DNA of 64,000 nucleotides, taken from NCBI GenBank assembly GCA_964057225.1, contig OZ059896.1, positions 11,842,001 to 11,906,000 on the forward strand. Direction: 5' to 3'. A program made the translations under genes and the position numbers. Source of the DNA: Auanema rhodensis (taxonomy: Eukaryota > Animalia > Nematoda). This document shows, one piece after another, positions 1-64,000 of this stretch (position 1 is its first letter; each line of letters starts with the position of its first letter). The notes below the pieces were generated by a model. That model searched no databases. It had not been told where the DNA came from and saw only the letters and a program-made list of their open reading frames with translations.

Positions 1-3000
1 GGTAGAAATATAAAATTGTTTAAAAAATGGAATTAAATAAAAGAGATGGAGTGAAATGGTTTAGAAATTACAGAATATTTAAATGTTTCAGTTTTTGAGC
101 ATCACAATATTGAAATTTAAATGTTTTTTAATGATTAAAAATTTGAAAAATGAAATTATGAAATTGTGGTAGAAATATAAAATTGTTTAAAATATGGAAT
201 TAAATAAAAGAGATGGAGTGAAATGGTTTAGAAATTATAAAATATTTAAATGTTTCAGTTTTTGATCATCACAATATTGAAATTTAAATGTTTTTTAATA
301 ATTAAAAATTTAAAAATTTAAAAAATGAAATTATGAAATAGTGGTAACAATATAAAATTGTTTAAAATATGGGATTAAATAAAAGAGATGGAGTGAAATG
401 GTTTAGAAAATACAAAATATTTGAATGTTTCAGTTTTTGATCATCACAATATTGAAATTTAAATGTTTTTTAATGTTTAAAAATTTTAAGAAAGAAATTA
501 TGAAATAGTGGTAAAAATATAAAATTGTTTAAAATATGAGATTAAATAAAAGAGATGGAGTGAAATGGTTTAGAAAATACAAAATATTTGAATGTTTCAG
601 TTTTTGATCATCACAATATTGAAATTTAAATGTTTTTTAATAATTAAAAATTTAAAAATTTAAAAAATGAAATTATGAAATTGTGGTAGAATTAAAAAAT
701 TGTATAAAATATGGGATTAAATAAAATAGATGGAGTGAAATGGTTTAGAAAATACAAAATATTTAAATGTTTCAGTTTTTGAGCATCACAATACTGAAAT
801 TTAAATGTTTTTCAATGATTAAAATATTAAAAAATGAAATTATGAAATAGTGGTAGAAATATAAAATTGTTTAAAATATGGAATTAAATAAAAGAGATGG
901 AGTGAAATGGTTTAGAAAATACAAAATATTTAAATGTTTCAGTTTTTGAGCATCACAATACTGAAATTTAAATGTTTTTCAATGATTAAAATATTAAAAA
1001 ATGAAATTATGAAATAGTGGTAGAAATATAAAATTGTTTAAAATATGGAATTAAATAAAAGAGATGGAGTGAAATGGTTTAGAAAAAACAAAATATTTGA
1101 ATGTTTCAGTTTTTGATCATCACAATATTGAAATTTAAATGTTTTTTAATGATTGAAAATTTAAAAAATGAAATTATGAAATTGTGGTAGAATTAAAAAA
1201 TTGTATAAAATATGGGATAAAATAAAATAGATAGAGTGAAATGGTTTAGAAAATACAAAATATTTAAATGTTTCAGTTTTTGAGCATCACAATATTGAAA
1301 TTTAAATGTTTTTTAATGATTAAAAATTTGAAAAATGAAATTATGAAATTGTGGTAGAAATATAAAATTGTTTAAAATATGGAATTAAATAAAAGAGATG
1401 GAGTGAAATGGTTTAGAAAATATAAAATATTTAAATGTTTCAGTTTTTGATCATCACAATATTGAAATTTAAATGTTTTTTAATAATTAAAATATTAAAA
1501 AATGAAAATATGAAATAGTGGTAGAAATATAAAATTGTTTAAAATATGGAATTAAATAAAAGAGATGGAGTGAAATGGTTTAGAAAATACAAAATATTTA
1601 AATGTTTCAGTTTTTGATCATCACAATACTGAAATTTAAATGTTTTTCAATGATTAAAATATTAAAAAATGAAATTATGAAATAGTGGTAGAAATATAAA
1701 ATTGTTTAAAATATGGAATTGAATAAAAGAGATGGAGTGAAATGGTTTAGAAAATACAAAATATTTAAATGTTTCAGTTTTTGAGCATCACAATACTGAA
1801 ATTTAAATGTTTTTCAATGATTAAAATATTAAAAAATGAAAATATGAAATAGTGGTAGAAATATAAAATTGTTTAAAATATGGAATTAAATAAAAGAGAT
1901 GGAGTGAAATGGTTTAGAAAAAACAAAATATTTGAATGTTTCAGTTTTTGATCATCACAATATTGAAATTTAAATGTTTTTTAATGATTGAAAATTTAAA
2001 AAATGAAATTATGAAATTGTGGTAGAATTAAAATATTGTATAAAATATGGGATTAAATAAAATAGATGGAGTTAAATGGTTTAGAAAATACAAAATATTT
2101 AAATGTTTCAGTTTTTGAGCATCACAATACTGAAATTTAAATGTTTTTCAATGATTAAAATATTAAAAAATGAAATTATGAAATTGTGGTAACAATATAA
2201 AATTGTTTAAAATATGGGATTAAATAAAAGAGATGGAGTGAAATGGTTTAGAAAATACAAAATATTTGAATGTTTCAGTTTTTGATCATCACAATATTGA
2301 AATTTAAATGTTTTTTAATGTTTAAAAATTTTAAGAATGAAATTATGAAATAGTGGTAAAAATATAAAATTGTTTAAAATATGAGATTAAATAAAAGAGA
2401 TGGAGTGAAATGGTTTAGAAAATACAAAATATTTGAATGTTTCAGTTTTTGATCATCACAATATTGAAATTTAAATGTTTTTTAATAATTAAAAATTTAA
2501 AAATTTAAAAAATGAAATTGTGAAATTGTGGTAGAATTAAAAAATTGTATAAAATATGGGATTAAATAAAATAGATGGAGTGAAATGGTTTAGAAAATAC
2601 AAAATATTTAAATGTTTCAGTTTTTGAGCATCACAATACTGAAATTTAAATGTTTTTCAATGATTAAAATATTAAAAAATGAAATTATGAAATAGTGGTA
2701 GAAATATAAAATTGTTTAAAATATGGAATTAAATAAAAGAGATGGAGTGAAATGGTTTAGAAAATACAAAATATTTAAATGTTTCAGTTTTTGAGCATCA
2801 CAATACTGAAATTTAAATGTTTTTCAATGATTAAAATATTAAAAAATGAAATTATGAAATAGTGGTAGAAATATAAAATTGTTTAAAATATGGAATTAAA
2901 TAAAAGAGATGGAGTGAAATGGTTTAGAAAAAACAAAATATTTGAATGTTTCAGTTTTTGATCATCACAATATTGAAATTTAAATGTTTTTTAATGATTG

Positions 3001-6000
3001 AAAATTTAAAAAATGAAATTATGAAATTGTGGTAGAATTAAAAAATTGTATAAAATATGGGATTAAATAAAATAGATAGAGTGAAATGGTTTAGAAAATA
3101 CAAAATATTTAAATGTTTCAGTTTTTGAGCATCACAATATTGAAATTTAAATGTTTTTTAATGATTAAAAATTTGAAAAATGAAATTATGAAATTGTGGT
3201 AGAAATATAAAATTGTTTAAAATATGGAATTAAATAAAAGAGATGGAGTGAAATGGTTTAGAAAATATAAAATATTTAAATGTTTCAGTTTTTGATCATC
3301 ACAATATTGAAATTTAAATGTTTTTTAATAATTAAAAATTTAAAAATTTAAAAAATGAAATTATGAAATAGTGGTAACAATATAAAATTGTTTAAAATAT
3401 GGGATTAAATAAAAGAGATGGAGTGAAATGGTTTAGAAAATACAAAATATTTAAATGTTTCAGTTTTTGAGCATCACAATATTGAAATTTAAATGTTTTT
3501 TAATGTTTAAAAATTTTAAGAATGAAATTATGAAATAGTGGTAAAAATATAAAATTGTTTAAAATATGAGATTAAATAAAAGAGATGGAGTGAAATGGTT
3601 TAGAAAATACAAAATATTTGAATGTTTCAGTTTTTGATCATCACAATATTGAAATTTAAATGTTTTTTAATAATTAAAAATTTAAAAATTTAAAAAATGA
3701 AATTATGAAATTGTGGTAGAATTAAAAAATTGTATAAAATATGGGATTAAATAAAATAGATGGAGTGAAATGGTTTAGAAAATACAAAATATTTAAATGT
3801 TTCAGTTTTTGAGCATCACAATACTGAAATTTAAATGTTTTTCAATGATTAAAATATTAAAAAATGAAATTATGAAATAGTGGTAGAAATATAAAATTGT
3901 TTAAAATATGGAATTAAATAAAAGATATGGAGTGAAATGGTTTAGAAAATACAAAATATTTAAATGTTTCAGTTTTTGAGCATCACAATACTGAAATTTA
4001 AATGTTTTTCAATGATTAAAATATTAAAAAATGAAATTATGAAATAGTGGTAGAAATATAAAATTGTTTAAAATATGGAATTAAATAAAAGAGATGGAGT
4101 GAAATGGTTTAGAAAAAACAAAATATTTGAATGTTTCAGTTTTTGATCATCACAATATTGAAATTTAAATGTTTTTTAATGATTGAAAATTTGAAAAATG
4201 AAATTATGAAATTGTGGTAGAATTAAAAAATTGTATAAAATATGGGATTAAATAAAATAGATAGAGTGAAATGGTTTAGAAAATACAAAATATTTAAATG
4301 TTTCAGTTTTTGAGCATCACAATATTGAAATTTAAATGTTTTTTAATGATTAAAAATTTGAAAAATGAAATTATGAAATTGTGGTAGAAATATAAAATTG
4401 TTTAAAATATGGGATTAAATAAAATAGATGGAGTGAAATGGTTTAGAAAATACAAAATATTTGAATGTTTCAGTTTTTGATCATCACAATATTGAAATTT
4501 AAATGTTTTTTAATGATTAAAAATTTGAAAAATGAAATTATGAAATTGTGGTAGAAATATAAAATTGTTTAAAATATGGGATTAAATAAAATAGATGGAG
4601 TGAAATGGTTTAGAAAATACAAAATATTTGAATGTTTCAGTTTTGATCATCACAATATTAAAATTTAAATGTTTTTTAATAATTAAAAATTTAAAAAATA
4701 AGATTATGAAATAGTGGTAAAAATATAAAATTGTTTAAAATATGGGATTAAATAAAATAGATGGAGTGAAATGGTTTAGAAAATACAAAATATTTGAATG
4801 TTTCAGTTTTTGAGCATCACAATATTAAAATTTAAATGTTTTTTAATGATTGAAAATTTAAAAAATGAAATTATGAAATTGTGGTAGAATTAAAAAATTG
4901 TATAAAATATGGGATTAAATAAAATAGATGGAGTGAAATGGTTTAGAAAATACAAAATATTTAAATGTTTCAGTTTTTGAGCATCACAATACTGAAATTT
5001 AAATGTTTTTCAATGATTAAAATATTAAAAAATGAAATTATGAAATAGTGGTAAAAATATAAAATTGTTTAAAATATGGGATTAAATAAAAGAGATGGAG
5101 TGAAATGGTTTAGAAAATACAAAATATTTAAATGTTTCAGTTTTTGATCATCACAATATTGAAATTTTAATTTTTTTTAATAATTAAAAATTTAAGAATT
5201 TAAAAAATGAAATTATGAAATAGTGGTGAAAATATAAAATTGTTTAAAATATGGGATTAAATAAAAGAGATGGAGTGAAATGGTTTAGAAAAAACAAAAT
5301 ATTTAAATGTTTCAGTTTTTGAGCATCACAGTATTCAAAATTTAAATGTTTTTTAATGATGAAAAATTTAAGAATGAAATTATGAAATAGTGGTAGAATT
5401 ATGAAATTGTTTAAAATATGGAATTAAATAAAATAGATGTAGTGAAATGGTTTAGAAAATACAAAATATTTAAATGTTTCAGTTTTTGAGCATCACAATA
5501 TTGAAATTTAAATGTTTTTTAATGATTAAAAATTTGAAAAATGAAATTATGAAATTGTGGTAGAAATATAAAATTGTTTAAAATATGGAATTAAATAAAA
5601 GAGATGGAGTGAAATGGTTTAGAAAATATAAAATATTTAAATGTTTCAGTTTTTGATCATCACAATATTGAAATTTAAATGTTTTTTAATAATTAAAAAT
5701 TTAAAAATTTAAAAAATGAAATTATGAAATAGTGGTAACAATATAAAATTGTTTAAAATATGGGATTAAATAAAAGAGATGGAGTGAAATGGTTTAGAAA
5801 ATATAAAATATTTAAATGTTTCAGTTTTTGATCATCACAATATTGAAATTTAAATGTTTTTTAATGATTAAAAATTTGAAAAATGAAATTATGAAATTGT
5901 GGTAGAAATATAAAATTGTTTAAAATATGGAATTAAATAAAAGAGATGGAGTGAAATGGTTTAGAAAATATAAAATATTTAAATGTTTCAGTTTTTGATC

Positions 6001-9000
6001 ATCACAATATTGAAATTTAAATGTTTTTTAATAATTAAAAATTTAAAATATTAAAAAATGAAATTATGAAATAGTGGTAAAAATATAAAATTGTTTAAAA
6101 TATGGGATTAAATAAAAGAGATGGAGTGAAATGGTTTAGAAAATACAAAATATTTAAATGTTTCAGTTTTTGATCATCACAATATTGAAATTTTAATTTT
6201 TTTTAATAATTAAAAATTTAAGAATTTAAAAAATGAAATTATGAAATAGTGGTGAAAATATAAAATTGTTTAAAATATGGGATTAAATAAAAGAGATGGA
6301 GTGAAATGGTTTAGAAAAAACAAAATATTTAAATGTTTCAGTTTTTGAGCATCACAGTATTCAAAATTTAAATGTTTTTTAATGATGAAAAATTTAAGAA
6401 TGAAATTATGAAATAGTGGTAGAATTATGAAATTGTTTAAAATATGGAATTAAATAAAATAGATGTAGTGAAATGGTTTAGAAAATACAAAATATTTAAA
6501 TGTTTCAGTTTTTGAGCATCACAATATTGAAATTTAAATGTTTTTTAATGATTAAAAATTTGAAAAATGAAATTATGAAATTGTGGTAGAAATATAAAAT
6601 TGTTTAAAATATGGAATTAAATAAAAGAGATGGAGTGAAATGGTTTAGAAAATATAAAATATTTAAATGTTTCAGTTTTTGATCATCACAATATTGAAAT
6701 TTAAATGTTTTTTAATAATTAAAAATTTAAAAATTTAAAAAATGAAATTATGAAATAGTGGTAACAATATAAAATTGTTTAAAATATGGGATTAAATAAA
6801 AGAGATGGAGTGAAATGGTTTAGAAAATATAAAATATTTAAATGTTCCAGTTTTTGAGCATCACAATATTGAAATTTAAATGTTTTTTAATGTTTAAAAA
6901 TTTTAAGAATGAAATTATGAAATAGTGGTGAAAATATAAAATTGTTTAAAATATGGGATTAAATAAAAGAGATGGAGTGAAATGGTTTAGAAAAAACAAA
7001 ATATTTAAATGTTTCAGTTTTTGAGCATCACAGTATTCAAAATTTAAATGTTTTTTAATGATGAAAAATTTAAGAATGAAATTATGAAATAGTGGTAGAA
7101 TTATGAAATTGTTTAAAATATGGAATTAAATAAAATAGATGTAGTGAAATGGTTTAGAAAATACAAAATATTTAAATGTTTCAGTTTTTGAGCATCACAA
7201 TATTGAAATTTAAATGTTTTTTAATGATTAAAAATTTGAAAAATGAAATTATGAAATTGTGGTAGAAATATAAAATTGTTTAAAATATGGAATTAAATAA
7301 AAGAGATGGAGTGAAATGGTTTAGAAAATATAAAATATTTAATTGTTTCAGTTTTTGATCATCACAATATTGAAATTTAAATGTTTTTTAATAATTAAAA
7401 ATTTAAAAATTTAAAAAATGAAATTATGAAATAGTGGTAACAATATAAAATTGTTTAAAATATGGGATTAAATAAAAGAGATGGAGTGAAATGGTTTAGA
7501 AAATATAAAATATTTAAATGTTCCAGTTTTTGAGCATCACAATATTGAAATTTAAGTGTTTTTTAATGATTAAAAATTTTAAGAATGAAATTATGAAATA
7601 GTGGTAAAAATATAAAATTGTTCAAAATATGGGATTAAATAAAAGAGATGGAGTGAAATGGTTTAGAAAATACAAAATATTTAAATGTTTCAGTTTTTGA
7701 TCATCACAATATTGAAATTTTAATTTTTTTTAATAATTAAAAATTTAAGAATTTAAAAAATGAAATTATGAAATAGTGGTGAAAATATAAAATTGTTTAA
7801 AATATGGGATTAAATAAAAGAGATGGAGTGAAATGGTTTAGAAAAAACAAAATATTTAAATGTTTCAGTTTTTGAGCATCACAGTATTCAAAATTTAAAT
7901 GTTTTTTAATGATGAAAAATTCAAGAATGAAATTATGAAATAGTGGTAGAATTATGAAATTGTTTAAAATATGGAATTAAATAAAATAGATGTAGTGAAA
8001 TGGTTTAGAAAATACAAAATATTTAAATGTTTCAGTTTTTGAGCATCACAATATTGAAATTTAAATGTTTTTTAATGATTAAAAATTTGAAAAATGAAAT
8101 TATGAAATTGTGGTAGAAATATAAAATTGTTTAAAATATGGGATTAAATAAAATAGATGGAGTGAAATGGTTTAGAAAATACAAAATATTTGAATGTTTC
8201 AGTTTTTGATCATCACAATATTGAAATTTAAATGTTTTTTAATGATTAAAAATTTGAAAAATGAAATTATGAAATTGTGGTAGAAATATAAAATTGTTTA
8301 AAATATGGGATTAAATAAAATAGATGGAGTGAAATGGTTTAGAAAATACAAAATATTTGAATGTTTCAGTTTTGATCATCACAATATTAAAATTTAAATG
8401 TTTTTTAATAATTAAAAATTTAAAAAATAAGATTATGAAATAGTGGTAAAAATATAAAATTGTTTAAAATATGGGATTAAATAAAATAGATGGAGTGAAA
8501 TGGTTTAGAAAATACAAAATATTTGAATGTTTCAGTTTTTGAGCATCACAATATTAAAATTTAAATGTTTTTTAATGATTGAAAATTTAAAAAATGAAAT
8601 TATGAAATTGTGGTAGAATTAAAAAATTGTATAAAATATGGGATTAAATAAAATAGATGGAGTGAAATGGTTTAGAAAATACAAAATATTTAAATGTTTC
8701 AGTTTTTGAGCATCACAATACTGAAATTTAAATGTTTTTCAATGATTAAAATATTAAAAAATGAAATTATGAAATAGTGGTAAAAATATAAAATTGTTTA
8801 AAATATGGGATTAAATAAAAGAGATGGAGTGAAATGGTTTAGAAAATACAAAATATTTAAATGTTTCAGTTTTTGATCATCACAATATTGAAATTTTAAT
8901 TTTTTTTAATAATTAAAAATTTAAGAATTTAAAAAATGAAATTATGAAATAGTGGTGAAAATATAAAATTGTTTAAAATATGGGATTAAATAAAAGAGAT

Positions 9001-12000
9001 GGAGTGAAATGGTTTAGAAAAAACAAAATATTTAAATGTTTCAGTTTTTGAGCATCACAGTATTCAAAATTTAAATGTTTTTTAATGATGAAAAATTTAA
9101 GAATGAAATTATGAAATAGTGGTAGAATTATGAAATTGTTTAAAATATGGAATTAAATAAAATAGATGTAGTGAAATGGTTTAGAAAATACAAAATATTT
9201 AAATGTTTCAGTTTTTGAGCATCACAATATTGAAATTTAAATGTTTTTTAATGATTAAAAATTTGAAAAATGAAATTATGAAATTGTGGTAGAAATATAA
9301 AATTGTTTAAAATATGGAATTAAATAAAAGAGATGGAGTGAAATGGTTTAGAAAATATAAAATATTTAAATGTTTCAGTTTTTGATCATCACAATATTGA
9401 AATTTAAATGTTTTTTAATAATTAAAAATTTAAAAATTTAAAAAATGAAATTATGAAATAGTGGTAACAATATAAAATTGTTTAAAATATGGGATTAAAT
9501 AAAAGAGATGGAGTGAAATGGTTTAGAAAATATAAAATATTTAAATGTTCCAGTTTTTGAGCATCACAATATTGAAATTTAAGTGTTTTTTAATGATTAA
9601 AAATTTTAAGAATGAAATTATGAAATAGTGGTAAAAATATAAAATTGTTCAAAATATGGGATTAAATAAAAGAGATGGAGTGAAATGGTTTAGAAAATAC
9701 AAAATATTTAAATGTTTCAGTTTTTGATCATCACAATATTGAAATTTTAATTTTTTTTAATAATTAAAAATTTAAGAATTTAAAAAATGAAATTATGAAA
9801 TAGTGGTGAAAATATAAAATTGTTTAAAATATGGGATTAAATAAAAGAGATGGAGTGAAATGGTTTAGAAAAAACAAAATATTTAAATGTTTCAGTTTTT
9901 GAGCATCACAGTATTCAAAATTTAAATGTTTTTTAATGATGAAAAATTTAAGAATGAAATTATGAAATAGTGGTAGAATTATGAAATTGTTTAAAATATG
10001 GAATTAAATAAAATAGATGTAGTGAAATGGTTTAGAAAATACAAAATATTTAAATGTTTCAGTTTTTGAGCATCACAATATTGAAATTTAAATGTTTTTT
10101 AATGATTAAAAATTTGAAAACTGAAATTATGAAATTGTGGTAGAAATATAAAATTGTTTAAAATATGGAATTAAATAAAAGAGATGGAGTGAAATGGTTT
10201 AGAAAATATAAAATATTTAAATGTTTCAGTTTTTGATCATCACAATATTGAAATTTAAATGTTTTTTAATAATTAAAAATTTAAAAATTTAAAAAATGAA
10301 ATTATGAAATAGTGGTAACAATATAAAATTGTTTAAAATATGGGATTAAATAAAAGAGATGGAGTGAAATGGTTTAGAAAATACAAAATATTTAAATGTT
10401 TCAGTTTTTGAGCATCACAATATTGAAATTTAAATGTTTTTTAATAATTAAAAATTTAAAAAATGAAATTATGAAATTGTGAAAGAATTAAAAAATTGTA
10501 TAAAATATGGGATTAAATAAAATAGATGGAGTGAAATGGTTTAGAAAATACAAAATATTTAAATGTTTCAGTTTTTGAGCATCACAATACTGAAATTTAA
10601 ATGTTTTTCAATGATTAAAATATTAAAAAATGAAATTATGAAATAGTGGTAGAAATATAAAATTGTTTAAAATATGGAATTAAATAAAAGAGATGGAGTG
10701 AAATGGTTTAGAAAAAACAAAATATTTGAATGTTTCAGTTTTTGATCATCACAATATTGAAATTTAAATGTTTTTTAATGATTAAAAATTTGAAAAATGA
10801 AATTATGAAATTGTGGTAGAAATATAAAATTGTTTAAAATATGGGATTAAATAAAATAGATGGAGTGAAATGGTTTAGAAAATACAAAATATTTGAATGT
10901 TTCAGTTTTGATCATCACAATATTAAAATTTAAATGTTTTTTAATAATTAAAAATTTAAAAAATAAGATTATGAAATAGTGGTAAAAATATAAAATTGTT
11001 TAAAATATGGGATTAAATAAAATAGATGGAGTGAAATGGTTTAGAAAATACAAAATATTTGAATGTTTCAGTTTTTGAGCATCACAATATTAAAATTTAA
11101 ATGTTTTTTAATGATTGAAAATTTAAAAAATGAAATTATGAAATTGTGGTAGAATTAAAAAATTGTATAAAATATGGGATTAAATAAAATAGATGGAGTG
11201 AAATGGTTTAGAAAATACAAAATATTTAAATGTTTCAGTTTTTGAGCATCACAATACTGAAATTTAAATGTTTTTCAATGATTAAAATATTAAAAAATGA
11301 AATTATGAAATAGTGGTAAAAATATAAAATTGTTTAAAATATGGGATTAAATAAAAGAGATGGAGTGAAATGGTTTAGAAAATACAAAATATTTAAATGT
11401 TTCAGTTTTTGATCATCACAATATTGAAATTTTAATTTTTTTTAATAATTAAAAATTTAAGAATTTAAAAAATGAAATTATGAAATAGTGGTGAAAATAT
11501 AAAATTGTTTAAAATATGGGATTAAATAAAAGAGATGGAGTGAAATGGTTTAGAAAAAACAAAATATTTAAATGTTTCAGTTTTTGAGCATCACAGTATT
11601 CAAAATTTAAATGTTTTTTAATGATGAAAAATTTAAGAATGAAATTATGAAATAGTGGTAGAATTATGAAATTGTTTAAAATATGGAATTAAATAAAATA
11701 GATGTAGTGAAATGGTTTAGAAAATACAAAATATTTAAATGTTTCAGTTTTTGAGCATCACAATATTGAAATTTAAATGTTTTTTAATGATTAAAAATTT
11801 GAAAAATGAAATTATGAAATTGTGGTAGAAATATAAAATTGTTTAAAATATGGAATTAAATAAAAGAGATGGAGTGAAATGGTTTAGAAAATATAAAATA
11901 TTTAAATGTTTCAGTTTTTGATCATCACAATATTGAAATTTAAATGTTTTTTAATAATTAAAAATTTAAAAATTTAAAAAATGAAATTATGAAATAGTGG

Positions 12001-15000
12001 TAACAATATAAAATTGTTTAAAATATGGGATTAAATAAAAGAGATGGAGTGAAATGGTTTAGAAAATATAAAATATTTAAATGTTCCAGTTTTTGAGCAT
12101 CACAATATTGAAATTTAAGTGTTTTTTAATGATTAAAAATTTTAAGAATGAAATTATGAAATAGTGGTAAAAATATAAAATTGTTCAAAATATGGGATTA
12201 AATAAAAGAGATGGAGTGAAATGGTTTAGAAAATACAAAATATTTAAATGTTTCAGTTTTTGATCATCACAATATTGAAATTTTAATTTTTTTTAATAAT
12301 TAAAAATTTAAGAATTTAAAAAATGAAATTATGAAATAGTGGTGAAAATATAAAATTGTTTAAAATATGGGATTAAATAAAAGAGATGGAGTGAAATGGT
12401 TTAGAAAAAACAAAATATTTAAATGTTTCAGTTTTTGAGCATCACAGTATTCAAAATTTAAATGTTTTTTAATGATGAAAAATTTAAGAATGAAATTATG
12501 AAATAGTGGTAGAATTATGAAATTGTTTAAAATATGGAATTAAATAAAATAGATGTAGTGAAATGGTTTAGAAAATACAAAATATTTAAATGTTTCAGTT
12601 TTTGAGCATCACAATATTGAAATTTAAATGTTTTTTAATGATTAAAAATTTGAAAAATGAAATTATGAAATTGTGGTAGAAATATAAAATTGTTTAAAAT
12701 ATGGAATTAAATAAAAGAGATGGAGTGAAATGGTTTAGAAAATATAAAATATTTAAATGTTTCAGTTTTTGATCATCACAATATTGAAATTTAAATGTTT
12801 TTTAATAATTAAAAATTTAAAAATTTAAAAAATGAAATTATGAAATAGTGGTAACAATATAAAATTGTTTAAAATATGGGATTAAATAAAAGAGATGGAG
12901 TGAAATGGTTTAGAAAATACAAAATATTTAAATGTTTCAGTTTTTGAGCATCACAATATTGAAATTTAAATGTTTTTTAATGTTTAAAAATTTTAAGAAT
13001 GAAATTATGAAATAGTGGTAAAAATATAAAATTGTTTAAAATATGAGATTAAATAAAAGAGATGGAGTGAAATGGTTTAGAAAATACAAAATATTTGAAT
13101 GTTTCAGTTTTTGATCATCACAATATTGAAATTTAAATGTTTTTTAATAATTAAAAATTTAAAAAATGAAATTATGAAATTGTGAAAGAATTAAAAAATT
13201 GTATAAAATATGGGATTAAATAAAATAGATGGAGTGAAATGGTTTAGAAAATACAAAATATTTAAATGTTTCAGTTTTTGAGCATCACAATACTGAAATT
13301 TAAATGTTTTTCAATGATTAAAATATTAAAAAATGAAATTATGAAATAGTGGTAGAAATATAAAATTGTTTAAAATATGGAATTAAATAAAAGAGATGGA
13401 GTGAAATGGTTTAGAAAATACAAAATATTTAAATGTTTCAGTTTTTGAGCATCACAATACTGAAATTTAAATGTTTTTCAATGATTAAAATATTAAAAAA
13501 TGAAATTATGAAATAGTGGTAGAAATATAAAATTGTTTAAAATATGGAATTAAATAAAAGAGATGGAGTGAAATGGTTTAGAAAAAACAAAATATTTGAA
13601 TGTTTCAGTTTTTGATCATCACAATATTGAAATTTAAATGTTTTTTAATGATTGAAAATTGAAAAAATGAAATTATGAAATTGTGGTAGAATTAAAAAAT
13701 TGTATAAAATATGGGATTAAATAAAATAGATAGAGTGAAATGGTTTAGAAAATACAAAATATTTAAATGTTTCAGTTTTTGAGCATCACAATATTGAAAT
13801 TTAAATGTTTTTTAATGATTAAAAATTTGAAAAATGAAATTATGAAATTGTGGTAGAAATATAAAATTGTTTAAAATATGGGATTAAATAAAATAGATGG
13901 AGTGAAATGGTTTAGAAAATACAAAATATTTGAATGTTTCAGTTTTTGATCATCACAATATTGAAATTTAAATGTTTTTTAATGATTAAAAATTTGAAAA
14001 ATGAAATTATGAAATTGTGGTAGAAATATAAAATTGTTTAAAATATGGGATTAAATAAAATAGATGGAGTGAAATGGTTTAGAAAATACAAAATATTTGA
14101 ATGTTTCAGTTTTGATCATCACAATATTAAAATTTAAATGTTTTTTAATAATTAAAAATTTAAAAAATAAGATTATGAAATAGTGGTAAAAATATAAAAT
14201 TGTTTAAAATATGGGATTAAATAAAATAGATGGAGTGAAATGGTTTAGAAAATACAAAATATTTGAATGTTTCAGTTTTTGAGCATCACAATATTAAAAT
14301 TTAAATGTTTTTTAATGATTGAAAATTTAAAAAATGAAATTATGAAATTGTGGTAGAATTAAAAAATTGTATAAAATATGGGATTAAATAAAATAGATGG
14401 AGTGAAATGGTTTAGAAAATACAAAATATTTAAATGTTTCAGTTTTTGAGCATCACAATACTGAAATTTAAATGTTTTTCAATGATTAAAATATTAAAAA
14501 ATGAAATTATGAAATAGTGGTAGAATTAAAAAATTGTATAAAATATGGGATTAAATAAAATAGATAGAGTGAAATGGTTTAGAAAATACAAAATATTTAA
14601 ATGTTTCAGTTTTTGAGCATCACAATATTGAAATTTAAATGTTTTTTAATGATTAAAAATTTGAAAAATGAAATTATGAAATTGTGGTAGAAATATAAAA
14701 TTGTTTAAAATATGGGATTAAATAAAATAGATGGAGTGAAATGGTTTAGAAAATACAAAATATTTGAATGTTTCAGTTTTTGATCATCACAATACTGAAA
14801 TTTAAATGTTTTTCAATGATTAAAATATTAAAAAATGAAATTATGAAATAGTGGTGAAAATATAAAATTGTTTAAAATATGGGATTAAATAAAAGAGATG
14901 GAGTGAAATGGTTTAGAAAAAACAAAATATTTAAATGTTTCAGTTTTTGAGCATCACAGTATTCAAAATTTAAATGTTTTTTAATGATGAAAAATTTAAG

Positions 15001-18000
15001 AATGAAATTATGAAATAGTGGTAGAATTATGAAATTGTTTAAAATATGGAATTAAATAAAATAGATGTAGTGAAATGGTTTAGAAAATACAAAATATTTA
15101 AATGTTTCAGTTTTTGAGCATCACAATATTGAAATTTAAATGTTTTTTAATGATTAAAAATTTGAAAAATGAAATTATGAAATTGTGGTAGAAATATAAA
15201 ATTGTTTAAAATATGGAATTAAATAAAAGAGATGGAGTGAAATGGTTTAGAAAATATAAAATATTTAAATGTTTCAGTTTTTGATCATCACAATATTGAA
15301 ATTTAAATGTTTTTTAATAATTAAAAATTTAAAAATTTCAAAAATGAAATTATGAAATAGTGGTAACAATATAAAATTGTTTAAAATATGGGATTAAATA
15401 AAAGAGATGGAGTGAAATGGTTTAGAAAATATAAAATATTTAAATGTTCCAGTTTTTGAGCATCACAATATTGAAATTTAAGTGTTTTTTAATGATTAAA
15501 AATTTTAAGAATGAAATTATGAAATAGTGGTAAAAATATAAAATTGTTCAAAATATGGGATTAAATAAAAGAGATGGAGTGAAATGGTTTAGAAAATACA
15601 AAATATTTAAATGTTTCAGTTTTTGATCATCACAATATTGAAATTTTAATTTTTTTTAATAATTAAAAATTTAAGAATTTAAAAAATGAAATTATGAAAT
15701 AGTGGTGAAAATATAAAATTGTTTAAAATATGGGATTAAATAAAAGAGATGGAGTGAAATGGTTTAGAAAAAACAAAATATTTAAATGTTTCAGTTTTTG
15801 AGCATCACAGTATTCAAAATTTAAATGTTTTTTAATGATGAAAAATTTAAGAATGAAATTATGAAATAGTGGTAGAATTATGAAATTGTTTAAAATATGG
15901 AATTAAATAAAATAGATGTAGTGAAATGGTTTAGAAAATACAAAATATTTAAATGTTTCAGTTTTTGAGCATCACAATACTGAAATTTAAATGTTTTTTA
16001 ATGATTAAAAATTTGAAAAATGAAATTATGAAATTGTGGTAGAAATATAAAATTGTTTAAAATATGGAATTAAATAAAAGAGATGGAGTGAAATGGTTTA
16101 GAAAATATAAAATATTTAAATGTTTCAGTTTTTGATCATCACAATATTGAAATTTAAATGTTTTTTAATAATTAAAAATTTAAAAATTTCAAAAATGAAA
16201 TTATGAAATAGTGGTAACAATATAAAATTGTTTAAAATATGGGATTAAATAAAAGAGATGGAGTGAAATGGTTTAGAAAATATAAAATATTTAAATGTTC
16301 CAGTTTTTGAGCATCACAATATTGAAATTTAAGTGTTTTTTAATGATTAAAAATTTTAAGAATGAAATTATGAAATAGTGGTAAAAATATAAAATTGTTC
16401 AAAATATGGGATTAAATAAAAGAGATGGAGTGAAATGGTTTAGAAAATACAAAATATTTAAATGTTTCAGTTTTTGATCATCACAATATTGAAATTTTAA
16501 TTTTTTTTAATAATTAAAAATTTAAGAATTTAAAAAATGAAATTATGAAATAGTGGTGAAAATATAAAATTGTTTAAAATATGGGATTAAATAAAAGAGA
16601 TGGAGTGAAATGGTTTAGAAAAAACAAAATATTTAAATGTTTCAGTTTTTGAGCATCACAGTATTCAAAATTTAAATGTTTTTTAATGATGAAAAATTTA
16701 AGAATGAAATTATGAAATAGTGGTAGAATTATGAAATTGTTTAAAATATGGAATTAAATAAAATAGATGTAGTGAAATGGTTTAGAAAATACAAAATATT
16801 TAAATGTTTCAGTTTTTGAGCATCACAATACTGAAATTTAAATGTTTTTCAATGATTAAAATATTAAAAAATGAAATTATGAAATAGTGGTAGAAATATA
16901 AAATTGTTTAAAATATGGAATTAAATAAAAGAGATGGAGTGAAATGGTTTAGAAAAAACAAAATATTTGAATGTTTCAGTTTTTGATCATCACAATATTG
17001 AAATTTAAATGTTTTTTAATGATTGAAAATTTAAAAAATGAAATTATGAAATTGTGGTAGAATTAAAAAATTGTATAAAATATGGGATTAAATAAAATAG
17101 ATAGAGTGAAATGGTTTAGAAAATACAAAATATTTAAATGTTTCAGTTTTTGAGCATCACAATATTGAAATTTAAATGTTTTTTAATGATTAAAAATTTG
17201 AAAAATGAAATTATGAAATTGTGGTAGAAATATAAAATTGTTTAAAATATGGGATTAAATAAAATAGATGGAGTGAAATGGTTTAGAAAATACAAAATAT
17301 TTGAATGTTTCAGTTTTTGATCATCACAATATTGAAATTTAAATGTTTTTTAATGATTAAAAATTTAAAAAATGAAATTATGAAATTGTGGTAGAATTAA
17401 AAAATTGTATAAAATATGGGATTAAATAAAATAGATGGAGTGAAATGGTTTAGAAAATACAAAATATTTAAATGTTTCAGTTTTTGAGCATCACAATACT
17501 GAAATTTAAATGTTTTTCAATGATTAAAATATTAAAAAATGAAATTATGAAATAGTGGTAGAAATATAAAATTGTTTAAAATATGGAATTAAATAAAAGA
17601 GATGGAGTGAAATGGTTTAGAAAAAACAAAATATTTGAATGTTTCAGTTTTTGATCATCACAATATTGAAATTTAAATGTTTTTTAATGATTGAAAATTT
17701 AAAAAATGAAATTATGAAATTGTGGTAGAATTAAAAAATTGTATAAAATATGGGATTAAATAAAATAGATAGAGTGAAATGGTTTAGAAAATACAAAATA
17801 TTTAAATGTTTCAGTTTTTGAGCATCACAATATTGAAATTTAAATGTTTTTTAATGATTAAAAATTTGAAAAATGAAATTATGAAATTGTGGTAGAAATA
17901 TAAAATTGTTTAAAATATGGGATTAAATAAAATAGATGGAGTGAAATGGTTTAGAAAATACAAAATATTTGAATGTTTCAGTTTTTGATCATCACAATAT

Positions 18001-21000
18001 TGAAATTTAAATGTTTTTTAATGATTAAAAATTTAAAAAATGAAATTATGAAATTGTGGTAGAATTAAAAAATTGTATAAAATATGGGATTAAATAAAAT
18101 AGATGGAGTGAAATGGTTTAGAAAATACAAAATATTTAAATGTTTCAGTTTTTGAGCATCACAATACTGAAATTTAAATGTTTTTCAATGATTAAAATAT
18201 TAAAAAATGAAATTATGAAATAGTGGTAGAAATATAAAATTGTTTAAAATATGGAATTAAATAAAAGAGATGGAGTGAAATGGTTTAGAAAATACAAAAT
18301 ATTTAAATGTTTCAGTTTTTGAGCATCACAATACTGAAATTTAAATGTTTTTCAATGATTAAAATATTAAAAAATGAAATTATGAAATAGTGGTAGAAAT
18401 ATAAAATTGTTTAAAATATGGAATTAAATAAAAGAGATGGAGTGAAATGGTTTAGAAAAAACAAAATATTTGAATGTTTCAGTTTTTGATCATCACAATA
18501 TTGAAATTTAAATGTTTTTTAATGATTGAAAATTTAAAAAATGAAATTATGAAATTGTGGTAGAATTAAAAAATTGTATAAAATATGGGATTAAATAAAA
18601 TAGATAGAGTGAAATGGTTTAGAAAATACAAAATATTTAAATGTTTCAGTTTTTGAGCATCACAATATTGAAATTTAAATGTTTTTTAATGATTAAAAAT
18701 TTGAAAAATGAAATTATGAAATTGTGGTAGAAATATAAAATTGTTTAAAATATGGGATTAAATAAAATAGATGGAGTGAAATGGTTTAGAAAATACAAAA
18801 TATTTGAATGTTTCAGTTTTTGATCATCACAATATTGAAATTTAAATGTTTTTTAATGATTAAAAATTTGAAAAATGAAATTATGAAATTGTGGTAGAAA
18901 TATAAAATTGTTTAAAATATGGGATTAAATAAAATAGATGGAGTGAAATGGTTTAGAAAATACAAAATATTTGAATGTTTCAGTTTTGATCATCACAATA
19001 TTAAAATTTAAATGTTTTTTAATAATTAAAAATTTAAAAAATAAGATTATGAAATAGTGGTAAAAATATAAAATTGTTTAAAATATGGGATTAAATAAAA
19101 TAGATGGAGTGAAATGGTTTAGAAAATACAAAATATTTGAATGTTTCAGTTTTTGAGCATCACAATATTAAAATTTAAATGTTTTTTAATGATTGAAAAT
19201 TTAAAAAATGAAATTATGAAATTGTGTTAGAATTAAAAAATTGTATAAAATATGGGATTAAATAAAATAGATGGAGTGAAATGGTTTAGAAAATACAAAA
19301 TATTTAAATGTTTCAGTTTTTGAGCATCACAATACTGAAATTTAAATGTTTTTCAATGATTAAAATATTAAAAAATGAAATTATGAAATAGTGGTAGAAT
19401 TAAAAAATTGTATAAAATATGGGATTAAATAAAATAGATAGAGTGAAATGGTTTAGAAAATACAAAATATTTAAATGTTTCAGTTTTTGAGCATCACAAT
19501 ACTGAAATTTAAATGTTTTTCAATGATTAAAATATTAAAAAATGAAATTATGAAATAGTGGTAGAATTAAAAAATTGTATAAAATATGGGATTAAATAAA
19601 ATAGATAGAGTGAAATGGTTTAGAAAATACAAAATATTTAAATGTTTCAGTTTTTGAGCATCACAATACTGAAATTTAAATGTTTTTCAATGATTAAAAT
19701 ATTAAAAAATGAAATTATGAAATAGTGGTAGAATTAAAAAATTGTATAAAATATGGGATTAAATAAAATAGATAGAGTGAAATGGTTTAGAAAATACAAA
19801 ATATTTAAATGTTTCAGTTTTTGAGCATCACAATATTGAAATTTAAATGTTTTTTAATGATTAAAAATTTGAAAAATGAAATTATGAAATTGTGGTAGAA
19901 ATATAAAATTGTTTAAAATATGGGATTAAATAAAATAGATGGAGTGAAATGGTTTAGAAAATACAAAATATTTGAATGTTTCAGTTTTTGATCATCACAA
20001 TACTGAAATTTAAATGTTTTTCAATGATTAAAATATTAAAAAATGAAATTATGAAATAGTGGTGAAAATATAAAATTGTTTAAAATATGGGATTAAATAA
20101 AAGAGATGGAGTGAAATGGTTTAGAAAAAACAAAATATTTAAATGTTTCAGTTTTTGAGCATCACAGTATTCAAAATTTAAATGTTTTTTAATGATGAAA
20201 AATTTGAAAAATGAAATTATGAAATTGTGGTAGAAATATAAAATTGTTTAAAATATGGGATTAAATAAAATAGATGGAGTGAAATGGTTTAGAAAATACA
20301 AAATATTTGAATGTTTCAGTTTTTGATCATCACAATACTGAAATTTAAATGTTTTTCAATGATTAAAATATTAAAAAATGAAATTATGAAATTGTGGTAG
20401 AAATATAAAATTGTTTAAAAAATGGAATTAAATAAAAGAGATGGAGTGAAATGGTTTAGAAATTACAGAATATTTGAATGTTTCAGTTTTTGATCATCAC
20501 AATATTGAAATTTAAATGTTTTTTAATAATTAAAAATTTAAAAATTAAAAAATGAAATTATGAAATTGTGGTAGAATTAAAAAATTGTATAAAATATGGG
20601 ATTAAATAAAATAGATGGAGTGAAATGGTTTAGAAAATACAAAATATTTAAATGTTTCAGTTTTTGAGCATCACAATATTGAAATTTAAATGTTTTTTAA
20701 TGTTTAAAAATTTTAAGAATGAAATTATGAAATAGTGGTAAAAATATAAAATTGTTTAAAATATGGGATTAAATAAAATAGATGGAGTGAAATGGTTTAG
20801 AAAATACAAAATATTTAAATGTTTCAGTTTTTGAGCATCACAATATTGAAATTTAAATGTTTTTTAATGATTGAAAACTTAAAAAATGAAATTATGAAAT
20901 TGTGGTAGAATTAAAATATTGTATAAAATATGGGATTAAATAAAATAGATGTAGTGAAATGGTTTAGAAAATACAAAATATTTAAATGTTTCAGTTTTTG

Positions 21001-24000
21001 AGCATCACAATATTGAAATTTAAATGTTTTTTAATGATTAAAAATTTGAAAAATGAAATTATGAAATTGTGGTAGAAATATAAAATTGTTTAAAATATGG
21101 AATTAAATAAAAGAGATGGAGTGAAATGGTTTAGAAAATATAAAATATTTAAATGTTTCAGTTTTTGATCATCACAATATTGAAATTTAAATGTTTTTTA
21201 ATAATTAAAAATTTAAAAATTTAAAAAATGAAATTATGAAATAGTGGTAACAATATAAAATTGTTTAAAATATGGGATTAAATAAAAGAGATGGAGTGAA
21301 ATGGTTTAGAAAATATAAAATATTTAAATGTTCCAGTTTTTGAGCATCACAGTATTCAAAATTTAAATGTTTTTTAATGATGAAAAATTTAAGAATGAAA
21401 TTATGAAATAGTGGTAGAATTATGAAATTGTTTAAAATATGGAATTAAATAAAATAGATGGAGTGAAATGGTTTAGAAAATACAAAATATTTAAATGTTT
21501 CAGTTTTTGAGCATCACAATATTGAAATTTAAATGTTTTTTAATGATTAAAAATTTGAAAAATGAAATTATGAAATTGTGGTAGAAATATAAAATTGTTT
21601 AAAATATGGAATTAAATAAAAGAGATGGAGTGAAATGGTTTAGAAAATATAAAATATTTAAATGTTTCAGTTTTTGATCATCACAATATTGAAATTTAAA
21701 TGTTTTTTAATAATTAAAAATTTAAAAATTTAAAAAATGAAATTATGAAATAGTGGTAACAATATAAAATTGTTTAAAATATGGGATTAAATAAAAGAGA
21801 TGGAGTGAAATGGTTTAGAAAATACAAAATATTTAAATGTTTCAGTTTTTGAGCATCACAATATTGAAATTTAAATGTTTTTTAATGTTTAAAAATTTTA
21901 AGAATGAAATTATGAAATAGTGGTAAAAATATAAAATTGTTTAAAATATGAGATTAAATAAAAGAGATGGAGTGAAATGGTTTAGAAAATACAAAATATT
22001 TGAATGTTTCAGTTTTTGATCATCACAATATTGAAATTTAAATGTTTTTTAATAATTAAAAATTTAAAAAATGAAATTATGAAATTGTGAAAGAATTAAA
22101 AAATTGTATAAAATATGGGATTAAATAAAATAGATGGAGTGAAATGGTTTAGAAAATACAAAATATTTAAATGTTTCAGTTTTTGAGCATCACAATACTG
22201 AAATTTAAATGTTTTTCAATGATTAAAATATTAAAAAATGAAATTATGAAATAGTGGTAGAAATATAAAATTGTTTAAAATATGGAATTAAATAAAAGAG
22301 ATGGAGTGAAATGGTTTAGAAAATACAAAATATTTAAATGTTTCAGTTTTTGAGCATCACAATACTGAAATTTAAATGTTTTTCAATGATTAAAATATTA
22401 AAAAATGAAATTATGAAATAGTGGTAGAAATATAAAATTGTTTAAAATATGGAATTAAATAAAAGAGATGGAGTGAAATGGTTTAGAAAATACAAAATAT
22501 TTGAATGTTTCAGTTTTTGATCATCACAATACTGAAATTTAAATGTTTTTCAATGATTAAAATATTAAAAAATGAAATTATGAAATAGTGGTGAAAATAT
22601 AAAATTGTTTAAAATATGGGATTAAATAAAAGAGATGGAGTGAAATGGTTTAGAAAAAACAAAATATTTAAATGTTTCAGTTTTTGAGCATCACAGTATT
22701 CAAAATTTAAATGTTTTTTAATGATGAAAAATTTGAAAAATGAAATTATGAAATTGTGGTAGAAATATAAAATTGTTTAAAATATGGGATTAAATAAAAT
22801 AGATGGAGTGAAATGGTTTAGAAAATACAAAATATTTGAATGTTTCAGTTTTTGATCATCACAATACTGAAATTTAAATGTTTTTCAATGATTAAAATAT
22901 TAAAAAATGAAATTATGAAATAGTGGTAGAATTAAAAAATTGTATAAAATATGGGATTAAATAAAATAGATAGAGTGAAATGGTTTAGAAAATACAAAAT
23001 ATTTAAATGTTTCAGTTTTTGAGCATCACAATATTGAAATTTAAATGTTTTTTAATGATTAAAAATTTGAAAAATGAAATTATGAAATTGTGGTAGAAAT
23101 ATAAAATTGTTTAAAATATGGGATTAAATAAAATAGATGGAGTGAAATGGTTTAGAAAATACAAAATATTTGAATGTTTCAGTTTTTGATCATCACAATA
23201 CTGAAATTTAAATGTTTTTCAATGATTAAAATATTAAAAAATGAAATTATGAAATAGTGGTGAAAATATAAAATTGTTTAAAATATGGGATTAAATAAAA
23301 GAGATGGAGTGAAATGGTTTAGAAAAAACAAAATATTTAAATGTTTCAGTTTTTGAGCATCACAGTATTCAAAATTTAAATGTTTTTTAATGATGAAAAA
23401 TTTGAAAAATGAAATTATGAAATTGTGGTAGAAATATAAAATTGTTTAAAATATGGGATTAAATAAAATAGATGGAGTGAAATGGTTTAGAAAATACAAA
23501 ATATTTGAATGTTTCAGTTTTTGATCATCACAATACTGAAATTTAAATGTTTTTCAATGATTAAAATATTAAAAAATGAAATTATGAAATAGTGGTGAAA
23601 ATATAAAATTGTTTAAAATATGGAATTAAATAAAATAGATGTAGTGAAATGGTTTAGAAAATACAAAATATTTAAATGTTTCAGTTTTTGAGCATCACAA
23701 TATTGAAATTTAAATGTTTTTTAATGATTAAAAATTTGAAAAATGAAATTATGAAATTGTGGTAGAAATATAAAATTGTTTAAAATATGGAATTAAATAA
23801 AAGAGATGGAGTGAAATGGTTTAGAAAATATAAAATATTTAAATGTTTCAGTTTTTGATCATCACAATATTGAAATTTAAATGTTTTTTAATAATTAAAA
23901 ATTTAAAAATTTAAAAAATGAAATTATGAAATAGTGGTAACAATATAAAATTGTTTAAAATATGGGATTAAATAAAAGAGATGGAGTGAAATGGTTTAGA

Positions 24001-27000
24001 AAATATAAAATATTTAAATGTTCCAGTTTTTGAGCATCACAGTATTCAAAATTTAAATGTTTTTTAATGATGAAAAATTTGAAAAATGAAATTATGAAAT
24101 TGTGGTAGAAATATAAAATTGTTTAAAATATGGGATTAAATAAAATAGATGGAGTGAAATGGTTTAGAAAATACAAAATATTTGAATGTTTCAGTTTTTG
24201 ATCATCACAATACTGAAATTTAAATGTTTTTCAATGATTAAAATATTAAAAAATGAAATTATGAAATAGTGGTGAAAATATAAAATTGTTTAAAATATGG
24301 GATTAAATAAAAGAGATGGAGTGAAATGGTTTAGAAAAAACAAAATATTTAAATGTTTCAGTTTTTGAGCATCACAGTATTCAAAATTTAAATGTTTTTT
24401 AATGATGAAAAATTTAAGAATGAAATTATGAAATAGTGGTAGAATTATGAAACTGTTTAAAATATGGAATTAAATAAAATAGATGTAGTGAAATGGTTTA
24501 GAAAATACAAAATATTTAAATGTTTCAGTTTTTGAGCATCACAATATTGAAATTTAAATGTTTTTTAATGATTAAAATATTAAAAAATGAAATTATGAAA
24601 TAGTGGTAGAAATATAAAATTGTTTAAAATATGGAATTAAATAAAAGAGATGGAGTGAAATGGTTTAGAAAATACAAAATATTTGAATGTTTCAGTTTTT
24701 GATCATCACAATACTGAAATTTAAATGTTTTTCAATGATTAAAATATTAAAAAATGAAATTATGAAATAGTGGTGAAAATATAAAATTGTTTAAAATATG
24801 GGATTAAATAAAAGAGATGGAGTGAAATGGTTTAGAAAAAACAAAATATTTAAATGTTTCAGTTTTTGAGCATCACAGTATTCAAAATTTAAATGTTTTT
24901 TAATGATGAAAAATTTGAAAAATGAAATTATGAAATTGTGGTAGAAATATAAAATTGTTTAAAATATGGGATTAAATAAAATAGATGGAGTGAAATGGTT
25001 TAGAAAATACAAAATATTTAAATGTTTCAGTTTTTGATCATCACAATACTGAAATTTAAATGTTTTTCAATGATTAAAATATTAAAAAATGAAATTATGA
25101 AATAGTGGTAGAATTAAAAAATTGTATAAAATATGGGATTAAATAAAATAGATAGAGTGAAATGGTTTAGAAAATACAAAATATTTAAATGTTTCAGTTT
25201 TTGAGCATCACAATATTGAAATTTAAATGTTTTTTAATGATTAAAAATTTGAAAAATGAAATTATGAAATTGTGGTAGAAATATAAAATTGTTTAAAATA
25301 TGGGATTAAATAAAATAGATGGAGTGAAATGGTTTAGAAAATACAAAATATTTGAATGTTTCAGTTTTTGATCATCACAATACTGAAATTTAAATGTTTT
25401 TCAATGATTAAAATATTAAAAAATGAAATTATGAAATAGTGGTGAAAATATAAAATTGTTTAAAATATGGGATTAAATAAAAGAGATGGAGTGAAATGGT
25501 TTAGAAAAAACAAAATATTTAAATGTTTCAGTTTTTGAGCATCACAGTATTCAAAATTTAAATGTTTTTTAATGATGAAAAATTTGAAAAATGAAATTAT
25601 GAAATTGTGGTAGAAATATAAAATTGTTTAAAATATGGGATTAAATAAAATAGATGGAGTGAAATGGTTTAGAAAATACAAAATATTTGAATGTTTCAGT
25701 TTTTGATCATCACAATACTGAAATTTAAATGTTTTTCAATGATTAAAATATTAAAAAATGAAATTATGAAATAGTGGTGAAAATATAAAATTGTTTAAAA
25801 TATGGAATTAAATAAAATAGATGTAGTGAAATGGTTTAGAAAATACAAAATATTTAAATGTTTCAGTTTTTGAGCATCACAATATTGAAATTTAAATGTT
25901 TTTTAATGATTAAAAATTTGAAAAATGAAATTATGAAATTGTGGTAGAAATATAAAATTGTTTAAAATATGGAATTAAATAAAAGAGATGGAGTGAAATG
26001 GTTTAGAAAATATAAAATATTTAAATGTTTCAGTTTTTGATCATCACAATATTGAAATTTAAATGTTTTTTAATAATTAAAAATTTAAAAATTTAAAAAA
26101 TGAAATTATGAAATAGTGGTAACAATATAAAATTGTTTAAAATATGGGATTAAATAAAAGAGATGGAGTGAAATGGTTTAGAAAATATAAAATATTTAAA
26201 TGTTCCAGTTTTTGAGCATCACAGTATTCAAAATTTAAATGTTTTTTAATGATGAAAAATTTAAGAATGAAATTATGAAATAGTGGTAGAATTATGAAAT
26301 TGTTTAAAATATGGAATTAAATAAAATAGATGGAGTGAAATGGTTTAGAAAATACAAAATATTTAAATGTTTCAGTTTTTGAGCATCACAATATTGAAAT
26401 TTAAATGTTTTTTAATGATTAAAAATTTGAAAAATGAAATTATGAAATTGTGGTAGAAATATAAAATTGTTTAAAATATGGAATTAAATAAAAGAGATGG
26501 AGTGAAATGGTTTAGAAAATATAAAATATTTAAATGTTTCAGTTTTTGATCATCACAATATTGAAATTTAAATGTTTTTTAATAATTAAAAATTTAAAAA
26601 TTTAAAAAATGAAATTATGAAATAGTGGTAACAATATAAAATTGTTTAAAATATGGGATTAAATAAAAGAGATGGAGTGAAATGGTTTAGAAAATACAAA
26701 ATATTTAAATGTTTCAGTTTTTGAGCATCACAATATTGAAATTTAAATGTTTTTTAATGTTTAAAAATTTTAAGAATGAAATTATGAAATAGTGGTAAAA
26801 ATATAAAATTGTTTAAAATATGAGATTAAATAAAAGAGATGGAGTGAAATGGTTTAGAAAATACAAAATATTTGAATGTTTCAGTTTTTGATCATCACAA
26901 TATTGAAATTTAAATGTTTTTTAATAATTAAAAATTTAAAAAATGAAATTATGAAATTGTGAAAGAATTAAAAAATTGTATAAAATATGGGATTAAATAA

Positions 27001-30000
27001 AATAGATGGAGTGAAATGGTTTAGAAAATACAAAATATTTAAATGTTTCAGTTTTTGAGCATCACAATACTGAAATTTAAATGTTTTTCAATGATTAAAA
27101 TATTAAAAAATGAAATTATGAAATAGTGGTAGAAATATAAAATTGTTTAAAATATGGAATTAAATAAAAGAGATGGAGTGAAATGGTTTAGAAAATACAA
27201 AATATTTAAATGTTTCAGTTTTTGAGCATCACAATACTGAAATTTAAATGTTTTTCAATGATTAAAATATTAAAAAATGAAATTATGAAATAGTGGTAGA
27301 AATATAAAATTGTTTAAAATATGGAATTAAATAAAAGAGATGGAGTGAAATGGTTTAGAAAAAACAAAATATTTGAATGTTTCAGTTTTTGATCATCACA
27401 ATATTGAAATTTAAATGTTTTTTAATGATTGAAAATTTAAAAAATGAAATTATGAAATTGTGGTAGAATTAAAAAATTGTATAAAATATGGGATTAAATA
27501 AAATAGATAGAGTGAAATGGTTTAGAAAATACAAAATATTTAAATGTTTCAGTTTTTGAGCATCACAATATTGAAATTTAAATGTTTTTTAATGATTAAA
27601 AATTTGAAAAATGAAATTATGAAATTGTGGTAGAAATATAAAATTGTTTAAAATATGGGATTAAATAAAATAGATGGAGTGAAATGGTTTAGAAAATACA
27701 AAATATTTGAATGTTTCAGTTTTTGATCATCACAATATTGAAATTTAAATGTTTTTTAATGATTAAAAATTTAAAAAATGAAATTATGAAATTGTGGTAG
27801 AATTAAAAAATTGTATAAAATATGGGATTAAATAAAATAGATGGAGTGAAATGGTTTAGAAAATACAAAATATTTAAATGTTTCAGTTTTTGAGCATCAC
27901 AATACTGAAATTTAAATGTTTTTCAATGATTAAAATATTAAAAAATGAAATTATGAAATAGTGGTAGAAATATAAAATTGTTTAAAATATGGAATTAAAT
28001 AAAAGAGATGGAGTGAAATGGTTTAGAAAATACAAAATATTTAAATGTTTCAGTTTTTGAGCATCACAATACTGAAATTTAAATGTTTTTCAATGATTAA
28101 AATATTAAAAAATGAAATTATGAAATAGTGGTAGAAATATAAAATTGTTTAAAATATGGAATTAAATAAAAGAGATGGAGTGAAATGGTTTAGAAAAAAC
28201 AAAATATTTGAATGTTTCAGTTTTTGATCATCACAATATTGAAATTTAAATGTTTTTTAATGATTGAAAATTTAAAAAATGAAATTATGAAATTGTGGTA
28301 GAATTAAAAAATTGTATAAAATATGGGATTAAATAAAATAGATAGAGTGAAATGGTTTAGAAAATACAAAATATTTAAATGTTTCAGTTTTTGAGCATCA
28401 CAATATTGAAATTTAAATGTTTTTTAATGATTAAAAATTTGAAAAATGAATTTATGAAATTGTGGTAGAAATATAAAATTGTTTAAAATATGGGATTAAA
28501 TAAAATAGATGGAGTGAAATGGTTTAGAAAATACAAAATATTTGAATGTTTCAGTTTTTGATCATCACAATATTGAAATTTAAATGTTTTTTAATGATTA
28601 AAAATTTGAAAAATGAAATTATGAAATTGTGGTAGAAATATAAAATTGTTTAAAATATGGGATTAAATAAAATAGATGGAGTGAAATGGTTTAGAAAATA
28701 CAAAATATTTGAATGTTTCAGTTTTGATCATCACAATATTAAAATTTAAATGTTTTTTAATAATTAAAAATTTAAAAAATAAGATTATGAAATAGTGGTA
28801 AAAATATAAAATTGTTTAAAATATGGGATTAAATAAAATAGATGGAGTGAAATGGTTTAGAAAATACAAAATATTTGAATGTTTCAGTTTTTGAGCATCA
28901 CAATATTAAAATTTAAATGTTTTTTAATGATTGAAAATTTAAAAAATGAAATTATGAAATTGTGGTAGAATTAAAAAATTGTATAAAATATGGGATTAAA
29001 TAAAATAGATGGAGTGAAATGGTTTAGAAAATACAAAATATTTAAATGTTTCAGTTTTTGAGCATCACAATACTGAAATTTAAATGTTTTTCAATGATTA
29101 AAATATTAAAAAATGAAATTATGAAATAGTGGTAAAAATATAAAATTGTTTAAAATATGGGATTAAATAAAAGAGATGGAGTGAAATGGTTTAGAAAATA
29201 TAAAATATTTAAATATTCCAGTTTTTGAGCATCACAATATTGAAATTTAAGTGTTTTTTAATGATTAAAAATTTTAAGAATGAAATTATGAAATAGTGGT
29301 AAAAATATAAAATTGTTTAAAATATGGGATTAAATAAAAGAGATGGAGTGAAATGGTTTAGAAAATACAAAATATTTAAATGTTTCAGTTTTTGATCATC
29401 ACAATATTGAAATTTTAATTTTTTTTAATAATTAAAAATTTAAGAATTTAAAAAATGAAATTATGAAATAGTGGTGAAAATATAAAATTGTTTAAAATAT
29501 GGGATTAAATAAAAGAGATGGAGTGAAATGGTTTAGAAAAAACAAAATATTTAAATGTTTCAGTTTTTGAGCATCACAGTATTCAAAATTTAAATGTTTT
29601 TTAATGATGAAAAATTTAAGAATGAAATTATGAAATAGTGGTAGAATTATGAAATTGTTTAAAATATGGAATTAAATAAAATAGATGTAGTGAAATGGTT
29701 TAGAAAATACAAAATATTTAAATGTTTCAGTTTTTGAGCATCACAATATTGAAATTTAAATGTTTTTTAATGATTAAAAATTTGAAAAATGAAATTATGA
29801 AATAGTGGTAAAAATATAAAATTGTTTAAAATATGGGATTAAATAAAAGAGATGGAGTGAAATGGTTTAGAAAATACAAAATATTTAAATGTTTCAGTTT
29901 TGATCATCACAATATTAAAATTTAAATGTTTTTTAATAATTAAAAAGTTAAAAAATAAGATTATGAAATAGTGGTAAAAATATAAAATTGTTTAAAATAT

Positions 30001-33000
30001 GGGATTAAATAAAATAGATGGAGTGAAATGGTTTAGAAAATACAAAATATTTAAATGTTTCAGTTTTTGAGCATCACAATATTGAAATTTAAATGTTTTT
30101 TAATGATTAAAATTTAAAAAATGAAATTATGGAATTGTGGTAGAAATATAAAATGTTTAAAATATGGGATTAAATAAAATAGATGGAGTGAAATGGTTTA
30201 GAAAATACAAAATATTTAAATGTTTCAGTTTTTGAGCATCACAATACTGAAATTTAAATGTTTTTCAATGATTAAAATATTAAAAAATGAAATTATGAAA
30301 TTGTGGTAGAAATATAAAATTGTTTAAAATATGGAATTAAATAAAAGAGATAGAGTGAAATGGTTTAGAAAATACAAAATATTTAAATGTTTCAGTTTTG
30401 ATCATCACAATATTAAAATTTAAATGTTTTTTAATAATTAAAAATTTAAAAAATGAAATTATGAAATAGTGGTGAAAATATAAAATTGTTTAAAATATGG
30501 GATTAAATAAAAGAGATGGAGTGAAATGGTTTAGAAAATATAAAATATTTAAATGTTCCAGTTTTTGAGCATCACAATATTGAAATTTAAGTGTTTTTTA
30601 ATGATTAAAAATTTTAAGAATGAAATTATGAAATAGTGGTAGAAATATAAAATTGTTTAAAATATGGAATTAAATAAAAGAGATAGAGTGAAATGGTTTA
30701 GAAAATACAAAATATTTAAATGTTTCAGTTTTGATCATCACAATATTAAAATTTAAATGTTTTTTAATAATTAAAAATTTAAAAAATGAAATTATGAAAT
30801 AGTGGTGAAAATATAAAATTGTTTAAAATATGGGATTAAATAAAAGAGATGGAGTGAAATGGTTTAGAAAGTATAAAATATTTAAATGTTCCAGTTTTTG
30901 AGCATCACAATATTGAAATTTAAGTGTTTTTTAATGATTAAAAATTTTAAGAATGAAATTATGAAATAGTGGTAAAAATATAAAATTGTTTAAAATATGG
31001 GATTAAATAAAAGAGATGGAGTGAAATGGTTTAGAAAATACAAAATATTTAAATGTTTCAGTTTTTGATCATCACAATATTGAAATTTTAATTTTTTTTA
31101 ATAATTAAAAATTTAAGAATTTAAAAAATGAAATTATGAAATAGTGGTGAAAATATAAAATTGTTTAAAATATGGGATTAAATAAAAGAGATGGAGTGAA
31201 ATGGTTTAGAAAAAACAAAATATTTGAATGTTTCAGTTTTTGAGCATCACAGTATTCAAAATTTAAATGTTTTTTAATGATGAAAAATTTAAGAATGAAA
31301 TTATGAAATAGTGGTAGAATTATGAAATTGTTTAAAATATGGAATTAAATAAAATAGATGTAGTGAAATGGTTTAGAAAATACAAAATATTTAAATGTTT
31401 CAGTTTTTGAGCATCACAATATTGAAATTTAAATGTTTTTTAATGATTAAAAATTTGAAAAATGAAATTATGAAATAGTGGTAAAAATATAAAATTGTTT
31501 AAAATATGGGATTAAATAAAAGAGATGGAGTGAAATGGTTTAGAAAATACAAAATATTTAAATGTTTCAGTTTTGATCATCACAATATTAAAATTTAAAT
31601 GTTTTTTAATAATTAAAAAGTTAAAAAATAAGATTATGAAATAGTGGTAAAAATATAAAATTGTTTAAAATATGGGATTAAATAAAATAGATGGAGTGAA
31701 ATGGTTTAGAAAATACAAAATATTTAAATGTTTCAGTTTTTGAGCATCACAATATTGAAATTTAAATGTTTTTTAATGATTAAAATTTAAAAAATGAAAT
31801 TATGGAATTGTGGTAGAAATATAAAATGTTTAAAATATGGGATTAAATAAAATAGATGGAGTGAAATGGTTTAGAAAATACAAAATATTTAAATGTTTCA
31901 GTTTTTGAGCATCACAATACTGAAATTTAAATGTTTTTCAATGATTAAAATATTAAAAAATGAAATTATGAAATTGTGGTAGAAATATAAAATTGTTTAA
32001 AATATGGAATTAAATAAAAGAGATAGAGTGAAATGGTTTAGAAAATACAAAATATTTAAATGTTTCAGTTTTGATCATCACAATATTAAAATTTAAATGT
32101 TTTTTAATAATTAAAAATTTAAAAAATGAAATTATGAAATAGTGGTGAAAATATAAAATTGTTTAAAATATGGGATTAAATAAAAGAGATGGAGTGAAAT
32201 GGTTTAGAAAAAACAAAATATTTAAATGTTTCAGTTTTTGAGCATCACAGTATTCAAAATTTAAATGTTTTTTAATGACGAAAAATTTAAGAATGAAATT
32301 ATGAAATAGTGGTAGAATTATGAAATTGTTTAAAATATGGAATTAAATAAAATAGATGTAGTGAAATGGTTTAGAAAATACAAAATATTTAAATGTTTCA
32401 GTTTTTGAGCATCACAATATTAAAATTTAAGTGTTTTTTAATGATTAAAAATTTGAAAAATGAAATTATGAAATAGTGGTAAAAATATAAAATTGTTTAA
32501 AATATGGGATTAAATAAAAGAGATGGAGTGAAATGGTTTAGAAAATACAAAATATTTAAATGTTTCAGTTTTTGATCATCACAATATTGAAATATAAATG
32601 TTTTTTAATAATAAAAAATTTAAAAATTTAAAAAATGAAATTATGAAATAGTGGTGAAAATATAAAATTGTTTAAAATATGGGATTAAATAAAAGAGATG
32701 GAGTGAAATGGTTTAGAAAATACAAAATATTTAAATGTTTCAGTTTTTGAGCATCACAATATTGAAATTTAAATGTTTTTTAATGATTGAAAGTTTAAAA
32801 AATGAAATTATGAAATTGTGGTAGAATTAAAAAATTGTATGAAATATGGGATTAAATAAAATAGATAGAGTGAAATGGTTTAGAAAATACAAAATATTTA
32901 AATGTTTCAGTTTTTGAGCATCACAATATTGAAATTTAAATGTTTTTTAATGATTAAAAATTTGAAAAATGAAATTATGAAATTGTGGTAGAAATATAAA

Positions 33001-36000
33001 ATTGTTTAAAATATGGAATTAAATAAAAGAGATGGAGTGAAATGGTTTAGAAAATACAAAATATTCAACTGTTTCAGTTTTTGAGCATCACAATATTGAA
33101 ATTTAAATGTTTTTTAATGATCAAAAATTTAAAAAATGAAATTATGAAATAGTGGTAGAAATATAAAATTGTTTAAAATATGGAATTAAATAAAAGAGAT
33201 GGAGTGAAATGGTTTAGAAAATATAAAATATTTAAATGTTTCAGTTTTTGATCATCACAATATTGAAATTTAAATGTTTTTTAATAATTAAAAATTTAAA
33301 AATTTAAAAAATGAAATTATGAAATAGTGGTAACAATATAAAATTGTTTAAAATATGGGATTAAATAAAAGAGATGGAGTGAAATGGTTTAGAAAATACA
33401 AAATATTTAAATGTTTCAGTTTTTGAGCATCACAATATTGAAATTTAAATGTTTTTTAATGTTTAAAAATTTTAAGAATGAAATTATGAAATAGTGGTAA
33501 AAATATAAAATTGTTTAAAATATGAGATTAAATAAAAGAGATGGAGTGAAATGGTTTAGAAAATACAAAATATTTGAATGTTTCAGTTTTTGATCATCAC
33601 AATATTGAAATTTAAATGTTTTTTAATAATTAAAAATTTAAAAATTTAAAAAATGAAATTATGAAATTGTGGTAGAATTAAAAAATTGTATAAAATATGG
33701 GATTAAATAAAATAGATGGAGTGAAATGGTTTAGAAAATACAAAATATTTAAATGTTTCAGTTTTTGAGCATCACAATACTGAAATTTAAATGTTTTTCA
33801 ATGACTAAAATATTAAAAAATGAAATTATGAAATAGTGGTAGAAATATAAAATTGTTTAAAATATGGAATTAAATAAAAGAGATGGAGTGAAATGGTTTA
33901 GAAAATACAAAATATTTAAATGTTTCAGTTTTTGAGCATCACAATACTGAAATTTAAATGTTTTTCAATGATTAAAATATTAAAAAATGAAATTATGAAA
34001 TAGTGGTAGAAATATAAAATTGTTTAAAATATGGAATTAAATAAAAGAGATGGAGTGAAATGGTTTAGAAAAAACAAAATATTTGAATGTTTCAGTTTTT
34101 GATCATCACAATATTGAAATTTAAATGTTTTTTAATGATTGAAAATTTAAAAAATGAAATTATGAAATTGTGGTAGAATTAAAAAATTGTATAAAATATG
34201 GGATTAAATAAAATAGATAGAGTGAAATGGTTTAGAAAATACAAAATATTTAAATGTTTCAGTTTTTGAGCATCACAATATTGAAATTTAAATGTTTTTT
34301 AATGATTAAAAATTTGAAAAATGAAATTATGAAATTGTGGTAGAAATATAAAATTGTTTAAAATATGGGATTAAATAAAATAGATGGAGTGAAATGGTTT
34401 AGAAAATACAAAATATTTGAATGTTTCAGTTTTTGATCATCACAATATTGAAATTTAAATGTTTTTTAATAATTAAAAATTTAAAAATTTAAAAAATGAA
34501 ATTATGAAATTGTGGTAGAATTAAAAAATTGTATAAAATATGGGATTAAATAAAATAGATGGAGTGAAATGGTTTAGAAAATACAAAATATTTAAATGTT
34601 TCAGTTTTTGAGCATCACAATACTGAAATTTAAATGTTTTTCAATGATTAAAATATTAAAAAATGAAATTATGAAATAGTGGTAGAAATATAAAATTGTT
34701 TAAAATATGGAATTAAATAAAAGAGATGGAGTGAAATGGTTTAGAAAATACAAAATATTTAAATGTTTCAGTTTTTGAGCATCACAATACTGAAATTTAA
34801 ATGTTTTTCAATGATTAAAATATTAAAAAATGAAATTATGAAATAGTGGTAGAAATATAAAATTGTTTAAAATATGGAATTAAATAAAAGAGATGGAGTG
34901 AAATGGTTTAGAAAAAACAAAATATTTGAATGTTTCAGTTTTTGATCATCACAATATTGAAATTTAAATGTTTTTTAATGATTGAAAATTTAAAAAATGA
35001 AATTATGAAATTGTGGTAGAATTAAAAAATTGTATAAAATATGGGATTAAATAAAATAGATAGAGTGAAATGGTTTAGAAAATACAAAATATTTAAATGT
35101 TTCAGTTTTTGAGCATCACAATATTGAAATTTAAATGTTTTTTAATGATTAAAAATTTGAAAAATGAAATTATGAAATTGTGGTAGAAATATAAAATTGT
35201 TTAAAATATGGGATTAAATAAAATAGATGGAGTGAAATGGTTTAGAAAATACAAAATATTTGAATGTTTCAGTTTTTGATCATCACAATATTGAAATTTA
35301 AATGTTTTTTAATGATTGAAAATTTGAAAAATGAAATTATGAAATTGTGGTAGAAATATAAAATTGTTTAAAATATGGGATTAAATAAAATAGATGGAGT
35401 GAAATGGTTTAGAAAATACAAAATATTTGAATGTTTCAGTTTTGATCATCACAATATTAAAATTTAAATGTTTTTCAATGATTAAAATATTAAAAAATGA
35501 AATTATGAAATTGTGGTAGAAATATAAAATTGTTTAAAATATGGAATTAAATAAAATAGATGGAGTGAAATGGTTTAGAAAATACAAAATATTTAAATGT
35601 TTCAGTTTTTGAGCATCACAATACTGAAATTTAAATGTTTTTCAATGATTAAAATATTAAAAAATGAAATTATGAAATAGTGGTAAAAATATAAAATTGT
35701 TTAAAATATGGGATTAAATGAAAGAGATGGAGTGAAATGGTTTAGAAAATATAAAATATTTAAATGTTCCAGTTTTTGAGCATCACAATATTGAAATTTA
35801 AGTGTTTTTTAATGATTAAAAATTTTAAGAATGAAATTATGAAATAGTGGTAAAAATATAAAATTGTTTAAAATATGGGATTAAATAAAAGAGATGGAGT
35901 GAAATGGTTTAGAAAATACAAAATATTTAAATGTTTCAGTTTTTGATCATCACAATATTGAAATTTTAATTTTTTTTAATAATTAAAAATTTAAGAATTT

Positions 36001-39000
36001 AAAAAATGAAATAATGAAATAGTGGTGAAAATATAAAATTGTTTAAAATATGGGATTAAATAAAAGAGATGGAGTGAAATGGTTTAGAAAAAACAAAATA
36101 TTTAAATGTTTCAGTTTTTGAGCATCACAGTATTCAAAATTTAAATGTTTTTTAATGATGAAAAATTTAAGAATGAAATTATGAAATAGTGGTAGAATTA
36201 TGAAATTGTTTAAAATATGGAATTAAATAAAATAGATGTAGTGAAATGGTTTAGAAAATACAAAATATTTAAATGTTTCAGTTTTTGAGCATCACAATAT
36301 TGAAATTTAAATGTTTTTTAATGATTAAAAATTTGAAAAATGAAATTATGAAATAGTGGTAAAAATATAAAATTGTTTAAAATATGGGATTAAATAAAAG
36401 AGATGGAGTGAAATGGTTTAGAAAATACAAAATATTTAAATGTTTCAGTTTTGATCATCACAATATTAAAATTTAAATGTTTTTTAATAATTAAAAATTT
36501 AAGAATTTAAAAAATGAAATTATGAAATAGTGGTGAAAATATAAAATTGTTTAAAATATGGGATTAAATAAAATAGATGGAGTGAAATGGTTTAGAAAAT
36601 ACAAAATATTTAAATGTTTCAGTTTTTGAGCATCACAATATTGAAATTTAAATGTTTTTTAATGATTAAAATTTAAGAATGAAATTATGAAATAGTGGTA
36701 GAATTATGAAATTGTTTAAAATATGGAATTAATTAAAATAGATGTAGTGAAATGGTTTAGAAAATACAAAATATTTAAATGTTTCCGTTTTTGAGCATCA
36801 CAATATTGAAATTTAAATGTTTTTTAATGATTAAAAATTTGAAAAATGAAATTATGAAATAGTGGTAAAAATATAAAATTGTTTAAAATATGGAATTAAA
36901 TAAAAGAGATAGAGTGAAATGGTTTAGAAAATACAAAATATTTAAATGTTTCAGTTTTGATCATCACAATATTAAAATTTAAATGTTTTTTAATAATTAA
37001 AAATTTAAAAAATAAGATTATGAAATAGTGGTAAAAATATAAAATTGTTTAAAATATGGGATTAAATAAAAGAGATGGAGTGAAATGGTTTAGAAAAAAC
37101 AAAATATTTAAATGTTTCAGTTTTTGAGCATCACAGTATTCAAAATTTAAATGTTTTTTAATAATTAAAAATTTAAAAAATGAAATTATGAAATAGTGGT
37201 AAAAATATAAAATTGTTTAAAATATGGGATTAAATAAAAGAGATGGAGTGAAATGGTTTAGAAAATACAAAATATTTGAATGTTTCAGTTTTTGATCATC
37301 ACAATATTGGAATTTAAATGTTTTTTAATGATTAAAATATTAAAAAATGAAATTATGAAATTGTGGTAGAAATATAAAATTGTTTAAAATATGGAATTAA
37401 ATAAAAGAGATAGAGTGAAATGGTTTAGAAAATACAAAATATTTAAATGTTTCAGTTTTTGAGCATCACAATATTAAAATTTAAGTGTTTTTTAATGATT
37501 AAAAATTTGAAAAATGAAATTATGAAATAGTGGTAAAAATATAAAATTGTTTAAAATATGGGATTAAATAAAAGAGATGGAGTGAAATGGTTTAGAAAAT
37601 ACAAAATATTTAAATGTTTCAGTTTTTGATCATCACAATATTGAAATTTAAATGTTTTTTAATAATTAAAAATTTAAAAAATGAAATTATGAAATAGTGG
37701 TAGAAATATAAAATTGTTTAAAATATGGAATTAAATAAAAGAGATGGAGTGAAATGGTTTAGAAAATATAAAATATTTAAATGTTTCAGTTTTTGATCAT
37801 CACAATATTGAAATTTAAATGTTTTTTAATAATTAAAAATTTAAAAATTTAAAAAATGAAATTATGAAATAGTGGTAACAATATAAAATTGTTTAAAATA
37901 TGGGATTAAATAAAAGAGATGGAGTGAAATGGTTTAGAAAATACAAAATATTTAAATGTTTCAGTTTTTGAGCATCACAATATTGAAATTTAAATGTTTT
38001 TTAATGTTTAAAAATTTTAAGAATGAAATTATGAAATAGTGGTAAAAATATAAAATTGTTTAAAATATGAGATTAAATAAAAGAGATGGAGTGAAATGGT
38101 TTAGAAAATACAAAATATTTGAATGTTTCAGTTTTTGATCATCACAATATTGAAATTTAAATGTTTTTTAATAATTAAAAATTTAAAAATTTAAAAAATG
38201 AAATTATGAAATTGTGGTAAAAATATAAAATTGTTTAAAATATGGGATTAAATAAAATAGATGGAGTGAAATGGTTTAGAAAATACAAAATATTTGAATG
38301 TTTCAGTTTTTGATAGTGGTAAAAATATAAAATTGTTTAAAATATGGGATTAAATAAAATAGATGGAGTGAAATGGTTTAGAAAATACAAAATATTTGAA
38401 TGTTTCAGTTTTTGAGCATCACAATATTAAAATTTAAATGTTTTTTAATGATTGAAAATTTAAAAAATGAAATTATGAAATTGTGGTAGAATTAAAAAAT
38501 TGTATAAAATATGGGATTAAATAAAATAGATGGAGTGAAATGGTTTAGAAAATACAAAATATTTAAATGTTTCAGTTTTTGAGCATCACAATACTGAAAT
38601 TTAAATGTTTTTCAATGATTAAAATATTAAAAAATGAAATTATGAAATAGTGGTAAAAATATAAAATTGTTTAAAATATGGGATTAAATGAAAGAGATGG
38701 AGTGAAATGGTTTAGAAAAAACAAAATATTTAAATGTTTCAGTTTTTGATCATCACAATATTGAAATTTTAATTTTTTTTAATAATTAAAAATTTAAGAA
38801 TTTAAAAAATGAAATTATGAAATAGTGGTGAAAATATAAAATTGTTTAAAATATGGGATTAAATAAAAGAGATGGAGTGAAATGGTTTAGAAAAAACAAA
38901 ATATTTAAATGTTTCAGTTTTTGAGCATCACAATATTCAAAATTTAAATGTTTTTTAATGATGAAAAATTTAAGAATGAAATTATGAAATAGTGGTAGAA

Positions 39001-42000
39001 TTATGAAATTGTTTAAAATATGGAATTAAATAAAATAGATGTAGTGAAATGGTTTAGAAAATACAAAATATTTAAATGTTTCAGTTTTTGAGCATCACAA
39101 TATTGAAATTTAAATGTTTTTTAATGATTAAAAATTTGAAAAATGAAATTATGAAATAGTGGTAAAAATATAAAATTGTTTAAAATATGGGATTAAATAA
39201 AAGAGATGGAGTGAAATGGTTTAGAAAATACAAAATATTTGAATGTTTCAGTTTTTGATCATCACAATATTGAAATTTAAAAGTTTTTTAATGATTGAAA
39301 ATTTGAAAAATGAAATTATGAAATTGTGGTAGAAATATAAAATTGTTTAAAATATGGGATTAAATAAAATAGATGGAGTGAAATGGTTTAGAAAATACAA
39401 AATATTTGAATGTTTCAGTTTTGATCATCACAATATTAAAATTTAAATGTTTTTTAATAATTAAAAATTTAAAAAATAAGATTATGAAATAGTGGTAAAA
39501 ATATAAAATTGTTTAAAATATGGGATTAAATAAAATAGATGGAGTGAAATGGTTTAGAAAATACAAAATATTTGAATGTTTCAGTTTTTGAGCATCACAA
39601 TATTAAAATTTAAATGTTTTTTAATGATTGAAAATTTAAAAAATGAAATTATGAAATTGTGGTAGAATTAAAAAATTGTATAAAATATGGGATTAAATAA
39701 AATAGATGGAGTGAAATGGTTTAGAAAATACAAAATATTTAAATGTTTCAGTTTTTGAGCATCACAATACTGAAATTTAAATGTTTTTCAATGATTAAAA
39801 TATTAAAAAATGAAATTATGAAATAGTGGTAAAAATATAAAATTGTTTAAAATATGGGATTAAATGAAAGAGATGGAGTGAAATGGTTTAGAAAAAACAA
39901 AATATTTAAATGTTTCAGTTTTTGATCATCACAATATTGAAATTTTAATTTTTTTTAATAATTAAAAATTTAAGAATTTAAAAAATGAAATTATGAAATA
40001 GTGGTGAAAATATAAAATTGTTTAAAATATGGGATTAAATAAAAGAGATGGAGTGAAATGGTTTAGAAAAAACAAAATATTTAAATGTTTCAGTTTTTGA
40101 GCATCACAGTATTCAAAATTTAAATGTTTTTTAATGATGAAAAATTTAAGAATGAAATTATGAAATAGTGGTAGAATTATGAAATTGTTTAAAATATGGA
40201 ATTAAATAAAATAGATGTAGTGAAATGGTTTAGAAAATACAAAATATTTAAATGTTTCATTTTTTGAGCATCACAATATTGAAATTTAAATGTTTTTTAA
40301 TGATTAAAAATTTGAAAAATGAAGTTATGAAATAGTGGTAAAAATATAAAATTGTTTAAAATATGGGATTCAATAAAAGAGATGGAGTGAAATGGTTTAG
40401 AAAATACAAAATATTTAAATGTTTCAGTTTTGATCATCACAATATTAAAATTTAAATGTTTTTTAATAATTAAAAATTTAAGAATTTAAAAAATGAAATT
40501 ATGAAATAGTGGTGAAAATATAAAATTGTTTAAAATATGGGATTAAATAAAATAGATGGAGTGAAATGGTTTAGAAAATACAAAATATTTAAATGTTTCA
40601 GTTTTTGAGCATCACAATATTGAAATTTAAATGTTTTTTAATGATTAAAATTTAAGAATGAAATTATGAAATAGTGGTAGAATTATGAAATTGTTTAAAA
40701 TATGGAATTAATTAAAATAGATGTAGTGAAATGGTTTAGAAAATACAAAATATTTAAATGTTTCAGTTTTTGAGCATCACAATATTGAAATTTAAATGTT
40801 TTTTAATGATTAAAAATTTGAAAAATGAAATTATGAAATAGTGGTAAAAATATAAAATTGTTTAAAATATGGAATTAAATAAAAGAGATAGAGTGAAATG
40901 GTTTAGAAAATACAAAATATTTAAATGTTTCAGTTTTGATCATCACAATATTAAAATTTAAATGTTTTTTAATAATTAAAAATTTAAAAAATAAGATTAT
41001 GAAATAGTGGTAAAAATATAAAATTGTTTAAAATATGGGATTAAATAAAAGAGATGGAGTGAAATGGTTTAGAAAAAACAAAATATTTAAATGTTTCAGT
41101 TTTTGAGCATCACAGTATTCAAAATTTAAATGTTTTTTAATAATTAAAAATTTAAAAAATGAAATTATGAAATAGTGGTAAAAATATAAAATTGTTTAAA
41201 ATATGGGATTAAATAAAAGAGATGGAGTGAAATGGTTTAGAAAATACAAAATATTTGAATGTTTCAGTTTTTGATCATCACAATATTGGAATTTAAATGT
41301 TTTTTAATGATTAAAATATTAAAAAATGAAATTATGAAATTGTGGTAGAAATATAAAATTGTTTAAAATATGGAATTAAATAAAAGAGATAGAGTGAAAT
41401 GGTTTAGAAAATACAAAATATTTAAATGTTTCAGTTTTTGAGCATCACAATATTAAAATTTAAGTGTTTTTTAATGATTAAAAATTTGAAAAATGAAATT
41501 ATGAAATAGTGGTAAAAATATAAAATTGTTTAAAATATGGGATTAAATAAATTAGATGGAGTGAAATGGTTTAGAAAATACAAAATATTTAAATGTTTCA
41601 GTTTTTGAGCATCACAATATTGAAATTTAAATGTTTTTTAATGATTAAAAAGTTAAAAAATAAGATTATGAAATAGTGGTAGAATCATAAAATTGTTTAA
41701 AATATGGGACTAAATAAAATAGATGGAGTGAAATGGTTTAGAAAATACAAAATATTCAACTGTTTCAGTTTTTGAGCATCACAATATTGAAAATTAAATG
41801 TTTTTTAATGATTAAAAATTCAAAAATGAAATTATGAAATTGTGGTAGAACTATAAAATTGTTTAAAATATGGGATTAAATAAACTAGATGGAGTGAAAT
41901 GGTTTAGAAAATACAAAATATTCAAATGTTTCAGTTTTTGAGCATCACAATATTGAAATTTAAATGTTTTTTAATGATTAAAAATTTGAAAAATGAAATT

Positions 42001-45000
42001 ATGAAATTGTGGTAGAAATATAAAATTGTTTAAAATATGGAATTAAATAAAAGAGATGGAGTGAAATGGTTTAGAAAATACAAAATATTTAAATGTTTCA
42101 GTTTTGATCATCACAATATTAAAATTTAAATGTTTTTTAATAATTAAAAATTTAAAAAATGAAATTATGAAATAGTGGTAAAAATATAAAATTGTTTAAA
42201 ATATGGGATTAAATAAAAGAGATGGAGTGAAATGGTTTAGAAAATACAAAATATTTGAATGTTTCAGTTTTTGATCATCACAATATTGGAATTTAAATGT
42301 TTTTTAATGATTGAAAATTTAAAAAATGAAATTATGAAATTGTGGTAGAATTAAAAAATTGTTTGAAAAATGGAATTAAATAGAATAGATTTAGTGAAAT
42401 GGTTTAGAAAATACAAAATATTTAAATGTTTCAGTTTTTGAGCATCACAATATTGAAATTTAAATGTTTTTCAATGATTAAAAATTTAAAAATGAAATTA
42501 TAAAATTGTGGTAGAAATATAAAATTGTATAAAATATGAGATTAAATAAATTAGATGGAGTGAAATGGTTTAGAAAATACAAAATATTTAAATGTTTCAG
42601 TTTTTGAGCATCACAATATTGAAATTTAAATGTTTTTTAATGATTAAAAAGTTAAAAAATAAGATTATGAAATAGTGGTAGAATCATAAAATTGTTTAAA
42701 ATATGGGACTAAATAAAATAGATGGAGTGAAATGGTTTAGAAAATACAAAATATTCAACTGTTTCAGTTTTTGAGCATCACAATATTGAAAATTAAATGT
42801 TTTTTAATGATTAAAAATTCAAAAATGAAATTATGAAATTGTGGTAGAACTATAAAATTGTTTAAAATATGGGATTAAATAAACTAGATGGAGTGAAATG
42901 CTTTAGAAAATACAAATATTTAAATGTTTCAGTTTTTGAGCATCACAATATTGAAATTTAAATGTTTTTTAATGATTAAAAATTTAAAGAATAAAATTAT
43001 GAAATAGTGGTGAAAATATAAAATTGTTAAAATATGGGATTAAATAAAATAGATGGAGTGAAATGGTTTAGAAAATACTAAATATTTAAATGTTTCAGTT
43101 TTTGATCATCACAATATTGAAATTTAAATGTTTTTTAATGATTAAAAATTTAAAAAATGAAATTATGGATTTGTGGTAGAAATATAAAATTGTTTAAAAT
43201 ATGGGATTAAATAAAAGAGATGGAGTGAAATGGTTTAGAAAATACAAAATATTTGAATGTTTCAGTTTTTGATCATCACAATATTGGAATTTAAATGTTT
43301 TTTAATGATTAAAATATTAAAAAATGAAATTATGAAATTGTGGTAGAAATATAAAATTGTTTAAAATATGGAATTAAATAAAAGAGATAGAGTGAAATGG
43401 TTTAGAAAATACAAAATATTTAAATGTTTCAGTTTTTGAGCATCACAATATTAAAATTTAAGTGTTTTTTAATGATTAAAAATTTGAAAAATGAAATTAT
43501 GAAATAGTGGTAAAAATATAAAATTGTTTAAAATATGGGATTAAATAAAAGAGATGGAGTGAAATGGTTTAGAAAATACAAAATATTTAAATGTTTCAGT
43601 TTTTGATCATCACAATATTGAAATTTAAATGTTTTTTAATAATTAAAAATTTAAAAATTTAAAAAATGAAATTATGAAATAGTGGTGAAAATATAAAATT
43701 GTTTAAAATATGGGATTAAATAAAAGAGATGGAGTGAAATGGTTTAGAAAATACAAAATATTCAAATGTTTCAGTTTTTGAGCATCACAATATTGAAATT
43801 TAAATGTTTTTTAATGATTGAAAATTTAAAAAATGAAATTATGAAATTGTGGTAGAATTAAAAAATTGTATGAAATATGGGATTAAATAAAATAGATAGA
43901 GTGAAATGGTTTAGAAAATACAAAATATTCAAATGTTTCAGTTTTTGAGCATCACAATATTGAAATTTAAATGTTTTTTAATGATTAAAAATTTGAAAAA
44001 TGAAATTATGAAATTGTGGTAGAAATATAAAATTGTTTAAAATATGGAATTAAATAAAAGAGATGGAGTGAAATGGTTTAGAAAATACAAAATATTTAAA
44101 TGTTTCAGTTTTGATCATCACAATATTAAAATTTAAATGTTTTTTAATAATTAAAAATTTAAAAAATGAAATTATGAAATAGTGGTAAAAATATAAAATT
44201 GTTTAAAATATGGGATTAAATAAAAGAGATGGAGTGAAATGGTTTAGAAAATACAAAATATTTGAATGTTTCAGTTTTTGATCATCACAATATTGGAATT
44301 TAAATGTTTTTTAATGATTGAAAATTTAAAAAATGAAATTATGAAATTGTGGTAGAATTAAAAAATTGTTTGAAAAATGGAATTAAATAGAATAGATTTA
44401 GTGAAATGGTTTAGAAAATACAAAATATTTAAATGTTTCAGTTTTTGAGCATCACAATATTGAAATTTAAATGTTTTTCAATGATTAAAAATTTAAAAAT
44501 GAAATTATAAAATTGTGGTAGAAATATAAAATTGTATAAAATATGAGATTAAATAAATTAGATGGAGTGAAATGGTTTAGAAAATACAAAATATTTAAAT
44601 GTTTCAGTTTTTGAGCATCACAATATTGAAATTTAAATGTTTTTTAATGATTAAAAATTTAAAAAATGAAATTATAAAATAGTGGTAGAATCATAAAATT
44701 GTTTAAAATATGGGATTAAATAAAATAGATAGAGTGAAATGGTTTAGAAAATACAAAATATTCAACTGTTTCAGTTTTTGAGCATCACAATATTGAAAAT
44801 TAAATGTTTTTTAATGATTAAAAATTCAAAAATGAAATTATGAAATTGTGGTAGAACTATAAAATTGTTTAAAATATGGGATTAAATAAACTAGATGGAG
44901 TGAAATGCTTTAGAAAATACAAATATTTAAATGTTTCAGTTTTTGAGCATCACAATATTGAAATTTAAATGTTTTTCAATGATTAAAAATTTAAAAATGA

Positions 45001-48000
45001 AATTATAAAATTGTGGTAGAAATATAAAATTGTATAAAATATGAGATTAAATAAATTAGATGGAGTGAAATGGTTTAGAAAATACAAAATATTTAAATGT
45101 TTCAGTTTTTGAGCATCACAATATTGAAATTTAAATGTTTTTTAATGATTAAAAAGTTAAAAAATAAGATTATGAAATAGTGGTAGAATCATAAAATTGT
45201 TTAAAATATGGGACTAAATAAAATAGATGGAGTGAAATGGTTTAGAAAATACAAAATATTCAACTGTTTCAGTTTTTGAGCATCACAATATTGAAAATTA
45301 AATGTTTTTTAATGATTAAAAATTCAAAAATGAAATTATGAAATTGTGGTAGAACTATAAAATTGTTTAAAATATGGGATTAAATAAACTAGATGGAGTG
45401 AAATGCTTTAGAAAATACAAATATTTAAATGTTTCAGTTTTTGAGCATCACAATATTGAAATTTAAATGTTTTTTAATGATTAAAAATTTAAAGAATAAA
45501 ATTATGAAATAGTGGTGAAAATATAAAATTGTTAAAATATGGGATTAAATAAAATAGATGGAGTGAAATGGTTTAGAAAACACTAAATATTTAAATGTTT
45601 CAGTTTTTGATCATCACAATATTGAAATTTAAATGTTTTTTAATGATTAAAAATTTAAAAAATGAAATTATGGATTTGTGGTAGAAATATAAAATTGTTT
45701 AAAATATGGGATTAAATAAACTAGATGGAGTGAAATGCTTTAGAAAATACAAAATATTTAAATGTTTCAGTTTTTGAGCATCACAATATTGAAATTTAAA
45801 AATTTTTTAATGATTAACAATTTAAAAAATGAAATTATAAAATAGTGGTAGAATCATAAAATTGTTTAAAATATGGGATTAAATAAACTAGATGGAGTGA
45901 AATGCTTTAGAAAATACAAATATTTAAATGTTTCAGTTTTTCATCATCACAATATTGAAATTTAAATGTTTTTTAATGATTAAAAATTTAAAAAATGAAA
46001 TTATGGATTTGTGGTAGAAATATAAAATTGTTCAAAATATGGGATTAAATAAACTAGATGGAGTGAAATGCTTTAGAAAATACAAAATATTTAAATGTTT
46101 CAGTTTTTGAGCATCACAATATTGAAATTTAAATGTTTTTCAATGATTAAAAATTTAAAAATGAAATTATGAAATAGTGGTAATATATAAAATTGTTTAA
46201 AATATGGGATTAAATAAAATAGATGTAGTGAAATGGTTTAGAAAATACAAAATATTTAAATGTTTCAGTTTTTGAGCATCACAATATTGAAATTTAAAAA
46301 TTTTTTAATGATTAAAAATTAAAAAAATGAAATTATAAAATAGTGGTAGAATCATAAAATTGTTTAAAATATGGGATTAAATAAACTAGATGGAGTGAAA
46401 TGGTTTAGAAAATACAAAATATTTAAATGTTTCAGTTTTTCATCATCACAATATTGAAATTTAAATGTTTTTTAATGATTAAAAATTTAAAAAATGAAAT
46501 TATGGATTTGTGGTAGAAATATAAAATTGTTCAAAATATGGGATTAAATAAACTAGATGGAGTGAAATGCTTTAGAAAATACAAAATATTTAAATGTTTC
46601 AGTTTTTGAGCATCACAATATTGAAATTTAAATGTTTTTCAATGATTAAAAAATTAAAAATGAAATTATGAAATAGTGGTAATATATAAAATTGTTTAAA
46701 ATATGGGATTAAATAAAATAGATGTAGTGAAATGGTTTAGAAAATACAAAATATTTAAATGTTTCAGTTTTTGAGCATCACAATATTGAAATTTAAAAAT
46801 TTTTTAATGATTAAAAATTTAAAAAATGAAATTATAAAATAGTGGTAGAATCATAAAATTGTTTAAAATATGGGATTAAATAAAATAGATGGAGTGAAAT
46901 GGTTTAGAAAATACAAAATATTCAACTGTTTCAGTTTTTGAGCATCACAATATTGAAAATTAAATGTTTTTTAATGATTAAAAATTCAAAAATGAAATTA
47001 TGAAATTGTGGTAGAACTATAAAATTGTTTAAAATATGGGATTAAATAAACTAGATGGAGTGAAATGCTTTAGAAAATACAAATATTTAAATGTTTCAGT
47101 TTTTGAGCATCACAATATTGAAATTTAAATGTTTTTCAATGATTAAAAATTTAAAAATGAAATTATAAAATTGTGGTAGAAATATAAAATTGTATAAAAT
47201 ATGAGATTAAATAAATTAGATGGAGTGAAATGGTTTAGAAAATACAAAATATTTAAATGTTTCAGTTTTTGAGCATCACAATATTGAAATTTAAATGTTT
47301 TTTAATGATTAAAAATTTAAAAAATGAAATTATAAAATAGTGGTAGAATCATAAAATTGTTTAAAATATGGGACTAAATAAAATAGATGGAGTGAAATGG
47401 TTTAGAAAATACAAAATATTCAACTGTTTCAGTTTTTGAGCATCACAATATTGGAAATTAAATGTTTTTTAATGATTAAAAATTCAAAAATGAAATTATG
47501 AAATTGTGGTAGAACTATAAAATTGTTTAAAATATGGGATTAAATAAACTAGATGGAGTGAAATGCTTTAGAAAATACAAATATTTAAATGTTTCAGTTT
47601 TTGAGCATCACAATATTGAAATTTAAATGTTTTTTAATGATTAAAAATTTAAAAAATAAAATTATGAAATAGTGGTGAAAATATAAAATTGTTAAAATAT
47701 GGGATTAAATAAAATAGATGGAGTGAAATGGTTTAGAAAATACAAAATATTTAAATGTTTCAGTTTTTGATCATCACAATATTGAAATTTAAATGTTTTT
47801 TAATGATTAAAAATTTAAAAAATGAAATTATGGATTTGTGGTAGAAATATAAAATTGTTTAAAATATGGGATTAAATAAACTAGATGGAGTGAAATGCTT
47901 TAGAAAATACAAAATATTTAAATGTTTCAGTTTTTGAGCATCACAATATTGAAATTTAAAAATTTTTTAATGATTAACAATTTAAAAAATGAAATTATAA

Positions 48001-49527
48001 AATAGTGGTAGAATCATAAAATTGTTTAAAATATGGGATTAAATAAACTAGATGGAGTGAAATGCTTTAGAAAATACAAATATTTAAATGTTTCAGTTTT
48101 TCATCATCACAATATTGAAATTTAAATGTTTTTTAATGATTAAAAATTTAAAAAATGAAATTATGGATTTGTGGTAGAAATATAAAATTGTTCAAAATAT
48201 GGGATTAAATAAACTAGATGGAGTGAAATGCTTTAGAAAATACAAAATATTTAAATGTTTCAGTTTTTGAGCATCACAATATTGAAATTTAAATGTTTTT
48301 CAATGATTAAAAATTTAAAAATGAAATTATGAAATAGTGGTAATATATAAAATTGTTTAAAATATGGGATTAAATAAAATAGATGTAGTGAAATGGTTTA
48401 GAAAATACAAAATATTTAAATGTTTCAGTTTTTGAGCATCACAATATTGAAATTTAAAAATTTTTTAATGATTAAAAATTTAAAAAATGAAATTATAAAA
48501 TAGTGGTAGAATCATAAAATTGTTTAAAATATGGGATTAAATAAACTAGATGGAGTGAAATGGTTTAGAAAATACAAAATATTTAAATGTTTCAGTTTTT
48601 CATCATCACAATATTGAAATTTAAATGTTTTTTAATGATTAAAAATTTAAAAAATGAAATTATGGATTTGTGGTAGAAATATAAAATTGTTGAAAATATG
48701 GGATTAAATAAACTAGATGGAGTGAAATGCTTTAGAAAATACAAAATATTTAAATGTTTCAGTTTTTGAGCATCACAATATTGAAATTTAAATGTTTTTC
48801 AATGATTAAAAATTTAAAAATGAAATTATGAAATAGTGGTAATATATAAAATTGTTTAAAATATGGGATTAAATAAAATAGATGTAGTGAAATGGTTTAG
48901 AAAATACAAAATATTTAAATGTTTCAGTTTTTGAGCATCACAATAATGAAATTTAAAAATTTTTTAATGATTAAAAATTTAAAAAATGAAATTATAAAAT
49001 AGTGGTAGAATCATAAAATTGTTTAAAATATGGGATTAAATAAACTAGATGGAGTGAAATGGTTTAGAAAATACAAAATATTTAAATGTTTCAGTTTTTG
49101 ATCATCACAATATTGAAATTTAAATGTTTTTCAATGATTAAAAATTTAAAAATGAAATTATGAAATAGTGGTAATATATAAAATTGTTTGAAATATGGGA
49201 TTAAATAAAATAGATGTAGTGAAATGGTTTAGAAAATACAAAATATTTAAATGTTTCAGTTTCTGAGCATCACAATATTGAAATTTAAATGTTTTTCAAT
49301 GATTAAAAATTTAAAAATGAAATTATGAAATAGTGGTAATATATAAAATAGTTTAAAATATGGGATTAAATAAAATAGATGTAGTGAAATGGTTTAGAAA
49401 ATACAAAATATTTAAATGTTTCAGTTTCTGAGCATCACAATATTGAAATTTAAATGTTTTTTAATGATTAAAAATTTAAAAAATGAGATTATGAAATAGT
49501 GGTAATATATAAAATTGTTTAAAATAT
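1..49527 (+). repeat. AT-rich tandem satellite, 167-bp monomer (variants 165-175 bp), roughly 295 copies, forward orientation; begins before the window
   Basis: Monomer starts (GGTAG/GGTAA) fall at 1, 168, 343 and 510, giving spacings 167, 175, 167. The 175-bp form carries an 8-bp duplication (AAAAATTT). Near-invariant cores GATGGAGTGAAATGGTTTAGAAAA and TGTTTCAGTTTTTGA(G/T)CATCACAATA recur throughout. Hand count of a consensus monomer is 31 G+C in 167. Confidence 0.98.
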
Positions 49528-49548
49528 ATAATTTAAATAAATTATATA
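49525..49548. other. Satellite orientation switch with a perfect 11-bp-arm palindrome
   Basis: The sequence is TATATAATTTA-AA-TAAATTATATA. A forward monomer breaks after ...GTTTAAAATAT, and the reverse-complement monomer (TTCAATATTGTGATG...) starts right after the hairpin. Confidence 0.93.
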
Positions 49549-52500
49549 AATTCAATATTGTGATGATCAAAAACTGAAACATTTAAATATTTTGTATTTT
49601 CTAAACCATTTCACTCCATCTATTTTATTTAATCCCATATTTTAAACAATTTTATATATTACCACTATTTCATAATCTCATTTTTTAAATTTTTAATCAT
49701 TAAAAAACATTTAAATTTTAATATTGTGATGCTCAAAAACTGAAACATTTAAATATTTTGTATTTTCTAAACCATTTCACTACATCTATTTTATTTAATC
49801 CCATATTTTAAACAATTTTATATATTACCACTATTTCATAATTTCATTTTTAAATTTTTAATCATTGAAAAACATTTAAATTTCAATATTGTGATGCTCA
49901 AAAACTGAAACATTTAAATATTTTGTATTTTCTAAAGCATTTCACTCCATCTAGTTTATTTAATCCCATATTTTAAACAATTTTATATTTCTACCACAAA
50001 TCCATAATTTCATTTTTTAAATTTTTAATCATTAAAAAACATTTAAATTTCAATATTGTGATGCTCAAAAACTGAAACATTTAAATATTTGATTTTTCTA
50101 AAGCATTTCACTCCATCTAGTTATTTAATCCCATATTTTAAACAATTTTATATTTCTACCAGTATTTCATAATTTCATTTTTTAAATTTTTAATCATTAA
50201 AAAACATTTAAATTTCAATATTGTGATGCTCAAAAACTGAAACATTTAAATATTTTGTATTTTCTGAACCATTTCACTCCATCTCTTTTATTTAATCCCA
50301 TATTTTAAACAATTTTATATTTCTACCGCTATTTCATAATTTCATTTTTTAAATTTTTAATCATTAAAAAACATTTAAATTTCAATATTGTGATGCTCAA
50401 AAACTGAAACATTTAAATATTTTGTATTTTCTAAACCATTTCACTCCATCTATTTTATTTAATCTCATATTTTATACAATTTCATATTTCTACCACAATT
50501 TCATAATTTCATTTTTTAAATTTTTAATCATTAAAAAACATTTAAATTTCAATATTGTGATGCTCAAAAACTGAAACATTTAAATATTTTGTATTTTCTA
50601 AACCATTTCACTACATCTATTTTATTTAATCCCATATTTTAAACAATTTTATATATTACCACTATTTCATAATTTCATTTTTAAATTTTTAATCATTGAA
50701 AAACATTTAAATTTCAATATTGTGATGCTCAAAAACTGAAACATTTAAATATTTTGTATTTTCTAAAGCATTTCACTCCATCTAGTTTATTTAATCCCAT
50801 ATTTTAAACAATTTTATATTTCTACCACAAATCCATAATTTCATTTTTTAAATTTTTAATCATTAAAAAACATTTAAATTTCAATATTGTGATGCTCAAA
50901 AACTGAAACATTTAAATATTTGATTTTTCTAAAGCATTTCACTCCATCTAGTTATTTAATCCCATATTTTAAACAATTTTATATTTCTACCAGTATTTCA
51001 TAATTTCATTTTTTAAATTTTTAATCATTAAAAAACATTTAAATTTCAATATTGTGATGCTCAAAAACTGAAACATTTAAATATTTTGTATTTTCTGAAC
51101 CATTTCACTCCATCTCTTTTATTTAATCCCATATTTTAAACAATTTTATATTTCTACCGCTATTTCATAATTTCATTTTTTAAATTTTTAATCATTAAAA
51201 AACATTTAAATTTCAATATTGTGATGCTCAAAAACTGAAACATTTAAATATTTTGTATTTTCTAAACCATTTCACTCCATCTATTTTATTTAATCTCATA
51301 TTTTATACAATTTCATATTTCTACCACAATTTCATAATTTCATTTTTTAAATTTTTAATCATTGAAAAACATTTAAATTTCAATATTGTGATGCTCAAAA
51401 ACTGAAACATTTAAATATTTTGTATTTTCTAAACCATTTCACTACATCTATTTTATTTAATCCCATATTTTAAACAATTTTATATATTACCACTATTTCA
51501 TAATTTCATTTTTAAATTTTTAATCATTGAAAAACATTTAAATTTCAATATTGTGATGCTCAAAAACTGAAACATTTAAATATTTTGTATTTTCTAAAGC
51601 ATTTCACTCCATCTAGTTTATTTAATCCCATATTTTAAACAATTTTATATTTCTACCACAAATCCATAATTTCATTTTTTAAATTTTTAATCATTAAAAA
51701 ACATTTATATTTCAATATTGTGATGATCAAAAACTGAAACATTTAAATATTTTGTATTTTCTAAACCATTTCACTCCATCTATTTTATTTAATCCCATAT
51801 TTTAAACAATTTTATATATTACCACTATTTCATAATTTCATTTTTAAATTTTAATCATTGAAAAACATTTAAATTTCAATATTGTGATGCTCAAAAACTG
51901 AAACATTTAAATATTTTGTATTTTCTAAAGCATTTCACTCCATCTAGTTTATTTAATCCCATATTTTGAACAATTTTATATTTCTACCACAAATCCATAA
52001 TTTCATTTTTTAAATTTTTAATCATTAAAAAACATTTAAATTTCAATATTGTGATGATGAAAAACTGAAACATTTAAATATTTGTATTTTCTAAAGCATT
52101 TCACTCCATCTAGTTTATTTAATCCCATATTTTAAACAATTTTATGATTCTACCACTATTTTATAATTTCATTTTTTAAATTTTTAATCATTAAAAAACA
52201 TTTAAATTTCAATATTGTGATGAGCAAAAACTGAAACATTTAAATATTTTGTATTTTCTAAACCATTTCACTCCATCTATTTTATTTAATCCCATATTTT
52301 AACAATTTTATATTTTCACCACTATTTCATAATTTTATTCTTTAAATTTTTAATCATTAAAAAACATTTAAATTTCAATATTGTGATGCTCAAAAACTGA
52401 AACATTTAAATATTTGTATTTTCTAAAGCATTTCACTCCATCTAGTTTATTTAATCCCATATTTTAAACAATTTTATAGTTCTACCACAATTTCATAATT

Positions 52501-53819
52501 TCATTTTTGAATTTTTAATCATTAAAAAACATTTAATTTTCAATATTGTGATGCTCAAAAACTGAAACAGTTGAATATTTTGTATTTTCTAAACCATTTC
52601 ACTCCATCTATTTTATTTAATCCCATATTTTAAACAATTTTATGATTCTACCACTATTTTATAATTTCATTTTTTAAATTTTTAATCATTAAAAAACATT
52701 TAAATTTCAATATTGTGATGCTCAAAAACTGAAACATTTAAATATTTTGTATTTTCTAAACCATTTCACTCCATCTAATTTATTTAATCTCATATTTTAT
52801 ACAATTTTATATTTCTACCACAATTTTATAATTTCATTTTTAAATTTTTAATCATTGAAAAACATTTAAATTTCAATATTGTGATGCTCAAAAACTGAAA
52901 CATTTAAATATTTTGTATTTTCTAAAGCATTTCACTCCATCTAGTTTATTTAATCCCATATTTTAAACAGTTTTATATTTCTACCACAATTTTATAATTT
53001 CATTTTTAAATTTTTAATCATTGAAAAACATTTAAATTTCAATATTGTGATGATCAAAAACTGAAACATTTAAATATTTTGTATTTTCTAAACCATTTCA
53101 CTCCATCTATTTTATTTAATCCCATATTTTAAACAATTTTATATATTACCACTATTTCATAATCTCATTTTTTAAATTTTTAATCATTAAAAAACATTTA
53201 AATTTCAATATTGTGATGCTCAAAAACTGAAACATTTAAATATTTGTATTTTCTAAAGCATTTCACTCCATCTAGTTTATTTAATCCCATATTTTAAACA
53301 ATTTTATATTTCTACCACAATTTCATAATTTCATTTTTTAAATTTTTAATCATTAAAAAACATTTAAATTTCAATATTGTGATGCTCAAAAACTGAAACA
53401 TTTAAATATTCTGTAATTTCTAAACCATTTCACTCCATCTCTTTTATTTAATTCCATATTTTAAACAATTTTATATTTCTACCACAATTTCATAATTATA
53501 TTTTTTGAATTTTTAATCATTAAAAACATTTAAATTTCAATATTGTGATGCTCAAAAACTGAAACATTTAAATATTCTGTAATTTCTGAACCATTTCACT
53601 CCATCTCTTTTATTTAATTCCATATTTTAAACAATTTTATATTTCTACCACAATTTCATAATCTCATTTTTTAAATTTTTAATCATTAAAAAACATTTAA
53701 ATTTCAATATTGTGATGCTCAAAAACTGAAACATTTAAATATTCTGTAATTTCTGAACCATTTCACTCCATCTCTTTTATTTAATTCCATATTTTAAACA
53801 ATTTTATATTTTTACCGCT
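49549..53819 (-). repeat. Same 167-bp satellite, inverted orientation, about 25 copies
   Basis: Reverse-complement cores TTTTCTAAACCATTTCACTCCATC and ATATTGTGATGCTCAAAAACTGAAACA repeat at ~167-bp spacing. Confidence 0.97.
53815..53819. repeat. Left target-site duplication (CCGCT)
   Basis: CCGCT directly precedes the TGTCG start of the element and is repeated at 60191-60195. Removing the element and one copy restores the satellite sequence TTTACCGCTATTTCATAAT. Confidence 0.95.
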
Positions 53820-54352
53820 TGTCGTTTTGTCCTCTAGTTGGAGAGCGAATAACGGGCATTTGTGGTTCAGTAGTAGTGGAATATTAGTCCAAGTAATAGG
53901 CAATAGACGCGAGTACAAGAGAAGAGTTTATTATCGGCAATACGAATACAATACGAGTAAAATAGAAATAAATTGACGGGAAGATGATAGCGGTGGCAGA
54001 ATGATATTGAGACATGATTTAGAAGAATTATTGCGGGTTTATATACTAGGTCCCCGGAAGTGATAGATAATGTATTAATTGTAGAAGGCGAGAGGAGGGG
54101 TCTAAATCCTACGTGATTCATCCCCCTTGCAAGTGGGCGACGGCTATCGCGCCTAAGATCTTGCCTAATGGATCAGATGGCAAAGGGCGATAGGTGATTC
54201 ATCGGCAAATCGGCCGTTGGTGACAACTTACAGGATTATCGATTAGATAGTTGAGGATAATGGATAGTATAAAGAGAGGACAATAAAGAAGTACAATTGA
54301 ACTTAAACTAAGGAGGAACACTATTATCACGGGATGAGAGTGCTTCAGCACA
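53820..54352 (-). repeat. 3' LTR (533 bp)
   Basis: Matches 59658-60190 at offset 5838, except 53872 A vs 59710 G and 54340 G vs 60178 A (manual comparison). Confidence 0.96.
53927..53932 (-). terminator. Putative polyadenylation signal AATAAA in the 3' LTR (equivalent site 59765-59770 in the 5' LTR)
   Basis: TTTATT on + reads AATAAA on the element strand, ~105 nt downstream of the TATA box, which fits a U3-R-U5 layout. Confidence 0.6.
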
Positions 54353-54360
54353 CTCCGGCC
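54353..54360 (-). promoter_or_regulatory. Short PPT-like plus-strand primer site (GGCCGGAG)
   Basis: G-rich GGCCGGAG directly abuts the TGT start of the 3' LTR on the element strand. It is short and interrupted by Cs, so the call rests mainly on position. Confidence 0.55.
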
Positions 54361-54376
54361 GTCGAGAAGAGAACAT

Positions 54377-55129
54377 CTATATGGTGATGATCGCCGCCTG
54401 AGTCTTGTTCCTCTTAGTGGGTAGAATTTCTTGTTCCATTTCTTTTCTAGTCTTGATCCTACCGGTAGTCTGCGTTTCCTTAGACACTCTAGGCTTGGCT
54501 TGGATCCCTTTCGCTAGTAGTTCCTTGATCTCTTTCAGTTCTTTCTTTAGCCAGTCGATTTTCTTTTGTTGGTCGAGCTGTTCGATTAGCACTGAGGTCA
54601 TCCTTTTGTTCTCCGATCTCATCTGTTTTAGTTCTTCCAATATTTCTTTGAGCTCCGGCTGCGCTTCTACGACGATGATGTTTCCCTTGGGTTGAGGACA
54701 TCCTGGCGCTTCTCCGTCCTTTTTGATGGTAGAGGAGTTGTACGGCATTTTGTCTCCGTTTATCGCTGGGATGTGTTCCCTTTGGATACTCTTCATCAAC
54801 TCGTTTAGTCTTCTCTCGTTTCCAAAAGGTTTGAGCTTGTCTTGCTCATTTTGGAACACGTGGTGTGTTCTTGCGGTGCTAAGGAAATCTTTGAGTCTTA
54901 TGAAGTTTTTTAAGGCAGTGGCGGCGCTGTTGATGAGATTGGATTTGTCAGAGAGTTCACTTGCCTCAGTTTTGTAAAAATCCCTGAGTGATTGGTCCAT
55001 GTGCTGTGTGAGTTCCTTCAAGCATTCAATCCGTTTCTCTCTTGTGAGCTTCAGAAACGAGTCGCATCTTTCTTGTGATCTTTGCAAGACCAGGTTGATT
55101 TCGCAGGCTCTAGTGCTGGCGAGTGACAT
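54377..55129 (-). CDS. Unknown ~250-aa helical/coiled-coil accessory protein, in frame with the Gc C-terminus
   Basis: C-terminal part of ORF 54377..55741 from MSLASTRACEIN to the stop 24 nt before the LTR. It is uninterrupted, charged and heptad-rich (ELKEILEELKQMRSEN, LKKELKEIKELLAKG) and contains KETQT. I recognise no family. Confidence 0.65.
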   Translation of the reverse strand: MSLASTRACEINLVLQRSQERCDSFLKLTREKRIECLKELTQHMDQSLRDFYKTEASELSDKSNLINSAATALKNFIRLKDFLSTARTHHVFQNEQDKLKPFGNERRLNELMKSIQREHIPAINGDKMPYNSSTIKKDGEAPGCPQPKGNIIVVEAQPELKEILEELKQMRSENKRMTSVLIEQLDQQKKIDWLKKELKEIKELLAKGIQAKPRVSKETQTTGRIKTRKEMEQEILPTKRNKTQAAIITI

Positions 55130-55159
55130 AGTGAATAGAATGAATACTACTAGGATGTG

Positions 55160-56703
55160 AGTTTTCCTTGACTTTAGGAGAAGGAGCTGGCGCCAAAAAA
55201 TGATAAAGACGCGGAGGGGAATGAGAAAGATGTAACATGTTGCGGCAGCCATGTAGTGGGCGGTGCCTAGTGCCAGTCTGGTAGCGTATGTTGTAATGAT
55301 GTAATAGGAAAAGGTAAAAGCGATTATGGCAATGAGTAGACAGGTTGCTAATGCTTTGTACCATTCCTGATAGATGTTGTAAAAGTGAGTAATGTCGGGC
55401 CAAGAAAAGGTGAAGGCTGTTTCTTGGAGAGACGAGTGATTCCCGAGTATGTAATGAGAGCGTAGGTCTTGAAGTGTGTTGACGTAGTACAGCATTCCTG
55501 AGAGGAGGAATGTGTTTTCTTGTGTTCCGCAGGTGTATGCGCATGTGATCCTAGGTGAGGCTGAGGTGATAGGCAGCTGGATGGAGTTGGTTGTTCCTTG
55601 TGGACTGCATTGTGTCATGAATGCGGATTCACCACATTGTATAGCTCCAGAGTTGGTTGAGGTGAAGTACATGTGATACTTGCTTGGGCTCCTCGGTTGC
55701 AGTTGTAACATCCGGTTAATGGTGAATCCTGAATGTTGCAATGTGTGGAGTCTTGAGATGAGGAAGTGTGGAATTCCCCGTCGATTTTGATGTGGATTAC
55801 AGTTAACATGTTGCTGTTAATGTTGATCCGTAAGTTTCTTTCCTCGTTCATGATCATGTAAGAGGGTGTTAGCATTGGAATAGCTGATTGTACGTTGGTA
55901 AAGGCTGAGGTGATGGATGTTTCGTGGCACTGGCAGTTGACCTGGTCTTCTGCCGGTGTGCAAACGCAGGTGGGTGTGGCGTTACAGTTCATGTTTATAG
56001 CGTCTCTTCTGCTCGGGCATGAGAGCATGGGTTGTTGATTCCATATAGCTGTTCTTGCAAGGTTGCGGATGAATTTGTATTGCATCGCAGGTATGACTGG
56101 CGGTGAGAGACTTGTAATAGTTAGCGTGAATGGATATATGTGCTTCGGAACGTCAGAGTATAGAGTGACGTTTTTGGAGATGGTGGTTGATCCGTTTCGG
56201 TATGTTAGGCTGAGGTCCGTTGTAGGTGTCCAAGAGTTGCAGTCGTATACTTCATATATCGAGGTATCAGTCGGCTTCTGGTAGGTCCTGTAGAAAAGAC
56301 ATCCTGATGAAGGGTAAAAACATCCGCATCCTATGCCACCACAGGATTCTGTGCAGTGTGTTGTTCCTGGGTACTGGTTAGCTATGTGAAGTTCGCTGAC
56401 AGTTGAGTTTGGGGTGATGTTGCTTCATTTTTCTTCTTGGCATGATCCAGTGTGTGGGCATCTTTTGCTGTCTTGTACGTGAGTCTTTGATTCTCTTGTG
56501 AAGTAAAGGGACCGAGTCTCACACTTGTAGTTGGTTTTGATCCACTGTATTCTCAAGAAAGAGATATTGTCTTGATTGTTTGATAATGTGAGGCAGGCTT
56601 CTTGAGTGTATGGACTGATGTTGAGATTATGCGTGGTTTGTATGTGGCATTTCTCTTGGATGCAAGTGGACTGTTCGGAGGATGTGATCGCGAGTTCTTG
56701 GCA
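55160..56703 (-). pseudogene. env: Env: phlebovirus Gc-like class II fusion glycoprotein, disrupted
   Basis: Starts at VTFS|CQEL. Contains KRCPHTGSC, the fusion-loop motif CTESCGGIGCGCFYPSSGCLFYR (56287-56355), LTGCYNCNRGA and a C-terminal TM segment ALATCLLIAIIAFTFSYYII. There is an in-frame TGA at 56425-56427 (probably a former Cys) and a frameshift near 55650. Pieced together from ORFs 56425..56925, 55615..56085 and 54377..55741. Confidence 0.9.
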
Positions 56704-57380
56704 TGAGAAGGTGACTTGTATCAAACTCATCAGAGCTAGGAGTGGTATGGCTGATTTGTGCGGCCTCGGTTGACGTGTGTGTCGGATCGTCTTGATTATG
56801 GTCATTATGATGGTGGTGCATAATCGTATCCAAAGCCGGATTGGTTTTCCTATGACCCATGGTGTGTATAGAATGCCGTAGCATAAGGCTGTGAGCATGT
56901 ATGTAAGGAATGTGAGAAGTAGCATTGATGTCCATGGCCAGCAAGATGGATTGAAAAGTGTAGCAGTGCAGAAGGTGCATGTGACAGTGGAGCAGAAATG
57001 TACCGCTGGGTGATCATCATGTGATGAATTCTGGAATTGTGTTGGAAGGTCCAGCTTACGTCGTAGTTGGTTAGGATGTCCGCTGGGGGAAATATAAGGT
57101 TTCCATCGTGGCTGTTGTTATAGCATGTGTTGTGGATGCATACTTGTTGATTGTTTGTCGAGATTCCTTGAATTTGAACTCCTTGGTAGTTGCAAGATAT
57201 TGTTGGTGTGGCAGAGATGATGGGTAGAAGTATTGAGAATATTGATAGAAAGGTGAATAGGTTTGTTCTTTGTTCTCCGTACCATAATCTAGGTACGTTC
57301 CTTGGATTAGACTGCCTTATTGGTGGGACATCTTTCGAAGGATTAGTGTTTCGTAGTCTTTCAGGAATGTCGTCGTCTGA
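56704..57380 (-). pseudogene. Linker, signal peptide and short Cys-rich Gn-like membrane protein preceding Gc; frameshifted
   Basis: Signal-like TNLFTFLSIFSILLPIISA (57210-57266) is followed by a Cys-rich ectodomain. After a frameshift near 57010 it reads PAVHFCSTVTCTFCTATLFNPSCWPW, then a TM segment, a basic tail and a second signal-like segment AIPLLALMSLIQVTFS. Confidence 0.75.
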
Positions 57381-59078
57381 GAGTTCCAGCGGATGTAGAA
57401 GGTTCACTGGTCGTTTGAGTTCTCTGCCTGATTCTGAAAGAAGCGTGACTTCTCTGGTCTGTCCGTTCTTGTCTGGTGAGATATGTGTGATTTTTCAATC
57501 GGCCATTTGTACCGAGGTATCGGACTGTCGTTGATAAGTACGTATTGGTCGATTCTTGGCTGTTGATTGGAACCAGCTTTCTTCACCGAGATGTTGTTCT
57601 TGTGGTGTTCTCTTAACTCTTTGAGGTAGAGTTCGATCCATAACTCCCAGAATTTGTTTGTGCGTTGTCTGGAGGAATGGATGGCTTTTTCTGTGTCTGC
57701 TCTTGTTTGTAATTCAGGGTTGTCGAGGTATTCTTCGTCGTCATCGTCCGAGTGGAATGAAATGTTCAGGTCCAAGTCTTTGTGAATAAAGTCACATGGT
57801 CTGATTATTTCATCTGTTCCTGTGTCGGATCCGATGTATGTGAGTGGGCGAGTGTTGAGTGTTGCTTCACATTCAGCTAAGGTGATTGACAGTTCTTCGC
57901 TTGTTGGTATGTTCTTCATGGTTTTGTGAAGAGAGTCTTTTACTGATCGGATAAGGCGTTCGTAGAATCCTGCTTGCCAGGGGGCGTAAGGTGTTATGTT
58001 GTGCCATTTTATCTTATGGCTGTCACCTGTTTGTGTCGTGTTGGCGATGCTGAACAGTCTGTTCGCCACTTTCTGTCCTAGTTCGAATGTGGTGGCGTTA
58101 TCGCAAGTGATGCTTTCCGGATATCCTCTACGTGCCCATATCTTCCTTAGACAGTTAAGAAATGCTTTTGTGGTAAGGTCTTCTATAACTTCTAAGTGTA
58201 GTAGGCGTGTGACTGTGCAGGTATAGATGCAACCCCATACTTTGTGAGGTTTGTCCTTTACCGTCAGCGGTCCGAAGTAGTCGAGGCCTATGTGTTGGAA
58301 TGGTCGGCTTCGGTTGAGTCTTCTGCTGGGTATGTCGCCAGATGGGGGGTACGTGAATGGTCGGTTGTTCATTCGTTGGCACTCTACGCATCTTCGTATG
58401 ACTGAGATGGTTTGTGAGCGAAGTTGTGGTATCCAGAATTTCTGTCGAACTTCGGCCATGGTGTGTGACGTGCTTTTGTGAAATCGGTTGTGGACGTGTT
58501 CGATAATTAAGGTGGCTGTCCTTGTTTTGGGTAAGACGATGATAGGAAGTTTTGCACTCTCATCTAGTTCACTATTCTGCATTCGTCCGCGGCTGTGCCA
58601 AAGATGATCTTTCAACAGTGGTCTTAAGTCGTTTCGTTGTGCTGCTGTAAGACGTACGAGTAGGTTGTGTTGATGCAGATGGAGAAGGTTCAGTTCGGCT
58701 TCTTCGTAATGTGTCGGTAGTCGTTTCTCTAACAGCGAATAATTCTCTGCGATCCATTTTTCTTGTGCTTGGATCCATGTGTTGCAGTGTTCTAGCCAGG
58801 ATTCTTCGTATTCTTCAGATGTCCTAGCTGTATTCACTGTGATTTCTGGTTGAGGTAATGAGAAGAGGGGACCATTAATGGCTTTGTCAATTTGTGCTTT
58901 GGGATTCCACCAGAAATGATTTAGTAGCTCGTCTGTTGTGCAACCTCTTGTGGCAATGTCGGCTGGGTTGTCTTTGGTGTTGATGTAACCAAAGTATGTC
59001 TTGATATCCATATCTTCGATTTGGTCGATGTGGTCGTAGATTTCCTTGATTCTGTTTTGTACTAAGACTCCTGAGTGA
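57381..59078 (-). pseudogene. pol: pol remnant: end of RNase H, connector and integrase (HHCC, DDE core, Pao C-terminal domain)
   Basis: ORF 57404..59098 contains NPADIATRG, HVHNRFH...CVEC, and catalytic D (GLDYFGP), D (TCDNA) and E (FYERL). A frameshift near 57491-57497 (WPI|KITHISPDKNGQTREVTL...KRPVNLLHPLEL) would rejoin it to the env frame. It has no true start because it is fused out of frame to gag. Confidence 0.92.
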
Positions 59079-59697
59079 GTGTGTGGAACAAGCACCAAAA
59101 GTTTTTCCAGCTTTTCACGTTGCCATCGAAGCGTGGGATATCGACAGGTTTGAGTGTTGGCCGTGATCGATATGTTTCCCAGCTTCGAGGTTGTGTGGCG
59201 TGTGTGAGTTCAGCAGTTCCAACGAGGTGGTGCTCAGAGGGCTGTGAACTGTCTGTGTGTGTTGGGTCAGGGCTGTTCTCAGTGTGGTTGAGACCCTTCA
59301 GGTAGTTGACTTGTTCTTGTATGTCGTTACTGTATGACAGAAGGGTTGAGATGTGTTTCCGCAGAGTTTCTTCGTTCTTCGTGATCCGACTTTGGTCCTC
59401 GGGGCGTAGGTCTGTTGGGATGTGTTTCATCTCGTCCATCAGTTTGTTGATGGCGAGGATGTCCCTATTGATGTTTGAAATCTCCCTTTCACGGGTGTCA
59501 ATCATGCTTTGGGTTTTGTTGGAGGTATTAGTAACTTGACGTACCGCATATGATTTCCTCCTTGCGTCGTTGTCCTTGAGCTTAGCGAGTAATAATGAGC
59601 AGCTGCTGTTCCATTGTTCGGCGCGAGTTTCTTCGTTGGACTCGGCTTGATGCACCATGTCGTTTTGTCCTCTAGTTGGAGAGCGAATAACGGGCAT
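59062..59697 (-). pseudogene. gag: Truncated gag (N-terminal helical region plus the start of the Pao capsid-like DUF1759-type domain)
   Basis: The motif LKPVDIPRFDGNVKSWKNFWCLF is followed by a stop within a few codons, at the deletion junction. No Cys/His knuckles remain. The start codon is uncertain. Confidence 0.8.
59641..59657 (-). promoter_or_regulatory. Primer binding site, tRNA-Gly(GCC) type
   Basis: TGGTGCATCAAGCCGAG follows the 5' LTR CA with no spacer. The first 9 nt are complementary to ...GATGCACCA, the 3' end of invertebrate tRNA-Gly(GCC) as I recall it. Confidence 0.85.
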
Positions 59698-59714
59698 TTG
59701 TGGTTCAGTGGTAG
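59694..59714 (+). other. 21-nt segment matching the 5' end (acceptor strand plus D arm, A box) of tRNA-Gly(GCC), in U5; second copy at 53856-53876
   Basis: GCATTTGTGGTTCAGTGGTAG compared with the recalled tRNA-Gly(GCC) start GCAT(C/T)GGTGGTTCAGTGGTAG gives 19-20 of 21 matches. Confidence 0.75.
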
Positions 59715-59875
59715 TGGAATATTAGTCCAAGTAATAGGCAATAGACGCGAGTACAAGAGAAGAGTTTATTATCGGCAATACGAATACAATACGAGTAAAA
59801 TAGAAATAAATTGACGGGAAGATGATAGCGGTGGCAGAATGATATTGAGACATGATTTAGAAGAATTATTGCGGG

Positions 59876-59883
59876 TTTATATA
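59876..59883 (-). promoter_or_regulatory. Putative LTR TATA box (TATATAAA)
   Basis: CCTAGTATATAAACCCGC on the element strand, mid-LTR and upstream of the AATAAA. Confidence 0.65.
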
Positions 59884-60190
59884 CTAGGTCCCCGGAAGTG
59901 ATAGATAATGTATTAATTGTAGAAGGCGAGAGGAGGGGTCTAAATCCTACGTGATTCATCCCCCTTGCAAGTGGGCGACGGCTATCGCGCCTAAGATCTT
60001 GCCTAATGGATCAGATGGCAAAGGGCGATAGGTGATTCATCGGCAAATCGGCCGTTGGTGACAACTTACAGGATTATCGATTAGATAGTTGAGGATAATG
60101 GATAGTATAAAGAGAGGACAATAAAGAAGTACAATTGAACTTAAACTAAGGAGGAACACTATTATCACGGGATGAGAATGCTTCAGCACA

Positions 60191-60195
60191 CCGCT
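60191..60195. repeat. Right target-site duplication (CCGCT)
   Basis: Directly follows the ...CAGCACA end of the element. Confidence 0.95.
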
Positions 60196-63100
60196 ATTTC
60201 ATAATTTCTTTTTTTAAATTTTTAATCATTAAAAAACATTTAAATTTCAATATTGTGATGCTCAAAAACTGAAACATTTAAATATTCTGTAATTTTTAAA
60301 CCATTTCACTCCATCTCTTTCATTTAATTCCATATTTTCACAATTTCATATTTTTACCACTATTTCATAATTTGATTTTTTAAATTTTTAATCATTAAAA
60401 AACATTTAAATTTCAATATTGTGATGCTCAAAAACTGAAACATTTAAATATTTTGTATTTTCTAAACCATTTTACTCCATCTATTTTATTTAATCCCATA
60501 TTTTCACAATTTCATATTTTTACCACTATTTCATAATTTAATTTTTAAAATTTTAATCTTTAAAAAACATTTAAATTTCAATATTGTGATGATCCAAAAC
60601 TGAAACCTTTAAATATTTTTTATTTTCTAAACCATTTCACTCCATCTATTTTATTCAATCCCATATTTTAAACAATTTTATATTTCTACCACAATTTCAT
60701 AATTTCATTTTTTAAATTTTTAATCATTAAAAAACATTTAAATTTCAATATTGTGATGCTCAAAAACTGAAACATTTAAATATTTTGTAATTTCTAAACC
60801 ATTTCACTCCATCTCTTTTATTTAATTCCATATTTTAAACAATTTTATATTTCTACCACAATTTCATAATTTCATTTTTTAAATTTTTAATCATCAAAAA
60901 ACATTTGAATTTCAATATTGTGATGCTCAAAAACTGAAACATTTAAATATTTTGTATTTTCTAAACCATTTCACTCCATCTATTTCATTTAATCCCATAT
61001 TTTAAACAATTTTATATTTCTACCGCTATTTCATAATTTCATTTTTTAAATTTTTAATCATTAAAAAACATTTAAATTTCAATATTTTGATGCTCAAAAA
61101 CTGAAACATTTAAATATTCTGTATTTTCTAAACCATTTTACTCCATCTCTTTTATTTAATTCCATATTTTAAACAATTTTATATTTTTACCGCTATTTCA
61201 TAAAATCATTTTTTAAATTTTTAATCATTAAAAAACATTTAAATTTCAATATTGTGATGCTCAAAAACTGAAACATTTGAATATTCTGTAATTTCTAAAC
61301 CATTTCACTCCATCTCTTTTATTTAATTCCATATTTTAAACAATTTTATATTTCTACCACAATTTCATAATTTCATTTTTTAAATTTTTAATCATTAAAA
61401 AACATTTGAATTTCAATATTGTGATGCTCAAAAACTGAAACATTTAAATATTCTGTATTTTCTAAACCATTTCACTCCATCTCTTTTATTTAGATCCATA
61501 TTTTAAACAATTTTATATTTCTACCACGAATTCATAATTTCCTTTTTTAAATTTTTAATCATTAAAAAACATTTAAATTTCAATATTGTGATGCTCAAAA
61601 ACTGAAACATTTGAATATTCTGTAATTTCTAAACCATTTCACTCTATCTCTTTTATTTAATTCCATATTTTAAACAATTTTATATTTCTACCACAATTTC
61701 ATAATTTCATTTGTTAAATTTTTAATCATTAAAAAACATTTGAATTTCAATATTGTGATGCTCAAAAACTGAAACATTTAAATATTCTGTATTTTCTAAA
61801 CCATTTTACTCCATCTCTTTTATTTAATTCCATATTTTAAACAATTTTATATTTTTACCGCTATTTCATAAATTCATTTTTTAAATTTTTAATCATTAAA
61901 AAACATTTAAATTTCAATATTGTGATGCTCAAAAACTGAAACATTTGAATATTCTGTAATTTCTAAACCATTTCACTCCATCTCTTTTATTTAATTCCAT
62001 ATTTTAAACAATTTTATATTTCTACCACAATTTCATAATTTCATTTTTTAAATTTTTAATCATTAAAAAACATTTGAATTTCAATATTGTGATGCTCAAA
62101 AACTGAAACATTTAAATATTCTGTATTTTCTAAACCATTTCACTCCATCTCTTTTATTTAGATCCATATTTTAAACAATTTTATATTTCTACCACGAATT
62201 CATAATTTCCTTTTTTAAATTTTTAATCATTAAAAAACATTTAAATTTCAATATTGTGATGCTCAAAAACTGAAACATTTGAATATTCTGTAATTTCTAA
62301 ACCATTTCACTCCATCTCTTTTATTTAATTCCATATTTTAAACAATTTTATATTTCTACCACAATTTCATAATTTCATTTGTTAAATTTTTAATCATTAA
62401 AAAACATTTGAATTTCAATATTGTGATGCTCAAAAACTGAAACATTTAAATATTCTGTATTTTCTAAACCATTTCACTCCATCTCTTTTATTTAGATCCA
62501 TATTTTAAACAATTTTATATTTCTACCACGAATTCATAATTTCTTTTTTTAAATTTTTAATCATTAAAAAACATTTAAATTTCAATATTGTGGTGCTCAA
62601 AAACTGAAACATTTAAATATTCTGTATTTTCTAAACCATTTCACTCCATCTCTTTTATTTAGATCCATATTTTAAACAATTTTATATTTCTACCACGAAT
62701 TCATAATTTCTTTTTTTAAATTTTTAATCATTAAAAAACATTTAAATTTCAATATTGTGATGATCAAAAACTGAAACATTTAAATATTTTGTATTTTCTA
62801 AACCATTTCACTCCATATCTTTTATTTAATTCCATATTTTAAACAATTTTATATTTCTACCACATTTTCATAATTTCATTTTTTAAATTTTTAATCATCA
62901 AAAAACATTTGAATTTCAATATTGTGATGATCCAAAACTGAAACCTTTAAATATTTTTTATTTTCTAAACCATTTCACTCCATCTATTTTATTTAATCCC
63001 ATATTTTAACAATTTTATATTTTCACCACAATTTCATAATTTCATTTTTTAAATTTTTAATCATCAAAAAACATTTAAATTTCAATATTGTGATGATCCA

Positions 63101-64000
63101 AAACTGAAACCTTTAAATATTTTTTATTTTCTAAACCATTTCACTCCATCTATTTTATTTAATCCCATATTTTAACAATTTTATATTTTCACCACAATTT
63201 CATAATTTCATTTTTTAAATTTTTAATCATCAAAAAACATTTAAATTTCAATATTGTCCAAAACTGAAACCTTTAAATATTTTTTATTTTCTAAACCATT
63301 TCACTCCATCTATTTTATTTAATCCCATATTTTAACAATTTTATATTTTCACCACTATTTCATAATTTCATTTTTTAAATTTTTAATCATCAAAAAACAT
63401 TTAAATTTCAATATTGTGATGATCCAAAACTGAAACCTTTAAATATTTTTTATTTTCTAAACCATTTCACTCCATCTATTTTATTTAATCCCATATTTTA
63501 ACAATTTTATATTTTCACCACTATTTCATAATTTCATTTTTTAAATTTTTAATCATCAAAAAACATTTAAATTTCAATATTGTGATGATCCAAAACTGAA
63601 ACCTTTAAATATTTTTTATTTTCTAAACCATTTCACTCCATCTATTTTATTTAATCCCATATTTTAAACAATTTTATATTTCTACCGCTATTTCATAATT
63701 TCATTTTTTAAATTTTTAATCATCAAAAAACATTTAAATTTCAATATTGTGATGATCCAAAACTGAAACCTTTAAATATTTTTTATTTTCTAAACCATTT
63801 CACTCCATCTATTTTATTCAATCCCATATTTTAAACAATTTTATATTTCTACCGCTATTTCATAATTTCATTTTTTAAATTTTTAATCTTTAAAAAACAT
63901 TTAAATTTCAATATTGTGATGCTCAAAAACTGAAACATTTAAATATTCTGTATTTTCCAAACCATTTTACTCCATCTCCTTTATTTAATCCCATATTTTA
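60191..64000 (-). repeat. 167-bp satellite, inverted orientation, about 23 copies, continuing past the window end
   Basis: Resumes in phase after the TSD and has its own variants (TAGATCC, ACCACGAATTC, GATCCAAAACTGAAACCTTT). Confidence 0.97.

What the first reader, a model, noticed from the sequence alone, without database searches (positions are those of the whole stretch)
59641..59714. Both ends of tRNA-Gly are mirrored around the LTR end: a possible bipartite primer-capture system
Seen: the + strand reads ...GATGCACCA (tRNA 3' end, the PBS), then 36 nt, then GCATTTGTGGTTCAGTGGTAG. From memory of tRNA sequences, the second segment is nt 1-21 of tRNA-Gly(GCC) at 19-20/21, the same tRNA the PBS points to. 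The element RNA therefore carries a short 9-nt perfect PBS plus a longer U5 site complementary to the tRNA 5' strand and D arm. Established: Ty1, Ty3 and HIV-1 use secondary tRNA contacts, though generally shorter ones. Inference, four options: (a) the U5 site opens the acceptor stem and compensates for the weak PBS; (b) the nascent minus-strand cDNA contains a tRNA 5' mimic that refolds with its own primer; (c) it is a target or decoy for 5' tRNA-Gly fragments; (d) it is an antisense Pol III A box (TGGTTCAGTGG). The 5' LTR, whose U5 is transcribed, has the better match; the 3' copy has G>A at 53872. I recall that C. elegans Cer7 was reported to carry tRNA-Gly-like sequence, so check prior art.
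Basis: partly seen in the sequence, partly recalled or inferred. Interest (0 to 1): 0.85.

Follow-up and report, generated by a model that had tools for sequence, protein, structure and literature searches.

The report
Second tRNA-Gly docking site in retroelement leader
A nematode endogenous retrovirus-like element carries, besides its short primer-binding site, a conserved 15-21-base stretch that can pair with the other end of the same tRNA-Gly. This is a new example of the extended primer-tRNA contacts known from yeast Ty1/Ty3 and HIV-1.

Summary
The window holds a minus-strand BEL/Pao (Cer7/Atlas-like, phlebovirus-type env) provirus with LTRs at 53820-54352 and 59658-60190. Next to the 5' LTR lies a 9-nt perfect tRNA-Gly(GCC) primer-binding site. 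Thirty-six nt upstream, in the inferred U5, lies a 21-mer matching the complement of host tRNA-Gly nt 1-21 at 19/21.

It is not chance. The host tRNA was recovered from the genome. Thirteen of 15 Gly-primed relatives, from this genome and from other nematodes including Caenorhabditis, Haemonchus and Ancylostoma, carry an extra box complementary to the D arm/5' strand or the anticodon arm of tRNA-Gly. Sense and reversed controls give nothing.

In five related families the box and the PBS are the only invariant islands of U5. Relatives with 11-18-nt PBSs, and an Arg-primed one, lack strong boxes.

In silico the box supplies most of the binding energy. In this lineage the box also contains the gag start codon.

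Best reading (about 0.6): an extended, bipartite primer-tRNA binding site, of the kind known from Ty1, Ty3 and the HIV-1 PAS. It probably descends from a captured tRNA complement. It is a new variant of a known kind. Binding and function are untested, and RNA data gave no verdict.

The parts
59694..59714 (-). D-arm/5'-acceptor box. The element RNA here is complementary to tRNA-Gly(GCC) nt 1-4 and 7-21, 19/21 overall.
59641..59657 (-). Primer-binding site. 59649-59657 is a 9-nt perfect complement of the tRNA-Gly 3' end with CCA. 59641-59648 continues with one extra base and partial complementarity. The site lies inside the gag reading frame.
59658..59693 (-). 36-nt spacer between box and PBS. 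It is the last bases of U5 and codes for residues 2-13 of the inferred Gag N-terminus.
59695..59697 (-). ATG inside the box (complement of tRNA nt 2-4). It is the first ATG of the open frame 59062-59697. The encoded MP[VL][IL]RSP motif is kept in five families despite synonymous changes.
59658..60190 (-). 5' LTR, 533 bp, with TG...CA ends.
53820..54352 (-). 3' LTR. It differs from the 5' LTR at 53872 and 54340.
53856..53876 (-). Copy of the box in the 3' LTR, with G>A at 53872. This is a private change.
59765..59770 (-). AATAAA polyadenylation signal. It marks the approximate R/U5 border (inferred).
59876..59883 (-). TATATAAA promoter box in the LTR (inferred).
53815..53819 (.). Target-site duplication CCGCT, left copy. 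The right copy is at 60191-60195.
54353..59640 (-). Internal region of this copy: Gag N-terminus, then integrase, then Phlebovirus_G2-type env pieces. A 2925-bp internal deletion removes the gag C-terminus, protease, RT and RNase H. The junction is near 59073-59076.

Best explanation
The 21-mer is the second half of a bipartite binding site for the primer tRNA-Gly(GCC) in the 5' leader of a Cer7/Atlas-like belpaovirus.

Proposed mechanism:
1. The element RNA pairs through the box with the 5' acceptor strand, U8/G9, the D stem and the D loop of the tRNA.
2. This unzips the acceptor stem and leaves the tRNA 3' strand free.
3. The free 3' strand then anneals to the short (9-nt) PBS lying 36 nt downstream, and reverse transcriptase extends it.

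The two intermolecular helices flank the spacer. The template therefore holds both strands of the former acceptor stem. This is the same crossing topology as the HIV-1 PAS/anti-PAS plus PBS.

Sister families achieve the same end with a box against the anticodon arm. Some of those boxes lie downstream of the PBS, as the Ty1 boxes do.

What is shown: the complementarity, its conservation, its restriction to Gly-primed elements with short PBSs, and the predicted energetics.

What is inferred: that the tRNA really binds there, that binding aids primer selection, annealing, packaging or initiation, and that the boxes descend from a full tRNA complement captured next to an older PBS.
For: - Host tRNA-Gly(GCC) matches the box at 19/21 and the PBS at 9/9.
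- Extra complementarity to the tRNA body, scoring 10-16, occurs in 13 of 15 Gly-primed elements. These come from this genome, C. remanei, C. nigoni, H. contortus, A. ceylanicum and an unnamed nematode. Sense and reversed controls score 8 or less, and 0-2 of 300 shuffles reach the observed score.
- The boxes cover different, overlapping parts of the tRNA: nt 1-22, 6-23, 8-22, 10-24, 12-27, 15-27, 9-19 and 26-42. They sit at different distances from the PBS, from -189 to +38. What is kept is complementarity to the tRNA, not one fixed motif.
- In five related families, the box (11/11 plus 5/5 columns) and the PBS block (11/11) are invariant, while upstream U5 keeps only 9 of 82 positions.
- In this genome, all eight families with a PBS of 10 nt or less have a strong D box.
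- Of the families with longer PBSs, the five of the L091-L097 group (PBS 11-12 nt) have none. The family with an 18-nt Gly PBS has only a 9-mer. The tRNA-Arg(ACG)-primed family (18-nt PBS) has neither an Arg nor a Gly box. Only the L080 family (12-nt PBS) has a strong box, and it targets the anticodon arm.
- Predicted duplex energy is -34.3 kcal/mol for box:tRNA against -23.9 for PBS:tRNA. Net complex formation is -22 kcal/mol with the box, but only -3 to -6 when the box is shuffled.
- No conserved intramolecular helix sequesters the box.
- The known precedent is the bipartite PBS of Ty1 and Ty3, with boxes against the T and D arms, and a Ty1 PBS that lies inside the GAG ORF (PMC5371799, PMC4974528).
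Against: - There is no experimental or RNA-level evidence. The TSS, poly(A) site and expression are unverified; the public runs gave a single 164-nt contig.
- tRNA modifications in the D loop could weaken the pairing, and the energy model ignores them.
- Part of the box (ATGC) is also constrained as a start codon plus a proline codon.
- The families are phylogenetically related, so the link between PBS length and box strength is not independent evidence.
- An origin as a captured tRNA complement means similarity alone does not prove present function.
- The two or so mismatches at tRNA nt 5-7 persist in every family and are unexplained.
- No positive co-variation was found, meaning no non-Gly element with a box for its own tRNA.
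Confidence: 0.6

Rival explanations
1. Molecular fossil. The boxes are decaying remnants of tRNA-Gly complements copied into the element by reverse transcriptase. The route would be plus-strand read-through of the primer, followed by a shift to a downstream PBS. They would have no present role.
For: The boxes are collinear with the reverse-complemented tRNA in several elements. In the L080 family and C. nigoni they lie downstream of the PBS. In H. contortus and L071 they lie upstream, in the order anticodon box then D box. This fits an origin by capture.
Against: The boxes are the only invariant islands of U5 among families whose remaining U5 is barely alignable. They persist in elements whose Pol is only 35-40% identical. 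Neutral sequence would have been erased over that distance. Read-through alone cannot place a box upstream of the PBS.
Confidence: 0.17
2. Target or sponge for 5' tRNA-Gly fragments. Abundant 5' tRF/tRNA halves of Gly(GCC) pair with the box. This would either silence the element (host defence) or let the element soak up the fragments.
For: The site is complementary to exactly the part of the tRNA found in 5' halves, nt 1-21 and beyond. Targeting of LTR elements by 3' tRFs through the PBS is known (PMC12853362, abstract seen).
Against: A pure defence target should be lost, not conserved. The anticodon-arm boxes (nt 26-42) span the usual cleavage site of tRNA halves. No small-RNA data were available.
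Confidence: 0.08
3. A 5'-UTR translation or packaging element recognised by a protein or by the ribosome. Its likeness to the tRNA would then only be historical.
For: In the window lineage the box sits at -17 to +4 of the gag start codon.
Against: In other families the box lies far from any start codon, in R or 70-190 nt upstream of the PBS. It also extends along the tRNA in different directions. A fixed protein-binding motif does not predict this.
Confidence: 0.06
4. A tRNA 5' mimic in the minus-strand cDNA that refolds with the attached primer, or an antisense Pol III A box (option d).
For: The cDNA strand is identical to tRNA nt 1-21 at 19/21 and contains the natural A box of tRNA-Gly.
Against: There is no B box within reach. 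There is no tRNA fold on either strand by ARAGORN or Rfam. Mismatches at nt 5-7 weaken any pairing of the mimic with the tRNA 3' strand. Neither idea explains the anticodon-arm boxes.
Confidence: 0.03

Closest known systems
Ty1 (Pseudoviridae) extended/bipartite PBS: a 10-nt PBS plus boxes complementary to the T and D arms of tRNAiMet
   Same: Both have a short PBS lying inside the gag ORF. Both have extra template segments complementary to other arms of the same primer tRNA, including the D arm. The L080 family and the C. nigoni element have their box downstream of the PBS and collinear with the tRNA, as in Ty1 (PMC4974528, PMC5371799).
   Different: The superfamily (BEL/Pao) and the tRNA (Gly-GCC) are different. 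The boxes are much longer, 13-22 nt against about 6-7 nt. In the window lineage the box is upstream of the PBS in U5 and pairs with the 5' acceptor strand, which Ty1 does not use.
HIV-1 primer activation signal (PAS) in U5 pairing with the tRNALys3 T arm, and A-rich loop pairing with the anticodon; RSV U5-TpsiC contact
   Same: A second contact lies upstream of the PBS in U5, with the same crossing topology. Anticodon-arm contacts in sister families parallel the A-rich loop contact (PMC3675109 and PMC7793103, abstracts seen; PMC5371799).
   Different: The target here is the 5' acceptor strand plus the D arm rather than the T arm. The length is 15-21 nt against 8 nt. The PBS is 9 nt against 18 nt. 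The function is not tested here.
Ty3 5'-3' bipartite PBS
   Same: An 8-nt PBS is supplemented by pairing with the T and D arms (PMC5371799).
   Different: In Ty3 the second part lies about 4.8 kb away, in U3 at the other end of the RNA. Here it lies 36 nt away in U5.
Atlas virus / Cer7 / Tas group of nematode belpaoviruses
   Same: Both have a Gag-Pol-Env polyprotein in one frame, a Phlebovirus G2-like Env, and Peptidase_A17 and DUF1759 domains (PMC9094657).
   Different: The published descriptions I could read do not mention the PBS, tRNA or leader motifs. The text of PMC9094657 contains no occurrence of 'tRNA'.

Membership tests
BEL/Pao (Belpaoviridae), nematode env-carrying Cer7/Atlas-like group | Pao-type Peptidase_A17 region and DUF1759 Gag domain | tested here: met
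   A full-length sibling copy has PF05380 at 4.6e-35 and PF03564 at 9e-23. In the window copy these parts are deleted.
BEL/Pao (Belpaoviridae), nematode env-carrying Cer7/Atlas-like group | Phlebovirus G2-like envelope downstream of integrase | tested here: met
   PF07245 hits pieces of the window copy at 1e-22 and 1e-14. The sibling copy scores 1.2e-83.
BEL/Pao (Belpaoviridae), nematode env-carrying Cer7/Atlas-like group | LTRs with TG...CA ends, a target-site duplication, and a tRNA PBS abutting the 5' LTR | tested here: met
   The LTRs are 533 bp and the TSD is CCGCT. The PBS matches the tRNA-Gly 3' end.
Extended / bipartite primer-binding site (Ty1, Ty3, HIV-1 PAS type) | Template segment outside the PBS that is complementary to another part of the same primer tRNA | tested here: met
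   The match to host tRNA-Gly nt 1-21 is 19/21, and 0 of 300 shuffles reach it.
Extended / bipartite primer-binding site (Ty1, Ty3, HIV-1 PAS type) | Conservation of that complementarity among related elements above the background of the leader | tested here: met
   Invariant islands appear in alignment A1. Thirteen of 15 elements across at least four nematode genera carry a box.
Extended / bipartite primer-binding site (Ty1, Ty3, HIV-1 PAS type) | Specificity for the primer: the boxes change when the primer tRNA changes | tested here: inconclusive
   The one Arg-primed family has no Gly box, but it has no Arg box either, and it has a full 18-nt PBS. No second primer type with boxes was found.
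Extended / bipartite primer-binding site (Ty1, Ty3, HIV-1 PAS type) | Physical pairing with the tRNA and an effect on annealing, packaging or initiation | not testable with these tools
   Only thermodynamic prediction is available.
tRNA gene, pseudogene or tRNA-derived SINE | Cloverleaf-capable sequence with A and B boxes | tested here: not met
   ARAGORN finds no tRNA in the window. Rfam finds nothing at E up to 10. Only nt 1-21 are recognisable.

The most novel reading that the evidence does not exclude
In the window lineage the gag start codon lies inside the tRNA-docking box. Binding of tRNA-Gly would therefore hide the AUG and its upstream 17 nt. The primer tRNA would then act as a switch. 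It would commit an RNA molecule to reverse transcription or packaging rather than translation, by swapping both strands of its acceptor stem onto the template.
Probability: 0.15. Interest if true: 0.8.

Novelty: new variant of a known kind. Interest (0 to 1): 0.62.

Why it matters
Extended primer-tRNA contacts have been worked out for only a few elements: Ty1, Ty3, HIV-1, RSV and FIV. I found none described for Belpaoviridae.

These nematode elements offer a natural series. It includes D-arm boxes, anticodon-arm boxes, boxes upstream or downstream of the PBS, and relatives without boxes but with long PBSs. All use one highly conserved tRNA.

That makes the question of what such contacts do directly testable. 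The candidates are primer choice, unfolding of the tRNA, packaging, and a switch between translation and reverse transcription.

The finding also suggests how such contacts arise, namely from a captured copy of the primer itself.

Tried and rejected
- A tRNA gene or pseudogene on the + strand was rejected. ARAGORN and Rfam find nothing.
- A Pol III promoter was rejected because there is no B box.
- A host isodecoder matching the element's nt 5-7 variants does not exist.
- A conserved intramolecular helix between box and PBS was not found. RNAalifold gives -3 kcal/mol and no covariation.
- RNA evidence for the TSS, poly(A) site or expression gave no verdict. No RNA run holds the stretch, and one 164-nt contig at 59204-59367 is all that mapped.
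- A protein search with the Gag part found only distant insect elements. The Pol part found the nematode relatives.
- Literature. Searches for Cer7, BEL/Pao PBS and tRNA-Gly found no description of this feature.
Smaller fetches were used instead.
- The Diploscapter element (L074) has a degenerate PBS and no significant box. One A. ceylanicum element (L076, 14-nt PBS) also has no significant box.

Full report
**What is there**

The finding lies at the inner edge of the 5' LTR of a minus-strand LTR element. The LTRs occupy 53820-54352 and 59658-60190 on the + strand. Each is 533 bp with TG...CA ends. They are flanked by a CCGCT target duplication and differ at 2 positions only.

The element sits in a 166-bp satellite array. 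Its frames hit the integrase domains and Phlebovirus_G2. A full-length sibling elsewhere on the same contig carries one 2578-aa frame containing DUF1759 (Gag), an aspartic protease, RVT_1, Peptidase_A17 (Pao), integrase and Phlebovirus G2.

This is the Cer7/Tas/Atlas-virus kind of nematode belpaovirus (PMC9094657). The nearest Pol relatives are in Auanema, strongylids, Caenorhabditis and Diploscapter. The window copy has a 2925-bp internal deletion that removes the Gag C-terminus through RNase H. It also has a 511-nt extra segment before the 3' LTR.

**Check of the observation**

The + strand reads GATGCACCA (59649-59657), then 36 nt, then GCATTTGTGGTTCAGTGGTAG (59694-59714). I recovered the host tRNA-Gly(GCC) from the same genome with a pattern search and ARAGORN.

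The 21-mer equals tRNA nt 1-21 at 19/21, with mismatches at nt 5 and 6. The PBS is a perfect 9-nt complement of the 3' end with CCA. It is followed by one extra base and four more matching bases.

No host gene has a non-C at nt 5 in an otherwise genuine tRNA-Gly context, so the mismatches are real. Of 30 LTR copies of the family, 28 carry the identical box.

On the element's sense strand the order is TATA (59883-59876), AATAAA (59770-59765), box (59714-59694), spacer, then PBS (from 59657 downward). The box is therefore in U5 by inference. No RNA data could confirm this.

**Comparative evidence**

I collected leaders from other BEL/Pao families of the same genome. I also collected relatives in other nematodes through their Pol proteins.

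Nearly all use a tRNA-Gly PBS. I scored ungapped complementarity of the 200 nt upstream and 150 nt downstream of each PBS to tRNA-Gly nt 1-56. Thirteen of 15 elements scored 10-16. The same flanks scored at most 8 against the sense or reversed tRNA, and 0-2 of 300 dinucleotide shuffles reached the observed value.

Two kinds of box recur.

D-arm/5'-strand boxes:
- Eight families of this genome carry them, covering tRNA nt 1-22, 1-18, 8-22, 12-27, 6-23 and 10-24, at -57 to -189 from the PBS.
- C. remanei has one covering nt 15-27, extending to nt 1 across a 4-nt deletion.
- H. contortus has one covering nt 9-19.

Anticodon-arm boxes (nt 26-42):
- They lie downstream of the PBS at +37/+38 in the L080 family of this genome and in C. 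nigoni.
- They lie upstream of the PBS in an A. ceylanicum element and in an unnamed nematode contig.

The boxes slide along the tRNA and sit at different distances from the PBS. The common denominator is therefore complementarity to tRNA-Gly, not one fixed motif.

**Conservation within the window lineage**

In an alignment of five related families, the only runs of invariant columns are:
- CCACTGAACCA (11/11);
- ATGCC (5/5);
- the ACATGGTGCAT block at the LTR/PBS junction (11/11).

The 82 U5 positions upstream of the box keep only 9 invariant columns.

The ATG inside the box (59697-59695) opens the long frame. The next 6 codons encode MP[VL][IL]RSP in all five families, with synonymous third-position changes. 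The spacer length stays in frame at 13 or 16 codons.

Gag therefore most likely starts in U5, and the PBS is translated as MVH..., as in Ty1 (PMC4974528). This accounts for the ATGC part of the box. It does not account for the 11-15 invariant bases upstream of the start codon.

**Negative controls**

- Five families of this genome with 11-12-nt Gly PBSs (the L091-L097 group) show only background scores of 5-6.
- A family with a perfect 18-nt Gly PBS has only a 9-mer.
- A family primed by tRNA-Arg(ACG), whose host gene was recovered, has a perfect 18-nt PBS and no box against either tRNA.
- Every family here with a PBS of 10 nt or less has a strong D box.

This is the pattern expected if the box compensates for a short PBS. 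However, the families are related, so I treat it as suggestive only.

**Energetics**

All values use unmodified RNA parameters.
- The box:tRNA duplex is predicted at -34.3 kcal/mol and the PBS:tRNA duplex at -23.9.
- Co-folding a 131-nt leader with the tRNA gives a net gain of -22 kcal/mol, entirely through the box.
- With the box shuffled, the gain falls to between -3 and -6.
- With the PBS shuffled, the gain is unchanged.

Simultaneous pairing of box and PBS is a crossing topology that the program cannot represent. Physically it amounts to two helices flanking the 36-nt spacer on the template side and the anticodon and T arms on the tRNA side. No conserved intramolecular helix hides the box.

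**Mechanism proposed**

The box captures the 5' acceptor strand and the D arm, which melts the acceptor stem. The freed 3' strand then pairs with the short PBS and is extended.

This is the logic of the Ty1/Ty3 bipartite PBS and of the HIV-1 PAS (PMC5371799, PMC4974528, PMC3675109, PMC7793103). It is realised here in a third superfamily, with a different tRNA arm and much longer pairing.

**Origin**

Several leaders are collinear with the reverse-complemented tRNA over 30-40 nt, with gaps. This suggests that a whole complement of the primer was once copied next to a PBS and that only the useful parts were kept. This step is inference.

**Rivals**

- A functionless fossil is contradicted by the conservation islands.
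- A target for 5' tRNA-Gly fragments cannot be excluded without small-RNA data, but it predicts loss rather than retention.
- A protein-binding 5'-UTR motif does not predict boxes that slide along the tRNA.
- A Pol III A box lacks its B box and any tRNA fold.

**Novelty**

I found no description of this in the accessible literature. Two older subscription papers on Cer elements could not be read.

I rate it a new variant of a known kind. It is well supported as a sequence feature, and its function is untested.

Noticed in passing
L071:5-26; L073 about 1455-1476; also L075, L076, L077, L079 (LTRs of relatives): The 22-nt nematode SL1 spliced-leader sequence is encoded in the DNA of the LTRs of relatives from C. 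remanei, C. nigoni (21 of 22 nt), A. ceylanicum (two elements), H. contortus and an unnamed nematode. In C. remanei it lies directly after a TATATAAA, 40-150 nt upstream of the Gly PBS across the set. R therefore seems to start with SL1. The window family lacks it. I found no paper describing this.
   Followed up: partly
window 45000-53819 and 60196-64000; G000 C4 11.70-12.29 Mb: The element sits in a 165-167-bp satellite array. Twelve of the 15 copies of this family with a full-length 5' LTR/PBS match lie on the same 0.6-Mb stretch of contig C4. The sibling L070 has the same satellite at its flank. This suggests targeting to, or accumulation in, this satellite.
   Followed up: partly
G000 C6 9.61-9.69 Mb; C4 17.55-17.59 Mb; C7 9.12-9.21 Mb; C3 17.68-17.72 Mb: There are very large tandem arrays of tRNA genes. 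The tRNA-Gly D-arm 15-mer has 643 exact hits, of which about 35 are in LTRs. A tRNA-Arg(ACG) 3' 14-mer has 795 hits.
   Followed up: partly
L087:100-335: A BEL/Pao copy is inserted into a tandem array of CAT-anticodon tRNA genes that read like initiator tRNA-Met (read by eye, not run through ARAGORN). It truncates one gene at its T arm.
   Followed up: no
window 54377-55170 and about 54453-54964: The window copy carries 511 nt before the 3' LTR that the 2578-aa sibling lacks. Other siblings have frames of 2757 aa.
   Followed up: partly
L031:1495-1568: A tRNA-Gly(GCC) variant has changes at nt 2 and in the 3' acceptor strand, and has CCA encoded in the DNA. It is possibly a retro-copied tRNA pseudogene.
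   Followed up: no
G000, one search list: The genome holds at least a dozen BEL/Pao families, many with uninterrupted frames of 2270-2964 aa and near-identical LTRs. This points to recent, large-scale activity of this group.
   Followed up: partly
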